Positions 1 to 64,000 of a stretch of DNA of 64,000 bases are shown one piece after another. Each line of letters begins with the position of its first letter. Position 1 is the stretch's first letter. The notes below the pieces were generated by a model that was given only the letters and a program-made list of their open reading frames with translations, did not search any database and was not told the origin of the DNA. The stretch covers positions 18,394 to 82,393 of the forward strand of contig JBNKBE010000026.1 in assembly GCA_050287085.1 (NCBI GenBank). Direction: 5' to 3'. The DNA is from Polyangiaceae bacterium (GTDB taxonomy: Bacteria > Myxococcota_A > Polyangia > Polyangiales > Polyangiaceae). The translations under genes were made by a program, and so were the position numbers.

Positions 1-284
1 CTGTAACCAAAACACAACCAAACGATCGTCACTGTCGCCGTGAGCGCCAGACACTGCATCATCAGGGACAAGACGTTTTTGCGCGCAACGAGGCCCGCGT
101 AGAACAGGAACAACCCCGGCATGGTCATGAACAAGACCAGCGCGGTCGAGGTCATCACCCACGCCGTGTCGGCCCCGCTCAGCGCCGCAGAGGCGTCACG
201 AGGGATCAAGAAGAGGGCGAGTGCTGGCGCACCCCAAAGACCCAGTCTGCGAGCGGACCTGTTTTGAACGTTTCTCAATGACAT
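1..284 (-). CDS. amtB: Ammonium transporter, 5' part (runs off the left edge; absent from the ORF track)
   Basis: Manual translation from ATG at 284 gives MSLRN...ALSGADTAWVMTSTALVLFMTMPGLFLFYAGLVARKNVLSLMMQC...WLCFGY, the Amt N-terminal signature. Confidence 0.93.
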   Translation of the reverse strand, partial: MSLRNVQNRSARRLGLWGAPALALFLIPRDASAALSGADTAWVMTSTALVLFMTMPGLFLFYAGLVARKNVLSLMMQCLALTATVTIVWLCFGY

Positions 285-332
285 CACTCGGGTTTCCGAC
301 GGGCGACACATCAACGAAAAGAAGTTTCTCGT

Positions 333-357
333 ATGTTTCGAAACAGTTTCGAAACAT
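333..357. promoter_or_regulatory. Perfect inverted repeat upstream of amtB, candidate operator
   Basis: ATGTTTCGAAAC-A-GTTTCGAAACAT. Each half contains the palindrome GTTTCGAAAC. AT-rich, about 50 bp upstream of the amtB start. Confidence 0.55.
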
Positions 358-577
358 GTCCTTTGTCAACCATCTCACTCCCGCTGTAACTTTCGGCGCT
401 GCCACTCCCAGCTCAACCCCTCGAGAAGCCGCGCAAAGCGAAACCCAGCGGGATGAATCGTTCACGGCCGCGGCGGGTGGTAAGCCACCGTGCAGCCCGG
501 TGTCCGGCCCAGTGCCGAGCAAAGTCCCGACGCCAGCTGAACGGGCAACGTTTCGAGCAGCGCGAGCGCCCGCACCG

Positions 578-1885
578 TCATCGTTCCGAGGTCGGCTCGC
601 AGGAGCCCAACTGGCCGTTTCGTAGGGAGATAACTTGGTCGCAGAATCGACCGCGGACTTGCACCGCGTGCTCCTCCGGGCGCATCCGAAGGCTCACGTC
701 GGAATCGAGGCCCTCGATTGTAAACGTTCGGTTCAGATCTGCGTCATGAAGGGTCACGGTCAGGATGTTGGCCAGTTTCGCGCAGGCCGAGATGTCGAGC
801 TTCGCTTGCGGTGGGAAGGGCATCGTGTCCATTTCGGAAAGAACTAGGAGCGCTCCGACGCGAGAGGCCTCGCTGTGGGCGGCTTCGTCGCACGCGGTCC
901 CTTGGGTGCCGATCTGGGTGCGCGAGGCGTAGCCCACTTTCCCGCCTTTGAGCGGCCACAGCTGGTGAAAGGTTTGTCCGCGGGGTCCGTAGTCCGTGAA
1001 CAGACTCCACGCGCTGCCAATCTCGCAAGGGGTGCCGCTCCGCTCGCCGTTGGAAGCACGAGGTGAGGATTCGACCTTCTGGCAGAGCTGCGCGCGTGCC
1101 TCCTCTTCGGTTCCCGGCGGCAGGCCCCACTCCTGCTGTTGGTCTTGTACCACGGCGCGATATACAGAACGCCAGTCGAGGAATGAAATCGGTGGATCCG
1201 GCTGCACGGTGATCACGACAGGACACGCGTTGTGCGCTCGGGAGTTGTTAGCCGCGGCCGAATCTGACGCGGGCTCGGCTCTGAGTCTTTGCGCACGGTG
1301 TTTCGCGCGTTCGGCGAGCAGGGGTTGTCTCGTCATCTCGTAACCTCGCGCGAGATTGTGAACAATCTGGGCGCGCACGCGATCGGACGCGGCCAACGTT
1401 TCGGCGCTGCGTAAGAGGTGGGCCGCGTCGTCGCCCAGCTGCTGCAGGGCGTAGCCGAGCTCACCCCGCGCGGTGGCATCCTCAGGGTGGGTCGCCACAG
1501 CCTCTTCGAACGCAGAAGCCGCTGCTTTCCAGTCCCCCTTGGCCGCCTTTCTCCGCCCCTTCACCAATGCTGATTGGCTGCGCTGGGGGTCGCGAGTCAC
1601 GCCGAACGCTAGCGGCACCTTTTCGAAGGAGAGCTCGTTGGGTGTCGGTTGGTCTTTCGACGCGGCCAGGAGGGAAGGCTCTTCTTGCGGAGCCGCTGGC
1701 TTGGCCGCGTGGTAGCTTGCCGATTGTTGCGATGACGTTGGCTGGGACGAGCCGTTGGGCACAGGCGTTTCGCGAGCGTCGCAGCCAGTGAGAGCGACGA
1801 AAGTCGCCATGATGAGCCGAGCTCGAATACGGCTCGTGGAAAACGTACGCGTCGTCGCGCCAGGGCATCTCATCCAGTGCCGCAT
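578..1885 (-). CDS. TPR-containing lipoprotein (real start probably downstream of 1885)
   Basis: Lipobox ALTGC; TPR-like helices (AASAFEEAVATHPEDATARGELGYAL; IVHNLARGYE); Cys-containing C-terminal domain. Confidence 0.7.
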   Translation of the reverse strand: MRHWMRCPGATTRTFSTSRIRARLIMATFVALTGCDARETPVPNGSSQPTSSQQSASYHAAKPAAPQEEPSLLAASKDQPTPNELSFEKVPLAFGVTRDPQRSQSALVKGRRKAAKGDWKAAASAFEEAVATHPEDATARGELGYALQQLGDDAAHLLRSAETLAASDRVRAQIVHNLARGYEMTRQPLLAERAKHRAQRLRAEPASDSAAANNSRAHNACPVVITVQPDPPISFLDWRSVYRAVVQDQQQEWGLPPGTEEEARAQLCQKVESSPRASNGERSGTPCEIGSAWSLFTDYGPRGQTFHQLWPLKGGKVGYASRTQIGTQGTACDEAAHSEASRVGALLVLSEMDTMPFPPQAKLDISACAKLANILTVTLHDADLNRTFTIEGLDSDVSLRMRPEEHAVQVRGRFCDQVISLRNGQLGSCEPTSER

Positions 1886-1993
1886 AGCCGAGGAGGGGGA
1901 GGGGGCGAAAGTGGTGCCGGCACGGTCGCGCTCGGTCGGCCAAGCGGAGCTCGTCCTGGGCGGCGGGGGCGAGGGGGGCGCGACGGAGGCGCT

Positions 1994-4900
1994 CTACGGA
2001 CAACCTGGCAGACTCGGGGTGATCCCATCGGGGTTCAGACCGGTGACCGCGAGGCCATCATCGATAGCGTCTAGTACTTCGCCCGCAAGCTCACCGGCAG
2101 GTATGTTCCCGAGGATCGCGCCCGCTGCGGCACCGCAAGGGGGGTCGAGGAAGGGCTCGCTCCAATCCCCCGGATCGCCGCCCAACAGCGTGATCGTGGC
2201 TCGCGCGACGAGCTCGGCTTCGATCTCGGCGATGTGCGCCCACACGCCGATGAAGCCGCCCGCGCGCTGAACTTGATGTAAGACGACTTTGGTGCGCGCA
2301 AGCTCCGCTTCCACTTCTCCAATCGAGCCACCGGAGCCGTCCGATAAGATGCCGACGACACTACCCGTCGCGTCGTCGATGGCCCAAAAGGCGAAGGGCT
2401 CGCCGCTCTCACTGACGACGAGGGTGTACTCCGAACGAAAGGGTTCTGCCAGCAGTCCCCAGCGAGAGCGCTGAGTATCGTCCAGATCGGGCAGTTCACT
2501 TGTGACCGCACCGCTGCCGACCGCGACGAGGGACGCGTCTTCGAGCAGCGACAGGGTGCTTGTGGCGCGTCGTGCAGCTTCAGCGATGCCGAAGTACGCC
2601 GTACGCTCGAGGGTGAGACGCCACGCCTCCTCCGCGTCGGGGCTTGCGGTGCGATAGCGAGTGAGCGGGAATACATCAATGGCTTCGATGAAACCGTGGT
2701 CCCAGTGCGGACGTCGCGTGAACGCCGTGATCCGCGGACCGGTCTCGAAGGTGAGCGGCGTTTCGACGGCTTCCTCCGTGAGCGGTGTGTTCATCAGCAA
2801 CAAGTCCGGCGGCGTTAGGAACGCGCCCTTGGCAGCGATGGATGCGGTCAGCAGCTCGTCCCCGTCGAGCGCGGCATCGTAGACTGCCTCGTAGCGCAGC
2901 TTCTCGTGCAGATAGTCGGCAATGCGCGTGGACAGACCGGGGGCCGCCCCCTCCACCGAGAAGACGACTCGACCAAACAGCATCTCGTCTACCTCGGCGA
3001 GCATTTCCGGAGTGGGTTCGACGTAGGCAGTTGTGTAGCCGCGATTTAGGCCGGCGAGGGTCCGCGTGGCAACGCGACCGTCGAGTTCGACGGTCAGGTA
3101 GAGACCGCTGAGCTGCGGAACGGCCGCAGGCGCCTCCACGACTTCGTAGCTGCCGGTGGTCGACACGCGTCCGCCGTCCAGCGATATCTCGACTTCACGG
3201 AGCTGTTCACCCTCCAGCGGGGCCGTGTAGCTCAGAATGTAGTCTTGAGCCGAGCGGATGCGGATGTACTCGAAGGCGCTGTCGATGGCTTCTGTCTGGT
3301 CCTCGAGGGTCACGGCATCGCCCCCGGAGAGTTGTGCGAAGGCGTCTAGAGTATCTTCTATGACGGGACCGACGCCGATGGCGTAAACCGGAGCCCCGCC
3401 TGCGATGCCGGCTCGGTACTTCGCTTCTTCCTCGTCCGTCGAGTCTCCATCGGTGACCAGCACAATGACCGTCGGACCCTCGGCGTTGGCGTCACTTAGG
3501 GCCTGCCACAGTTCGGAGCCATAGGCCTGAGTCTCCACCCAACCGACCTGGACGCTGGCGTCGGCGTGATCCAGGGCCCACTGTTCTTCGGCGAACTCGA
3601 CGCCGAAGTTGACGACCCCCACACGGACCTGAGCGTTTGGAAACTCCTCATACAGGCGGTCCACAATTTCATTGCCCAGGGTGACCGCGCCCGCGCCGCG
3701 GAAGTCTTCCGGCAAACTCGTTGACGTATCGAATAGGAGCATCACCCGCGGGGGAGGGGCGGAGTTTTGCCGGACCGAGAACGCCATCGCCTCTCCGTCC
3801 TCGGACAAGCTGAACGCATCGGCTCCCAACCCGGTGACTCGCTGAGCATCCTCATCCCGGACGGAGACGCGAACGCTGACGCGCGGAAACCCGCTGGCGC
3901 TGATCGCCGACGTCGCACTGTCGATGCGCTCCAGGTCCTCGGCGGACGTGCTGCCGCCCCCGAGCGGGCTCTCGCCGTTGACCAATACCGCCCCGTCGGA
4001 CACCTCGAAGCGGTCGCCGCCCCGAGAGAACGCCGTGCCGACGAAGTGCATCGCTTCCCGCTCCTTGTCGGTCAAGTCCGGGGCGTGTACCGCCAACGTG
4101 GGGACGAACACTTCGACGTCCCCCGGGTGCATGGTGAGTTGTTGCGCGAAGGGCGCAGCTGGTGAGAAGGCGAGTTGGACGCGGCGCCCTGCCACTTCAT
4201 CGGCGAAGAACTCGTGCTCGATGATCGGAAAGCGCTCGAAGGGCGCGTCCGAGCGAGCACCCTCCACGGCAATTCGGATGCGTTGGGTTGGCCCGGCTTC
4301 GGCCGCATCCCTGGGCTTGGAAGCCAGCAGACTCTCACCGAACTCCGCGCTGGCCACCAACGGGTTGGCGTAGGTGGTCTCCCCATCCACCACCACTTCC
4401 ACGATCGGGATCTGCTCCAGCGCAGCATCGAACGCGACGCTGCGCTCCGGCGACGCTAGCTCAGCTAGCGTTTCAGCCAGTGCCCGCGTCTGCGACCGGT
4501 CTTCGTCGACGATGCCGGCCTCGGTATGACCTCGCAAGCCGAGTACCTCATCATACCTCTCGAGTTGACGCTCATCGAGGCCGAGCTCGAAGGGTTGTGG
4601 CTGGGCGCGCACGAGGATGTCCTCAGCGCTGAGCCCTTCTGCCGCGGGTCCCCGCACGACTTTGGCTTCGAAGCCCGCAGCGGCGTAGAGCTCGGCGAGC
4701 AGCTCGGCTTTTTCTCGGGGCGTTCCAGCGCCGCCGCGAAGCGTGGCGCGCGTGCCCCAACGCATTCGCGATTCGCTGTCGAACATGTCGTTCGTGCTGG
4801 GGGGATAGGTGGTGATGTTGTCCCGTACGAATTCGAAAATCTTCTCCGGATCGCCCTCTTCCACCAGCCGTGCCGCCTGGGCAGGGAGGTTATCCGGGCT

Positions 4901-5146
4901 CTGCTCCAGCGCTCGGGCTGCAGATTCCCAGATGCGCCAAGGTGTTAATCGGACGCCGGTTCCAGCGTCGGGCTCTCCAGCGTCGGGCTCTCCAGCGTCG
5001 GGCTCGGTGCTCGCGTCGGGCTTTGGCTGTTCGGTCTTTGCGTCCGCGTCCGAGCAGCCGTTACACGTCGTTTTGCCCTCGTCCTGACAACTGCACCCGA
5101 AGGTGAAGCTGCCCAGGAGAATCCCCACCACAACCGCCCTGCGCAT
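1994..5146 (-). CDS. Large lipoprotein with a transglutaminase-like N-domain and a vWA domain
   Basis: Start MRRAVVVGILLGSFTFGC; EPDAG repeats; IFEFVRDNI...RWGTRATLRGGAGTPREKAELLA (TGase-like, no catalytic Cys); vWA MIDAS motifs LLFDTSTS and VLVTDG. Confidence 0.75.
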   Translation of the reverse strand: MRRAVVVGILLGSFTFGCSCQDEGKTTCNGCSDADAKTEQPKPDASTEPDAGEPDAGEPDAGTGVRLTPWRIWESAARALEQSPDNLPAQAARLVEEGDPEKIFEFVRDNITTYPPSTNDMFDSESRMRWGTRATLRGGAGTPREKAELLAELYAAAGFEAKVVRGPAAEGLSAEDILVRAQPQPFELGLDERQLERYDEVLGLRGHTEAGIVDEDRSQTRALAETLAELASPERSVAFDAALEQIPIVEVVVDGETTYANPLVASAEFGESLLASKPRDAAEAGPTQRIRIAVEGARSDAPFERFPIIEHEFFADEVAGRRVQLAFSPAAPFAQQLTMHPGDVEVFVPTLAVHAPDLTDKEREAMHFVGTAFSRGGDRFEVSDGAVLVNGESPLGGGSTSAEDLERIDSATSAISASGFPRVSVRVSVRDEDAQRVTGLGADAFSLSEDGEAMAFSVRQNSAPPPRVMLLFDTSTSLPEDFRGAGAVTLGNEIVDRLYEEFPNAQVRVGVVNFGVEFAEEQWALDHADASVQVGWVETQAYGSELWQALSDANAEGPTVIVLVTDGDSTDEEEAKYRAGIAGGAPVYAIGVGPVIEDTLDAFAQLSGGDAVTLEDQTEAIDSAFEYIRIRSAQDYILSYTAPLEGEQLREVEISLDGGRVSTTGSYEVVEAPAAVPQLSGLYLTVELDGRVATRTLAGLNRGYTTAYVEPTPEMLAEVDEMLFGRVVFSVEGAAPGLSTRIADYLHEKLRYEAVYDAALDGDELLTASIAAKGAFLTPPDLLLMNTPLTEEAVETPLTFETGPRITAFTRRPHWDHGFIEAIDVFPLTRYRTASPDAEEAWRLTLERTAYFGIAEAARRATSTLSLLEDASLVAVGSGAVTSELPDLDDTQRSRWGLLAEPFRSEYTLVVSESGEPFAFWAIDDATGSVVGILSDGSGGSIGEVEAELARTKVVLHQVQRAGGFIGVWAHIAEIEAELVARATITLLGGDPGDWSEPFLDPPCGAAAGAILGNIPAGELAGEVLDAIDDGLAVTGLNPDGITPSLPGCP

Positions 5147-5369
5147 GGCTCTGAGCTTGCCAGAACTCAATTCCCGCAGCAAGGCACAGCTACAACTCAA
5201 GCTCAACATGCGTAGTAGTCGTTGGCCCCAAGTGCACGATGTGCCGCGACAAGCTGAAGCGCCTTACCAATCCGACGAAGGGCAAGATGGCCTTGCGTGC
5301 TGAGGCTTGAGTCGCCTGCTACTCGATAGTCCGGTTGACGCGGTCGGTTTCCCGTGGTCTCATGGGGTC

Positions 5370-7016
5370 ATGTCGACGTGTTCGAAGCGGGGGGCTTCGC
5401 TTCTACTTTCACTGGCTGTCCTCATCGCCTGCGAGACGGGTGTTCCGGCGGTCGTCGGACGCAAGACCGAGGCGATCACGTGTGCAGAATCGGACGGACT
5501 GGTGTCCACGGCCGAGTGCGATGACAACATGGACGGCTGCTGTGACTCCCTCGAGTTGCTCGAAGCGGTGCCTCTCTGTGGCGGCACCAACGATACGATA
5601 GGTGTGGAGGATGACCTGACGCTGTGCGGGTGGGACACCTATTACCGACCTTTCGAGATCAAGGATACGGGCGGCACGTCGACCGACCCGCTGGTGCTCG
5701 ACTGCCAAGGGGCCCAGGTCGTCGGAGGCTCGAGCCGCCTCGCGAGCACCAATGGCATCTGGGTCCACGCCGAGAGCCAAACGGCGTCGGTCGACAACGT
5801 CGAGATTCAGAACTGTGTGGTCACCCAATGGCGAACGGGCATCCGGGTCGCCCAGCGTCGCCCTGCCTACTCGGGCGGCGCGTCACCGGAACACGTCGTT
5901 GCTACTGACGAACGGACGGTCACCCTGTTCGATCATCGCGACCTCCCGCTGCCTCGTGTTCCCGCTGCCGTGAATCTCACGAACAACACCCTCCACCGCA
6001 ACGCCACGGGGCTCGACTACATGGGGCGCGCGTCCCACATCTCAGGGCTTCGCGTCTACCGGAATCGGGCCCATGGTGTGCACATCGAGGCGCACACCCG
6101 GGATGTCGTGTTCGAGCCCAACGGGTCGTTCACCCTTCACATTTACGAGAACGGGCACCCCGACGTCCCATCCTGCCCGTTGAATCCCAGCCAGGAGGAC
6201 TTCTGCGACGACCTCGATGCCGTCTACCGTCAGTACTTCTCTGGCGTCGCGATCGACTCGGGTCACAACATCACCTTCCGAGACGGCATCGTCCGTGACA
6301 ACGGTCGTCACGGGTTCGAGATCTATCGCAATTGCGGCGAGAACGTGCTCGACGGGAAGATGTTCCACCGCCGATCGCTCATCGATCGAAACATCGACAT
6401 CACGAATATGGCGATCCACGGTCACCTGAACGACTGGACGATGAGTGGGTTTACGCCGAGCTGGCAGAACGTCGTCTCCGCTGGCGTAGCAATTGCTTCA
6501 CGACAAGGCTTGTCGCTGGATACGCAGAACGGATGCTCCGATATCGCGAGCTATGTGTATCGAGACCGGGGCGAGCCGTGGAAGGCGATCAACAAGGACA
6601 ACATCTTGCAGTTCCGCCACTGGGACTACGCGCAGGGGGTAACGGTCTCTGGAGGCACCATCAACGACAATGTGATCGGCGTGCACGTAGCCGACTCCAA
6701 CGCTCGGCTCCTGAACGGCGGTGCCGGCCCCATCGATCTCCACGACAACGCCATCGACGTTTTCGTGGGGAACTTCGAGCGCGAGTTTTCCGGCAATCTG
6801 ATCCTCGACGGCGGCGACAACCCGGTGACCCCTCCTCCGGTCAAGGGCGTAGAGCTATCCGGCGTGGCGTCGGCCGCGAACGTGACGTGCACCTATGGTA
6901 CTGCCAACCATCCGGATGGAGTGCGGCTGCGCTCGTGCGACCACACCGCTCACTGCTACGAGGCGGCCGTTGGCTACTTCTCCTGGTGGCCCTACCTGGA
7001 GTGTAGGTTCCGCTAG
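5370..7016 (+). CDS. Secreted/lipoprotein right-handed parallel beta-helix (pectin-lyase-fold) protein
   Basis: Signal ending VLIAC; beta-helix repeats (LVLDCQGA, NVEIQNCVV, NITFRDGIVRDNGRHGF, GVTVSGGTINDNVIGV); many Cys. Confidence 0.7.
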   Translation: MSTCSKRGASLLLSLAVLIACETGVPAVVGRKTEAITCAESDGLVSTAECDDNMDGCCDSLELLEAVPLCGGTNDTIGVEDDLTLCGWDTYYRPFEIKDTGGTSTDPLVLDCQGAQVVGGSSRLASTNGIWVHAESQTASVDNVEIQNCVVTQWRTGIRVAQRRPAYSGGASPEHVVATDERTVTLFDHRDLPLPRVPAAVNLTNNTLHRNATGLDYMGRASHISGLRVYRNRAHGVHIEAHTRDVVFEPNGSFTLHIYENGHPDVPSCPLNPSQEDFCDDLDAVYRQYFSGVAIDSGHNITFRDGIVRDNGRHGFEIYRNCGENVLDGKMFHRRSLIDRNIDITNMAIHGHLNDWTMSGFTPSWQNVVSAGVAIASRQGLSLDTQNGCSDIASYVYRDRGEPWKAINKDNILQFRHWDYAQGVTVSGGTINDNVIGVHVADSNARLLNGGAGPIDLHDNAIDVFVGNFEREFSGNLILDGGDNPVTPPPVKGVELSGVASAANVTCTYGTANHPDGVRLRSCDHTAHCYEAAVGYFSWWPYLECRFR

Positions 7017-7108
7017 GAGGTACCGGAGAGCCGCGGCTGGGCCGCTTCGAGCTCCTAGCTCAACGTCGGGGCTCGGACGCAGCGTCGCTACTCAAGCGGC
7101 AATCCGCG

Positions 7109-7609
7109 TTACCGCTCCGGGTGGCAGAGCTCAGCGTAGGCGTCGGGAAAACGCCGGTTGAGAGGGCCTTCCGGGTGCCGCAGAGCTTGCACTGCTTTCT
7201 GAATGACCTCTGCGTGATCGAACGCCAAGGGTGGCAAGGTTGATAGCAAATGCCACCGGACCGCGGTGGCGTCATCAGCCGCCACCGGCTGCGCCGCGGC
7301 CTGCTCCACGACGCCATAGCAGGCCACGCTCACGGTACGCCCGCGTGGGTCACGCCCCTTGCGGGAAAACGTGTGCAACTGCTCGAGCGAGACGCCTCTC
7401 AGCCCCGTCTCCTCTTGTAGCTCGCGTACTGCAGCGTGCTCCACACTTTCATCCTCCATGTCAAAAAAGCCTCCAGGAAGCGCCCAACATCCCGCAAAGG
7501 GCTCACGGAGCCGCTGGATCAGCAACACGGACAGCTCCACCCCCGCTACGCCAATGACGACAGCGTCCGCCGTCAGCGCCGCGCGCGGATACTCGTACAC
7601 GTAGCTCAT
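7109..7609 (-). CDS. NUDIX hydrolase (ADP-ribose pyrophosphatase-like)
   Basis: YPRAALTAD, WALPGGF, Nudix box AAVRELQEETGL, RDPRGR and LAFDH; last gene of the nadV operon. Confidence 0.92.
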   Translation of the reverse strand: MSYVYEYPRAALTADAVVIGVAGVELSVLLIQRLREPFAGCWALPGGFFDMEDESVEHAAVRELQEETGLRGVSLEQLHTFSRKGRDPRGRTVSVACYGVVEQAAAQPVAADDATAVRWHLLSTLPPLAFDHAEVIQKAVQALRHPEGPLNRRFPDAYAELCHPER

Positions 7610-8727
7610 GCCTGCTTCGCCGCTCTGAGCTCAGCAGAGCTCACGTCCAGGCGCCCTTCCAGCGGTTGGAATAGGGCCTGGTAGGGCCAGGGCACGGCGA
7701 CATCCCGGCATCCCAACACCTCACCCTCCACGTTTCTTTCCATCACCCAGAAGTGAACATCCAGATTTCTCATTTCAGTCAGCATGTCGGTCACGTCGAG
7801 GCCCCAGGCGGGGTCCAACATGCGCCGCATTGTGTCTGCACCGATCAAGAAGACCGAGCCAGGGCGCTTGCGCGCCTTGTCGAGGAAAAGCGGTTCGTCG
7901 CGCGTGAACTCGACCACGCGCGACTCATCGCGCCAGCGCTCCGCGCGCAGCATTCCAGCCTTCACCAGCATTTCTTGGACGCTCATTCGCCCCTTGTGCG
8001 GCGAGCTGGATGATACCAGGTAGCGGGCGAATCGAATGGGGCCTGGTGCCCAGTGCATGCGCGCTTCAGCGGCACGGCACATCAAGCGGTGACCATCGTG
8101 AATGGGGTTGAGCGTTGCGGGCAGGTAGACCCCGGCGTTCTGCGGCTGGGCAGGGTACCTTCGCCCATTCGTGTCAAAAACCGGGTAGCGATAGAATCGT
8201 TCCAGTGCCAATTCCTCGCATGCGGCGGAGCTAGCAGTCTTGGCCAGGACCACGGCCTGCAGCTCCTTCAACACCCGATCCCTCAAGAACACGTCGTGAG
8301 CCACACGCGCTGCCGCACCGACGCCACGCTCCAGCTCCACGTTGAAGCAGTGAATGCAGCTTTTGGTGATCAGCGCTACGTGCGCCCGGTGCTCACCCCT
8401 AGGAAGCCGCTCCGACGCCACAGAAGCTGTCACTCCGACGCCGATGGGGTTGGGGCTGACGCCCTCCATGACGGCGTGCTCCCCTGCGCGCAGATAGGAC
8501 GCCATGGCCAGGTCCAGCGCGACCTCGGGCGCACAGTAGGAAGCCTCTGGAGGATGCCCCAAGAACCCTTGAAGCTGTGATCTAGCATAGGGCGTGAAGA
8601 ACCCGACCAGGTATTGCGATGCCCCGGGGACATCCCACAGCTGAGTCTGCATGCGCAGACCCGCTCCCGTTGTGGAAACGTGAAGTTGGACCTGCTGTTG
8701 CACCAGGGCTTTGTGAAGGTCACTCAC
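7606..8727 (-). CDS. CinA/PncC-like domain fused to an HxGH nucleotidyltransferase (putative NMN adenylyltransferase)
   Basis: N-half TGAG...VPGASQY...PY...VALDLA (CinA-C-like). C-half YLPATLNPIHDGH, FLIGADT and DVSSAELR (NadD-like). GTG start 1 nt after the nadV stop. Confidence 0.75.
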   Translation of the reverse strand: MSDLHKALVQQQVQLHVSTTGAGLRMQTQLWDVPGASQYLVGFFTPYARSQLQGFLGHPPEASYCAPEVALDLAMASYLRAGEHAVMEGVSPNPIGVGVTASVASERLPRGEHRAHVALITKSCIHCFNVELERGVGAAARVAHDVFLRDRVLKELQAVVLAKTASSAACEELALERFYRYPVFDTNGRRYPAQPQNAGVYLPATLNPIHDGHRLMCRAAEARMHWAPGPIRFARYLVSSSSPHKGRMSVQEMLVKAGMLRAERWRDESRVVEFTRDEPLFLDKARKRPGSVFLIGADTMRRMLDPAWGLDVTDMLTEMRNLDVHFWVMERNVEGEVLGCRDVAVPWPYQALFQPLEGRLDVSSAELRAAKQA

Positions 8728-8728
8728 G

Positions 8729-10162
8729 CTACACCTCCATCCGGCGCCGGCATTCGTCCAGCGTGGTGCTCGTGAGTATTTCACCGTTATCAAAAACGGT
8801 CCGCATGACCGTGTCGGGGTGCGCGTCCAGTTCGGGTCGTAGCGCGACGGTTTCGAAGCCAGTCTTCGTTCGGACTAGATCCAAGCGGCCCGACTTGCTG
8901 CGCTTGCCCCGATCCGTAACGGGATCTTTGCGAACGTCCACAGGTGCGCCATCCACCTCCGCGAAGCAGCACTTGAAGGCCCATTTCTGGGTGTCGCGGT
9001 TGACCTTCTGCAGCAAGCCACCACCGGAACCAAACGCTATGTTGGAAGCCGACCATCCCAGGCCCACCAATTTGACGAGGATCTGTTCCATGGAACGCAT
9101 GTCGATGCCATCCCCTTGAATCAAGCGTAGGTACGGAGGCAGCAACTTGTACCCCTTGGTGTTCTTTACGACCTCGTCGGCCAAGTTGCCCTCGAGGATC
9201 TGGAACAGACGCGGCAGAACCTCCAATGGGTCTCCCGAATCAGGACGAATGACCAACGTGCCCCCGCTCTCTTGGACCTTGCGCTTGAGCGTGCCAGTAG
9301 ACCAGGCGTTGGTCGCGGCAAAGATGTCGTACGTGTCCGAAACACACGCGGCGAGTTTGGGCACTCCCGGGGGCGTCTGCCTGTTGGTCAAGTAGGTTTC
9401 GACGTAGCGCTCGAACATCTCGTACTCACGCTCACGACCCCACATAGATACGGTGGAGTGCTCCGTTGCCGGGATGGAGAAGCCGGCCATGGGACAAGCG
9501 TAGTAGTGATTCGCCATACGGATGCCCTCTAGCGTGTCGGACCCCATGAACGAAAGCAGGTGCGCCGCGCCCCCCAAGCGAGCTTGTTCCAATGTCGCCA
9601 CCCCGCGACCACCAAAGTCGTGCAGCTTGAACGCGATTTCCGCCGCTGGGTCGTCCGCGCTGAGCTCCAAGTAGCGCTTGAGAATCTTCTTCGACTCCCG
9701 GCTCGTAGTGGCGATGGTGGACGGGTACCACAACCGCACCAGCATCGTCTCCAGCCAAGAGGCGATCCAGAAGCACCGTGGATCGGCACATTCGATGGTC
9801 AAGAGGGCGTTGCCCGTCGGCACGACTGTGCCCTCCTCAATAGCGCGAACACGAACCGGAAGGCGCCCTCTGTACTGCTCTACTATGTAGCGCCAGCCCG
9901 CCTCGTTGAAGGGCTCCCCGTGCACCTCCGCAAACGCCATGGCCTCACCGAGCGCGGCGGCGGTCAGGGGGCGGGCGACGTACTTGTGCAGGAGGTACTG
10001 CAGCCCGAACAAGGTGCAGTCCGCGAATTCGCCGCCGCGCGCCTCGAGGTAGGACATCATGCGGCCGGTGCCCGTTGGGTACTGATTCCAGTGGCTCCAC
10101 TTGTAGGAATCCCCGTCGGTGGCGAGATTGTAGGTCATGTCAGCGATGCGTTCTATTGCCAT
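8729..10162 (-). CDS. nadV: Nicotinamide phosphoribosyltransferase
   Basis: DSYKWSH..QYP, LWYPSTIAT, LHDFGGRG, SIPATEHS, VSDTYD, VIRPDSGDP, LIQGDG, FGSGGGLLQKVNRDT. Confidence 0.95.
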   Translation of the reverse strand: MAIERIADMTYNLATDGDSYKWSHWNQYPTGTGRMMSYLEARGGEFADCTLFGLQYLLHKYVARPLTAAALGEAMAFAEVHGEPFNEAGWRYIVEQYRGRLPVRVRAIEEGTVVPTGNALLTIECADPRCFWIASWLETMLVRLWYPSTIATTSRESKKILKRYLELSADDPAAEIAFKLHDFGGRGVATLEQARLGGAAHLLSFMGSDTLEGIRMANHYYACPMAGFSIPATEHSTVSMWGREREYEMFERYVETYLTNRQTPPGVPKLAACVSDTYDIFAATNAWSTGTLKRKVQESGGTLVIRPDSGDPLEVLPRLFQILEGNLADEVVKNTKGYKLLPPYLRLIQGDGIDMRSMEQILVKLVGLGWSASNIAFGSGGGLLQKVNRDTQKWAFKCCFAEVDGAPVDVRKDPVTDRGKRSKSGRLDLVRTKTGFETVALRPELDAHPDTVMRTVFDNGEILTSTTLDECRRRMEV

Positions 10163-10183
10163 AAGGTCTCCGTCGTTCGGAAC

Positions 10184-10227
10184 TTATTGTAAATACGACA
10201 CGAACCTTAGTGTTTATCAAACAATAA
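10184..10227. promoter_or_regulatory. Two tandem NrtR-type operators (TT-N3-GT-N7-AC-N3-AA)
   Basis: TTATTGTAAATACGACACGAA (10184-10204) and TTAGTGTTTATCAAACAATAA (10207-10227) lie between the divergent nadV and nrtR. Confidence 0.8.
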
Positions 10228-10416
10228 GTTCGGATTTTAACTCAGCGTTATTGATTTCAACTAGTTACGAGCTAATACGGGTCCCGCTTCGGCGTCATTG
10301 AACCAGAACTTGCGCCAGTCGGCGCGCCTTCCGCTACGGTGGCAATTGGACCCGGAGGTCCGGCTTCCGACCTGCGGGTCTGTCTGGCAACACTTCTCCT
10401 GCTTCCTCCCGCTGCC

Positions 10417-11100
10417 TTGGCCCACACCTACAAACACCCCCGGCCCGCCCTGGCGGTCGACTGCGTCGTCTTCGCCGTATTCGATGATGTGTTGGAGGTG
10501 CTCCTGATTCAGCGAAAGGAGCCGCCCTTCAAAGACGGTTGGGCGCTCCCTGGTGGCTTCGTTCGCATGAACGAAACGGCCGAAGACGCAGCGCGACGGG
10601 AGCTGTGGGAGGAAACACACTTGCGGGAGCCCTACTTAGAGCAACTCTACACCTTCACGGCGCCGGACCGCGACCCGCGTGAACGGGTGGTGTCTGTTGC
10701 GTACACCGCTCTGGTAAAGCCCGCAGCCGTACAGGGCGGCACGGACGCTGTGGTGGCCAAGTGGTCGCCCATTGCGGCGGTAGGGTCGCTGGCGTTCGAC
10801 CACCAGGACATTCTCAACATGGCGCTCCAGCGGCTGCGTTCCAAGGTCCGGTATCAGCCCTTGGGCTTCGAGCTGCTGCCTACCAAGTTCACCCTGGGCC
10901 AGTTGCAGCGCCTCTACGAAGCCATCCTAGGCAAGCCTCTGGACGCGCGCAACTTCCGACGCACAATCCTCAAGATGGGCATCCTATTGGAGTTGGATGA
11001 ACAGGAGACAGGTGTCGCCCACCGTCCGTCGCGCCTGTATCAGTTTGACAAACAAGCCTACGACCGCTTGTTGAAGGCCGGCTTCAACTTCGAGGTGTGA
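10417..11100 (+). CDS. nrtR: NrtR transcriptional regulator (NUDIX + wHTH); start uncertain (TTG 10417 or GTG 10339)
   Basis: [36 protein letters not shown] and LAFDH, then [25 protein letters not shown]...HRPSRLY. Confidence 0.92.
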
Positions 11101-11179
11101 GGGGCGGAACCAGAAATCGATTCGTCGGTTGCCATTGGCGCGGCTCCAAAGAGCGCAGCCTCGCGCGGACCTTGCAAGT

Positions 11180-11211
11180 TTAGGACAAGTGTCCTAGGAC
11201 GTCTGTCCTAA
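11180..11211. promoter_or_regulatory. Two overlapping TetR operators TAGGAC-N4-GTCCTA
   Basis: TTAGGACAAGTGTCCTAGGACGTCTGTCCTAA immediately upstream of the tetR start. Confidence 0.75.
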
Positions 11212-11217
11212 GCTCTG

Positions 11218-11814
11218 TTGTTGCCTATGATGTCGACTCGCGACCGCATTATCGAATCCGCCGATCAGCTGTTCTACGAACAGGGCTTCGGCGCGACCTC
11301 GTTCGGTGACATTGCGGCCGAGGTCCGACTCTCGCGCGGCAACTTCTATCATCACTTCAAGACGAAAGACGAAATCCTCGACGCGGTCATCGAGCGCCGG
11401 CTAGCGGCTACGAGCGTGATGTTGGAGAAGTGGGAGGCGGGGTCGCCGGAGCCGCTGCAGCGCATCGAAAGCTTCGTTCGCATTCTGCTCGTGAACCAGA
11501 CCAAGATCATGCGCTTCGGCTGTCCTGTCGGCTCGCTGTGCTCCGAGCTTGCGCGGCACGGTCACCCCTTGCAGCCCGACGCCAACCGCTTGTTCGTGCT
11601 GTTTCGTACCTGGCTCGGACGGCAGTTCGAGCTGCTCGGCGTGCGTACCGACTCGGACGAGCTGGCGATGCACGTGCTGGCGCGAAGCCAAGGCATCGCC
11701 GCCCTTGCCCAATCGTTCGGAGACCGCGCTTTCGTCGACCGCGAGGTTCGAGCGTTGAACACATGGGTCAAGTCCCAGGTCCGTGGCGGTCGGCGTCGCC
11801 GTTCTTCCGCTTGA
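11218..11814 (+). CDS. TetR/AcrR family regulator (ATG at 11228-11233 region also possible)
   Basis: TRDRIIESADQLFYEQGFGATSFGDIA...RGNFYHHFKTKDEIL HTH; GCPVGSL motif. Confidence 0.93.
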   Translation: MLPMMSTRDRIIESADQLFYEQGFGATSFGDIAAEVRLSRGNFYHHFKTKDEILDAVIERRLAATSVMLEKWEAGSPEPLQRIESFVRILLVNQTKIMRFGCPVGSLCSELARHGHPLQPDANRLFVLFRTWLGRQFELLGVRTDSDELAMHVLARSQGIAALAQSFGDRAFVDREVRALNTWVKSQVRGGRRRRSSA

Positions 11815-11849
11815 TACGAGCCTTTAACCAAGAGAGATAGGAACCTACC

Positions 11850-12143
11850 ATGTTCGTCGTATTGTTGCGTTTCGCCTCGAACCGTAGTCTTGCCGGGGAG
11901 TATATGAGCGAGCACAACGCTTGGCTTTCCCGCGGCTTCGACGACGGCGTTTTTCTGGTGTCCGGTAACTTGCAGCCAGCAGCTGGTGGCGCCATTCTGA
12001 CCTCGAACCTCACCCGCGAACAGCTCGAAGCACGCTTGGCCGAAGACCCCTTCGTTGAGCACGGCATCGTCGATGCCGATGTGCTGCAGATCGATGCCAA
12101 GCGCGTCGACGCGCGCCTGAGTTTTCTGAAGGAGCCTTCGTGA
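11850..12143 (+). CDS. YciI family protein
   Basis: EHNAWL...GVFLVSG...GGAIL...EDPFV pattern. Confidence 0.85.
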   Translation: MFVVLLRFASNRSLAGEYMSEHNAWLSRGFDDGVFLVSGNLQPAAGGAILTSNLTREQLEARLAEDPFVEHGIVDADVLQIDAKRVDARLSFLKEPS

Positions 12144-12473
12144 CGGCCCGCGAAGTCTACGTCGGTCCGGACAGTAAGCCCAGGTGCCGGTGGTGCGGAG
12201 CCGCTCCGGAGTTCTTGGCCTACCACGACTCGGAATGGGGGTTTCCGGTGGCCAGCGACCAAACGTTGTTCGAGAAGCTTTGCCTCGAGGGTTCTCAAGT
12301 TCGTCGGCCCAACCACGGTGTACGCCTTCATGCAAGCGATGGGGCTGGTCAACGATTACGGACCCGAGTGCATCGTGCGGGCAAAGGTCCAGAACGCGCG
12401 ACGTCGCTTCACCCCGCCGCGCCATCACCCCGCGTCGAGCGGGCCCGAGGGGCTCAGTTGCGGGGCGCCATAG
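12140..12473 (+). pseudogene. tag: DNA-3-methyladenine glycosylase I with internal deletion and frameshift
   Basis: RCRWC...YHDSEWGFPV...LFEKLCLEG jumps at ~12295 into another frame reading KFVGPTTVYAFMQAMGLVND. The central part of Tag is missing. Confidence 0.88.
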
Positions 12474-13728
12474 CGCTTGGCTCCGGCGTGAACGTCGCGC
12501 AAATATACTGCTCCAGCTCCCTGGCCTGGGTTGCCGATAGTTCGACCTTCCCCGGATGCGCGGCACGGCCTGGCGCTCCCATCAACCAGTGCGCCACTCC
12601 AACGTCGTACGCCGCGTGGGACAGACGACGCTCGCAAGCGAAGGCTAGAGCCGGAACGCGGTAGCCACCGCTGCCGCGTTCCGGCGACAGCGCCGCTAGT
12701 GCGTCGACCTCGAGCTGCTCAAGGGAGGCCCAATCCCCCTCCCCGTATTCCCCCCGATGACATCCGCGACACTTCGCGTTGAAGGATTCCGCACCGCGAC
12801 GCGTCGCGGCATCTGAAGGCTCCGGCCTCAAGAGGGACGAGCTGCTGAGATGCCAGATGAAGTAGGCGAGGGCAAAAGCCACGGTTCGAGGGGGACGGAC
12901 CGTCTGATGGGCGCTGGTGATGAGCAGCGTCTCGATGCGAACGGCCAGTTCGCCCAGACCGTTCTTTAGATTGCCGGTGTGGTGCAAGCGGGTTTGCAAG
13001 CGTGTCGCGCGGAGGTCCGCTATGGCCACAGGGTTATCCACCCCGTCTGGAGTTGTGTCGACGCGCCCCGGCCCCCAAATGGGACCGCGACCGAGCGCTG
13101 TGAGGTCCAGGTCCGAAGGAGCCCCCAGCCGGTATATGCCCGCATCGACCCGCGCGTGGCAGGTGGCGCAAGTGAGCGCGACGCCCTCTGTACCATCCGC
13201 ATAACGCGCGACGACCAGCCCACCGAGCCAGCCCGTCGGATCCGACCAAAGACCGTACCTTTGAGCCAAGTCGACATCGAGCGCGCGGCCTGGCGCAAAC
13301 ACATGACCCAACTCGAAGTGACGTTGCGCCGGGTAGCGTTCGAAAGCCCACCGCCCCAGAGCCATGAGCGCAGCATGAGACCAAGCTTCGAGTTCGGGTG
13401 CCGATTGAAAGACACCTGGCTGCAAGGTGCCGCCAACATCCGAAAGTGCAGCCACTTCGGGGTCAAACTCCGGAAGCTGGTCCCAGCCTGCTTCAGTCGC
13501 ATAATTGTCCAGACGCAAACGTGCGTAGGTGTTGTCGGCAACCAGCAAACTGGACTCGAGCAGCCCCCGTCGGAAGGCGCCGCTTTCAGGGGTGCTGAAC
13601 GCACGCCCTAGGGCCAGGGCGGACTCTTCATCTGTTGTCCTCTCAGCATCGTCTACGAGGAGCCCGTCCGGCGCGTTGCAGGCAATCGTCAGTCCAACTG
13701 CAAGCCGGGAGCCGATGTTGCGCCACAC
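12454..13728 (-). CDS. Di-heme c-type cytochrome lipoprotein
   Basis: Lipobox LTIAC; two CxxCH motifs (CATCH, CRGCH); WGPGRVD and GGYRVPAL segments. Confidence 0.75.
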   Translation of the reverse strand: MWRNIGSRLAVGLTIACNAPDGLLVDDAERTTDEESALALGRAFSTPESGAFRRGLLESSLLVADNTYARLRLDNYATEAGWDQLPEFDPEVAALSDVGGTLQPGVFQSAPELEAWSHAALMALGRWAFERYPAQRHFELGHVFAPGRALDVDLAQRYGLWSDPTGWLGGLVVARYADGTEGVALTCATCHARVDAGIYRLGAPSDLDLTALGRGPIWGPGRVDTTPDGVDNPVAIADLRATRLQTRLHHTGNLKNGLGELAVRIETLLITSAHQTVRPPRTVAFALAYFIWHLSSSSLLRPEPSDAATRRGAESFNAKCRGCHRGEYGEGDWASLEQLEVDALAALSPERGSGGYRVPALAFACERRLSHAAYDVGVAHWLMGAPGRAAHPGKVELSATQARELEQYICATFTPEPSAMAPRN

Positions 13729-13762
13729 GATAACCCGCTCCCAGAAACGAACCGACAGGGCC

Positions 13763-14512
13763 TCAACCCACGCACTGAGAGTAACTACACCGCCAATGTC
13801 CGACTTCAGAGGTGAACATGCAATAGCCCGAGCCCATTTGGGGATCCCGGCACTCGTCGTCGTTGGTGCACTCGTCTTCAGGCGTGTGACACCAGTAGCC
13901 CACTATGCCGGAGTAGCTTCCACAGCTTCCCATGGAGGGGCTACAATAGCCGCCGGCGCCACAGTCGGTGTCGATGCGACAGTTGCCGTCCAAGCACACG
14001 TTGGAGTCTGACCAGAAGCCGCTTTCGCAGCCACAAGGTCCTCCGCGAGTGCACTCCGAATCGGCGGTACACTCGTCGTAGGTACAGACGAGCCCTCTAT
14101 GGTCCTCGCAGCGCCCTCGTATGCCCTCCGTGCAGTCGGTGTCCGATCTGCAAACTGCGTTCGCGTAGGAGATGCCTCCCGCGTTCGTCGGGATGCCAGC
14201 GTTGTAGTCGGGGCGGACCTCGTCGCAGGGGACCGCCTCGGGCCGATGCTCATGGGGTTCGGGCAGGTCGTCGTCGGTCTGCGTGTCGTCGTCGGTCTGC
14301 GTGTCGTCGTCGGTCTGCGCGTCGTCGTCGGTCTGCGTATCGTCGTCAGGAACACCGTTCGGCTCGGAGTCGCTGACGCGCGAGCCGCAGCCGATGAGTA
14401 CAGTGAGTAGCAGGCACGCCGACAGGTGTTGCATCCCTTGAATATGGCGCAAATGCATATGTCCGTCATGCACAATTCGAGCCGCGCCATCGGTGAAATT
14501 TCGTCGCACCAC
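13763..14512 (-). CDS. Cys-rich lipoprotein with acidic repeat linker (start probably later)
   Basis: Lipobox VLIGC; (TDDDTQ)n; repeated CxxDxxC modules typical of myxobacteria. Confidence 0.75.
   Translation of the reverse strand: MVRRNFTDGAARIVHDGHMHLRHIQGMQHLSACLLLTVLIGCGSRVSDSEPNGVPDDDTQTDDDAQTDDDTQTDDDTQTDDDLPEPHEHRPEAVPCDEVRPDYNAGIPTNAGGISYANAVCRSDTDCTEGIRGRCEDHRGLVCTYDECTADSECTRGGPCGCESGFWSDSNVCLDGNCRIDTDCGAGGYCSPSMGSCGSYSGIVGYWCHTPEDECTNDDECRDPQMGSGYCMFTSEVGHWRCSYSQCVG
14267..14347. repeat. 18-bp coding tandem repeat (~4.5 copies)
   Basis: GTCGTCGTCGGTCTGCGT units encoding TDDDTQ on the minus strand. Confidence 0.9.
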
Positions 14513-14986
14513 CGCGACCGACTCTTAGACTCGTCGAGCGCTTCTCGCGAATCGCAGCTGTCACCTGGGACTCATGGCGGCAAATTGTGAACGTTCCCGA
14601 CCGGTAGCCGCAAAGCTGCTTGCGTCCGAGCCGCAGCGATACAAGCGCCCCAGTTTTCCGTTGATCCGGAACGAACTTGAACGTGGAGTGCTCGAAGGTC
14701 ATCGAGAGTAGTAGATGCTTCGTCTTCGTCTTCGTCTTCGTCTTCGATTTGCCAGAGCACGTGTCGCTGCGGGATGCTGTCAGCAAGTCAGCCAAACGTC
14801 GCACGCGCCAGCGTCGACAGGATCACCGTGCTGTCGTGGTTGCGCTTCGATGCGTGCCGTGGGGTGGTCGAGGGGTACGCAGTCGATGCAAACCACGGTC
14901 TCCCCCGTTGCTTCTCCATGGACAGCATCAGGGCGCGGAACCACGCAAACGTCCGCACCTTTGGCTGAGCGGCCTTCGAGGGGCGC

Positions 14987-15487
14987 TCAGTGCGGCTGTC
15001 GCGCCATGAGCGGCATCAACCGGAATTCCCCCGTTGCGACGATGATACCAGCCCCGCCCACTTCCACGTTCCGTGTGAATCCGTCGGAAGCGGGGCTGAA
15101 GCGCACCTGCAATCGCGATGCGCGGTTCATTGCATCGCCCTGCTGGATTAGGAGTGTCCGCTTGGGATCGAAGCCAGCGTGTTCGACTAGGTGACACAAG
15201 AGCGGCGCGGCGGCAGAGCCGGTGCCGGGGTCTTCAGGAACACCATGCGCGGGCGCGAAGACGCGGAGATGAGCGCCGGAGCCTTCTGCGTGGAACACAT
15301 CGATGGTGTCCGCCGGCTGCTGAGCGAGAGCCGCCAAGTCTGGGGTCAGACGCTCCAGTGTTGCTCGGTCCGCTAGCTGCACCACGACATGACGCATTCC
15401 GTTGTCGTATTGCACAACGGGACTCGCGGTTTTTTCCACCCCGAGAGCGTCGAGCAAAGGCCGGCAGTCGGCGAAGGCGCCGGGCAA
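14987..15487 (-). pseudogene. PhzF family protein, C-terminal half only
   Basis: DNGMRHVVV, RVFAPAHGVPEDPGTGSAAAPL, QGDAMNRAS, VEVGG. No N-terminal PhzF half is visible upstream. Confidence 0.75.
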
Positions 15488-15710
15488 AGGCGCGCTTCGC
15501 GCAAACCAACCGTGCGGTTCGGCTTTGCCAGAAGCCCGGTGTGTGGTTCGGGTTTACACTCGGCGACCCGAGACCTGACATGAAGCGCCGGTTTCGCGAC
15601 GGGTTCGCGCGGGCGCGCCGCTACCAGGCTGGGTGATGAACAGGCTCAGGGACGCCGTGCGCGACCTTCACTCCACTCGGGGGCCGCGTGATGGGCCCCG
15701 CACGGAAGGT

Positions 15711-15787
15711 GTGTAGCTCACGCGCCCGGTGTAGCCCACGCGCCCGGTGTAGCTCACGCGCCCGGTGTAGCCCACGCGCCCGGTGTT
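15711..15787. repeat. 18-bp tandem repeat x4 upstream of the mot operon
   Basis: GTGTAGC(T/C)CACGCGCCCG at 15711, 15729, 15747 and 15765, with T/C alternating. Confidence 0.9.
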
Positions 15788-15953
15788 GCACCATGACGCG
15801 CGGGCCGCGTGTCCAGGCGAACAAGTGGTGGCGCTCGCCGCGCGGGGTTGCTAGCGTGGCGCGATGTCGTCCAGCAGCTCCGCGCGTGCGGCGAGGTGCC
15901 CACGCGAGCGTCCGAGAAGGGCCGGCAGGGCGACGAGCCCCTGGTCTACCCGC

Positions 15954-16607
15954 ATGGGCGGACGCCCTCGAGCGCTGCTCGTAGGAGTTCTATTCGGCCT
16001 GGGCCAAACGGGCTGTTCCACCGTGTACCGACCGCTGGCCGGTTTGAATCGCCCAGTGGTGGTGGACATCGAGACAGAGAACTTCAAGGGGGTTACGCTC
16101 CGGCTCCAATGCCTACCGGGCGACGTCGTCGATGAGGCGGAGGCCCGCACCCTGTGTACGAAGCTTCAGCACCTGTTCGAGAACCAGGGCGCCAAAGTGA
16201 CCGTGAGCACTTCCCTGTCGGAGGCGGAGCCTGATGAGCTCGGGGATGATGATGAGCTCGGGGATGAAGAGACCGCAGGGTCGCCAGCGCCTAACAAGAA
16301 AGCGGGCAACAGGCCGCAGCTGACCCTGCGTCTCGCCTCGCACCTGATTCACGAAGACGTCAGCAGCTACCTCTTCTTTGACGTCCGGACGGGCTACTCC
16401 TTCGCCCAAGAGGTCACGCTGACCGACGAGACAGGGTTTCTCCTTGTGCGGGAGCGCCTGACTGCCCAGTTCGAGGACCGGTTCATGGGCAGCCGGAACG
16501 GCGAGGAATTTTCGCAAGACTTCTACCGACAACTGAGCCAGCTGGCGGTGAATGCGCACGTGCGCCGTCAGGTGCTCGTAGAGTCGGCCATCAACCGCAG
16601 CAAGTGA
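15954..16607 (+). CDS. Lipoprotein, first gene of the mot operon
   Basis: MGGRPRALLVGVLFGLGQTGC signal/lipobox; alpha/beta body with an acidic loop. Confidence 0.7.
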   Translation: MGGRPRALLVGVLFGLGQTGCSTVYRPLAGLNRPVVVDIETENFKGVTLRLQCLPGDVVDEAEARTLCTKLQHLFENQGAKVTVSTSLSEAEPDELGDDDELGDEETAGSPAPNKKAGNRPQLTLRLASHLIHEDVSSYLFFDVRTGYSFAQEVTLTDETGFLLVRERLTAQFEDRFMGSRNGEEFSQDFYRQLSQLAVNAHVRRQVLVESAINRSK

Positions 16608-16613
16608 GAGACC

Positions 16614-17288
16614 GTGGCATTCTGGCTATTCGTCATCCTGTTCATGACTCCCGACCTGATGGAGGGCACGGAAAGCCCCCTAGAGGAAACCGTAGGGGAG
16701 GAGCGTCGCGCTCTGGATTGCGAGCCCTTGAGCATGGACGGAGCTCGCCACTATGCGCCCGGTGAGCTCGGGGAAAGCAGCCCACGCGGTGATTTCTTCG
16801 ATCGCCGGGCCGTCGTCTGCCGGGAACGCATCATGAGCTCCTCCGTGCGGCGCTCCGACGACGACGCGGGCCAAGGCCTCCGGGGCCCGCAGGACGACGC
16901 AGTGATGTTGGGTTTGCGTCATACGGCGCGGGAGCTGGCGAGCCTCGTGGGACAGCTGACGCCGTTCGAGCAGCAGCGCACATGGCTGGTCGAAGCGCAC
17001 TATCCGGGCACGGCCGTGAGCCAGAAGATCACTTTTGCCGTCAAGAACGAACTGCTCGACCGTGGTTTTCGCGTGACCGATCGGGCGCCGACCCTCGCCG
17101 TGGGTGACATCGAGGTGCTGGGTCAGCTCGACCCAGCGCGTGCATATCCGCTCGCGTGCGAGCGCTACGTTGCGACCGGGTCATTGCGGCCGGGGGATGT
17201 GCTCCTGGCCGTAGTCCTCAGAGATCCGCGGGAGACGGCCCTACACGCCGGACTCTGCGTCGATGGCAAGTGGCGTTGGCTTCGATGA
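16614..17288 (+). CDS. Hypothetical exported protein
   Basis: Hydrophobic N-terminus; 4 Cys; 6 nt after the previous stop; ATGA overlap with the next gene. Confidence 0.65.
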   Translation: MAFWLFVILFMTPDLMEGTESPLEETVGEERRALDCEPLSMDGARHYAPGELGESSPRGDFFDRRAVVCRERIMSSSVRRSDDDAGQGLRGPQDDAVMLGLRHTARELASLVGQLTPFEQQRTWLVEAHYPGTAVSQKITFAVKNELLDRGFRVTDRAPTLAVGDIEVLGQLDPARAYPLACERYVATGSLRPGDVLLAVVLRDPRETALHAGLCVDGKWRWLR

Positions 17289-18526
17289 GCGCACCCCAGT
17301 TTCCACCCGCCCTGCGCGACTTGCAGCGCCTCGGACTCGTCGCTTGGCGCTGGGTGCAACGGGTTGCGCTTGCGCTCGCGGTCCTGCTCCACAATGGGCC
17401 GGCCGCGGCGGAGCCCGCCACCGAGGCGCAAGAGTGGGAGCTCGCCAAGCTGCGCGCCCAGATTGCTGATCAGGTACAGCTCTCCGCCTACGACTTGCTC
17501 GACGAGCTGGTCTATCAATGGTCGCAGGCGCCCCCTTTCACGACGCCGACGCCCGTTTTCATCGCGGACGTGTCGGTGCCGGTGGGGCTCGGCACGGGCC
17601 TGCAAGCGCTGCTCGAGAATCATCTCGCGAACCTGCTGCTCGCCAACCCCACGACCCACGTGACCCTTTCACACTGCCCGGCGTGCACGGCCGTGGTGGT
17701 GCACAGCGGCAAGAGCGGAACGGTCATCTCTCGCGGCTTGGACAACCCGGAAGCGCTGGCCAAAGTGGGCGGGGCGGGGGGGCGTCACGGGCTGTACATC
17801 GACATTTCTGCCGAAGGTGCGTGGCTGGTGCTCCGCGCGCGCATCACCCAGCTCACGCCCGACCTGCCCGTGGTGTGGAGCCGCACGCTGACAACCACGG
17901 CTGGCACGCCGCCGCTCCTTCGCAGCCCCGCTGAACTCAAGTCGGCCGAGGACGCGCGGGCAGAGTATCTGGACGCGTTGCAGGGTACGGGTCCGCTGAC
18001 GTTCTTGACCACGTTTGCCATGCGCAGCTACGAGGGCAACCCCTTCAGAGCTATTCCGCCGCCCATCTTGTGGCTGCAGACGGGCCTCGAGCTCGACCTC
18101 ACCCAGGCTCGGGCCTGGAAAGGTAGCTTCGTATTGGGCGGTGCGTGGTTGCCCGACGCGTATATCGGCATGATGGCGCAGGCTCGCGTGAGCCGCTTGA
18201 TCAGCGGCCAAGCTCGATCGCTGACTCACCCCAACCTCTACTTGTTTCTCGGTGGCGCTATCATGACGTTGGACGGTCCGGCGATGGCGGCGTTCAGGGT
18301 GGAGAACGCAGAGCAGTTGCTCCGCGATGCGCAAGGCAACACCAGCACCCGGGCGAGCTTTGGCGCCTTGCACCTGGGCCTCGAGGCACGCGTCGGCAAC
18401 CGCATTGGCGCCGCCGTGTTCTTGGAGAACATGCCGTACTACCAGAACTCGGGAGAACTCGGTGCCGTGTTGGATTTGGGCATCGAGCTGCACAGCCTGG
18501 GTTTCGAGGTGTCGCTGTGCTTCTAA
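17285..18526 (+). CDS. Exported protein: periplasmic alpha/beta domain with CxxC plus probable OM beta-barrel
   Basis: Signal ending AAAEP; HCPAC; alternating beta-strands ending GFEVSLCF (terminal Phe). Confidence 0.65.
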   Translation: MSAPQFPPALRDLQRLGLVAWRWVQRVALALAVLLHNGPAAAEPATEAQEWELAKLRAQIADQVQLSAYDLLDELVYQWSQAPPFTTPTPVFIADVSVPVGLGTGLQALLENHLANLLLANPTTHVTLSHCPACTAVVVHSGKSGTVISRGLDNPEALAKVGGAGGRHGLYIDISAEGAWLVLRARITQLTPDLPVVWSRTLTTTAGTPPLLRSPAELKSAEDARAEYLDALQGTGPLTFLTTFAMRSYEGNPFRAIPPPILWLQTGLELDLTQARAWKGSFVLGGAWLPDAYIGMMAQARVSRLISGQARSLTHPNLYLFLGGAIMTLDGPAMAAFRVENAEQLLRDAQGNTSTRASFGALHLGLEARVGNRIGAAVFLENMPYYQNSGELGAVLDLGIELHSLGFEVSLCF

Positions 18527-19596
18527 GCGTCGCTGTGCTTCTAGTGATTCGAGCCCGCGGTGCTTTGCTGCAGGCGCGTGCTTTGCTGCGGGCGCGTGCT
18601 TTGCTGCGGGCGCCTGTCTCTGGGGCGGGGCGCGTTGCGTTTCTGGTGCTTGGGTTGGTGCTCAGCTGGTCTCTACGCGTCGGCGCCGCCCCCGCCGCGA
18701 CGAGCGACGCGTTCGAGCGCCTGGAGGAGCTCTTGGAAGTGCGCCAAGAGGAGGGGTTGCTCGACGCGCGCGAAGTCGCACCGATCATCCTGGTCCGGGC
18801 CCAACCCCGCTACAGTGAGTCCCAGGGGTGGTTTCAGACGCGCGCAGCGGCCGTGCTCGTTCGTGTGTTCGGGGCGGGGAGCGTACGCTTCTGCGAAGCG
18901 TGTATGGCGCCGCGCACGGAAGTGCAGGGGGGGCGTCTCGAACAGCATACGGGACCCGTGAGCCTGGATGAAGTCGTAGCGCTGGATGACCGCTATCGCG
19001 GAGACTCTGAGCGCGCACGTACCGCGGTGTGGTTGGAAGAAACGGCCACGGGCATCTCGATCCGCATCACGGATCTGCGTTCTGCGCGGATCGTGTTCGC
19101 CCAAAACGTCGACCCGTTGCTCGAGGAATACGACGGCGCGGCGCGCAACTTCCGGCTGAGTGAGGAGCTGGAGCGCCGCACCCGCGGGGAGAGCCTGACT
19201 CACGCCATCTTCGACTTTGGCATCTTGCCCGCGCAGCACGTGGCCTTCGAGTGGGTCGAGCAGTGGGGGGAGAGCAACAACAACCTGACCGGGGTCGTGC
19301 TGTCAGCGTTCGACCCGGCGGCTGGGATAGGGGCTGCCTACCACCGGGTCCTGCAGTGGCAGAACATCACGGTTGGCGTAGAAGGTATCGTCAGCATCCC
19401 TACCGCGATCGCGCAATCTGCCAGCGACACGGACGTGACTTTATTAGATCCTCTGTTCACGGCCGTCGGCGTCGTGCGCTGGCCGCTCTTCTCGAAGCAC
19501 TCGAACTATGGTGCCGTCTTGTCCCTCTCGACCAATGGTCGCTTGGCGATCGGCCTGTCTTTTCTCAACACCAGCTTCATCCCCATCCTGCCATGA
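18517..19596 (+). CDS. Probable paralog of the upstream gene (CxxC domain plus beta-barrel); start approximate
   Basis: Signal-like hydrophobic stretch; RFCEAC; ISIRITDLRSARIVFAQN; amphipathic C-terminal strands; ATGA overlap with the next gene. Confidence 0.65.
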   Translation: MLLSVAVLLVIRARGALLQARALLRARALLRAPVSGAGRVAFLVLGLVLSWSLRVGAAPAATSDAFERLEELLEVRQEEGLLDAREVAPIILVRAQPRYSESQGWFQTRAAAVLVRVFGAGSVRFCEACMAPRTEVQGGRLEQHTGPVSLDEVVALDDRYRGDSERARTAVWLEETATGISIRITDLRSARIVFAQNVDPLLEEYDGAARNFRLSEELERRTRGESLTHAIFDFGILPAQHVAFEWVEQWGESNNNLTGVVLSAFDPAAGIGAAYHRVLQWQNITVGVEGIVSIPTAIAQSASDTDVTLLDPLFTAVGVVRWPLFSKHSNYGAVLSLSTNGRLAIGLSFLNTSFIPILP

Positions 19597-20384
19597 CGAA
19601 CAGCCAGAGCATGAACCTAAAACCACCCAAGGTCGCGCGAGCGGTTGCCCTCAGCGCGTTTGCCCTCGCCATTGGCTCGGGGTGCGCCGCTCGCAACTAC
19701 ACGCACTACTTGATCGAGCCGGCTCCGAAGAAGCCGAAGCCCTTGGAGGAGGAGCAGGGCACGCTGCAGCGGCCGTTCGGCTTCGGCTCGACCACGACGA
19801 TGAAGATCGCTTGGAACGACGGCGAGATGCTGACGGAGGTCGAGGTACCGATGTTGGCCAGCGGGCAGCGCATTGTCGTCGAGCACACGGGTCAAGCATC
19901 GGACGTCAAGACCATACCCGCCACGCGTCTCGTGCCGCCGGTGCCGACGGCGGCGGACAAGTCCCTGGAAGAGGCGTATCGAGCGCGTGGCTTGAAGGTG
20001 AAGGAGGACGCGACCGCCGTCAGCATTTCGGGGTCACACACGCTGATGGTGCAGGCGCTCAAAGAAGGCAACTACCAGCTCGCTCTCGAACGGTGTGAGA
20101 TGGTTCTGGCTCGCTACCCGTCACACCCGCAGTTCATGCGAGCCAAGGCGTCGATCTTGTTGCTCATGGGTGAACGTGACAAGGCGATCGAGCTATACGA
20201 AGCCGCCGAAGAGATCGAGAGCGATCCAGAGGTGCGCGCCACGCTTGAGCGGCTGCGGCAAGAGGAGGGTGCAAGTATCGGTGGAGCGGCCCCGGCGCCG
20301 TCGGCGCCTGCAGCACCCTCAGCGCCAGCGGCGCCAGCAGCGCCCCCCGCTCTCCCGGGCCGCGCAGCTGAGGAGGGGCGCTGA
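19593..20384 (+). CDS. TPR lipoprotein
   Basis: Lipobox IGSGC; TPRs GNYQLALERCEMVLARYPSH...AKASILLLMGERDKAIELYEAA; Pro/Ala tail. Confidence 0.8.
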   Translation: MTNSQSMNLKPPKVARAVALSAFALAIGSGCAARNYTHYLIEPAPKKPKPLEEEQGTLQRPFGFGSTTTMKIAWNDGEMLTEVEVPMLASGQRIVVEHTGQASDVKTIPATRLVPPVPTAADKSLEEAYRARGLKVKEDATAVSISGSHTLMVQALKEGNYQLALERCEMVLARYPSHPQFMRAKASILLLMGERDKAIELYEAAEEIESDPEVRATLERLRQEEGASIGGAAPAPSAPAAPSAPAAPAAPPALPGRAAEEGR

Positions 20385-21118
20385 TGCAACTGTTCGGCAT
20401 AGCGCTACTCGGCCTCGTCGTCTGGTTCTCCTTTCTCGAGCTTCCGCCGGGGCCGATCAAGGCGCTGGACTTGCACGCGCTCGTCATCGTGCTCGGCGGC
20501 TCGTTTGCGACCATGATCACCAGCTCGAGCGCCCGGGCGGCGCTGCAAACGGTGGTCTGCATTCGAGAGCTCATCCCTTTTGCAGGGAGCTTGCACGGCA
20601 CCAGCCAGCGACTGGAGCAGGAGCGCGAGCGCTTCTCCCAGCTGTGGCGGGAAGGCAAGCGCGCCCAGGCTGTCGAACTGGCTGAGGGCAGCGAGCTCGT
20701 GCCCATTCGCAAGATGCTCGAGCTCGTGTTGGCGCGTGCGCCCAGGGAGATGACGGAGACTGAGTTTCTCAAGTTGCGTCACCAGGAGGTCAGCCGATGG
20801 CAGCCCGCCACGTCCAATTGGGAGGGCCTGGCCAAGCTCGGCCCCTCTTTCGGCTTGCTCGGTACGGTCAGCGGCATCGTGCAGCTCTTCGGACAGATGG
20901 GCAACGATGACTTCGAGATCGGCACTTCGATGTCGCTTGCCCTGCTCTCGACCCTGTACGGCATTGTCCTCGGGACCGGTATCGCGGGTCCCGTCGGTCA
21001 GTACTTGAGAAATCTACTCGATGAACGCCTCGGGGCGCTCAGCCGTTGCCGGCAGAGCGTCGTGGAACTGGCAGAAACTCGAGGCCACGAGCCAGGTGGG
21101 CTGGAGCTGAGAGGCTAG
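20384..21118 (+). CDS. motA: MotA/PomA-like stator subunit
   Basis: LDLHALVIVLGGSFA (TM2), cytoplasmic WREG, GPSFGLLGTVSGIV (TM3), IGTSMSLALLSTLYGIV...GP (TM4). Confidence 0.88.
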   Translation: MQLFGIALLGLVVWFSFLELPPGPIKALDLHALVIVLGGSFATMITSSSARAALQTVVCIRELIPFAGSLHGTSQRLEQERERFSQLWREGKRAQAVELAEGSELVPIRKMLELVLARAPREMTETEFLKLRHQEVSRWQPATSNWEGLAKLGPSFGLLGTVSGIVQLFGQMGNDDFEIGTSMSLALLSTLYGIVLGTGIAGPVGQYLRNLLDERLGALSRCRQSVVELAETRGHEPGGLELRG

Positions 21119-21120
21119 TT

Positions 21121-21747
21121 GTGGAATACCGGCGCCCCCCCGAAGACGAGCCGTGGCTACTGTCGTTTGCGGACCTGATGACGAACTTGCTGATCTTCTT
21201 CGTGATGTTGCTATCGGTTTCCGAGGTGAGCCAAACGCGCATGCAACAACTGACCCAGAGCCTCTCCGGAAAGACCAGCGAGACCAGTTTGGAAGCTATC
21301 CAAAAGGAGGTGGAGCAGGGCATCCGCGAGCGCAAGCTGGAAGAGCTGGTGTCGACTGAACTCAGTGATCGGGGCCTGGAACTGCGCCTGAACTCGGGCG
21401 TCGTTTTCGACTCCGGGCAAGCCGTCATTCGAGAGGAGTGGGTGACTACGATGGATTCGATGCTGCAGGCCCTGGTCCCCTATGCCGGTCGCTACCGCTT
21501 TGCGGTAGAGGGGCACACGGATACTCGTCCCATAGCGCCAGGTGGGCGATACGCCTCCAACTGGGAGCTCTCCTCTGCGCGTGCTCACGCCGTGCGTCAG
21601 CGCCTGGCAGCGCTCGGGATCGCGCCCGGTCGCACGAAGGTCGAAGGCTACGCGGATACGGTTTCGCTGCCGGCGGCTGAACTCGAGGGGCTTTCTGAAG
21701 CCGAGCGACTCGCGCGTCACCGACGTGTCGTCGTGAGGGTGTACTGA
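21121..21747 (+). CDS. motB: MotB-like stator subunit (TM Asp, plug, OmpA-like PG-binding domain)
   Basis: WLLSFADLMTNLLIFFVML; FDSGQA; VEGHTD..PI; SNWELSSARA; GYADT; RRVVV. Confidence 0.92.
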   Translation: MEYRRPPEDEPWLLSFADLMTNLLIFFVMLLSVSEVSQTRMQQLTQSLSGKTSETSLEAIQKEVEQGIRERKLEELVSTELSDRGLELRLNSGVVFDSGQAVIREEWVTTMDSMLQALVPYAGRYRFAVEGHTDTRPIAPGGRYASNWELSSARAHAVRQRLAALGIAPGRTKVEGYADTVSLPAAELEGLSEAERLARHRRVVVRVY

Positions 21748-23582
21748 TGAAGACGTTTGGAACTCTGCTGCTCGCGTGCGGCGCGCTGCTTTGTGCCGGA
21801 GCCGCCGCTGCCCAGTCACGATCCACCGCCGAACGACCCGTACCACAAGCGGTGCTGGCGCAGGTCCGGCAGGTAGAAAACGACTTTCGCCGCGCGCTGG
21901 CGCAAGATTGCGCTCCCGAGCGGTGCTTCGCCAAAGTGTGCGTGCATGTTGCACACACCGTTGTCAACGCCCAGGAGTCGCACTCCTTGCCCGGGCTCAA
22001 CCTGGAGCCGCCCCCCGGGCTGGGTGATACGCCAGGGCAAGTGCACCTGACGAGCGTCGAGTGCAGCTTTGCGCACGACCCCTCGGTGCGCGCCAAAGAC
22101 GCCGCCGCGCTGGCCATGCGCTTGAAAGCCAAGCTCTCCCGCGCTTGGACGGACGTGGACGTCGTCTATGAAGAGCTGCCAGCGGTGCGCGCGGAGCTCA
22201 GCAAGTCGCCCTTGCCGGACCCCCAAGTGCCGTATCCGTACTCGCCGGCGCCTGCGCCGCCCGAGCCGGAGCTGAAGCCGGAGCCAGCGGCGGAGCCTCC
22301 GGCGCCCGAGCCGCCGCCATTGCCGGCATGGGACAACGCTCAGCCCAGTCGGGAGCTGTGGCTCAGTCTGCTCCCGCACTTCTCGTGGATGTTGGGGTTG
22401 GTACTTCTCACGTTTGCAGCATTGATCCTCATCTGGGCGGCCAGGCGCCTCGGACGCATGTCACCCGAAGAACAATTGCTCCTGTCGCAATTGGCTCAGG
22501 AAGGCGCTGGCACGTCGCCCTCTTCGGACGCGGCGGCGGCTGCCGAGGTGACCGAAAGCGAGCCGATGAAGCGCTGGCGTGCGCGCATGGAGGCGAGCGG
22601 CCAGAGCGGCAAAGCGGATCCGGCGCTGCAAGCATTGGTCAAAGATCTGCTGCGCCATCGCGAGTACGCCATGCTCGCCAAAGCGGCGTTGTTGTTCCCG
22701 GAGCAGCTCCCGAAGGCTTTCCCCGCTGACGGTGAGCTGGCCAACGCCCGGTTGGCGCTCGCCGAGTACCTAAAGGAGGCGGACACCGACCGCCTGCCCT
22801 CGGACGAGGCGTTTTTTGCCAAACTGGACCGCCACGCGGTGTCCGCGCAGCTGACGGCGGACGCCGATGCGGACCTGCTCCGCGGCTTGCACGACGACTT
22901 CGGAGCGCGGGCGCTGGTTCAGGCTCTCGACGTGGTGCCGGCCCGTCACGGGGCGCTACTGTTCGCCCATGCCGCAGTAGAGATGCAGCACGAGGCGGCT
23001 GAGCTGATGAAGCCCGAGCGAGTCGCGAGCGTGGTCGACTCGCTCATGCGCTCCAATCGTGTCGATCCAGCCGAGACCGCTTATCTGTTGCGACTATTGG
23101 GTGCGCTCCGCACCGGGTCGGAGCTGCCCGCGGCGCCTGCCGTCGATGCCGTGTCCGACCGCGGTGAAGTGTTCAACGCGACGGCTGCGCTCTCCATACT
23201 GCTACCGCGACTCGCTCCCGAGCGGCGAAACCAACTGGTCGAAGCCGTGCGAACGCAACACAACGGCAAGCTCCCGAGTTGGCTGCGCGGCATCCTCTAC
23301 GGGAAGATGCTGCTGGAATTGAGTCCCAGCCAGCGCACGGACATCTTGCTCGAGGTGGAGGCTACCCAGCTGGCGTCCTGGCTGCAGGTGCAGGCCCAAG
23401 ACAGCCGGGCCGCGTTGCTTTCCGAGGCGCCCGCCTCGCTTCAGGCCGCGCTGTCGGGCGCACGCGTGCCGAGCGCACTTCGCGAGCGCTACGCGCTCGC
23501 CGAAGCCGGCCGCGCGGCGCTGTCGGCCAGCTTGTTGCGTCGCATCGGACCCGATTTCGCTTTCCACACCCTGCTCGGCTGA
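21747..23582 (+). CDS. Membrane-anchored protein with periplasmic domain and FliG middle/C-terminal-like cytoplasmic region
   Basis: Signal, Cys-containing periplasmic domain, Pro-rich linker and one TM (FSWMLGLVLLTFAALILIWAA). PARHGALLFAH...LMKPERVASVVDSL...VDP resembles FliG-M. LLELSPSQRTDILLEVEATQLASWL...RAALLSEAP resembles FliG-C. Pattern match by eye only. Confidence 0.6.
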   Translation: MKTFGTLLLACGALLCAGAAAAQSRSTAERPVPQAVLAQVRQVENDFRRALAQDCAPERCFAKVCVHVAHTVVNAQESHSLPGLNLEPPPGLGDTPGQVHLTSVECSFAHDPSVRAKDAAALAMRLKAKLSRAWTDVDVVYEELPAVRAELSKSPLPDPQVPYPYSPAPAPPEPELKPEPAAEPPAPEPPPLPAWDNAQPSRELWLSLLPHFSWMLGLVLLTFAALILIWAARRLGRMSPEEQLLLSQLAQEGAGTSPSSDAAAAAEVTESEPMKRWRARMEASGQSGKADPALQALVKDLLRHREYAMLAKAALLFPEQLPKAFPADGELANARLALAEYLKEADTDRLPSDEAFFAKLDRHAVSAQLTADADADLLRGLHDDFGARALVQALDVVPARHGALLFAHAAVEMQHEAAELMKPERVASVVDSLMRSNRVDPAETAYLLRLLGALRTGSELPAAPAVDAVSDRGEVFNATAALSILLPRLAPERRNQLVEAVRTQHNGKLPSWLRGILYGKMLLELSPSQRTDILLEVEATQLASWLQVQAQDSRAALLSEAPASLQAALSGARVPSALRERYALAEAGRAALSASLLRRIGPDFAFHTLLG

Positions 23583-23588
23583 TCTCTC

Positions 23589-25802
23589 GTGGCCTCTCGT
23601 GCGCTTTTCACACCCTGGTCGAAGTGGTTGCTGGCTCTTGCAACGCTCGCGGCTACGGCGTGCAAGGTGCCCATCAGTCAACTGAATGCCGAGTTCTCGT
23701 TGGCTGACGCCTCGTGGTTCGAGGAGGAAGAGACGCTGTTTGTGTTCTACCAGGTGCAAGCAGAGCATGAGCTTGGCGCAGAGAGCGTAGTCGAGCTCCG
23801 CTACACGACGGACGACGGGGTCACCCGCTGGCAGGAGCTGTCCAGTCTACCCCAGGTGCACCGTCACCTCGCGGTAGACTGCGGCGCTCGCACATTGTGT
23901 GGCAGCGGGAGCCTTCACGTGCCGCTCGAGCCCCGAGAAGTCCACCTGCGGCTGCGTTATCATCGGGACGGTGAGCTCGCGCTGCTACCCACCACCGCGT
24001 TCAACGTGGTGGGGCCCGGCGCGCCGCATACGAGTCGCAGCGTCTTGATCTACGGCGTTTTCGACAAACACAACCGCGCGCTGCAGTGGTGCGCGCGCCA
24101 CGTCTTTCCCACCGTCCGCAATGAGCAGGCGGAGCGCCTAGGCCTCCGCCGCTGGTTCAAGGTCGAAGCACAGTGGGGTGACGACACGGTCGAGCCACGC
24201 GCCCAGGCGTCGTCGGTAGCGGATATCCCTGGGGCTCTCGGCCTCGGAGGGGACAGCGAGGCGCTCGACCCTGGGGCGAGCGGCGGGCCCGGCTCTCTCT
24301 TTCCGCTGGGGGGTACACCCGCGACGGCAAAGGACGACAATCCCTATCGTTATGGTGTGGACTGCGTCGCGCCGGAGACGACGCTGGAGCTAGTGCCCCC
24401 GGAAAGCGACGAACGAGCTGTCTTCAACGAGGAAGATCTTCCGAGCGCGGCGTCGGCGGCTACGCGCATCTGTGCCGAGGCCGTGGTGCAGACTGCCATC
24501 GGTCCTTTTAAGACCATTGCGGTGGCCCGAAAGAACCCGGAAGTGCGTCCGGCCTTTCCGGTCCTCCGCAGCCCCATCCAGGAAGCTACGCAGATCAAGT
24601 ATCTGCTGTCCGTGTGCGAGCGCACCATCTCGGCGAAGCACCTGGCCATGCAGCGGCAGCGCCTCCAGTTGGAAGACGTCGTCCCAATTTGCATCGACGA
24701 TTGGAACGAGACGTTGTCCGACGCACTTGTCGAGAGACTGGCCAGCGACCTAGAGCGCGTCCGCGCGGAGGGCCACGACATGGTGCTCAGTATCGCATTG
24801 CATCATGACACACCCGGGTTGCGCGCGGAAGTGGAGGAAGCGCTTGCGCTGGTACTCGCGCCGGAGCGTCAACGTACGACGCCCCGGCTGGCGGGCGCCT
24901 TCGTGTTCGATAGTGTGCCCTTTGCGGTAGATGATGCGACGGTGGGGCAGACTACGCTCTGGTGTCCGGCAAGCATCGTGCCGTCCACGGGTTCGGGGGG
25001 GGCGGGGGCGATGGACGGTGCGGCAGGCGGGGGCGGGACGGGGGGCGCGGGAAGCGAAGAGACATCTCCGCTTCAGGGCAACACCTCCATCGCTAGCCTG
25101 GCCTGCGTTGTCGTGCCGGATACGAGCCTGAGCTTGGGCCCTTTCTCCATCGCCGGTTTACCCATCTTGCCGTCGCGAACACAGTACCTGAAGTTCCTGG
25201 AGACCTACTCCGACGACGAAGCGGGTCACGTCGAGTCGCTCGCTTTTCTGACGCCCGAGCTACCGCCCACGTCTGACGCGGTACCCATACCGCCCATCGG
25301 CATGGCGTCATTTCTCAATGATGAGTCGATCGAAGCAATCGCAACCGATGCTTTCTCCTTCTGCGGCTCTGCCGGCGAGTATCAGGGTTTCGTCTTCCGC
25401 TCGGCCACCAGTCCTCAGCCCGTGCCGCTCGCCGCGTTGCCCGCGTGGCACAACGCGCTCAGCGAGACGAGTTACGATCTGGGCTTGGTCTGGGAGTTCC
25501 CATTCTTGTTGCGCCTCGAGTACGAAACGGCGATTGCAGCGGCGGTGAGCGCGTTTTCGGTGAGTGTGCCGTTTGGTTATCCCATCGATTCAGCCCAAGA
25601 GTTTGGCAGCAGCTTGTGGCTGTCCAACACGTTTCCGCTCGCAGAGAGCCTGACTCAGTGTCGGCGCTTCTGCGACCACCCCGCGTTCGACTCAGCGGGG
25701 GTCTACCAGGTCGGCGCGGGCTTCCGCACGCTCTACGCCAACAACTGCTACAAGCCTCGCTATCCGGAGCGAGGGGACTCGGGGTTTCCCAGTGATCCTT
25801 GA
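23589..25802 (+). CDS. Large Cys-containing lipoprotein of unknown function
   Basis: Lipobox LAATAC; 737-aa ORF with Gly-rich linkers; co-oriented within the operon. Confidence 0.75.
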   Translation: MASRALFTPWSKWLLALATLAATACKVPISQLNAEFSLADASWFEEEETLFVFYQVQAEHELGAESVVELRYTTDDGVTRWQELSSLPQVHRHLAVDCGARTLCGSGSLHVPLEPREVHLRLRYHRDGELALLPTTAFNVVGPGAPHTSRSVLIYGVFDKHNRALQWCARHVFPTVRNEQAERLGLRRWFKVEAQWGDDTVEPRAQASSVADIPGALGLGGDSEALDPGASGGPGSLFPLGGTPATAKDDNPYRYGVDCVAPETTLELVPPESDERAVFNEEDLPSAASAATRICAEAVVQTAIGPFKTIAVARKNPEVRPAFPVLRSPIQEATQIKYLLSVCERTISAKHLAMQRQRLQLEDVVPICIDDWNETLSDALVERLASDLERVRAEGHDMVLSIALHHDTPGLRAEVEEALALVLAPERQRTTPRLAGAFVFDSVPFAVDDATVGQTTLWCPASIVPSTGSGGAGAMDGAAGGGGTGGAGSEETSPLQGNTSIASLACVVVPDTSLSLGPFSIAGLPILPSRTQYLKFLETYSDDEAGHVESLAFLTPELPPTSDAVPIPPIGMASFLNDESIEAIATDAFSFCGSAGEYQGFVFRSATSPQPVPLAALPAWHNALSETSYDLGLVWEFPFLLRLEYETAIAAAVSAFSVSVPFGYPIDSAQEFGSSLWLSNTFPLAESLTQCRRFCDHPAFDSAGVYQVGAGFRTLYANNCYKPRYPERGDSGFPSDP

Positions 25803-26937
25803 GCGCGGGACTTCTGAGCGCGGGACTTCTGAGCGCGGGATGCTGGCGCTCCGGGGCTTGGCAGGCGGGAGCCCCCGGCGCAGCGGGCTCTGGGTGCTTC
25901 TGCTCGCCACTTTGGGAGCCGCTACGCCCGCATGGGCCGCGCTGAGCGAGCCTGCCGCGGGGGCACAACCGCTAGCCGCTGCCGAGCCCGAAGCCGCTAT
26001 CGATACCGAAACGTCCGAGTCGGCTGGGGTGAACGTCGCTTCAGAGGCGTCCGGGCGCACCGGGGCGGCTGAAGGCGGAGCCAGCGCAGCGGAACCGGGC
26101 GCAGCGGAGCCAGGCGCAGCGGAGCCAGGCGCAGCGGAACCAGGCGCAGCGGAACCGGGCGCAGCACCCGAAACAACGCAGCCGCCGCCTCCGCTTGCGG
26201 CCGAAGGCCCCGAGCTGGAACACGAACCCGATGCGCGCGTGGACGCATACCGCACTCCGTTCGATGCCCTGATGCAGCGGTCAATCGGGAGCACGTCGCG
26301 GCGCGTGCTCTACGATTGGCGGCGCGCGAACTTGCAGCTGCGGGCCGTCTTCGCCATCCCTGCAGAGCTCAACAACTTCGAAAGCCGGCGCGCAGGTTTG
26401 GGGATCCGCGTGCCCACCGACGGCGTGTTGCTGGCGTTCGACGTTTCTTACGTGGCGGTCAGCGGCAGCGTCAGCAGCCGACAGCTGGCTCTGACGCCCT
26501 ACCGTCAACCGGGACGACCAACTCGTCTCCAAGTGGACGCGAGCTTGCTCTACCCTCTAGCCGAAGGGATCATGACGGCCGCCCGCGACTTCGTGCCCGA
26601 CTCGGAGCTCGTCTTCAGCGCTGCCGGACGGCTCAGCTACCACTTCTATCCGTCGGCGTATCGCGACATGACGTGGACGCAGGCGCTGGCATCAACGGTT
26701 GCTCCCAGCCTTTCCGACAAGGCGCTTAGAAACTTGGCGCGCGCGGGGCTGCCCGGCATGGAAGTCGACAGGGCGCGCTACTCGCTCATGCTGGGGGTTG
26801 TGACGGACGTGTACTTCCGTCGGGGTGCGTTCTTTGGGGTGGAGAGCTTGGTGGGGTTGCCGCTGCTCGGCTTTGTGACGAACACGAAGATGGACTACGG
26901 GTTCGAACTCGGCATTTCGCTGGGGTTGTCCCTCTGA
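25792..26937 (+). CDS. Probable outer-membrane beta-barrel protein with AEPGA repeat linker (start may be ATG 25840)
   Basis: Signal ending PAWA; 15-bp repeat at ~26084-26166; alternating strands ending YGFELGISLGLSL. Confidence 0.65.
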   Translation: MILERGTSERGTSERGMLALRGLAGGSPRRSGLWVLLLATLGAATPAWAALSEPAAGAQPLAAAEPEAAIDTETSESAGVNVASEASGRTGAAEGGASAAEPGAAEPGAAEPGAAEPGAAEPGAAPETTQPPPPLAAEGPELEHEPDARVDAYRTPFDALMQRSIGSTSRRVLYDWRRANLQLRAVFAIPAELNNFESRRAGLGIRVPTDGVLLAFDVSYVAVSGSVSSRQLALTPYRQPGRPTRLQVDASLLYPLAEGIMTAARDFVPDSELVFSAAGRLSYHFYPSAYRDMTWTQALASTVAPSLSDKALRNLARAGLPGMEVDRARYSLMLGVVTDVYFRRGAFFGVESLVGLPLLGFVTNTKMDYGFELGISLGLSL

Positions 26938-28991
26938 TGACCCCGCTCGCGGGAGCCTCGTACCCGGGCGACGAGGGCGCGAAGCGCAGCTGGGCGAAGC
27001 GCGCAGCTGGGACACGCGCAGCTGGGACACGCGCTGCCGGGACACGCGCTGCTGGGACACTTCTCGTGTTGGGGCTGCTGTCATGCGCCCACGCGCCGGG
27101 TGTTGGCACTGCGCCGGATGTGGACACTGCCCCCAGCCCGCAAGCACTGACCTACTACAACGCGCGCCTAGCGCTGCGCGAAGAGCGTCCCTCGGAGGCA
27201 CTGCGGTTTTGGTTGCTGCGCAACGCCATCGAAAGCGAAACGCGCAGGGTGAGTGCCCACGATGCGGATTTCCGGTCCGCCGTGTGGGTGGCGCTGGGTG
27301 ATTCGGCGTTATGTCCGGACGGATTCCCCCGCGACTCGGCGGCGGAGGGGGGCGCCGGGCTCTGGCCGCTGGCGGTCCACAACTGGGTGGTGCACACGCG
27401 ACTTCGTCCCGCGCCGGCAAGTGATAGGGCCCCCTTCGATGCCTTTGCGCACGGCTACCAGCGGCGCGACGTGCAGCTAGAAGACGTGCTTTCGGCGAAG
27501 GAGCTCGAAGCGCTTCGTTTCTCCCGCGGAGACTGCTGGCAACACCTTCTCATCCAGCAAGCGGCCGGCGTCTGGAGCACCAGTTTGCGCGAGCCAGATG
27601 CGGCTGCACACGTCCTCCGTCAGTTGCTGCGCAGTGCCCTGGCAACGGTGCCGAAGGACCGCGTGGTGGGCCGGGCGGTCGTGGCCGCCCGGATCTTCGA
27701 CTTGAACCTCAAGCTCGCGCAGCTGGCCGCTCGCAAGCAGCGCAAGCAACAGCGCGAGGCGCGTCTTCGTGCCGGCGTCGTGGCAACGAGCACCCACGAC
27801 GTGCAAGCCGTCCCCCTTGCTTCTGAAGAAGGCGCCATCCTGATGCAGAGCTTGAAGTGGTCGGCCGAAGAGTGGATGACGCTCTCGACCGAGCGACGAC
27901 TGTTTCTCTTCGCCCACGCCGTCCGCGCGGCGCCCCACGCAAATACCGAGCGTCTGAGGCTGGCCATCATGGACGCTTTGATCAAACGTCGCCGAGGAGC
28001 GGAGCTGGAAGGCTGGCTGGCGTGGTGGGTGTCCGGCCCCGCCGAGCAGTCTGCGTCCTCCGGCGAGAGACTCGAAGCGCTGGAACGCGCCGTGTGGTCC
28101 GGTGAACGCGGTGCCCAGCTGCTCGCCCTCGACCTGGAAAGCGGGTTCCGGGAGCGCGCCGTGATCGCCTTGCACCGCGGTATCGACGCGCTGACTCGCG
28201 GTGACCAGGCGGAGGCACTGCGTCTCTTGGCACATGCTCTGCGCTGGGCTGACGACTCGCGAGACGGAAACACGGTGAGGAACTTGGCTCGGCGCTGGTT
28301 GTCCTTCGTTGCGGCCCAGTTCCAGGTCACGGACGAGTTGTTGCTGATGCTGCGCAACGTTGCTCCACGGTCGGAGCTCTCGGCCATCTTGGAAGATCAA
28401 GTGTGGCATGCCGCGTTCGCGGGCGACGCGGCATCTTTCGAGCGGTGTGCGCTTCATCTCGGTACGCGTGGTGCGCTGGCGCAGCGCGTGCAGCTTCTTC
28501 GGCCCCTAGCGCAAGACGACGCCGTCGCTTTCGTCACCACGCTGCGGACGGCAGACGAGAAGTCGCCCCAGCTTACGACGGCGCTCTCGAAACAACTGCT
28601 CGACCGGCTGCAGGCCGAGCCCGAACCAGTGCGCGTGCGCGAGCTCCCGCTGCTTCGTGAACTCGAGTCCTTGCTCGGGGAAAGCCTGGAGCGAGCTCAG
28701 GGCCGCGGGCGTAGCCAGCGCAAGAGGGAAGCAGTCCTGCTACAGATCCGCGCCCTCATCGAGGGCACGGCAGGGGTGGCAGACGACGAAGCCTCGCGCG
28801 CCCGCGCGTTGTCACCGGAGCGAGAGGTCTTCGTGGGCAGTCTGCGGCTTGCGCCGAGCGATCCGGTACCCTGGCCGTTCGTCGAACCCGAGCTCGAGGC
28901 TCCACCGGTATTTACTCCACTCCGGCTGCGGCCCGAGGAGTGGGCGGCTGCGAGCGGTGAGCTCGTCTTTGGCTGGAGGGTGAGCGACTGA
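26937..28991 (+). CDS. Alpha-helical/TPR-like lipoprotein
   Basis: Lipobox LLSC; helical repeats (YYNARLAL...EALRFWL; LHRGIDALTRGDQAEALRLLAHAL); TGATG coupling. Confidence 0.7.
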   Translation: MTPLAGASYPGDEGAKRSWAKRAAGTRAAGTRAAGTRAAGTLLVLGLLSCAHAPGVGTAPDVDTAPSPQALTYYNARLALREERPSEALRFWLLRNAIESETRRVSAHDADFRSAVWVALGDSALCPDGFPRDSAAEGGAGLWPLAVHNWVVHTRLRPAPASDRAPFDAFAHGYQRRDVQLEDVLSAKELEALRFSRGDCWQHLLIQQAAGVWSTSLREPDAAAHVLRQLLRSALATVPKDRVVGRAVVAARIFDLNLKLAQLAARKQRKQQREARLRAGVVATSTHDVQAVPLASEEGAILMQSLKWSAEEWMTLSTERRLFLFAHAVRAAPHANTERLRLAIMDALIKRRRGAELEGWLAWWVSGPAEQSASSGERLEALERAVWSGERGAQLLALDLESGFRERAVIALHRGIDALTRGDQAEALRLLAHALRWADDSRDGNTVRNLARRWLSFVAAQFQVTDELLLMLRNVAPRSELSAILEDQVWHAAFAGDAASFERCALHLGTRGALAQRVQLLRPLAQDDAVAFVTTLRTADEKSPQLTTALSKQLLDRLQAEPEPVRVRELPLLRELESLLGESLERAQGRGRSQRKREAVLLQIRALIEGTAGVADDEASRARALSPEREVFVGSLRLAPSDPVPWPFVEPELEAPPVFTPLRLRPEEWAAASGELVFGWRVSD

Positions 28992-29008
28992 AGCGCCCCA
29001 ATTCCCCC

Positions 29009-29701
29009 GTGACGCTCCGCGGAAAGGCCCTCCGCTTGGAGCGCAAAGCGGCGCTCCAAGCGCGTCGCGCGGCGCTCGCTCAACGTCTTGCTGCCGTCCG
29101 GGCCGACGTGCGCGACAAGAAGGCCCGCTTGCGTGCACGCGGTCCAGGGCAAGACGCGCGGCTACGTCGGCTCTGGCGCAAGTGGCTGCTGCTACTGCTG
29201 CTGGTCATTCTCTTCTTCTGTTTGCGGCGTTGCCAAAGCTGTGAGCCAATGCCTCCCGCACCAGCGCCTGCTGACGCGGGATTGGACGCTGGCGCTCCGG
29301 CGTCGGCCTCCGTGTCATCGCCCGCGGCGCCCACTCGCGTCGCGAGGCCGAGCCCGCGGCGACCTACCCAGCCCGAGCCGCGTCCGACCTACGAGAGCAG
29401 CCCCCCTGGGCCCGAGCGCTGGCTGACCGATCTGCGCCTTCAAGTCGCTGCTCGCAGCCCGCGGCTTTCACGCTGTTTCCGCGGTGCCGAGCACCCCGGC
29501 GCCTTGCGTTGGACCGCGGTGGTCGATCTCACCCGCGGCGTAGCGTCCGATGCGCACATCGAGCTGCTTGGCAGCGCCCCGCCCTTGCCGAAGGCCATGC
29601 GGACTTGCCTCTTGGAGGTGCTGTCGGCCCCGTCGTACCGCTTGCCCCCACCGACCACCAATACGCCACCGCCGCGCGTGTCGCTGGTGGTGGAGTTCTA
29701 G
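29009..29701 (+). CDS. Single-TM protein with Pro-rich linker and TonB-C/AgmX-PglI-like C-terminal domain
   Basis: Basic coiled N-terminus, TM WLLLLLLVILFF, Pro-rich spacer, then RLSRCF...GALRWTAVVD...RTCLLEVL..YRLP..RVSLVVEF. Confidence 0.6.
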   Translation: MTLRGKALRLERKAALQARRAALAQRLAAVRADVRDKKARLRARGPGQDARLRRLWRKWLLLLLLVILFFCLRRCQSCEPMPPAPAPADAGLDAGAPASASVSSPAAPTRVARPSPRRPTQPEPRPTYESSPPGPERWLTDLRLQVAARSPRLSRCFRGAEHPGALRWTAVVDLTRGVASDAHIELLGSAPPLPKAMRTCLLEVLSAPSYRLPPPTTNTPPPRVSLVVEF

Positions 29702-29877
29702 GGGCCAGGGAGCTGCTCCTCGAGCAGCATGGGCCCGGTGCGCTGCGTGTTGGCGCCTCCCGCTAAGCGAGCGCCGAGTTCGCGCTCCGCCCGGAGCACG
29801 CGCTCGGCGCCGTCCGCTGGGGTCGTCCCAGCCACGGGCCGCGCAACGTCCACCTAGCGTAGCGCGGCCCAGGCTCG

Positions 29878-30876
29878 TCAGAGCGAAGCGCTCGTTGGCT
29901 CGCGGCGAGCGTACAAGTAGAAGTCGCCCTCCACCTCTCCGCTCAGAAGCTGAACTTGGAGCAGCAGACTGCCCGGAAACACGGAGCGATGACTCACGCT
30001 GAGGCATTCCTCCGTGGGAGCCGTCTTGTCTTCCTCGACCACGTCACTCATGAGCCATCCGGCGGGCGGCGTTTCCGCGCGATCGAGCTCGGCTCCGTTG
30101 AAAGCATCCGTGAGGCTCAAAGCCAGCGCGCGGTCGTAACAGTCGGAGAGTGTAAAAGTGTAGCTAGCGCCGGCAGGAATGTCGACCTGGAACCACCAAC
30201 TGCGCGGCGTGTCAGCCTCACTGAAGAGCCCGTGGCCACACGCGGACTCGAGCGGCAAGGGCACCGGCTCGGCCGCCCTGGAAGCGTCGTAGCTCTTCGA
30301 TTGAAGGCACTGCGCGGCGCCCGTCACGGCCAGCACATCAGCATAAGGCAACAGGTCGTCGCCTGCCGCGCAGTCGCCGTCGACGGCGCGGTACTCCGCG
30401 GACGTACCGTCCTCCTCGCGGACGCTAACCTGAGCCACCACGGCGTCCTCTGGGCAACTCCCAGCGTCGCTGGCTGGCAGCAGGTCGAGCGCCGAGAGTT
30501 TGCTGCTTTGTTCGAGGGTCAGTTCAGCCCGGGACAAACGGACGCGGAAGGTCCCATCTTCGAGCGAGCCGACCGTTACATCGAAGCGGTCGCTCGTGTA
30601 CCGCCATACCCCGTCCGCGGGCGCACTTTTGCAGCCGCCCAGCCCGCCGCTGACCAGGGTGCAGGCGACAAGTGCCGCGGCGCTCAGCCCGCTTCGCGCG
30701 CAGGCCCGGTGGCTCGCGCACCGCAGTGTGCCCGCGCACCGCAGTATGCCCGCGCTGGTCGATTGAATCGGGCCCCGCGCCCCGCTTTCTGCTGCAGCCC
30801 TGGGCCTATGCGGCGTGGTCATGCCGTGGGCTATACCACCTCGCGGGGCGCACCCAAAACGGTTCATTCGAGACAC
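29878..30876 (-). CDS. Hypothetical lipoprotein (start uncertain)
   Basis: Lipobox LGGC; acidic, Cys-paired beta-rich body. Confidence 0.6.
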   Translation of the reverse strand: MSRMNRFGCAPRGGIAHGMTTPHRPRAAAESGARGPIQSTSAGILRCAGTLRCASHRACARSGLSAAALVACTLVSGGLGGCKSAPADGVWRYTSDRFDVTVGSLEDGTFRVRLSRAELTLEQSSKLSALDLLPASDAGSCPEDAVVAQVSVREEDGTSAEYRAVDGDCAAGDDLLPYADVLAVTGAAQCLQSKSYDASRAAEPVPLPLESACGHGLFSEADTPRSWWFQVDIPAGASYTFTLSDCYDRALALSLTDAFNGAELDRAETPPAGWLMSDVVEEDKTAPTEECLSVSHRSVFPGSLLLQVQLLSGEVEGDFYLYARREPTSASL

Positions 30877-31397
30877 GGCCTAGCGGGGCTCGAAACGTGT
30901 CTCACCTAGCGCCGTCGATGCTGTCGCGTGAGGTCCGGGCGGCAGCAGAGCCGCCAAAGGCATGGCCAACACGAGCCCGCGAGTATAAGCGCGCGTCATG
31001 GGGTCCGTGCGATGGCAAGAGCGCGAGCTCTGAGCACGTGGGGTGCGGCGCGCCTGCTCTGGCAGGGCAAGTCCCCGTACTCGCCGGAGAGCCTGCGTGC
31101 GATCGGCGTCCGCGGCTTCGGCCATCCGCCGACAGCGTCGTTTGAGTTTCTTCCGCTGCGGAACTCACTCCGAGGCAAGCGCGCTCTGGCTACCTGACCT
31201 ACACACGCCTACGCACAGCCGCGCTCCCGAGCTCATCCGACGCTCGTATACCGCCGCGGCAAGAAGTCGCCACGCCCAGTCACGGTCGCGTGCATGTACA
31301 CCTCGAGCGCTCCTGACCGTTCTCGGCTCCTTGCGCCGCGGCCAAGAATTCTTGCCGCTGGAAAAACGAAAACGCCTATCGTTTTCAATGTGTCATT

Positions 31398-31415
31398 AAT
31401 GAAAATGACTTGCAA
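31398..31415. promoter_or_regulatory. Possible Fur-type box
   Basis: AATGAAAATGACTTGCAA in an AT-rich patch upstream of the imelysin/TBDR operon. A second weak site lies at ~31516-31536. Confidence 0.45.
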
Positions 31416-31527
31416 GAGCATCTAGGGAGGCGTAAGAGACACAGGTACGCCTCAAACGGCCCACTTCTGCTTGTGGAGCGCGTTGATAGGAGGCCCTGGT
31501 CAAGTGATGAAGGGAAATTGACAATCA

Positions 31528-33255
31528 ATGGCTATTACGGCGAAAGATCGTGGACTCTGGCTCCTCCTGGCGATGGGCCTCACCAGCGCCTGCGGGAACA
31601 AGGACTCCGACGCGGAAGCGCCGACTGAAGACGCTGGTGTGCGGGGAGATGACGACGGGGACGATGCCATCGACGGCGCTGGCGCTGGCGCTGGCGCTGG
31701 TGACGATGGCGCCGGTGACGCTGGCGCTGGCGACGCTGGCGCTGGCGACGATGCGGCTGGTGACGCTGGCGCTGGCGACGATGCGGCTGGTGACGCTGGC
31801 GCTGGCGACGATGCGGCTGGTGACGATGCCGGCCCAGACGATGCCGGCCCTGACGAGCCACGGCCCACCGCGTTCGCTCCCGTTATCGAGCTGAGCTCCG
31901 CGGTCTTCGACGTCGTTCACGACCTGCGCGGAGTGGCGTTTGCGAGCAGTGGCCAGATCTATGCATCGGGTCACGTCGGCGTCGACGTGTCGGCGGTCGA
32001 TCGCGAGTTGGCGGTTGTGCGTTTCAACGACGACGGCACTCTGGACGAGACCTTCGGCGTCGATGGCGTCGCACGCCACAACCTGGTGGTACAGGAAGTG
32101 GAGGACGAAGCCGTCGTCAACGCGGGCGACGAGCAGTCAATGGCGATTGTGGAGTTGAGCAGTGGCGATCTCATCGTGCACGCCAACGTCACGGCCCCGT
32201 CAGGACTCGGTCAAGACGTCGTCCTGCTCAAGCTGAACGCCGATGGTGAGATCGTGAGCGAGTTCGGAGACGATGGCATCGTGCGCGTCGACTTTGGCTG
32301 GACACCCGCCGACGATGCGGGGTGGCCGGACGCTGCCAGTGGTCCCACGGACAACGGTTGGGACGTCATCCTCGACCGCAGCTCGGGTGAAGAGAAGCTG
32401 GTCGTGTTCGGCTACGGTCCCGCCAAAGCTGGCGCACTGGTCGATCCGAATGACGTGGCCACCCAGCGTACAGACAACGATCGCTACGTCGTTCGACTGC
32501 TGAGCGATGGCTCCACGGACCCCGCGTTCAACGCTGGCATGCCCTATGCGTTGCACAGCGGTGGCGACTTCTCGGACGGTGGGCGTCGAGGCTACGTTGC
32601 CGAAGATGGCGCAATCGTCAGCGCGGGCTACACGAACTTCGGCGAGAACTTCGGCAACCACATCCTGTTGGCGCGCCTGCAGCCCGATGGGACCCCAGAT
32701 ACGAGCTTTGGATTTGGCATCGGGTTGCCGGGTGTGGTTCGCTCCAATCCGTTCATCGACGACGGCGGTGTGGCCGAGTGTTATGCCGTAGGTGTTCAAT
32801 CGACGGGGCGCTACGTGACAACGGGTTATGGTCGGGCAACGGGTGCCTCGATGACCTCACGCTACGGCTATGCGACCACGGACGGCGTAGACCTGGTCTC
32901 GTTCGGGTTTACGGAGTCGGGCCTCGACGCGACGTTCGGCAACAGCGGCACGATGGCGATCCAGAGCGAAGAGCACGGGTTGGCTGAGTCGGAAGATCGA
33001 GGCCGGGACCTTGTCGTCCTGCCCGACGATCGGGTTGTCCACGTGGGTCGCTTCGGGGCTGGGCCTGCCATTCTGGTAACGCTCCCCGATGGGGGCATGG
33101 ACTTGGAGTCGGGTCTCGACGGGCGCTTCGAGTACCCAGCGGATACCGAGCACTTCTTCAAGGTTGCGCTCTCTGCGGACGGTACGCGCATCGCGGCCAC
33201 GACTCGCAACCATGCTGCGGGCGTGCGGTTGACGCTGCTCGGCGTAGGAGAGTGA
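31528..33255 (+). CDS. Delta-60 repeat (beta-propeller) lipoprotein
   Basis: Lipobox LTSAC; GDDAAGDAGA repeats; recurring RFNDDGTLDETFG / RLLSDGSTDPAFN / RLQPDGTPDTSFG. Confidence 0.85.
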   Translation: MAITAKDRGLWLLLAMGLTSACGNKDSDAEAPTEDAGVRGDDDGDDAIDGAGAGAGAGDDGAGDAGAGDAGAGDDAAGDAGAGDDAAGDAGAGDDAAGDDAGPDDAGPDEPRPTAFAPVIELSSAVFDVVHDLRGVAFASSGQIYASGHVGVDVSAVDRELAVVRFNDDGTLDETFGVDGVARHNLVVQEVEDEAVVNAGDEQSMAIVELSSGDLIVHANVTAPSGLGQDVVLLKLNADGEIVSEFGDDGIVRVDFGWTPADDAGWPDAASGPTDNGWDVILDRSSGEEKLVVFGYGPAKAGALVDPNDVATQRTDNDRYVVRLLSDGSTDPAFNAGMPYALHSGGDFSDGGRRGYVAEDGAIVSAGYTNFGENFGNHILLARLQPDGTPDTSFGFGIGLPGVVRSNPFIDDGGVAECYAVGVQSTGRYVTTGYGRATGASMTSRYGYATTDGVDLVSFGFTESGLDATFGNSGTMAIQSEEHGLAESEDRGRDLVVLPDDRVVHVGRFGAGPAILVTLPDGGMDLESGLDGRFEYPADTEHFFKVALSADGTRIAATTRNHAAGVRLTLLGVGE

Positions 33256-33349
33256 GCGGAGCGGACTGGCTGACGAGAGGCGGGGAGTCCCGGGCCGCTG
33301 GACGCATTGTCCGCCACGGGCTCCTCTGCGGAAGCAACGCAATCAGGCG

Positions 33350-34741
33350 ATGTTCAGAAATCGATTCAAAGAAGCAGCGGTCTGGGCGTGTGGTCTTTGG
33401 TGCCTGGCTTGCACCAAAGACCCGATGGAGTACTTCGCGCCAAGCTCCCCGCCGCCGGGTGCCGCGGGGGCGAACGGCGACTGGCCCGGGGAGTGCCGTG
33501 GCTGCGCGGACGATGGTGGACCTGGCCGCACGGCGGTTGAGGACGCATCGGTGGATGCGGCCACCGATGGAGCGGACGCTTCCGTTGCGGAGCCGACGTC
33601 GCCGTGGATCTCCGAGCAGGCGTTGATGGCCGAGTGCGGGGCCGCACCCCAAGCCGATGAAGCTTTCAGCCGCGAGCGCTTGCGGGCAGCCGCTGCGGAC
33701 TGCGCGATGTGGCACTATTGCCGCTTCGCGACTGCAGCTGAAAACCTCGACCATCGACTGGAAGAACTCAGCGCATCAGCGCCCCCTGCCGCAACGGAAC
33801 GGGCCCAGGCTGCGTGGCGTCAGAGCATGGCACTGTGGTCGACGGTCGAGTTGTTTCAGTTCGGGCCGCTCGGCAGTCGGGCGACGAGCGCCAGCAAGGA
33901 TATGTACGAGGGGCAGGGCGTTCGCGATCTCATCTATGCGTGGCCCACGACAAGTCGCTGTCGCGTCGAGGAGCAGCTTCTCAACCAGAACTATACGAAG
34001 CGCGGACTGGACGGGGCTCTCATATCGGGTCGCGGTTTGGCCGCGTTGGAGTACCTGCTCTTCTACGCGGGCAGTGATACCGATTGCGCCCCTGTTTCGA
34101 GCACGGCCGTAGGATGGAGCGAAGTGTCCGCGAGCGAGCTAGCGGCGCGCAAGCGTGACTTCGCGAAGGCCATCGGCCGGGACGTGGTGGCTCGAGTCCG
34201 AGCGCTTCTACTTGCGTGGCACTCCGACGGCGGCGACTTTCGCACCACCCTGATCCGTGCTGGCGGTGCGTACCCGGATGAACAGGAGGTGCTCAAAGTC
34301 ATCGCCTGGTCCCTGGTTTACGTCGAGCGTGAGGTTAAGGACTGGAAGGTCGGTGTTCCAGCGGGCGCGACGTTGTCCCACCCCGTGACAGTACCGGAGT
34401 CTCCCTACGCGCGAATGGCCACGACGAACATCGAGTACAACCTTCTTGGTTTTCGTGGCCTGTTTCAGGGGTGCGGTGAGGGAGGGGAAGGGTTGGGCTT
34501 CGACGACTGGCTCGTGGAGGTCGGACACGCGGAGCTTGCGAACGACATGGTTGCGGCGCTAGCCAATGCGTTGGCAGTCGTTCGTGACACGCCCGAGCTC
34601 GATGTCGCGACAGCTCCGGAGCTGGATGCCCTCTACCAAGCCCTTCGACGGCTTACGGCGTTGCTGAAGGGGGAGTTTTTCGGCGCAGGGAGTCCGCTCA
34701 ACCTTGAGTTGCCAGGAGGGATCGAAGGTGACACCGACTGA
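33350..34741 (+). CDS. Imelysin-like (peptidase M75 family) lipoprotein
   Basis: AQAAWRQSMALW..VELFQFGP, IYAWP, RGLAALEYLLF, ESPYA; C-terminal EGDTD. Confidence 0.88.
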   Translation: MFRNRFKEAAVWACGLWCLACTKDPMEYFAPSSPPPGAAGANGDWPGECRGCADDGGPGRTAVEDASVDAATDGADASVAEPTSPWISEQALMAECGAAPQADEAFSRERLRAAAADCAMWHYCRFATAAENLDHRLEELSASAPPAATERAQAAWRQSMALWSTVELFQFGPLGSRATSASKDMYEGQGVRDLIYAWPTTSRCRVEEQLLNQNYTKRGLDGALISGRGLAALEYLLFYAGSDTDCAPVSSTAVGWSEVSASELAARKRDFAKAIGRDVVARVRALLLAWHSDGGDFRTTLIRAGGAYPDEQEVLKVIAWSLVYVEREVKDWKVGVPAGATLSHPVTVPESPYARMATTNIEYNLLGFRGLFQGCGEGGEGLGFDDWLVEVGHAELANDMVAALANALAVVRDTPELDVATAPELDALYQALRRLTALLKGEFFGAGSPLNLELPGGIEGDTD

Positions 34742-36167
34742 CCAGCAGCTGCCAGACGCGAGGGGATGCGTCCCGCTGACTTCCCGCGCGGTCGACGGCG
34801 CGTGGCTTGCGGCCTTCCGCGTGTTGTTCGGGGGCGCCATGGCCGTGAGCATGGCGCGTTTTGTCGCGTACGACTGGGTCCGGCGCCTCTTCGTCGAGCC
34901 CGAGTTTCGGTTCAAGTACTGGGGCTTCCATTGGGTTCACCCGCTACCGGAGCCGGGGATGACGCTGCTGTTCGTGGGGCTTGGGTTGGCCGCCCTCGCG
35001 ACGGCCTGTGGGCTCTGGTTTCGAGGAGCCGCGCTCCTGCTCGCTGCCGGCCTTTCTTATTTCCAGCTGCTGGATGTCAGCACGTATCTCAATCACTACT
35101 ACCTGGCCGCCCTGCTGGCGTGGTTGTTGGCTCTATCACCCGCGGGACGGGTACATTCTGTCGACGCTTGGCGACGTCCGGCGGCGCGCGCGTCGGGCGC
35201 GATGATCGCGGGGCGTTGGCTTCTGTTATTTCGGTTTCAGGTGGCGCTCGTCTACGTGTGCGCCGGGCTGGCCAAGGCCCAGCCCGATTGGCTCATTCAC
35301 GCTCAGCCGCTGCGGATGTGGCTCGGTGCCAGTACGGAGCTACCGCTCATCGGTCCTTTGCTGCTGCTGCCCGGAGCCCCGCTCGTGATGAGTTGGGCAG
35401 GCTTCCTCTTCGACCTGACGATCGCATTGTGGCTTTCACTGCGGGCCACTCGCGCGTGGGCACTTGGAGCCGTCGTTGTGTTTCACGTGTTGACACGGAT
35501 CCTATTTCCCATCGGTATGTTCCCGGTCATCATGGTCCTGTCGGCGCTCGTATTCCTCGAGCCGGATTGGCCGCGACGGGCGGCGCGTTGGATGACCAGT
35601 CGGTGGCGCCTGACCTCCCGTCGCTTACTCGCCTTTGGGGCTGACGCACCTGCCGCAGCGCACAAGGCCATAGGCTTGAATTCTGCTGGCCGCGTGGGGT
35701 GGGCGGCGCTGGGCGTCTATTGTGCACTTCAGGCCCTGATGCCGCTAAGGCACTGGGCGTACGGAGAGAACGTGCTCTGGCACGAGCAGGGGATGCGCTA
35801 CTCGTGGCGCGTGATGGTGCGCGCCAAAGGGGGAAGCGCGATATTCCACGTGCGCAACCCGAAGACGGGGGTGAGCTGGCGCGTCGACCCGAGCCAATAT
35901 CTGACGCCAATGCAAGAGAGCGAGATGGCAGCGCAGCCGGACCTCATCTTGCAGTTTGCTCACCACTTGCAGAGCGAGTTCGAACGGGTCGGCTCGGGTC
36001 CCGTTGAGGTGCGCGTTGATGCTCATGCGACGCTCAACGGTCGCCGCCGAGTGCGGCTGATAAACCCCGATACCGATCTCACAACCGTCCAAGATGGCCT
36101 GTCCCGCGCTCACTTCGTTCTGCCCGCGCCGCAGATGGCGCCGCCGCATACTCGCCTAGTCCCATGA
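34728..36167 (+). CDS. HTTM-domain / vitamin K-dependent gamma-carboxylase-like membrane protein
   Basis: LAAFRVLFG, FKYWGFHWVHP, YLNHYY, AGLAKAQPDW, IGMFP, WHEQGMRYSWRVM, QPDLILQFAHHL. Confidence 0.92.
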   Translation: MTPTDQQLPDARGCVPLTSRAVDGAWLAAFRVLFGGAMAVSMARFVAYDWVRRLFVEPEFRFKYWGFHWVHPLPEPGMTLLFVGLGLAALATACGLWFRGAALLLAAGLSYFQLLDVSTYLNHYYLAALLAWLLALSPAGRVHSVDAWRRPAARASGAMIAGRWLLLFRFQVALVYVCAGLAKAQPDWLIHAQPLRMWLGASTELPLIGPLLLLPGAPLVMSWAGFLFDLTIALWLSLRATRAWALGAVVVFHVLTRILFPIGMFPVIMVLSALVFLEPDWPRRAARWMTSRWRLTSRRLLAFGADAPAAAHKAIGLNSAGRVGWAALGVYCALQALMPLRHWAYGENVLWHEQGMRYSWRVMVRAKGGSAIFHVRNPKTGVSWRVDPSQYLTPMQESEMAAQPDLILQFAHHLQSEFERVGSGPVEVRVDAHATLNGRRRVRLINPDTDLTTVQDGLSRAHFVLPAPQMAPPHTRLVP

Positions 36168-38419
36168 GTCGACGTTGGTTCTCACTCGTCCGTTGTAAGC
36201 GCTTGCTCGCATTGGCGCCTCTTCTGACCGCGCTGCTAGGCTCTCGGGGCGAGCGTGTCGCTTTGGGCGCCCCCCCTGGCGCTCCGACAGCGTCCGCTGA
36301 ACCGGCTGGGTCCGCGCCTTCCGCCGCGCCTCCGCTGGAGGTGCTGGTGGTCGGGGCGAGTCAGGACCGCGTTCCCGGTTCGGTTCACATTCTGCGCAGC
36401 GCGGAGCTGCAGCGCTTTCGGTACACCGACCCGGGGCAACTCCTACTTCAAGCGCCAGGTGTCTACGTGCGTCAAGAGGACGGGGTCGGGCTACGGCCAA
36501 ACGTAGCGATTCGCGGAGGTAACTCTGACCGAAGCAAGAAGCTAACCCTGATGGAGGACGGTGTGCTGTTTGGCCCCGCCCCGTATTCCGCGCCGGCCGC
36601 CTACTACTTTCCGCTGATGGCAAGGATGACGGAAGTGCACGTCGTCAAGGGACCTTCTGCGATCGCTCATGGCCCCCAGACCGTGGGTGGTGCCGTCGAC
36701 TTCATCAGTCGCCCGATCCCCGAAGCGCCCTCCGGCGCGGCTGACCTGACCCTGGGGCGCTTCGGATTCGTGCAGACGCATGCGCACTTCGGCGCCAACA
36801 CCGACGACTTCGGAATGCTGATCGAGGGCGTAAGACTCCGCCACGGCGGCTTCAAGGTGCTCCCGGATGGCGCGGATACGGGTTCCACTCGCAACGACTG
36901 GCTCGTCAAGACACGCTACACGCCCAATCCCGCAGCGGCGAACCTTCACGAGTTTCAGCTCAAACTGTCCTACGCGGACGAGCTATCCAACGAGACCTAC
37001 TTGGGGCTCACGGACGATGACTTCCGCCGCGACCCCGACCAGCGCTACGCCGCCAGCGCACTCGACCAGATGAAGAATCATCGGATCGGGATGACGCTGA
37101 CCCATCGCCTCGACCTCCTCGAACCCCGGTTGGATGTCGTTACCGACCTGTATCGCTTCGACTATGCCCGGACTTGGCGCAAGGTAAATGCTTTCCGCGG
37201 AGCGCATCTGAGCGACGTGCTGCGCAATCCGGAGGACCCGATCAACGCCGAGTACCTAGCTGTGCTGCGCGGTGATGCGGACAGCGCTGGCGGCGCCTCA
37301 ACGCTGATGATCGGTCCCAACGAGCGCGTTTTCGTGAGCCAGGGGGTCCAGACGCGCACCCACTGGCACGTGGAAGTGGGCGGCGTGGGCCACGTGGTCG
37401 AAGGCAGTCTGCGCGTTCACAACGACTCCATCACTCGTCGTCACAGTCAGACCGGTTTCGACATGACGGATGGGCACCTGCTCCCCGCCGCGTTGCCGGA
37501 AGACATGAACGCTGCGAACCGCGCCGAGACGACCGCTCTCGCCTTGCACGTTTCTGACGCGCTCAGCTGGGGCGTCATGACCGTCACGCCCGGCGTGCGC
37601 GTCGAGCTCATCTGGTCGAGCTTCGACGACCGCCTGGCGAACGCGAAACAAGCCGGCGCAGTGCACGCCGTCATGCCCGGCATCGGCAGCTACTTCGCCC
37701 TGAGCGATTCGCTGGGCGCGCTCGGCGGCGTCTACCGTGGCTTCAGTCCACCCGCCCCCGGCAGCGGTGAAGAAGCGAGGCCGGAATATAGCGTCAACTA
37801 CGAAGCGGGCCTGCGTTATAGCGCGCGGCCCCTACGCGTCGAAGCCATTGGTTTCCTGAACGACTATCAGAATCTGACAGACGTCTGCACCTTGTCTAGC
37901 GGTTGCCTGACGGAAAAGCTCGATCGTCAATTCGACGCTGGCAAAGCGCGCGTCGTCGGTGTGGAGGGCCATGCGGCTTTCGAGCCCAAGGTCGGCCCCG
38001 TCACGTTGCCGATGCGGCTCAGCTACACGCATACGCGAGCGCGCTTTCGCAATGCGTTCCAATCAGCAGATCCTATCTACGGCACGGTTCGGATCGGTGA
38101 CTACTTGCCCTATGTCCCGCGGCACCAGCTTACGGGGGCCGTCGGAGTCGAAGGAGCCCGTAGCGGCGCTTCCCTCGCAGGGAACTACGTCAGCCGAATG
38201 CGAGAGGAGGCTGGTCGGGGGCCGCTGGCTCAGGCTTGGACCACGGACGAACAGATGTGGCTCGACGCCGTCGTGCACTACCGCCCCTGGCCGATGAGCA
38301 CCTTCCACGGCGCGCTCCGGAACCTGCTCGATGCTCGCTACCTCGTGGCGCGCCGGCCGTATGGCGCCCGTCCGAATGCGCCGCGTTGGCTGCAGGTAGG
38401 GGCCGAGGTGACGTTCTGA
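36164..38419 (+). CDS. TonB-dependent receptor (FecA-like)
   Basis: Plug PGVYVRQEDGVGLRPNVAIRG; VVKGPSAI..GPQTVGG; C-terminus NLLD..Y..RP.GARP..PR...VTF. Confidence 0.93.
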   Translation: MSRRWFSLVRCKRLLALAPLLTALLGSRGERVALGAPPGAPTASAEPAGSAPSAAPPLEVLVVGASQDRVPGSVHILRSAELQRFRYTDPGQLLLQAPGVYVRQEDGVGLRPNVAIRGGNSDRSKKLTLMEDGVLFGPAPYSAPAAYYFPLMARMTEVHVVKGPSAIAHGPQTVGGAVDFISRPIPEAPSGAADLTLGRFGFVQTHAHFGANTDDFGMLIEGVRLRHGGFKVLPDGADTGSTRNDWLVKTRYTPNPAAANLHEFQLKLSYADELSNETYLGLTDDDFRRDPDQRYAASALDQMKNHRIGMTLTHRLDLLEPRLDVVTDLYRFDYARTWRKVNAFRGAHLSDVLRNPEDPINAEYLAVLRGDADSAGGASTLMIGPNERVFVSQGVQTRTHWHVEVGGVGHVVEGSLRVHNDSITRRHSQTGFDMTDGHLLPAALPEDMNAANRAETTALALHVSDALSWGVMTVTPGVRVELIWSSFDDRLANAKQAGAVHAVMPGIGSYFALSDSLGALGGVYRGFSPPAPGSGEEARPEYSVNYEAGLRYSARPLRVEAIGFLNDYQNLTDVCTLSSGCLTEKLDRQFDAGKARVVGVEGHAAFEPKVGPVTLPMRLSYTHTRARFRNAFQSADPIYGTVRIGDYLPYVPRHQLTGAVGVEGARSGASLAGNYVSRMREEAGRGPLAQAWTTDEQMWLDAVVHYRPWPMSTFHGALRNLLDARYLVARRPYGARPNAPRWLQVGAEVTF

Positions 38420-38649
38420 CGGACAGCGGCGATTGGATACGGGCCGATGGTGATGGAAGCTATCCGTCGGCTTTGTTTAGCGATTTCAGCCGCACTGCCG
38501 CTACAGCTGTCAGTGAAGCCACCGCAGGCATGACGTGTTGTGCCCTTGCTGCTTTCGCTTTCCCATGGCAGACCCTTGTACATCGTCGGCGGGGTCATGT
38601 GCCTGGCCGGCAGCTATAGCAGCAGGTTCTTACCCGACATGTCCGACTG

Positions 38650-38853
38650 GCAGACGGCTCGAGCGTTGCCTCTGGACTTGGTCAGTCGTACGCAGACCAG
38701 CACTCGGCTTTGAGTTTCTCGAGCAGGTCGATGCCATTCTCCTGCGTATCCAAAGAACCCCAGGCAGTTTCGACTTTGCGAGGATTCCGTCCGAGTTGCT
38801 TACGTGCAGCGCTTCCCGTTCGGTGTATTCAACGAGCACGACGAACATCTTTA
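38650..38853 (+). pseudogene. RelE/ParE-type toxin remnant
   Basis: RRPALGFEFLEQVDAILLRIQRTP, then frameshifted RVAYVQRFPFGVF. No antitoxin seen. Confidence 0.55.
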
Positions 38854-38948
38854 GGGGAGGGTCTTCCGCGCCGACCTCGACACCTGCAGCTGCGGCGGTC
38901 CCATGCGCTGGCTCGAAGTTGCCAGCGAGCAGCACGCTATCGCGCGAC

Positions 38949-40526
38949 TCAGTCCGCCCGACCCGACAAGGTTGCATGGGCGTCGACGAATGTTTCCTCA
39001 ACGGTTTCAACCTGGACCAAGTCGCCAGCGAATCGAAAGGTCATGGTACCAGCGTCGATACGGTCGATGGTATCAAACGCCACGCTGAACGTACCTTCGT
39101 CCACCCAGTGTCCCGATAGTGCAACGTTGACGTCGTGGTAGCGTTCCATCTCGGCCATCCGAACGCCATGCGTTACGCGAGGGACTCCGTCCAATCCCAC
39201 CATGAGCTTTTGCGTCGATCCTGCCAGCGTCAGCGTCAAGGTTGCTTGGTCCATGCCGAACGCGATCGCAAGGCGCATCCAACCGAGGGTGTTGGTATCG
39301 ATGGCGTAACTTCGACCGGAGACAAGACGGGCGGTATCTGGCATCGGTTCGGGAGCGCGGGGTGTTGGCGCCCGCTGCGCCGCGGCAATGGCTCGTTGCA
39401 GATGTGCGACCGCGGGCATGTTTTCCGGGAGTGCCTCCTCTGAGTGAATGGCCGGCAGCAACTGGTCGTGCAAGAGAGCCACGTACTCTGGGATTTGTCG
39501 TGGTCTCGCTCCGCCCAACGTGACGACAATCAAGTCTGCGGCGGGGTGCACGAACAAGAACTGCCCGCCGCGGCCGGAGGCGTAAAAAGCGCCGTCGTTG
39601 GTGGTCCACCATTGGTAGCCATAGCCATCGCGGTCCGGTCCCTGCAAGCCGCTGTGATCTTCGAGCGCACTCTTCAGCCACGCTTCGTTCAGAATGCGAA
39701 CCCCATCCCACTCGCCGTCGTGCAAGTACAAGAAGCCGATCCGCGCTAGGTCCTCGGCGTGCATGCGCAGGTCACCATAACCGATTGAGAGGCCTCGAGG
39801 GTCTTTGGGCCAAAGCACTTTGCCAATCCCGATCGGCTTGAACACGCTTTCGGTGAGTAGCGCTTCGGCGGTTGCGCCAGTCGAAGCGGTCACCACACCC
39901 GACAACAGGTGTGACACCGGGCTACAGTACTTCCATTCAGCGCCAGGTGAACCTTCCATGGGTAGGGCAAGTGTGAACACATTCCAGTTCTCCGAACGCT
40001 GCATCAGCAAGAGTGTTTGCTCCGTAGGGCTTGCCTCGCACGCGAGACCAGTCTTCATGGTCAGCGCGTGTTCTAAGGTCATTGCACGCTTTCTCGCGTC
40101 GGCGTCCTTCGGCGTCTCGCCGGGAAAGAACCCGAGCAGCGGGTCGGTCATGCTCGCGATTCGGTCCTCGCTGTAGGCTCGTCCTACCGCTGTGGAGACT
40201 ATCGACTTGGTACACGAGGCAACGTCGTGAGGGGCGTTGCCGTCATGAGGAAAAAACGGCGTGTCGAGCACGACGTATCCGTGTCGCACCACGAAGAGGT
40301 GATGAATGCCAATGTCACGCTCGCGCGCCGCGTCGACCAAGCGTGCCAGCTGCGCAGAGTCCATTCCCCGAAGCTCGGGTGTCGAGAGTGACCACTTCTG
40401 GGTGGGCCAAGGGGTATCCCGTGGCAACGAGGCTGGCTGGCACGCCACGTGGCAGCAGCACGCGACAAAGACCGCGTTCGAGGTCAGCCAGCTGAAAAGA
40501 CTTCGCTCGGGGGCATGATTCCGCAT
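38949..40526 (-). CDS. Serine hydrolase, beta-lactamase class C-like
   Basis: SxxK (SCTK), LTMKTGL, PGAEWKYCS, LARIGFLYL..GEWDG, YGYQWW, GRGGQ. Confidence 0.9.
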   Translation of the reverse strand: MRNHAPERSLFSWLTSNAVFVACCCHVACQPASLPRDTPWPTQKWSLSTPELRGMDSAQLARLVDAARERDIGIHHLFVVRHGYVVLDTPFFPHDGNAPHDVASCTKSIVSTAVGRAYSEDRIASMTDPLLGFFPGETPKDADARKRAMTLEHALTMKTGLACEASPTEQTLLLMQRSENWNVFTLALPMEGSPGAEWKYCSPVSHLLSGVVTASTGATAEALLTESVFKPIGIGKVLWPKDPRGLSIGYGDLRMHAEDLARIGFLYLHDGEWDGVRILNEAWLKSALEDHSGLQGPDRDGYGYQWWTTNDGAFYASGRGGQFLFVHPAADLIVVTLGGARPRQIPEYVALLHDQLLPAIHSEEALPENMPAVAHLQRAIAAAQRAPTPRAPEPMPDTARLVSGRSYAIDTNTLGWMRLAIAFGMDQATLTLTLAGSTQKLMVGLDGVPRVTHGVRMAEMERYHDVNVALSGHWVDEGTFSVAFDTIDRIDAGTMTFRFAGDLVQVETVEETFVDAHATLSGRAD

Positions 40527-40662
40527 GCTTCGAGAATACGCAGCGACGTTGGGTTCGTCCTCGCGCTCCGCGCCGCTTCTCGTCCGTCTTGCGCCGCAGG
40601 TGTTGCGACAGAGGCGGTCTTCTGAAACATTATCGGCTCGAGGAGCGGCTCACCTGTCCCTA

Positions 40663-41793
40663 ATGAGCGATATCCAGGCGAACGGAGCGACCGAGCGCGG
40701 TGCTAACGCCTGGCGTTGGCCGCGCATTCGTTTGGCGACGGCGAGCATCTTCCTGTTGGTCTTCGGCGCCGTTGGGTTGGTGCAAGCCAGCGCCGTCCAC
40801 GCGGCACTGGCCGCCGAAGCCAGCGCCACGCCGTCATACGCGCCTTATGTTTGGCATCTCACCGGTGCCTTTGCCGCTTGGACTGCATTGCCGATAGTTC
40901 AGGGCGCCGTTCTCAACACCACCGCAGCCGGCCTGACATGGTCGCGTCGTTTTGCGTTGCACTCGTTCGGTTACTTGTCCTTCGTGACTGTCCACGTACT
41001 GGTCATGTTGGGACTGCGCTGGGGCGTGAGCTACGCGTGGAATATTTCCATTCCAGCACGTTCGTCGCTCGCGACGGTTCTCATCGAGGCGCAGAGTGAT
41101 GTGCCCATTTACGCCGGGCTTTCGGTATTGTGGACGCTCTTCGTCATTGCCGACAAACGTCGTCAAGTGCAAATACACGCCGCGTGGCTTGAAGCAAGGC
41201 TGGCGGAAGCGCGCCTGGAAGTCTTGTCTGGGCAGCTGAACCCTCATTTTCTCTTCAACGCCCTCAACACCGTCAGCGCGGTGATGTACGAAGACCAGCC
41301 GAAAGCTGACCGCCTCATCAGCGAACTCGCCGAGATGCTACGCGCCACGTTGGGAAGGGGCGGCGCGACGTGGCCACTGGCCGAAGAATGTAGCTATGCC
41401 CGACGCTACGTTTCGCTTCTCGAGGCGCGCTTCGAGGATCGCCTCGAAGTGACGTGGGATGTCGCACCTGAAGCCGACACGGTTGACGTGCCCCGGTTTG
41501 CGATTCAATGCCTGATCGAGAACGCTGCGAAGCACAATGCGGATCACCCCGCCCTCCTCGCCATTCACGTGCGCGTGAGCCTTGACCAACACGAATTGAG
41601 GATTGTCGTTGAAGACAGCGGCGTGGGGTTCGAGCCAGGCAAACAGACGTTGCCCCCCGGACACAGCCTTTCACGCCAAGAGGAGACGCTACGCATGTTG
41701 TACGGCGACAAGGCCAGTCTTGGCCGCTTTCCATCGGCGCACGGAGGTGCGCGAGTGGAGCTTGCCATTCCAGCGCGAGCTGTGAATCCATGA
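40663..41793 (+). CDS. LytS/YehU-type sensor histidine kinase
   Basis: TM helices, then QLNPHFLFNALN, LIENAAKH and VEDSGVG. Confidence 0.92.
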   Translation: MSDIQANGATERGANAWRWPRIRLATASIFLLVFGAVGLVQASAVHAALAAEASATPSYAPYVWHLTGAFAAWTALPIVQGAVLNTTAAGLTWSRRFALHSFGYLSFVTVHVLVMLGLRWGVSYAWNISIPARSSLATVLIEAQSDVPIYAGLSVLWTLFVIADKRRQVQIHAAWLEARLAEARLEVLSGQLNPHFLFNALNTVSAVMYEDQPKADRLISELAEMLRATLGRGGATWPLAEECSYARRYVSLLEARFEDRLEVTWDVAPEADTVDVPRFAIQCLIENAAKHNADHPALLAIHVRVSLDQHELRIVVEDSGVGFEPGKQTLPPGHSLSRQEETLRMLYGDKASLGRFPSAHGGARVELAIPARAVNP

Positions 41794-42563
41794 CCGGTCC
41801 GCGCTTACGAGTTGTGGTGGTCGACGATGAACGGCCGGCTCGGGCCAAGATTTTGCGCCTGCTCGAAGGGGACGATCGGTTTGAAGTGGTGGGCGAGTCC
41901 GCGGATGGGCTTTCAGCATTGCAAACCATCGAGGCGTTTCGCCCTGATGTCGTCTTTCTCGACGTTCAGATGCCCGGTCTCAACGGTTTTCAAGTGTTGG
42001 ATGCCCTTGCTGGGCATGGACGTTTCGCCGTCGTTTTTTCGACAGCGCACGACGAGCATGCGCTCCGTGCCTTTGATGTCCACGCCGTGGATTACTTGCT
42101 CAAACCGTACGACGCGCAGCGATTTGCTCATGCGCTTGACAAGGCCGTCGCACGTCTTTCCTTGCACGACAACCAAGGGCAGAGAGCCGTTGTCGACTTG
42201 CTGGGAAGCCAAATGGCAGCCACGCGCGAAAAACTCGTCGTGCGAAGCGCCTCGGGCTGGGTTGCGCTGAACTTCGAAGCGATACTTCGTGTCACGGCTG
42301 ACAACAAACACGTTTGGATTACTTGCGTGGGCGCTCGGCATCGCGTTCGCGCCAGACTCTCCGTCATCGAGGCCCGGCTCGACGCTGAGCGCTTCGTTCG
42401 TGTGCATCGCAGCGAAATCGTCAATGTTGGAGCTGTCGTGCGGTTTGAATCGTGGGAACATGGTGATGGCATGTTGACCTTGGATGACGGATCGTGTGTC
42501 GTGCTGACGCGCACGTTTCGTCAGGCCTTCGTCGAGCGCTACGGTCGCCCGCTGGGTGGTTGA
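41790..42563 (+). CDS. LytTR family response regulator
   Basis: VVDDE, FLDVQMP, AVDYLLKP; LytTR FVRVHRSEIVN. Confidence 0.94.
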   Translation: MTGPRLRVVVVDDERPARAKILRLLEGDDRFEVVGESADGLSALQTIEAFRPDVVFLDVQMPGLNGFQVLDALAGHGRFAVVFSTAHDEHALRAFDVHAVDYLLKPYDAQRFAHALDKAVARLSLHDNQGQRAVVDLLGSQMAATREKLVVRSASGWVALNFEAILRVTADNKHVWITCVGARHRVRARLSVIEARLDAERFVRVHRSEIVNVGAVVRFESWEHGDGMLTLDDGSCVVLTRTFRQAFVERYGRPLGG

Positions 42564-43129
42564 ACGAAACTCGACCCAGTTCGATGGACACCCCACGCGG
42601 AGGTTGTCCTCGGAAGGCGTTCACGGAACGGCGGCACGCTGTGGACGCCGCCGGGCGAATAGGGCAACTGTGGACCGACGGACGCCGACGGTCACTCGTG
42701 CTCGGCAGACGTGCACCCGAGCCCAAACGACCTCCAATGCGGGGCGTCAGACGGCCACCCGAGCTCGCGAGCTCCCCTTGCCGGGCGCTCGAGCGTCCGC
42801 ACCTTTCAGTCAAACGACACGGGTCCCGGGCTCGACCGGCGCTCACCCGGGCTCCAAGACGTGGGTGCCGGCGGGAAATCACATCGTTTGTGGCGCACCA
42901 GTATCGTTCGAGTCGTGCACCGATCGAGTTCGAGTAGCGCACCAGTATCGTTCGAGCCCGGGTTGTGACACTCCAGCGCGCTCGAGCTCTGAGACGATAC
43001 GCTTTGGAGCGCTAAGGCCCGCACGCGCGGGCCAAGCCCCGGGCCCTGGACGCAGCTCTGCGCTCCGGGGCCGACAAGACACTGTGCTGGCAAACCCGCT
43101 GGTCTCACGCGAGAGGCAGAGTCTCCCGC

Positions 43130-43828
43130 TTAGAACACTACGGTCGAACGTAGCATCAGCAGCCACGCCACGAGGTGAGAGTCGTCGAAGTTCGTCCCGT
43201 AGCGAATCGCCGGCAAGCTCACCTCCAGTAGCAGATCACCGGTTCGATACGCGAAGCCGATCACATCCACGGATCCAAGAAACAGTGCGGGCTGTGGAGC
43301 ATAGACGTGCTCGACGTTGAGCGCCGACACGCCTACGCCCAAACGCAACGGCCAGTACCAGTTGGCAGTCAGTGGTGCGTAGTACGCACCTGTGAATGAT
43401 GCACTGAGCACCGGCTTGGTGCTGAAGTACCGGCTCGACTTGATGAGTGGCCTCCACGTGGCTGGAGCCAGCTCAGCCCCAAACTGAAACTGGTCCACCC
43501 GCACTCCTCCGTGGAGCGACAGCAGTGTCGACATCCCCGTCGCCGCCGCGTCCGCATCCACTATCCACCAGGCCGCCGGTCCCGCTCCGGTGCTTGCCCC
43601 GAAGAAACCACCGACTCCGCTCAGCGTCGCGCCGCTCTGGATGCGGCCGCCATTTGCACCCGGCTCCGCCGCATCGGGTATTGGCTCCGCCGCGACCGCA
43701 TTGACGAAGAGCACGGCGCTCACCAAGACCGCAGTTCCAATCCTCCAACGACCCACCCCCGTTGGGTTGGGCTCCGCGAACCATCGCGCCGCTGCCTCCT
43801 CACGTCGGGCGAAATCTCTGCAATTCAC
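43130..43828 (-). CDS. Probable small outer-membrane beta-barrel protein
   Basis: GTGA overlap with the upstream stop; signal ending AVAAEP; amphipathic strands; terminal Phe. Confidence 0.55.
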   Translation of the reverse strand: MNCRDFARREEAAARWFAEPNPTGVGRWRIGTAVLVSAVLFVNAVAAEPIPDAAEPGANGGRIQSGATLSGVGGFFGASTGAGPAAWWIVDADAAATGMSTLLSLHGGVRVDQFQFGAELAPATWRPLIKSSRYFSTKPVLSASFTGAYYAPLTANWYWPLRLGVGVSALNVEHVYAPQPALFLGSVDVIGFAYRTGDLLLEVSLPAIRYGTNFDDSHLVAWLLMLRSTVVF

Positions 43829-45183
43829 GGCTGCACCTCGTTCGTCAAAGCAGCTTCCAATGCTGGATCTCGGTCGGCGAAGAAGTCCGTAGACTTCAAG
43901 CCCACCCATGCGTCGGGCTCGTGCCAAAGTCGGGTGTCGTTCGGTCCCGCCGTTTCCCAGAAGCGTGTTGCCACCTCGACCTCCACACATGACCGTGGCA
44001 ACACGACTACTTCCGCGTCACCGAAGGCATTGGGGCTACTACCAGTAGGTTCACCGACAAAGCGCGCGTGCGTTCGGTTTTCCAGCTCCGTGACGAAGTC
44101 GCCGGCGGCGGAGTAAGTAACCCGCCCCATCAGCACCCACAGCCGGCCAGGCTGATTGAAACGGCTGTGTTCCAACAGGCTCAGCAGATCACCGTATGTT
44201 TGGTTGTTTCCTCCGCCGTTGTGACGTAGGTCGACAATCAGCCGTTCCGCCGCGGACGCGTCCAGCGCGCGCCCGAGACGCTCGACAAACGCCCACATGG
44301 GCTCCCACGGCTCATTGAGCTTCTGGACGCTGTTGTACTGAAAGTACATTGCCCGCCGGGATTCGAGCTCGGTGAACCAGAAGTGGTGTGAAAGATGCCG
44401 CTGCAGCGATAGCACCCGCCGCCGGACGGGAAGCTTCGCCGGTTTGGGAAAGAGGCGATGATACTCCGACACCGACAGCCCTTCCAGCTGATGTGTTGCA
44501 AGCGCGCCATCAGATCCCCGCGTGACCACGCGCACAGGCTCCCCCGCCTCGGCCACGCCCAACGCTGCAAGCACCTCAACCATCATGGCATAGAGCGGCA
44601 TGTAGCGTTCTTGACCGTACTGATTGTCCTGTACGAACACCAGCGGCCGAACCAGCTCGAGCACCTTGTCAATACTCAGGCCCCCAATCTGCACTAGTTC
44701 GCGCCCCACCAGCGTGGCCTCATCCGCATCCACGATGAACACCCCGTCATCGAAGAGGTACACGTGCAGCGGTAGCATGTGTACCTCCAACGCTGACTGA
44801 AAGGGCCATAGCCCAGTGTGACCGTCACGGCCATCGCGACCGGGAAGGGAGGCCAAACGCATCAGCTCGACGAGTATCCCCTCCGTTCTCAGCTCGGGCA
44901 GGCGCGCCTGGAGTTTGTCGACCGCGCTAGCAAGCTCGGAACGTGTCACCGAATGATGAAGGTCTGGATGGACGCGCCGCATAGCCGCCAACATGTCGTC
45001 GATCTCCGCGCGCCATTGTTCCGCTGACAAGTCTTCTATCCGCTGCCCCGAGCAGACATCCTCCGAACAACCTAGGAGAAGCGAACCGACAATCGCCAAC
45101 GCCCGGCTCCAACTACTCCCGAGTCGGGATAGTCGGACGCGCGAAGTCGGCGTTGTCGTGGGTCGCTCGAAGATGCTCGACAT
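43825..45183 (-). CDS. S41-family peptidase-like lipoprotein
   Basis: Lipobox LLGC; DGHT; PDZ-like segment; LIVDLRHNGGGN, TYSAA and FVGEPTG. Confidence 0.85.
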   Translation of the reverse strand: MSSIFERPTTTPTSRVRLSRLGSSWSRALAIVGSLLLGCSEDVCSGQRIEDLSAEQWRAEIDDMLAAMRRVHPDLHHSVTRSELASAVDKLQARLPELRTEGILVELMRLASLPGRDGRDGHTGLWPFQSALEVHMLPLHVYLFDDGVFIVDADEATLVGRELVQIGGLSIDKVLELVRPLVFVQDNQYGQERYMPLYAMMVEVLAALGVAEAGEPVRVVTRGSDGALATHQLEGLSVSEYHRLFPKPAKLPVRRRVLSLQRHLSHHFWFTELESRRAMYFQYNSVQKLNEPWEPMWAFVERLGRALDASAAERLIVDLRHNGGGNNQTYGDLLSLLEHSRFNQPGRLWVLMGRVTYSAAGDFVTELENRTHARFVGEPTGSSPNAFGDAEVVVLPRSCVEVEVATRFWETAGPNDTRLWHEPDAWVGLKSTDFFADRDPALEAALTNEVQP

Positions 45184-45411
45184 AGAGGACGAGCATAGTG
45201 GTTGGCTCGACAGTCCGCGCAAGAAAACAAGCTGACCTGCGAGCGCTCGCCCAGCAGGACGGGGGGCTTCGCGGAGGTGGCTCCGGTAGAAACTCCGTGT
45301 TTGGTCAGGAGCTCGGCGATGTCTGGCGGGGCGCGGGCACGCTGGGCGCAGCCTTCGGCCCGCCACATTCTTGGCAAGTCTCCACCTCGGCACGGAAGGC
45401 ATGGCGCCGGG

Positions 45412-46749
45412 TCATTGCGTCGAGGGCACCGGGGGCACCAGGGGTTCTGTAGAGCCAGTGACCCGAGGCTCGTCTTTGCCTGGCAGCGCCCCGCGCACCT
45501 TCTCCCATAGCGCGTTGGGGGAGGCGGCGCTTTTAACTTCGTCGCCGAGTCGCGTCGTCGCGGTGATGAACCCGCGGACGGTTCGCACGAGTTCCGTTTC
45601 CTTGAGCTCGTCGAAAACGCCGGACTCGTCGAGGTGCCGCACCACGATCTTGCCCAAGTAGAAGAGGAACCAGCCCTTGCCGAGCTTCTTCGCGAACACG
45701 TTGGGATCGTCGGACAGCTTGTCGCGAAGCGCCACGAGATCGGTCTTGGTATCGGCAGCGGTTCCGGGCCAATCGATGGCCACCTGGAGGTACTCCTTGC
45801 CTTTGGCTTGGTCCCCGCGGTGCACCGCAACGTAGGCGCGCAAGAGCGCCGTTTGCTCGCCCGGAATGCCCGCCTCTTCCAGTGCTTGTAGCGTGCGGTC
45901 CAGTTCTTCGACCGCGTTGTCCGGCTCCTCACGAACGAGGTAGCAATGCGCGCTCACGCCGTGTGTGAGGGCACGCAAGGCGCCGTAGGCTTCCTTGACC
46001 TCGGTCTCGTCCAAGTTTGGCCGGGCACCGCTTAGCTGAATCACGGCGGCAAGCTGCTCGATGCTCGCCTGCTCGGCCTCGATCCCTCGTCCTTGCGCCG
46101 CCGACAGATCGCACAACTCGTTGGTCCCGAACACTAGCGCTCTTTCGGCGCGGATGAAGCTCTGCAGACCTGGCATCAGTGATTCGGGTTCCGTCATCCA
46201 TGCTTCGTACAGCAAGATCTCCGCGGGCACTGGAACGGGTATCCGAGGATGAAACTTGAGGGCGAAGAGCCCTGTCAGCAGGATGGCATGCTCCAGATTG
46301 AGATTGAAGGCGTCCGCGAGCTCAGCGTTCGGATTGAACAGCAGCGGAAGGACCGGTTTCATCCCCTTTTCGTCACCCGATCGAAGCAGCTCCTCACCCT
46401 CTTTCTTCAAGGCGTAGAGCGATTTGGCCAAGACGAACAGATCCGTAGGGCTGATGTCGGGAGCCGGTTGCTCCTCTGTGGTCGCTGGGGAATCGCCGTC
46501 AGCCTCGCCACGAAGTGCGCGCAGCGCGCTCGTTATCGCGGTCATCGCTGCCTTGGCGTCCTCGGATTGGTCAGCCTTGAGAACCGCGATCTTGCCCGCC
46601 AGGTACAGGTGCACCTGGGCCGCGTCGATGCGCTCGCGCAAGATCTCCTCGTCGCTGGTCTTGCTGCACTTGCATCCCGCGACGCACAACCCGAGAGCGA
46701 ATACCGCTGCCTTCAGCCAACCCCCCGGTTCTAGTCGACGTCCCGACAT
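45412..46749 (-). CDS. Helical/TPR-like lipoprotein, hypothetical
   Basis: Lipobox VAGC; long helical ORF with GC3-biased codons. Confidence 0.7.
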   Translation of the reverse strand: MSGRRLEPGGWLKAAVFALGLCVAGCKCSKTSDEEILRERIDAAQVHLYLAGKIAVLKADQSEDAKAAMTAITSALRALRGEADGDSPATTEEQPAPDISPTDLFVLAKSLYALKKEGEELLRSGDEKGMKPVLPLLFNPNAELADAFNLNLEHAILLTGLFALKFHPRIPVPVPAEILLYEAWMTEPESLMPGLQSFIRAERALVFGTNELCDLSAAQGRGIEAEQASIEQLAAVIQLSGARPNLDETEVKEAYGALRALTHGVSAHCYLVREEPDNAVEELDRTLQALEEAGIPGEQTALLRAYVAVHRGDQAKGKEYLQVAIDWPGTAADTKTDLVALRDKLSDDPNVFAKKLGKGWFLFYLGKIVVRHLDESGVFDELKETELVRTVRGFITATTRLGDEVKSAASPNALWEKVRGALPGKDEPRVTGSTEPLVPPVPSTQ

Positions 46750-47149
46750 TTGATCTTCAAACCCCTTTCCTGCGACGCTAGCCACGCTACTGCGGTGGCG
46801 CCGCAACCGATTCTCTTGCTGATGGTTAGTGCCTCTGAACACGCTGCCCAGAACTGTATCGACGCACAGCCTCTGGCGCTACCCATGGCGATCGATCGGC
46901 CTTGTCGGCGGGTCGGCTTCGACGCCGCGCCTCCATCGCGGCCGCGCGGCCTGGGACGGTTCGGGAAAAGGCGTCCTCGATGTCGCGACATTCTGGGGCG
47001 CGTGACGTACTGGTTTACTTGTCACCAGTCGACATCTCGATGGCGGTGAACGCTGCCGTGATTGAGCTCTGCGTGGACGGCGAACAAGGGGACATGGGGT
47101 GAGGCGAAGGGACGAACGAACCGCGCCATCGGCCGTCAGGGTGAGGGAC

Positions 47150-47968
47150 TTACTGAACCTCGAATTCCAACGTCAACCCTTCCAGCTCAAGGTCGGGGCA
47201 GTCGCACTCCGTCGTATCGCCGCTGGAAGTCGCCGGCTCGAGGTGAAGATACAGCCTTGCTCCTACGGGAGCATCCTTGGACAACATCAGTTCGAGCCTG
47301 TGCGTGTGGCTGCTCCCACCCTTCAGGCCGAATATCTCCCAGCTGCTCCAGGGAGCGGAAGCGAAGGCGGAGCTGGCGCTATCGAAGACTGCGACGATGC
47401 CCGGCGAGATGTAAGCCGTGTTGCGGGGGGCGGCCACCAGATCCACGTGCAAGGTTGCCGTGTCGCCCGGGTTCCACTCGCCGTCAGCGTCTGTGACTAG
47501 GGATGGGTTGGAGAGGGAGAGGCCGGCCAGATCGCTGCAAGCGCGCTCAGGGTCGACGAACTCGACGCCGGCACAGTCTTCGCTCGGCGGACGCTCGAAA
47601 CGCGGTCGGCCCGCGTCTGGCCGAGGGCGCTGCACGCCAGCGTCACCTTGGTCGTCAGACGGCGGGTGCCCGGTCCCTTCATCGTCATCGGTCGGCTGAC
47701 GGTCGGTCGTCGCGGGATCAGCAACGCTGGCATCACGCTGCGAACCATCCGCGTTCGCCGTCGCTCCTGACGTCCGGTCGTCCGTGGCGCCGGCGTCACG
47801 TCCGTCCGATCCAGCCCCCACCGGACCCGCGACTGTACGGTCAAGCTCGTCCGTCGGATGCGTGGTTTCAGATTCTGAATCCGTTGTCTGCGAACGGGTC
47901 GCCACGTTGTCACGGCTACCGGAAGTGCACGCCCATGCCATCAGGCACAGAACTCCCACGCGTGTCAT
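47150..47968 (-). CDS. Hypothetical lipoprotein with disordered linker and Ig-like C-domain
   Basis: MTRVGVLCLMAWAC; D/T-rich linker; DADGEWNPGDTATLHV motif. Confidence 0.6.
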   Translation of the reverse strand: MTRVGVLCLMAWACTSGSRDNVATRSQTTDSESETTHPTDELDRTVAGPVGAGSDGRDAGATDDRTSGATANADGSQRDASVADPATTDRQPTDDDEGTGHPPSDDQGDAGVQRPRPDAGRPRFERPPSEDCAGVEFVDPERACSDLAGLSLSNPSLVTDADGEWNPGDTATLHVDLVAAPRNTAYISPGIVAVFDSASSAFASAPWSSWEIFGLKGGSSHTHRLELMLSKDAPVGARLYLHLEPATSSGDTTECDCPDLELEGLTLEFEVQ

Positions 47969-48385
47969 TCCTCCGACCATGACAATCAGCTTACCAGAGG
48001 GTCGGCTGTCGGGCGACCAGGATCTTCGGCCATCGAGGCTTCCCGTTGGACTGCCCCGAGCCTCGGCTCGGCATCCCGCAGCGTTCAGTCGCCCGAACGG
48101 CGTCAGTAGATGCGAAGCCTCGGTTCTCTCAAAGGCGGCGCTTGGCGACCAGTGGCTGGCCGAAGGCGGTCCTGGTCGCGTAGCGTCCGCTCGGCGCGGA
48201 GTCGCGCAGGGCAGACAACGTAGGGCGGCTCCTGCTAGGCGCACCGCCAATCCGACGCGGAGGCGTGGTGTGTATTCTCGGAACGGTGTCTCATGGCCGG
48301 AAGGCCCCCACCAGCGTCGTATCGCGCCTGCGGGGCTCCTAGCCTGCGAGTTCCCAAAGTCGGCGTCGAACGCTGAGTTCTCTTA

Positions 48386-48660
48386 TTGCCGCGAGTAGTG
48401 TACGATCGTCAGGGGGCGTTGTCCAAGCTGGCGGTGCGGAGCGACGCTCTTCTGCTGCGTCGCATCTTGCAGAATCTGGTGGCCAACGCCGTGCGCTATA
48501 CGCCCGAGGGCGGAGTGGCGGTGGGTGTCCAGGCGGACGGGGACATCGCGCGCGTTTTCGTTCACGACACAGGGATGGGCATTCCCGCCGCGGCGAGGAC
48601 GTCATCTTCGAAGACTTCGTGCGGCTTGACGAGGGCAAGCGGCGGGGCCTGGCCTCACGC
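48386..48660 (+). pseudogene. Histidine kinase HATPase_c fragment
   Basis: SDALLLRRILQNLVANAVRYT...VHDTGMGIP, then frameshift to IFEDFVRL. No HisKA or sensor part. Confidence 0.8.
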
Positions 48661-48768
48661 TCATGCATGACACGAGGTTGTTTGGGGTTTCATTGGCTGT
48701 GGGGGCCGTCGTTCTCTCTCAGCCATTCCACGTTCCGCTGGCGTGTCGTGCCTGAGCCGCCCGCCCTT

Positions 48769-50979
48769 TCAGGGGGCAATCACCGGATCGTCGGAGAAGA
48801 TGTTGGGATCTCGGTAGCAGGTAACGCCGTGGTTGGCGAAGCCAGCGGGGCAGCTGCCGTAGCAGAACAGGCCCGCGGCCTGCATGCCACTTGGGCAAGG
48901 GCGATAGCAGAGTCCGGCGTCCATGACCAAGCCCCCGGTGCAACTGTTCGGAATGGTGCCGACGCCCCGATCACGCGACTCTTGGCCAAAGATGTGCGGG
49001 TCCCGCCGACAGGTACAGCCGTCGTTGTGGTAGTCGGCCGGGCACACGGAGCAGCCCTGGGCGAACGTCAACCCGCAGATGTCGTAGCCGGGGCAACCCG
49101 AGTTGTCCGAGGAGAAGATGTGCGCCACGCGATGGCAGGTGACGCCGTCGTCATTGTACCCAGCTGGGCAGCGCCGGTAGCAGGTGGGACCGTCCCCATC
49201 CAAGCCAGCATCGCAGCGGCGGTAGCACAGACCGTTCTGCAGCTCTCGCCCGGCGGGACACCCATTGGGGATGGTGCCCACACCTCGTCCAGTCTGCGGC
49301 CGCGAAAGGATGTTGTTCAAACGACACGTCAGACCGTCGTCGTTATAGCCCTGCGGACAAGATCTGAACGCTCGCGTCGGGCGGCCGCTGCGACAGTGGG
49401 GGTTCCCCGTGGTGCCTACTCGAGCGCAGTACCGCTGCTCGAATTGCTCTAGGGTATGGATGACGCCGGGGTTGGCCAACAGGACCCCCATCATGAACGT
49501 GGGCGACGTGGCGGAAGAAAGCGTCATCAGGCGCTCTGCGACCCGATCCTCGTTGAAGGCGACGAAAGACGCGTCGGTAGGGGCTCCGCCCGCAACCGAG
49601 ACGGGGCTGCGGAGCACCACGGCAGACCAATAGGTGGCCCAGCCCTCGTTGAACACGAAGCCCTTGTTCGTCACCTGTGTGCCGTTGTGGACGCGGGCGT
49701 AGAGGAAGCGGGTGTTGTCCCAGTCCCAGTGTGTTTGCGCCCCGTCTGCCACGTGCCGGAGGCTATGCCCGAACTCGTGAAAGAACGTCGCTCGGCGGTT
49801 CAAGCGTGCCGTGTCCGTAGGCAAGACGACGTAGTTGTAGAAGGTGTGAGCCCCGGCGCCCGATGAGTTGTAAACTTCGCTCCAGCGCTTGACGAACACA
49901 CCGCCTGCGGGGGGCGCTACCCTCAGTCGGGTGAAGTAGTCGCGCAGTGCTTCGATGCTGCGTTGCCATATCCAGCAGTCGTCCGACACGGTGACATCCG
50001 GGAAGACCGCGTCATCCCCAGTGATCGTTGGCGTGCGGTCGAAGCGTTCGTTGCGCGTGTGGTGCGCATCGTCGAAGATGCGAATGGGGGCGCTCGGCGA
50101 GCCCGCGGTGGTGGTCATGGGCACGTCGGCTTCGAACGAGACGAACACCGTGCCCGGCGTGCCGCCGAAGGGACCATCGATGCTGTAGCGACCATCTGGG
50201 CCCGTTTGCGCTCTGCGCCCCGCCGCGGTGACAGCAACGTGGGGAAGCGGGACTGAGCCGCACATGACGCGCCCCGTCGCGCGGTGGGGCTCACCGCCGT
50301 GGAGTGCCTGGCGCACGAACCCGATGTCGTCCTTGGGCCCGCTCTTCTTGACGACCAGGCTCGTGTAGCTTTCAACGACCTCCAGCACCCCGGGCCGCGC
50401 GATCTGAAAGACCTCCGGCCAGGAAAAGGAGTAGTCCCGCGCTTTGACACTGCCGTTTGGAAAGAGCTTAACCTGTACCTCGGAGCGCGTGCCGTCCAGC
50501 TCCTCGGCGGGGCTACGCCAAAACGCCTCCGCGGCGACCTTGCTCGCCGGACCACCCGCGGGTGGTAGCGCTGAGATGGTCAGCGTGTCCACCAGCAGAT
50601 CCAGCAGCGCCGGCTTGACTCGCTTGGTGGCCCGCAGTTTGACGGTGAAGGTCTGCGCACCGCTGAGGTCCTTGCGTGTGAAGCTGCGACTGGTCACGGA
50701 CGTCGCAACGGGCCGTGCTACGCGCGGCAGAAACTTCGTTCCGGGCGGCGCCTTGCCGACGACGGTCATGTCGTCGAGCGGCACTCTTGCAGCGGCAGGG
50801 AGCTTGGCTGCGGGCCTGGGAGCGGTAGCCTTGGGAGTGGGAGCTGCAGCCTTGGGCCGCGCGGCGCGCGCTTTCGCCGTCGACTTGGTGGCGGGGCGCG
50901 CTTGCTCCGCCCCAGCTGCGGAAGCGAGCCCGAAGCCACCTAACAATAGGACGCACAGCATCGTGGACAGCCACCTCAT
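48769..50979 (-). CDS. Secreted zincin-like metalloprotease with C-terminal Cys-rich repeats
   Basis: Signal peptide; HEFGH plus FNEGWA; two GRGVGTIP..C..GLCYR.C..G..C..CP.G...GVTC repeats. Confidence 0.75.
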   Translation of the reverse strand: MRWLSTMLCVLLLGGFGLASAAGAEQARPATKSTAKARAARPKAAAPTPKATAPRPAAKLPAAARVPLDDMTVVGKAPPGTKFLPRVARPVATSVTSRSFTRKDLSGAQTFTVKLRATKRVKPALLDLLVDTLTISALPPAGGPASKVAAEAFWRSPAEELDGTRSEVQVKLFPNGSVKARDYSFSWPEVFQIARPGVLEVVESYTSLVVKKSGPKDDIGFVRQALHGGEPHRATGRVMCGSVPLPHVAVTAAGRRAQTGPDGRYSIDGPFGGTPGTVFVSFEADVPMTTTAGSPSAPIRIFDDAHHTRNERFDRTPTITGDDAVFPDVTVSDDCWIWQRSIEALRDYFTRLRVAPPAGGVFVKRWSEVYNSSGAGAHTFYNYVVLPTDTARLNRRATFFHEFGHSLRHVADGAQTHWDWDNTRFLYARVHNGTQVTNKGFVFNEGWATYWSAVVLRSPVSVAGGAPTDASFVAFNEDRVAERLMTLSSATSPTFMMGVLLANPGVIHTLEQFEQRYCARVGTTGNPHCRSGRPTRAFRSCPQGYNDDGLTCRLNNILSRPQTGRGVGTIPNGCPAGRELQNGLCYRRCDAGLDGDGPTCYRRCPAGYNDDGVTCHRVAHIFSSDNSGCPGYDICGLTFAQGCSVCPADYHNDGCTCRRDPHIFGQESRDRGVGTIPNSCTGGLVMDAGLCYRPCPSGMQAAGLFCYGSCPAGFANHGVTCYRDPNIFSDDPVIAP

Positions 50980-51354
50980 GCGGCTGGACTATCACGTCCC
51001 GAGAGCGCCGTCCGGTGCCCGCGGTCAGTGGAGAACACTCCCGGAGCAAAATGTTCAAGAGCTGGACCTGTACTGTACGTCGTAGGAGTTTGGGATGCCT
51101 TTCGTGGGCTATCACGGGGGCTCACTCCCATGTCTAGCCTTCTCGCGCCGCTCGACTTCGAGTTCGCCTTGGTGTTGGCGCACGGTACTCGAGACAAGCC
51201 GAGGCACCTACTACTGAGCCGTGGCGCGCTCATTTCGATGCCCGCGCTTCGTTACCCCGTCCAAGGCGGGCATGCTTTCTCTCGGTGTTGGCTTGGCTGC
51301 CCCAGTACGATTCTACGCCCGCGCTTTCGGGTGCAGGTGCACTGATGGTGAAGC

Positions 51355-52455
51355 TCAGAGCAGCCGGAGCTCGGATAACCAGCCGCCCACGCGTTGCAGA
51401 AGCCAGAATACCGAACTGATGCCCAGGGCCCATATGGCGCCCACCTCGAAACGGCGACGCCAGTGCGGCCACGGGGTAAGCGCGCGAAGGAGCGCGGCGA
51501 TTGTCGCCACGAACGCAAGCTGGCCAGCCTCGACGCCCAGGTTGAAAGCAAGCAGGGCCGTGGCGACCGCGTTCTCGGGTAGACCCATCTCGCTGAGCGC
51601 GGATGCGAAGCCGAAACCGTGTAGCAGCCCAAAGGCGAACGCCACGAGCCAAGGGTACGAGCGAGTCATCGAGCGTTCAGCAGCCGTTGCCTCGACCGCC
51701 AGCAAGAGCACGCTCAGCGCGATACAAATCTCGACGGGGGCCGCAGCTATGGTGAGCAGGTCCAGACTGGATGCCGCGAGCGTGATGCTGTGTGCGAGCG
51801 TAAAAGCGGAGATGGTCCAGAGCAGAGCGCGCCGGCTCCTGACGAGGAGTATGAGCCCGACTAGAAAGAGCAGGTGGTCAACCCCAACCCAGATGTGCTC
51901 GACGCCAAGCGCCACGTAGTCCACGAACACCCGGGCAGCGCCCGCTTGCGGCGCCGCCTCGAAAGTCACCGCAGGCGGCGCCCCGTCCGTGAGGCGAAAA
52001 GCAGCCCGCTCATCGAGCCAAACGACGTTGACGCCCACCCGTCCGATTGGCAGCGCCGAGAGAAAACGCACCCTGCCGACGAGTCCCCCCGGGCAGTCGA
52101 CGCGGGTCGGCACCTGTACCTTCACGGCTTGCACCGCGTTGTCGCCCCACGGCAGCGTGCAGCGGGCGGGAAACTCGATACGGAGGTCTGGCGCGTCCGG
52201 TGAGGGAGGTGACCAGCGCACCGCGAAACGCTGAGGGGCCACCTCTTGCATTGCGAGCACCCCGGGCGCACTCTCATGGGCAGACGCGGTCGGCGGCGCG
52301 AGCCACACCACGAGCGCCCCAAGGAGGAGACCCGCGGCCCAGCAAGCCCGCGAACGCCCCGCGCTCCCGCCACCCTCAGGGTCGGTGGGGGGCGTGATAC
52401 TTCTCCCGCAGCTCATCGCTATACTCGCGCACGGCACGCTCTTTCTTCGTCTCAT
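51355..52455 (-). CDS. HupE/UreJ family membrane protein (start uncertain)
   Basis: AHE N-terminus; LGVEHIWVGVDHLLF, FTLAHSITL, FGLLHGFGFA, FNLGVEAGQ. Confidence 0.9.
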   Translation of the reverse strand: MRRRKSVPCASIAMSCGRSITPPTDPEGGGSAGRSRACWAAGLLLGALVVWLAPPTASAHESAPGVLAMQEVAPQRFAVRWSPPSPDAPDLRIEFPARCTLPWGDNAVQAVKVQVPTRVDCPGGLVGRVRFLSALPIGRVGVNVVWLDERAAFRLTDGAPPAVTFEAAPQAGAARVFVDYVALGVEHIWVGVDHLLFLVGLILLVRSRRALLWTISAFTLAHSITLAASSLDLLTIAAAPVEICIALSVLLLAVEATAAERSMTRSYPWLVAFAFGLLHGFGFASALSEMGLPENAVATALLAFNLGVEAGQLAFVATIAALLRALTPWPHWRRRFEVGAIWALGISSVFWLLQRVGGWLSELRLL

Positions 52456-53284
52456 CGAGGTCGGCCGTGAGGGCCTTGCGCAGCGCCTCAGGTGAAGGCT
52501 TCCCGCTGGCGATAGCGTCGAGCCTTACTAGATGGTAGCCGCGTTTGCTGGTCAAGACCTGCCACGCGCCGACGCGCGCCGCGTCGAGTTGCCCCACGAG
52601 ACGGACGCCCAGGGCCTGCTCGAGTTGGGGCTCCGTCATACCTTCGAAGCGCGGGCCGCGCGGAAAGTGGTCGCCCGCCGAAGCGGGCTCTGCCCCAGCG
52701 CCGAGTTGCTCCAGCACCCGCTTCACGCGCTCCGGCGGCACGCTGCTCGCTCCCGGGTCACGCAGAAAGACGTGCGTCAGCGCAAACGTCTGAGGGCCGA
52801 GGTACCGCGCGGGCGCAGCCCGCTCTTGTGCTTCCAGCTCCGCCTCCGTGGGCGCCGCCAGCACCGTGCGCTCACGCACCATGTGGCGCAGCTTGCGTGC
52901 CAAGTGAGCGCGCACTACGGCGTCGTGTTGGTCGAGGCCGAGGCGTCGCGCTTCGCGGTAGAGCACCTCCTCGTCTACCCACTGCGTCAGGGCCTCGGCC
53001 ACCTCCGCGTCGCTGGGAGGCCTCCCCAGCGCGCCCGTCAGCTCCGCTGTGACTTCTTTGGTGACGGCACTGGTCACGGTCACGCTTTCGCGACTGCGTC
53101 GCAGCGCACCGTCGATCAAGAACAGGGCGGCGCCGAGCAGCGCAAAATAGAGCGGCGGACTGCGGAGCAAGCGGCGGACCAAGCGGACACCGGGCGGCGC
53201 CGCGTGGGTTGTGGTTTCGGCGCTTCGAGGATCGGGCGGCATGGGCATAGAACGCGCTGGCGGCACGCAGCGAGCACCATACAC
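52376..53284 (-). CDS. PpiC-type peptidyl-prolyl isomerase (rotamase_2-like); start probably ~53248
   Basis: PPLYFALLGAALF anchor; EEVLYREARRLGLDQHDAVVR; HVF; SKRGYHLVRL. Confidence 0.85.
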   Translation of the reverse strand: MYGARCVPPARSMPMPPDPRSAETTTHAAPPGVRLVRRLLRSPPLYFALLGAALFLIDGALRRSRESVTVTSAVTKEVTAELTGALGRPPSDAEVAEALTQWVDEEVLYREARRLGLDQHDAVVRAHLARKLRHMVRERTVLAAPTEAELEAQERAAPARYLGPQTFALTHVFLRDPGASSVPPERVKRVLEQLGAGAEPASAGDHFPRGPRFEGMTEPQLEQALGVRLVGQLDAARVGAWQVLTSKRGYHLVRLDAIASGKPSPEALRKALTADLDETKKERAVREYSDELREKYHAPHRP

Positions 53285-53372
53285 CCCGTGGCGAGGTGCT
53301 AGCGCGCGCGGAGATCAGCGGGCAGGCGCCGGGGCGGGCGGCCGAGTTGGCACGCGCCCCCGAATACACCCG

Positions 53373-54752
53373 TCACGGCGTGAGCGTTACTTCGCCGGGA
53401 TCGAGCGCTACCTCGTAGAAGCCGTGATCGTTCCACGGCAGCGCCGCGCCGTCCTGCGACAGGGTGCCGCCATCTACGGTGACGCGGACGTACTGGCCGG
53501 GCGGGAAGTTGTTGGGCAGGGTCCACTTGTAGACGCCGTCGCCCATCGCCGTTGCGGCCGCGACCGCCTTGCGGCCCAGCCAATAGCCCCCGACGTCCTT
53601 CATACTACCGATCCACACGTCGCCCTTGTCCTTCACATACTGGACGTGCTGGACGAAACCATTGAGATCGATGGGCTGATATGCGCCGTCATTTCCGCCG
53701 CTGAAGCCGTGAATGCAGACCGTTTGCCACTTGCCTTGGCTTTGTGCCGCATCGGCCTTTGGGTTGAGCTGAGCGGTTCCCGCGCCAGTCGGCGGGATGT
53801 ACGTCGGGAGGTTGAGCACCGCCGCGTTGTCATCGGGTCCGATGAGCGAATCGGCCACGCCGCGATCGATGATGAACAGCTGCGTCGCGATGCTGTTGTA
53901 GTTGCCGTTGTTACCGTTCGGTGCGGCCATCGTGTAGGCGGTGATGCCATAGTTGGACTCGATGAAGGATTGTGCCTGGTTGACGTCCTGGTCCGCTGCG
54001 CCGCTCCCGTGGTTCTGCGTATGGTTGCCAAGCTCGTGCCCTTGGTCCAGGGCGCGCTGGAAGAACGCGTTACCGGCTTCCTGTTTGCCCGTCTGCAGGT
54101 AGAAGGTGAACGGCACCTCGAGCCCAAGCAGTTGCTGCTCGTTGTTGATCTGCGTCGAGTTGGCGTCGTCGAAGGTGTAGGTCATCGCGCCCTTGTAGCC
54201 GGCCCAGGGCAACACCTTCAGATTCCCGGCCGCGCCCGCTGGCCGCGCCACCCCGCCGGCGCCAGGTTCCGGCATCCCCGATGGATTGGGATCACCGGTG
54301 GAGGCACTATCGTCGTCACCGAGGGTGTCGTCAGCGCCAGCGCCAGCACCGCCCGCGGTCTGGTCCTGCCCCGCGCCGCCGGCGTCGCCCGTGTCGCCAG
54401 CGGTGCCGGTCTCACCCGCCTGACCCGTTGGGCTCGTTGCGCCAGCACTGCCGCCCGCAGCCGGAGCACCTGCGCCGCCTTGGGCAGGCGCGCCAGCGAT
54501 ACCGCCCGAGCCCGCCGTCGACGGCAATCCGGCCACGCCTGCGACGCCTCCCGCGGTCGCGGCGCCCGACGCACCAACGGCGCCGCCGGCGCCCGCCATC
54601 GCATCATCGTCCGTGGGCACGTCGACAGCGCAGGCCATCATGGGCAGGACAGCCAAGACGCTAGCGACCGCAAGGCGCCCTCCGGACCGGGGAAAGCGCC
54701 GCCGTGAAGCGGCGATGCGGACAGTGGACGAGGCGGGGCGAAGGTTGGACAT
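53373..54752 (-). CDS. Polysaccharide deacetylase (NodB homology) lipoprotein
   Basis: MMAC lipobox; Gly/Ala linker; YTFDD, TFYL, GHELGNHTQNH, AAPNG. Confidence 0.85.
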   Translation of the reverse strand: MSNLRPASSTVRIAASRRRFPRSGGRLAVASVLAVLPMMACAVDVPTDDDAMAGAGGAVGASGAATAGGVAGVAGLPSTAGSGGIAGAPAQGGAGAPAAGGSAGATSPTGQAGETGTAGDTGDAGGAGQDQTAGGAGAGADDTLGDDDSASTGDPNPSGMPEPGAGGVARPAGAAGNLKVLPWAGYKGAMTYTFDDANSTQINNEQQLLGLEVPFTFYLQTGKQEAGNAFFQRALDQGHELGNHTQNHGSGAADQDVNQAQSFIESNYGITAYTMAAPNGNNGNYNSIATQLFIIDRGVADSLIGPDDNAAVLNLPTYIPPTGAGTAQLNPKADAAQSQGKWQTVCIHGFSGGNDGAYQPIDLNGFVQHVQYVKDKGDVWIGSMKDVGGYWLGRKAVAAATAMGDGVYKWTLPNNFPPGQYVRVTVDGGTLSQDGAALPWNDHGFYEVALDPGEVTLTP

Positions 54753-55233
54753 GGTGGTGATCCTGGAAGGTGGTCAAACCGGTTAGCAGACGCAATCGAC
54801 AATCGGCCGGCGCCGCTCGGCGCTTTTGTATCGAGCGGTTTGGACTCCGCCGAGCCGCAAAGATTGTACTGTCATCAGCCCCTAGGGTTTGCGTGCTGAA
54901 CAACTGCGTACTCGAGGACAAGGTCTTCTGCCGCAGCCAAACCCAGCGTACCGCCCGAACCCATATCGCTCGAGCGTCTCGCGGAGGCCTGGTTATTGGC
55001 ATAAAGTTCGCGTCGAGGGGGTTCGACCTCCGGGGCCGGGCCCGTGTCGGCCAGCGCTGAGCTGGCCACCGGGCGCGCACGACGGCTCTCGAAAGTCCGG
55101 GGCTGCGAGTCATCGTCGCGGACGGCGAAAGTGACTCTGTTCTCGCACCGCTCGATCTCGAGAGCTGTCCTCGCAGCGGTGGTGCCAGGTGCTGGGCCGA
55201 GGTAGTGAAGACGACGAGGGCGGCGCTGCGCTA

Positions 55234-55291
55234 GGTGGCTAAACAGGGTGGCTAACTGGGTGGCTAACTGGGTGGCTAACTGGGTGGCTAA
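55234..55291. repeat. Intergenic 12-bp tandem repeat (5 x GGTGGCTAA core)
   Basis: Cores at 55234, 55247, 55259, 55271 and 55283. Confidence 0.9.
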
Positions 55292-55389
55292 GCTAGGTTT
55301 GGCGGCGAACCCATCCCCCGCCAGGGGTGCTCTCACTGAGGTGGACAACCCTCGACACCCGGGATAGCGTCGGCCGGCGGCGGTGCACG

Positions 55390-56043
55390 ATGGCCAAGAA
55401 GACCAAACCACAAGAGCGTGTAGTTGGCGCGTCCGGAGCGTTGACCCACAACCCTTTTGCTGCGCTCGCCGGGCGCATCGACGTCGCGAATACGGTAGCC
55501 ACCCCGGCGCCGGCTCCCCCGCGTCCGCCGCCGGCGGCAGACCCCACCGCTGACCTTCACTTCCCAGCCAAGGTGCTCATGCGCCGCGAAACCCACGGGC
55601 GAAGTGGCAAGACCGTGACGCGCCTCAGCGGGATCCCGGTGTCCCAGTTGCCCGAAGTCGCGGCGCGCCTACGTCGAGCGCTCGGCTGCGGTGCGACGGT
55701 GGAAGGTGAGGACGTGATTCTGCAGGGGGATCTGGAACAGCGCGCCCGAGCGTGGCTGCTAGCGCAGGGGGCCAAGCGACTGGCTCAGGGCAACACCGCG
55801 GCTCCGTCGACGCCAGAACCTGCGCTCCCACGGGCGGCGGGTCCGGAGTCGCGGGCGACGGTGCGCTCGAACATTCGGCGTGGCAGCCAAGTAGCCGTCG
55901 TGCTGAAGCGAGATCAAGAGACGGGTGAGCTGACGGCTGGGGTCGTGAGCGACCTGTTGACGAGCTCCCCACGGCACCCCCGCGGTATCAAGGTCCGCCT
56001 GGATTCGGGAGCGGTAGGGCGGGTGCAACGAATTCTGGAATAG
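55390..56043 (+). CDS. SUI1/YciH translation factor fused to a YwbE (DUF2196) domain
   Basis: LTHNPFAAL, GRSGKTVT, LRRALGCGATVEG..VILQGD (SUI1); then VVLKRDQETGELTAGVVSDLLTSSPRHPRGIKVRLDSGAVGRVQ (YwbE). Confidence 0.85.
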   Translation: MAKKTKPQERVVGASGALTHNPFAALAGRIDVANTVATPAPAPPRPPPAADPTADLHFPAKVLMRRETHGRSGKTVTRLSGIPVSQLPEVAARLRRALGCGATVEGEDVILQGDLEQRARAWLLAQGAKRLAQGNTAAPSTPEPALPRAAGPESRATVRSNIRRGSQVAVVLKRDQETGELTAGVVSDLLTSSPRHPRGIKVRLDSGAVGRVQRILE

Positions 56044-56212
56044 GGCTCCTTCGCGTCAGCCCCCGGTCGCCACGAAGCGATAGAGCCCGATAGAGCCCAC
56101 TGTAGAGCGCCGGGCGCAGGGGCAACCGTGGAGCGCCAGGCGCAGGGCCAATTGGGGACTAGTGGCGCGTGCTGCGTCGCGGACCTGTCCTCACCCCGCT
56201 CCACAGTTCGCT

Positions 56213-56277
56213 GCCACGCGGAGGCGTCCAGCAACGTCGCGCCACGCGGAGGCGTCCAGCAACGTCGCGCCACGCGG
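56213..56277. repeat. 28-bp direct repeat x2.3
   Basis: GCCACGCGGAGGCGTCCAGCAACGTCGC at 56213 and 56241, partial at 56269. Confidence 0.9.
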
Positions 56278-56359
56278 TCGCGTCGCGAACGCGGAGGTTC
56301 AGGAACAGGTCACGCTCCGGCGAGGGCGGCCCCGACGACCTGGTCCGGCACGGTCTGCA

Positions 56360-57960
56360 CGGCGCGCTCGGTTCGAGTCGCGCTTACCGAGCCAAGAGTC
56401 AACGGAACCAAGAACTGGATTGGTTGACTCCGGACCTGCCACCCAAGGGTCCACAGAACAAACCCCGCGGCCACCCCCGTGGGGTTTTTCATGTCTGGAG
56501 CTGGCCATCAGCTGAATGGCGGCGCCCGCCTTGCCGACGATGTTGAGCTCGATGCTGCGACCCGACAGGGGCGCGACATCGATGCGGTCGACCAGGAAGC
56601 GGAGGTAGCTCTTGGTCATGCTGGTCCGCTCGTTCAGGAACACGTCCCGGAGCATTTCCCGGAAGCGTTCGAGCGTGGCTTCATACGGTGCAAGGCGCGT
56701 CGGGTCCCTCATCGCCAACTGGTCCAGCGCCTCACCGCGAAGCTGCAGTTCCACGCGAGTCACTGAGTCACCCGGGGCAACAGCATCACCCCAGAGCTCG
56801 TGTTCAAGCTTCAGCTTCTCCTCCCGCCCCGGAAGCCGCAGCTCGACTGTCTTGTCGTACAGTCGACACATGATCGGGTTGCCGGGCGCAATGGTGATGC
56901 CGTTCACTTCGCCAGCGCAGCTCAGGTGCTCGCGCACTACCGACCCGCGCTCGCGTTCGACCTCATCGACGTCTTTCGCGTCAGCACGAAACCTGCTGAG
57001 TTTGGCGCGCGTCACGAAGCATTCAGCATCCCGCGCGCGAAGAGGGAATCCAATGAAGTCAGCGCAGAGGTCAAAGCGCCGGAGGCGCGCTCCAAGCGTT
57101 TCACCCAACCCAGCTGCAATCCTGTCAGCAAGGCGAGCGACACGTCGAGACTGTGCGCGGCCAAGAAGACAGCTCGGACAACCACCTCCAGCATCCAGCC
57201 ACCGCTTGCGCGTCGATCGACGAAGCAACGCGCGTCAGCGTTCTCGAAGCAGAAGCGATCGGAGCTGCGGTTGCGACGTATGCAAAACGCCAGGCCTGCC
57301 AGAGTCAGCTCACTTCGGCCTGCCAGATCGGCGAACGCCTGGCGCTCTTCGAGCTCGTCGTCCGCGCCCTCGTCCAGCGCCACCTGGAAGGCAACGACGA
57401 GCGCGTCGACGCGGTTGCCCGCCAGGACGGGCCGCAGAGCCCGGCGGGTGCTCCTGGTTTTTGGCGGGGGGGTCCGTTTTCCTGGTCCCGCCCCTTTCTT
57501 CCGCTTGTGAGTTCGGCGGGTTAGGTCGCTCACGGGCGGTGCAACAGGGCTTTTTGCGGGGGGTGATACTCTCCCCCCCCGCGGCCACTTGTTCGCGCCC
57601 GTGGGGCTCTGCCCCAAACCCCGGACGGAGCGCTGCGCGCTCCCGACCACCCCCGACGCGAACATCGCCTCCCTCGAGCCGAGCAACGGGTGCGCCTTGC
57701 GAGGATGCGGGGCACAGGCCCTCGGTCAGCAGATGCCGGCCGGGGGTGGTCCCCTCGGGTGTCAAACCGAGGGCCTCTGCCTCGTATCCAAGGTCCCGAC
57801 TCACGCGCGCACCGCCTCGCCGGGTTGAGGTGGCGTTGGCAGCCCCAACTACCGTCGACCGCGTCATTGCGAACTGGCGAGAGATTGGACTCAGCTCTAA
57901 GCGCATCAAGAACCTGCTCACGGTGCTGCGGAGTGCGTGCGCGTCGTGCGAGGAGCTGTT
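56360..57960. mobile_element. Decayed integrative element (Rep_trans-like initiator, serine-recombinase tail, integrase fragment, att-like remnant)
   Basis: Minus strand: frameshifted Rep (VDALVV...; RRFDLCADF; CRLYDKTVE; VTRVELQLR) fused to KSYLRFLVDRIDV...WLGKRDSN. Plus strand ~57850-57935: VDRVIANWREIGLSSKRIKNLLTVLRS. Confidence 0.65.
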
Positions 57961-58216
57961 GAATCGCCACGGTCTCCTCGGGACAAGTAGGGCCGACGGT
58001 CCCGACGTGAGTACTCGCGCTCTCTTCTATGCCAACGGGCCCCGCCGACCCTAGTGCGCTTGTTGAACAAGCCCGGCCACGCAATGAGCGGCTGCGAGCC
58101 ATCGTTGCCGACTCGCCCCAGTCGACGCGAGTGGTGCTAGTTACCCTGGGGCTCTTTCCGCTCGACCAAGCCGCGGAGGGGGCTGAGCCAAAGCCGCTCG
58201 CCGCTTCAGGCGTGAG

Positions 58217-58567
58217 TTAAGAGCCGCCGCACAAGCCCTCAGTGCAGCGGGCGATCAAGAGGGCATCGCAAACAGCGCAGCTGTTGTCGCAATTGGTTAG
58301 GTCGTCGCTGATATTCTTCCAGGTCTGCGATGCGGCGACTTGACGATTGAGTTCGGCTTGGGCGCAGAAGCCAATGCCGGAGCATCCCGTGCCCACGACG
58401 CTGCAGTCCGCATCAACCTTGCACGTTCGGTTAGCGGGATCGTCTAAGAACTTCTGGGCGGTCTTGGTTTCTTCCGAGCAATCCCCACAGCCGGTCAGGG
58501 CTCCGGCTATGACTGCCACACTGCCGACCAAAACAAACCGCACCGCGACGCCCATAAGCTTTGCCAT
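58217..58567 (-). CDS. Small Cys-rich lipoprotein
   Basis: Lipobox LTGC; CKVDADC module; multiple paired Cys. Confidence 0.75.
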   Translation of the reverse strand: MAKLMGVAVRFVLVGSVAVIAGALTGCGDCSEETKTAQKFLDDPANRTCKVDADCSVVGTGCSGIGFCAQAELNRQVAASQTWKNISDDLTNCDNSCAVCDALLIARCTEGLCGGS

Positions 58568-58612
58568 GGGGTTGCTCTAGCAGAAGACTCAGCCGAAGCA
58601 ATCCGGCTCGGC

Positions 58613-58995
58613 TTAGGCGGCCAAATCAAACAAGAGAAAGTGCGCATCGGCCCCGGCGAGTAGCGATAGCTCAGACTCGTTCACGAGCTCGAGACCGGCC
58701 CCCTCGGTGAGAGTTTCACCAGCGACTTCCAAGATCCCGCTGATGACTTGAACGTACACTTTGCGCGCGGGTGCAATCGTATGGCGCACGGGCGTTCCGG
58801 CAGAGAGCATCGAGGCGTACAGACGCACATCTTGATTCACCGTGAGCGAAGCGTCCGCTCCGTCCGGGGAAACCACGAGTCGCAACACATCGGCACGCTC
58901 TTGACCAAAGAACTTCTGCTGGTAGCTCGGCTTGAGTGCTCGTTGGTTCGGCAGTACCCAGATTTGCAAAAAGTGAACACCGGCATCGGCGGAGC
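58613..58995 (-). pseudogene. Pirin (YhhW-like), C-terminal half only
   Basis: VHFLQIWVLP...PSYQQK...LRLVVSPDG...VYVQV...LLFDL. The N-terminal cupin is replaced by the duplicated sequence starting at 58992. Confidence 0.85.
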
Positions 58996-59069
58996 GCGTA
59001 GGCAATACAAGCGCCCCCCTGTTGCCCGGAAGCACGGGAGAGGGGCGCGTGAACCCTCGCATCGGGTCG
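58992..59069 (+). repeat. Exact 78-bp direct repeat, copy 1
   Basis: Identical to 63923-64000 (offset 4931). Confidence 0.95.
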
Positions 59070-59526
59070 TTGGACAGAGCAAAACTTGGCTGGCAGAGTA
59101 TTGAGAGCGGTGGCTCCTCCAGCGATGGGTGTTGCTTGCGGTGCGGGAGCGGCATTCGTCTGCTGGTGGCGGCAAACGGTCGCAGCTCCGCCGTGCTCCG
59201 AGCCTGCTCAGGCTACGTGGGCCTTCGCTTCGGGGCGGCTCGGCATCCTAGGCAGGCTCGTCGAAAAGCACGGTTTGGGCGGGGGCCCCAGGGTCGTGCT
59301 GGCGATGTTTGCGAGGCTGACTGGTGAAATACGGCGGTGGTCGGGGCGGGGCTCTTTGGGGAGCGTGGAGGGGTTCGCGCAGCTGCGTTTCAGCAGCTCT
59401 TTCCAGGGTCTCCAAGTCGAGCGCGGCTTGCCTGGTGCTTCGCCATCTGCGGGGGCGGGCGATTTGGAGCGAGCGGCTGACTCGAGCGGCTCTGGTACGA
59501 CGAGTGGCCGCCACCTGGCAGCGGGC

Positions 59527-60870
59527 ATGGCACGCTCCTCCCACGCCTTCACTCCCCTGGACGGATCGCTGAACAGCTCTCCGCGTCGTTACGGCGAAAG
59601 CTGCAGACCCTCGACGCTGCGGCGTCACCTCGGGTTTGCTCTGAGTGCTGGCGTCGCGACGCTCGCCGCGGCCGGGCTGGCGGGCTGCGGCCCAACCTCC
59701 CAACAACAAGAACCTGCGGAATTCGAAGACGCCCCCGTCGACAACGAAGTCAACGAGGGCGGTGGCAAGACAACAGGCGACACAGCGACACAAGGTGCAG
59801 CCCCACAGACGCTGTGCCCCCCTTGTGGTACAGCTGTCTCCGGCGGTGAGAGCTCCGAGTTCGGCGGGGATGCGGCCTATGCTCTCGACCAACTGGAGCT
59901 CACCGAAGTAGCGCTGAACGATCCGGCACTCGCGCCCTGGGTCGAAATGACGGAGGGCCGCTTCGAACTCGACCTGGCTTGGCAACAGACGATTCTCTCT
60001 CCCGAGGTCAGCGTCTCCACGGTGTCGACTCCGCTGGCGGTAGACCTCGTCGTGACCGGCGCCCGTGAACACGTCTCTCCCGATGTCCTGCTGCTCGACA
60101 TCGATGTGGAGCTAGAGGCGACGGATGGCAGCTTGACGGTGCGTTTTCCTCATACGCTTCGCAAGCGTGACCAACTCCTCGTCTCAGTGGAACCGTTTCT
60201 CAGCCCGGGAGGCGTGGTCGCACCCCCCCCCGCTGCTCAGCCAGGTGCTAGCACTCTGGAGCTCGGCGTCGAGGGTTCACAGGTGCTGGCTGGCTCGCTG
60301 ACGGTAGAGCTGGCCATCACTGACGAGGGCCCTCGGGGGCGGATCGTTCCTACCGTCCAGCTCCGCGGTGTCGAGCCGTTCTGGGAACCTCTCGAAGGGC
60401 GCTTTCCTGCGGACGGTTGCGGCCCACTTGAAGTCCTTGTCGATATCTCGCCAGATACGACTCTGCGCGCGCGTTTTGATCAATACGCCGAAGGCATCAA
60501 CGGCGCCGGCCCATCCGCGGCCGCCTGGCGCGAAGGCGAGGCGACCCAAGTAAGGGTTCAACTCGCGGAGCCCACTCATGCATGCCTGGGGCTCACTCCC
60601 GTGTCGAGCTATGCGGTGCACAGCGCGTTGTCTGTAGAGAGCGAGGACCGGCGAGTCGGCTTCACGCACTCCGCGGTGGTAAGCCTGGCCGCCGGCAAGG
60701 AGGAGTCCGCGGTTGACGCCGAGGGGGTGCGCTTTGTCACCCCCCAGGTCCCGTTAAGCCTCGTCGAGACGACGCTGGGGCGCACGGCTTCGACTACCTG
60801 GATGGCAGTCGCGCCTTCCTTCGAGGAGCGGCGAGCATGGGTGGAGGACACGTACAGGTCTTTCGTGTGA
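59527..60870 (+). CDS. Hypothetical lipoprotein (start uncertain)
   Basis: RRHLGF...AAGLAGC signal/lipobox; acidic beta-rich body. Confidence 0.6.
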   Translation: MARSSHAFTPLDGSLNSSPRRYGESCRPSTLRRHLGFALSAGVATLAAAGLAGCGPTSQQQEPAEFEDAPVDNEVNEGGGKTTGDTATQGAAPQTLCPPCGTAVSGGESSEFGGDAAYALDQLELTEVALNDPALAPWVEMTEGRFELDLAWQQTILSPEVSVSTVSTPLAVDLVVTGAREHVSPDVLLLDIDVELEATDGSLTVRFPHTLRKRDQLLVSVEPFLSPGGVVAPPPAAQPGASTLELGVEGSQVLAGSLTVELAITDEGPRGRIVPTVQLRGVEPFWEPLEGRFPADGCGPLEVLVDISPDTTLRARFDQYAEGINGAGPSAAAWREGEATQVRVQLAEPTHACLGLTPVSSYAVHSALSVESEDRRVGFTHSAVVSLAAGKEESAVDAEGVRFVTPQVPLSLVETTLGRTASTTWMAVAPSFEERRAWVEDTYRSFV

Positions 60871-60942
60871 ATGACAGAGGCGACCTCGACGTGGGTACCC
60901 TCGAATGGTAACCCAAGAACGTCACAAATCGTTCATCACCGC

Positions 60943-61809
60943 CTACTCAGCCACACTTGAGCGCGGTACACGCTTCGGTCCCTGGTACTTGGCCTCACGA
61001 TCGTGGGCCGTCTTGCCGTCAGTCGACACCACAAAGGACCCGGCATCGGCGCCTTCAATGCGGGTGGCAACGTGGTACACCGACTTGCCGTCGGTCGAAT
61101 ACGAGCCGTTGAGCTTCTGCCAGCTCTTGGGCGTGGCGCCTTCCAGCTGAAAGTTCATGACGAACACCCGCTTGGCATCACGCGAATAGGGGTGTTCGAG
61201 CCGCTCCCACGACGCGATCTCGACCCGGCGCAGCGGCTTCGAGCCAAAAAAGATACGAGCCGCATCGCGCGAGAACCCGCGGGTCAGCGAACGCCAGGAC
61301 CCCGGATCGGCGCCCTGAAGCGCCGCGCCGTCGTAGAAGATGTGATCGCGGTCACGAGCGAACGGCCCATCGCCGCCAAGGGCTTCCAATCTCAGTGGGG
61401 CAGCGCAACTGCGCAGAGGCGTGCCATAGTAGTAGCCAAAGCTCACATCCCTCGCATAGCCTGCTCCCAAGACGGAAAATCCCTCGACAGTACGCCCCTT
61501 GAGCGGCTTGAGCGACGTCTCAAACTCGAAGTACGCGAGCCTCTTGTCTCGGTAGTATCCGTCCGCCAGCGGCTCAAAGGTATCGCGATCGACGTCTTTC
61601 AGCACCGACCACGCGTGAAAGACGCGGCTGGCGTCGCGCGCGATAAACTCCGTTCCCTCCAAGATCTCAAAATTTGCCGGATCGACCCCGCGCAGGCGGT
61701 GGTCCTGATGCCAAACCCCGCCATCGCGCAGCTCCCAATAGACCAAGTCGTCATGCCCCGGGGCCGTGGTGCGCTGCCCCTCGAGCTCTTCGAGTCGTTT
61801 CCAGCTCAT
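60943..61809 (-). CDS. DKNYY family repeat protein
   Basis: Repeats GVDPANFEIL..IARDASRVF / VDRDTFEPL..YYRDKRLAY / GADPGSWRSL..FSRDAARIF; RBS GGGGGAG. Confidence 0.85.
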   Translation of the reverse strand: MSWKRLEELEGQRTTAPGHDDLVYWELRDGGVWHQDHRLRGVDPANFEILEGTEFIARDASRVFHAWSVLKDVDRDTFEPLADGYYRDKRLAYFEFETSLKPLKGRTVEGFSVLGAGYARDVSFGYYYGTPLRSCAAPLRLEALGGDGPFARDRDHIFYDGAALQGADPGSWRSLTRGFSRDAARIFFGSKPLRRVEIASWERLEHPYSRDAKRVFVMNFQLEGATPKSWQKLNGSYSTDGKSVYHVATRIEGADAGSFVVSTDGKTAHDREAKYQGPKRVPRSSVAE

Positions 61810-62278
61810 CGACTCCCCCGCCAGCTTCGTCTCGGATAGGCCCAACGGTGTCGCGCCAAGTCGCCAACGGAACGCGCAGTCCACGATACAGCACAAATTC
61901 CGTCGCAGTCTTGGCATCTGCTCATCCGACCCAACTTAGTCCCAACCGGGCAATCCTGCAATCCTGGGTCGCCCTCGGCGCCCCTGCGCTGAGCCTCGCC
62001 CAGCCCTGATCTTCCCGCTCACCCTTTGCGCGCGGCGCCCCAACACCGCGCGCCCGCGTCCAACACCAGCGGGTGTGTCGGTGTCACACCTGAACCAAAG
62101 CGACACGCGCAGCACGGCCTAGGCCCTCTTGGAGCCTGTCCGTGAGCGCAAACTCGCTGCTCGAAACCCGCTACCGCAAGGAACCCGGCGGGCGTGCGCG
62201 CATCGAATCACCCGTGAAAGGTTTCGGAAATGTCACTCGGCCAGGCTGCCGCTACGACTACCACGTCGAAAAGCCCCC

Positions 62279-63594
62279 ATGGCACGAATGCCCTCCCATT
62301 GCTCGCCTCTTTCCCACTCCTTGCCGCCTCTCAACAAGCGCCCATGGCAGGGCGCTGTGCTCGCGACCGTTGTGCTCTCCGCGTCCAGTGCCTTCGCGGC
62401 CGCGCCACCTGACGTGGAGTCCACGCCGATGGGCGACACTGGGGGCTACGCTGTCGACCTCCTGTGGACGGTGATGGCCGCCATTTTGGTGTTCTGGATG
62501 CAAGCTGGTTTCGCTCTCCTGGAAGCCGGATTCACCCGCGCCAAAAGCGTCGCCAACATCATGATGAAGAACCTGATGGATCTCTCTTTCGGGTCCATCG
62601 TGTTCTGGCTCGTCGGCTTTGGGCTGATGTTTGGCACGAGCTTACGCGTTTTTGCTGTTTCAGACGGTGTTCTGCGCAACAGCGGCCACCATCGTCTCTG
62701 GGGCGATGGCGGAGCGGACTCGGTTTGCGGCGTACCTACTGTTTAGCATCTGTATGACGGGGCTCATTTATCCCGTCTTCGGATCTTGGGCGTGGGGCAG
62801 CTTGTTCGAGGGGGGCGGATGGCTCGAAGGAGGTCACGGGGGCCCACTCGATGCCCTCGGCCTTCCCGGTTTTCTTGATTTTGCCGGTTCCACCGTCGTG
62901 CATAGCTTGGGGGATGGGCTGGTTCGGCTTCAACGCGGGCAGCACGACCGGGGTCACGGGCTCCGGAGGTGATCCGTTTGGCGCCTCCGGAAAAGCCTTA
63001 GCGCTAATCGCCGTGAACACGAACTTGTCGGCGTGTGCGGGAGCGGCAGCGGCTATGCTGACCAGCTGGTGGCTCAACGCCCGGCCCGACATCGGCATCA
63101 GCATCAACGGGGCCCTCGGCGGCCTGGTCGCCATCACGGCAGGCTGCGCTTACGTGTCGCCGGGTTCGGCTATCGTGATCGGGGGCATCGCTGGCGCCTT
63201 GGTGGTCGCCTCCGTGCTCACCTTCGAGCGGATACAGGTGGACGATCCAGTGGGCGCCATCAGCGTACACGGGGTGTGCGGCGCCTGGGGAACGCTAGCC
63301 GTCGCCGTATTTCACCACGCGGGCTTCAGCGCCCTGCAGCTCGCATCCCAAGTCATCGGTGTCGCCGCGTGTTTCGTCTGGGCATTGGGGAGCTCGCTGA
63401 TTGTTTTTTGGTTGCTGAAGACCACCGTTGGCCTGCGCGTGAGCGAAGCCGGCGAAATGGAAGGGCTCGATCTGAGTGAACACGCGGTGGAGGCCTACCC
63501 GCCAGATTTCTTGCTCGGGCCGCCAGAGGGCACAACGTCCGGCACTGCGGAGTCTTCTGCGTTTGCACTAGGAGCCAACTTTGGCAATCAATAG
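62279..63594 (+). pseudogene. amt: Second ammonium transporter, split over three frames by two internal deletions
   Basis: LVFWMQAGFALLEAG..RAKS..N | [20 protein letters not shown]...DFAGSTVVH | GWFGFNAGS...NGALGGLVAITA...DDPVGAISVHG. Junctions at ~62640 and ~62915. Confidence 0.9.
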
Positions 63595-64000
63595 CCCGTC
63601 CTTCCAAGACGAGGGCCCGAGCTCGGGGGGCTTTGCGGGTCAAGTCACCACGGCCAACATCGCTGACCTCATCCAGTTCAGCTGCAGCAACGGCTCCACC
63701 CTGGCGTTCCGCGTCAAGACACGCATCGGGCAAGGCTATCTTTGTTTCGAGCAGGGGGAGCTGCACCACGCCGAGTTTGGACTTTTGCGCGGCGAAGATG
63801 CCGTCTTTCAGATGCTCTCTCAAGACGCGGGCACCTTCGAAAGCTGCGCCCATCCCAGGCCCGGTGCACGCAGCATCGACTGTTCGTGGCAGGCCGTGCT
63901 CCCAAAGGCCGCCCAGCGCAGTGAGCGCGTAGGCAATACAAGCGCCCCCCTGTTGCCCGGAAGCACGGGAGAGGGGCGCGTGAACCCTCGCATCGGGTCG
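63581..64000 (+). CDS. DUF4388 (PATAN-like) domain protein, runs off the right edge (absent from the ORF track)
   Basis: AGGAG plus TTG 63581; FAGQV...IADLIQF...GYLCFEQGELHHA..G.LRGEDAVFQML...GTF...RSIDCSWQAVL. Confidence 0.75.
   Translation, partial: MAINSPSFQDEGPSSGGFAGQVTTANIADLIQFSCSNGSTLAFRVKTRIGQGYLCFEQGELHHAEFGLLRGEDAVFQMLSQDAGTFESCAHPRPGARSIDCSWQAVLPKAAQRSERVGNTSAPLLPGSTGEGRVNPRIGS
63923..64000 (+). repeat. Exact 78-bp direct repeat, copy 2 (may extend beyond the window)
   Basis: Identical to 58992-59069. Confidence 0.95.

Follow-up and report, generated by a model that had tools for sequence, protein, structure and literature searches.

FliG is generally regarded as specific to flagella, and how the stator-rotor gear arose has yet to be settled. 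Among other envelope machines, the Agl-Glt gliding machine includes a CglB-type vWA adhesin with a MIDAS motif, and SusD-like lipoproteins are surface-binding proteins. For the flagellar motor, the torque charges are numbered MotA Arg90/Glu98 and FliG Arg281/Asp288/Asp289 in the part of PMC12505986 available, and engineered FliF-FliG fusions form rings according to the available part of 10.1101/2023.02.06.527414. Here we describe a 12-gene operon for which no published description was found in the literature searched. With a probability of roughly 0.9, we take it to encode one non-flagellar ion-driven envelope machine.

The operon consists of 12 open, co-oriented genes at positions 15954-29701 (+) of the window, the whole 64,000-nt stretch of DNA that was analyzed (Table 1). 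The open frames, together with the lengths of the 11 junctions (6, -4, 8, -4, -1, 2, -1, 6, -11, -1, and 17 nt with refined starts), bear out the tight packing described in an earlier note on this DNA, and the direct Pfam matches of MotA, MotB, and the TPR lipoprotein do the same for its calls of these three genes. Neither FliM/FliN nor an export gate, rod, hook, or filament was found among the 12 genes with Pfam/NCBIfam, and, in line with the earlier note, a Pfam scan of 31 other window ORFs (of 45 called heuristically) returned no flagellar family. A promoter/terminator scan stayed at chance level, and no RNA holder is listed for positions 19500-24000.

Table 1. Genes of the operon, with positions in the window and product descriptions.
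Gene	Position	Strand	Product and features
g01	15954..16607	+	217-aa lipoprotein without known family; lipobox-like motif in 38/47 members, invariant Cys21
g02	16614..17288	+	224 aa; short hydrophobic N-terminal anchor/signal, four invariant Cys; likely periplasmic (alignment, homologue N termini)
g03	17285..18526	+	exported, 413 aa; CsgG/LpoB/TolB_N-like alpha/beta domain and outer-membrane beta-barrel, both predicted
g04	18535..19596	+	353-aa exported protein, predicted barrel; likely g03 paralogue
g05	19593..20384	+	263-aa TPR lipoprotein; TPR_19 E 9.9e-8 (Pfam), lipobox-like motif in 53/60
g06	20384..21118	+	MotA, 244 aa, PomA/MotP-like; PF01618 E 2.9e-14
g07	21121..21747	+	MotB, 208 aa; plug PF13677 E 5.6e-16 and OmpA-like peptidoglycan-binding PF00691 E 1.2e-12, over cut-off
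g08	21747..23582	+	611-aa single-chain rotor-like protein, complete FliG homologue
g09	23589..25802	+	737-aa lipoprotein; lipobox-like motif in 49/60; candidate surface-exposed output
g10	25792..26937	+	381-aa predicted outer-membrane beta-barrel; signal peptide, alternating pattern
g11	26937..28991	+	684-aa exported protein; helical-repeat (TPR-like) by inspection
g12	29009..29701	+	TonB-like, 230 aa; basic helix in the cytoplasm, a single TM helix, a Pro-rich linker, and a small domain at the C terminus

Gene order is identical in all 76 GTDB loci, and the full set of 12 genes is present in 41 of these 76 and in 37 of the 39 loci with long flanks. Genomes with a split operon still have both g03 and g09 (5/5 tested), and in a reduced genome (G066) all 12 genes are broken together. 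In a second phylum, full-length g08 occurs in 29 of 131 genomes, with motA, motB, g03, g04, g05, g09, and g10 adjoining it in 12/12 fetched loci. The 12 genes are one co-inherited unit, found in myxobacteria and Bdellovibrio relatives; conservation as a unit, on which the earlier note had staked its proposal, is what the gene order, the long-flank loci, and the second-phylum loci reveal. Within Myxococcota the distribution is patchy (19/301 genomes). When the flanks of 47 loci were clustered, no neighbor was shared beyond 11/47, and inspection of these flanks revealed no defense or catabolic context.

The ion-path residues of the stator are intact: MotA Pro154, Thr161, and Pro203 are kept in 53/53 sequences and Thr190 in 50/53, and the channel Asp of MotB is kept in 65/65. 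The best NCBIfam matches of MotA are PomA (E 1.3e-12) and MotP, all below cut-off, against E 0.056 for TolQ, and MotB reaches only E 0.083 with Pfam ExbD. These weak TolQ and ExbD matches, together with the MotB plug and OmpA domain, confirm the expectation that this stator is distinct from AglRQS. The torque face is less conventional. In sequence alignments, the equivalent of Arg90 is basic in 45/53 MotAs, whereas that of Glu98 is hydrophobic in 53/53 (Glu in 0/53); the face instead has invariant residues of its own, Arg81, Trp88, and Gly91, which fits a rewired interface. A wall-anchored stator with a patchy distribution and variable flanks might suggest a Zorya-like anti-phage sensor, and MotB does match ZorB models (best E 5e-18). 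However, it scores higher on the NCBIfam flagellar MotB/MotD models (E 5.7e-34), MotA, at 244 aa, has neither a ZorA match nor a long tail, the other 11 proteins have no PADLOC match, and no nuclease or helicase effector is present, so that we regard a defense role as highly improbable.

The description of the system as flagellum-less holds for the operon but not for the host cell, whose genome encodes a complete flagellar cluster that includes a MotAB of its own. The operon could thus have been an auxiliary stator or the remnant of a flagellum, a reading that the full host flagellum favors, as does the fact that Bdellovibrio uses several MotAB pairs (PMC11323537, in the part available). A flagellin match is present in 44 of 75 carriers, compared with FliF in 59 of 151 phylum genomes, although the two markers differ and kin are not independent. 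Yet the remaining 31 carriers, complete Archangium genomes included, lack a flagellin match; neither a rod gene nor flagellin was found in any of the five Archangium/Hyalangium carrier genomes, in three of which the operon MotB is the sole one; and at least two MotB genes are present in 43 of the 44 carriers that are flagellated. Moreover, the operon MotA lacks the Glu98 equivalent and forms a clade apart from flagellar MotAs in a quick tree, which, with one outgroup on a very long branch and without E. coli or Vibrio references, shows three separate groups and not the root or the order of events. The operon is independent of flagella, and intact operons in complete non-flagellated genomes largely refute the auxiliary or remnant reading, for which we see only a very slim chance. 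The concern that a complete host flagellum might use this stator was right about the flagellum but probably not about its use, given the separate MotA clade and the cluster's own MotAB.

The rotor-like protein g08 is built from a signal peptide, a periplasmic alpha/beta domain (~28-147), a Pro-rich linker, a TM helix (~198-236), and a FliG homologue (~300-610). Its AF2 model (pLDDT 85) matches FliG_C (Z 10.1, rmsd 2.6 over 87) and FliG_M (Z 8.5, rmsd 2.2 over 80), and its family profile retrieves canonical FliG at E 3e-17. With hhalign, the deep g08 alignment matches the FliG profile at 97.75% (E 1.3e-12, 291 columns), compared with 20.6% for a shallow alignment and 0.1% for the g08 alignment against the single host FliG. 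A Foldseek search placed FliG chains at ranks 1-7, none at E <= 0.001, and a Pfam scan of 71 members assigned MgtE_N to 36 and FliG_C to 1. The FliG-like segments mentioned in the earlier note were thus real and understated, as all three FliG domains (N, M, and C) are present. In fold, the periplasmic domain resembles FliF RBM3 (Z 8.7, rmsd 3.9 over 94), with unrelated CDF-transporter domains scoring above it (Z 10.0, rmsd 1.8 over 76); by profile, the match to RBM3 is 0.2%, and 15.6% for the sister module described below. A complex prediction with four copies of g08 residues 26-152 (score 0.25, mark 0.42) was not used as evidence. A weak FliG_C match in G236 fits none of the 12 operon profiles.

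Placed by sequence alignments and not by superposition, the equivalents of FliG Arg281, Asp288, and Asp289 are canonical in 0/71 members of the g08 subfamily each, compared with 29/30, 28/30, and 28/30 in a flagellar FliG comparison set. This loss, which went unnoticed in the earlier note, weakens the label "rotor." The earlier proposal of a self-contained ion-driven envelope machine built from flagellar motor parts stands with respect to the conserved unit, the pairing of a stator with a FliG-like protein, and its novelty in the literature searched, but suffers from the missing charges.

A sister module of 10 genes is homologous to the operon in 7 of the operon's 12 genes (94.5% for the g05 homologue). 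It keeps the FliG acidic pair in 13/13 cases and a basic residue at the Arg281 site in 9/13, indicating that the family descends from a stator-rotor pair. Its barrel matches TIGR04565, a model that we take to be linked to Glt barrels (GltA/B/H-type), at E 3.9e-8, below cut-off, and is not homologous to g10 by hhalign; g10, g11, and g09 have no profile match to the barrel, TPR-like protein, and lipoproteins of the sister module. A five-gene core (fusion, MotA, MotB, barrel, and TPR lipoprotein) is found in the sister module and in locus L199; to this core the operon adds seven conserved genes, with the barrel duplicated and a TonB-like protein present, and it has lost the FliG torque charges. 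In Archangium gephyra SDU49, the 12-gene form occurs together with a sister form that has the acidic pair, offering a natural comparison of the two. The Glt-type parts of the sister module match the Agl-Glt layout as given in the available part of PMC3169522.

The missing charges could also mean that the FliG-like ring no longer turns but is a static scaffold that docks and activates stators, while MotA winds g12 in the way that ExbB/TolQ/AglR act on TonB/TolA/GltG, energising outer-membrane transport. Torque charges are lost on both sides (MotA and g08) in the subfamily, g12 has a TonB-like layout, AglR binds GltG directly (in the accessible part of PMC3169522), and a ring that does not rotate requires no hole in the wall. 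The locus has no recognized peptidoglycan hydrolase or axial part that might carry work across the wall, which counts against the machine that we favor (below). Against the static scaffold, g08 keeps all three FliG domains, the sister module has a g12 homologue yet keeps its acidic pair, and the invariant MotA residues noted above fit a rewired torque face; in addition, a MotB plug with a wall anchor is typical of flagellar stators and not of ExbD/TolR, according to the accessible part of PMC12505986. On balance, we consider a static scaffold a tentative and rather unlikely reading.

The three barrels and the TonB-C-like domain named in the earlier note find no direct family match and are predicted from indirect evidence. 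For g03, this is a C-terminal Phe in 45/45 members and an alternating hydrophobic pattern; its look-alikes in a structure atlas carry PF13505, PF13036, and PF03783 (score 0.94-0.95) and are leads only. The sister module has one g03-like gene, to which both g03 (95.5%) and g04 (67.6%) are similar, with a weak direct match to each other (4.4%). A C-terminal Phe or Leu is found in 36/40 members of g10, which has no family match. The TonB link of g12 (TM 54-72; median N-terminal net charge of +16 in 50 members) is transitive and weak: it is homologous to a sister-module gene (94.9%) that itself weakly matches NF033768, the model of the C-terminal domain of AgmX/PglI, at a sub-cut-off E of 0.012, with no direct NF033768 match of its own. 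Pfam scans of all members gave informative matches in 0/50 for g12 and 0/45 for g03, g01 and g02 had no Pfam/NCBIfam match, and PDB-sequence profile searches with the g08, g03, g04, g09, and g12 alignments returned nothing below E 0.2. Of the four lipoproteins proposed earlier, genes 1, 5, and 9 hold, and gene 11 is one by its window sequence only, a lipobox-like motif occurring in 3/45 family members; its sole family signal is a weak HemY_N match (E 0.0067, Pfam). The AF2 model of g09 (pLDDT 85) predicts a Rossmann-type alpha/beta domain and a beta domain at the C terminus besides two Ig/FN3-like domains; fold searches with g09 gave generic Ig and Rossmann matches only (best Z 6.9). T9SS, Glt, and SusD folds are unlisted among them, which does not exclude these folds. 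A vWA domain is among the generic matches of the alpha/beta domain (Z 6.4, rmsd 3.2 over 116), and the DxSxS motif is found in 1/60 members.

These envelope parts might alternatively form an import machine, in which the barrels take up polymers from prey or the environment, g09 is a surface binding protein, and the motor pulls. The TonB-like g12, three predicted barrels, and Ig-like domains in g09 would suit such a role, as would the patchy distribution and the loss of the operon in a 1.8-Mb reduced genome. However, the strand region of the barrels (<=~180 residues) is small for a polymer channel, a plug or TonB-dependent receptor domain was not found by Pfam in the 12 proteins, and no conserved catabolic genes flank the 47 loci. 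Import therefore seems improbable to us.

In the machine that we favor, MotA5B2 would dock on peptidoglycan and conduct ions, probably protons, and g08 would polymerize by means of its periplasmic domain and FliG repeats, forming a ring. MotA may turn or ratchet this ring, in one direction because the locus is without a FliM/FliN switch. With neither export gate nor rod on the ring, work would leave by way of g12, in which the basic helix on the cytoplasmic side could contact conserved acidic residues of g08 (528, 532, 536, and 538); g12 would then tug on a g03/g04/g10/g05/g11 complex, and the large lipoprotein g09 might be exported, displayed, or moved at the cell surface as the output. Such a fixed motor would be better suited than travelling motors in the style of Agl-Glt to contact with surfaces or prey, or to energised transport across the outer membrane. 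We put the whole chain, from the stator and a FliG ring pulling via g12 on an outer-membrane complex for g09, at even odds. Equally balanced, in our judgment, is the broader proposal that myxobacteria and Bdellovibrio relatives have a rotary nanomachine of a new class, which would combine a stator-FliG gear with Glt-like trans-envelope parts, gear a switchless single-chain rotor ring to a TonB-like arm, and occur in forms of five, 10, and 12 genes, with the torque interface rewired. If true, FliG would here have its first natural role outside the flagellum, and the gear would work with no filament or type III export gate, in a compact machine that is exported by Sec and has a stator of its own. 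The operon would be a small test system for torque generation without the textbook charged residues and may reveal an activity of these lineages at the surface, in prey contact, or in transport. Since it is intact in cultured, non-flagellated Archangium and Hyalangium, deletion, imaging, and cryo-ET would be direct.

Compared with known systems, the operon shares with Zorya ZorAB a MotAB-like wall-anchored stator used without a flagellum, but it lacks the ZorA tail and the ZorC/D/E effectors and has FliG. With the type IX secretion/gliding motor it shares the idea that a fixed 5:2 motor acts on a ring together with a complex in the outer membrane (PMC13104615, as far as its available part describes it); none of the 12 proteins has a Pfam/NCBIfam match to the GldL/GldM motor or the GldK/N ring, and the predicted ring of the operon would sit in the inner membrane, unlike GldKN. 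Ton/Tol systems have in common with it the 5:2 ion-motor family and a candidate TonB-like transducer, and differ in that the operon's B subunit has a MotB plug and OmpA domain and FliG is present. The likeness to Agl-Glt extends to an ion motor, a TonB-like Pro-rich inner-membrane protein, exported TPR proteins, outer-membrane barrels, and lipoproteins, yet the motor is a wall-anchored MotAB rather than the TolQR-type AglRQS and comes with a FliG protein; none of the 12 proteins matches a Glt model in NCBIfam (g03, g04, and g10 lack TIGR04565), and the host genome separately encodes proteins that match TIGR04565 and NF033768 over cut-off. From the flagellar motor, finally, the operon differs in the fusion of FliG to a signal-peptide-bearing membrane protein, in having no RBM1-2, FliM/N, export gate, rod, hook, filament, or canonical torque charges, and in nine envelope genes absent from flagella. 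What the two share is a MotA/MotB pair that has the ion-path residues, the plug, and the OmpA-like anchor, a periplasmic domain similar to FliF RBM3 in fold only, and a complete FliG homologue directly behind a TM helix.

The twelve genes g01 to g12 run uninterrupted along one strand, with overlaps of up to 11 nt and gaps of up to 17 nt at the 11 junctions, and they form a real operon that is conserved across two phyla. A Pfam scan named only the products of g05 (TPR), g06 (MotA/ExbB), g07 (MotB plug plus OmpA domain) and, weakly, g08 (MgtE_N, E 3.1e-5), and the top NCBIfam matches of g06 and g07 were flagellar stator models, every one below its cut-off. In line with the earlier note, no other flagellar genes were found in the window: a Pfam scan of 31 further ORFs returned no flagellar family.

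To find loci in GTDB genomes, we used an alignment of 71 homologues of g08, the 611-aa membrane protein. This gave 76 operon loci, carried by Archangium, Hyalangium, uncultured Myxococcaceae, Bradymonadia, a Nannocystaceae and a Silvanigrellaceae. The gene set had been proposed to be a unit, and this was borne out: all detected genes kept the window order in 76/76 loci, and all twelve were present in 41 of the 76 and in 37 of the 39 with long flanks on both sides. For five genomes whose loci are incomplete, a search recovered g03 as well as g09 (5/5). Any one flanking gene was common to at most 11 of 47 loci, which places the limits of the unit at g01 and g12. The distribution is patchy: a strict search found 2 carriers among 201 genomes of the order, and 19 of 301 genomes in the phylum carry the operon. 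Of the 131 genomes from the phylum to which the Silvanigrellaceae genome belongs, 29 had full-length g08 at E <1e-85; motA, motB, g03, g04, g05, g09 and g10 were present in all 12 loci fetched there, and motAB was inverted ahead of the operon in seven. One 1.8-Mb genome of the host's family (G066) has the twelve genes in order, each with stops, frameshifts or both; it retains open genes for TIGR04565 (a barrel model) and NF033768 (an AgmX/PglI C-terminal domain model), both linked to Glt-type parts, and no flagellin match was found in it. At two loci (L070 and L081) the g08 matches are split and the gene may be frameshifted. One locus (L019) lies on a contig titled as a Bifidobacterium breve MAG; its MotA groups with Myxococcota, and the title is likely a binning or labelling error.

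Coordinates of the operon, its surroundings and related loci (G, genome; C, contig; L, fetched locus; G000, host genome)
Feature	Location	Strand	Remark
Operon g01 to g12	window 15954-29701	+	twelve genes
Short tandem repeats, 15 or 18 nt	window 14267-31856		numerous; e.g., 15711-15786, 18560-18613, 25800-25840, 26075-26165, 26984-27060
Exported 1071-aa protein	window 1997-5209	-	vWA domain
NAD salvage cluster	window 7112-11097		NUDIX, nicotinamide phosphoribosyltransferase, NrtR regulator
Likely iron-uptake locus	window 31528-38416		consecutively, DUF5122 propeller lipoprotein, imelysin, HTTM/gamma-carboxylase-like protein, TonB-dependent receptor
Near-complete flagellar gene set	G000:C21:22700-72800		host
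Broken operon	L096 = G066:C1:1776000-1795999		single-contig genome
Sister module, 10 genes	L082:2591-12605 (G263:C1) and L084-L095		Myxococcales
Second FliG-tailed family	L199-L204; e.g., G826:C1:984704, G743:C52:111672		open frames of ~740-930 aa
Paired MotB-plug matches	G201:C15, G204:C11, G213:C193, G254:C56, G264:C7		~800 bp apart, flagellated carriers

Around the operon, the likely iron-uptake genes are not among its conserved flanks, and the vWA protein showed no linkage to it in the other genomes checked. Several of the tandem repeats add repeats of 5-6 residues near the N termini of g04, g10 and g11, which are absent from the homologues, and one lies upstream of g01.

The predicted model of g08 (pLDDT 85) consists of a signal helix, an alpha/beta domain (residues 28-147, with four conserved cysteines that are invariant in alignment A10), a proline-rich linker, then a TM helix followed by a helical region. 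In fold comparison, the helical region matched FliG_C (Z 10.1, rmsd 2.6 over 87) and FliG_M (Z 8.5, rmsd 2.2 over 80), and a full-length FliG fold match spans residues 305-610. Among Atlas neighbours, FliG families occurred at shares of 11-96%; the deep g08 alignment scored 97.75% over 291 columns against a 30-sequence FliG profile, and a broad g08 family profile detected canonical FliG (E 3e-17). These comparisons establish g08 as a FliG fusion. A FliF fusion is a lead, because the N-terminal domain, which resembles FliF RBM3 (Z 8.7, rmsd 3.9 over 94), scores higher with CDF C-terminal domains and reaches 0.2% against FliF by profile. Engineered FliF-FliG fusions form rings, as part of one study describes (10.1101/2023.02.06.527414).

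In the stator, the channel aspartate of MotB is invariant (65/65), as are Pro154, Thr161 and Pro203 of MotA (53/53), with Thr190 in 50 of 53; after work on E. coli and Vibrio, we take these to be ion-flow residues. Valine stands ten residues after the aspartate in 60 of 65 MotBs, which, by a rule from Bacillus, suggests that MotA/MotB is proton-coupled. A plug with an OmpA domain marks a wall-anchored, gated stator, according to part of PMC12505986. The charges on the rotor side differ from those of flagella: flagellar FliG has Arg281 in 29/30 sequences and each of two acids in 28/30, whereas the equivalents of all three occur in 0/71 g08 sequences. In MotA, the Arg90 position is basic in 45 of 53 sequences and Glu98 is present in none; Arg81, Trp88 and Gly91 are invariant, and g08 has conserved acids at 528-538. 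Because the torque charges and Glu98 are missing, a plain rotor is doubtful, and either the stator-rotor interface would be rewired or the ring would no longer turn. In the latter case g08 might form a static ring and MotA might act directly on the TonB-like g12, the main rival, which we regard as possible but rather doubtful. The reading to which we give a probability of about 0.5 is that the stator would turn or ratchet a g08 ring in one direction, g12 would transmit the work to an outer-membrane complex, and this complex would export, show or move the 737-aa lipoprotein g09.

Among the envelope proteins, g12 starts with a cytoplasmic helix that is strongly basic; a single TM helix, a proline-rich linker and a TonB-C-like end complete it. 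As leads only, g03 and g04 each resemble a small barrel bearing a periplasmic domain of CsgG/LpoB type. g10 looks like a third barrel. For the large lipoprotein g09, the model predicts Ig-like, Rossmann-like and beta domains; fold searches with it gave no specific match. The product of g11 is exported, its lipoprotein character not being conserved.

The operon had been called flagellum-less, but this does not hold for the host: its 6.2-Mb Myxococcota genome (96.8% complete) has a FliG_C match of 1.8e-34 and a long flagellar cluster on contig C21 (genes named by inspection of ORFs). Five Flagellin_N matches were also found. FliF is present in 59 of 151 Myxococcota genomes, and flagellar genes are therefore common among these lineages. 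Contig C4 carries genes above cut-off for TIGR04565 and NF033768, which we read as a putative separate Glt locus; given C21 and C4, the operon probably coexists in this cell with a flagellum and gliding parts. Could this flagellum use the operon's stator? The flagellar gene set speaks for it, but C21 encodes a separate MotB and MotA, ~13 kb off the main cluster. The operon is independent of flagella. A flagellin-family match was found in 44 of 75 carrier genomes and none in 31, many carriers being incomplete MAGs; flagellin and rod genes were not found in five cultured Archangium/Hyalangium genomes, two titled complete, and the operon's MotB is the sole one in three of these five. At least two MotB genes occur in 43 of the 44 flagellated carriers. 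In a quick MotA tree of 96 sequences, the 53 operon MotAs formed one group (SH-aLRT 91), separate from 29 flagellar MotAs of carrier hosts and this genome (97) and from 13 of a sister module (95). A role as flagellar helper is thus very unlikely. Some flagellated carriers have paired MotB-plug matches, apparently tandem motB genes.

Among 201 genomes from the order of A. gephyra SDU49, which holds both systems, 20 have the sister module; its gene order was kept in 12 further fetched loci, ten of them with all ten genes. By profile comparison, seven window genes have homologues in it (g03 95.5, g04 67.6, g05 94.5, motA 98.4, motB 100, g08 97.4 and g12 94.9%), and g01, g02, g09, g10 and g11 have no counterpart. 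Its FliG fusion exceeds the Pfam FliG_C cut-off and retains the FliG torque acid pair (13/13). Under cut-off, TIGR04565 matches its barrel (E 3.9e-8) and the AgmX/PglI-like NF033768 its g12 homologue (E 0.012); components of such kinds build the Glt complex, which part of PMC3169522 describes as comprising TonB-like GltG, TPR proteins, OmpA-like barrels and lipoproteins. A second family of FliG-tailed open frames is widespread in the Silvanigrellaceae phylum. At one of its six fetched loci (L199), motAB, a TPR gene and a barrel adjoin; no profile match was found near the other five.

A natural FliF-FliG fusion gene is reportedly mentioned for Chlorobium in structural papers on FliF/FliG; we did not locate it in the literature searched, and given this case the fusion itself could have been noticed before. 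The operon is undescribed in the full-text literature searched, including the portions covered of PMC11323537, PMC11870529, PMC13104615 and PMC13277936, with supplements and most subscription papers beyond its scope. The earlier note had raised the possibility that its flanking proteins match a described system; on the features tested, the operon does not belong to the flagellum, the Agl-Glt gliding machine of Myxococcus, or the Ton, type IX and Zorya systems. An import machine is improbable, and a Zorya-like defence hardly credible. By analogy, we infer that the operon may work like a flagellar gear coupled to a Glt/Ton-style transmission.
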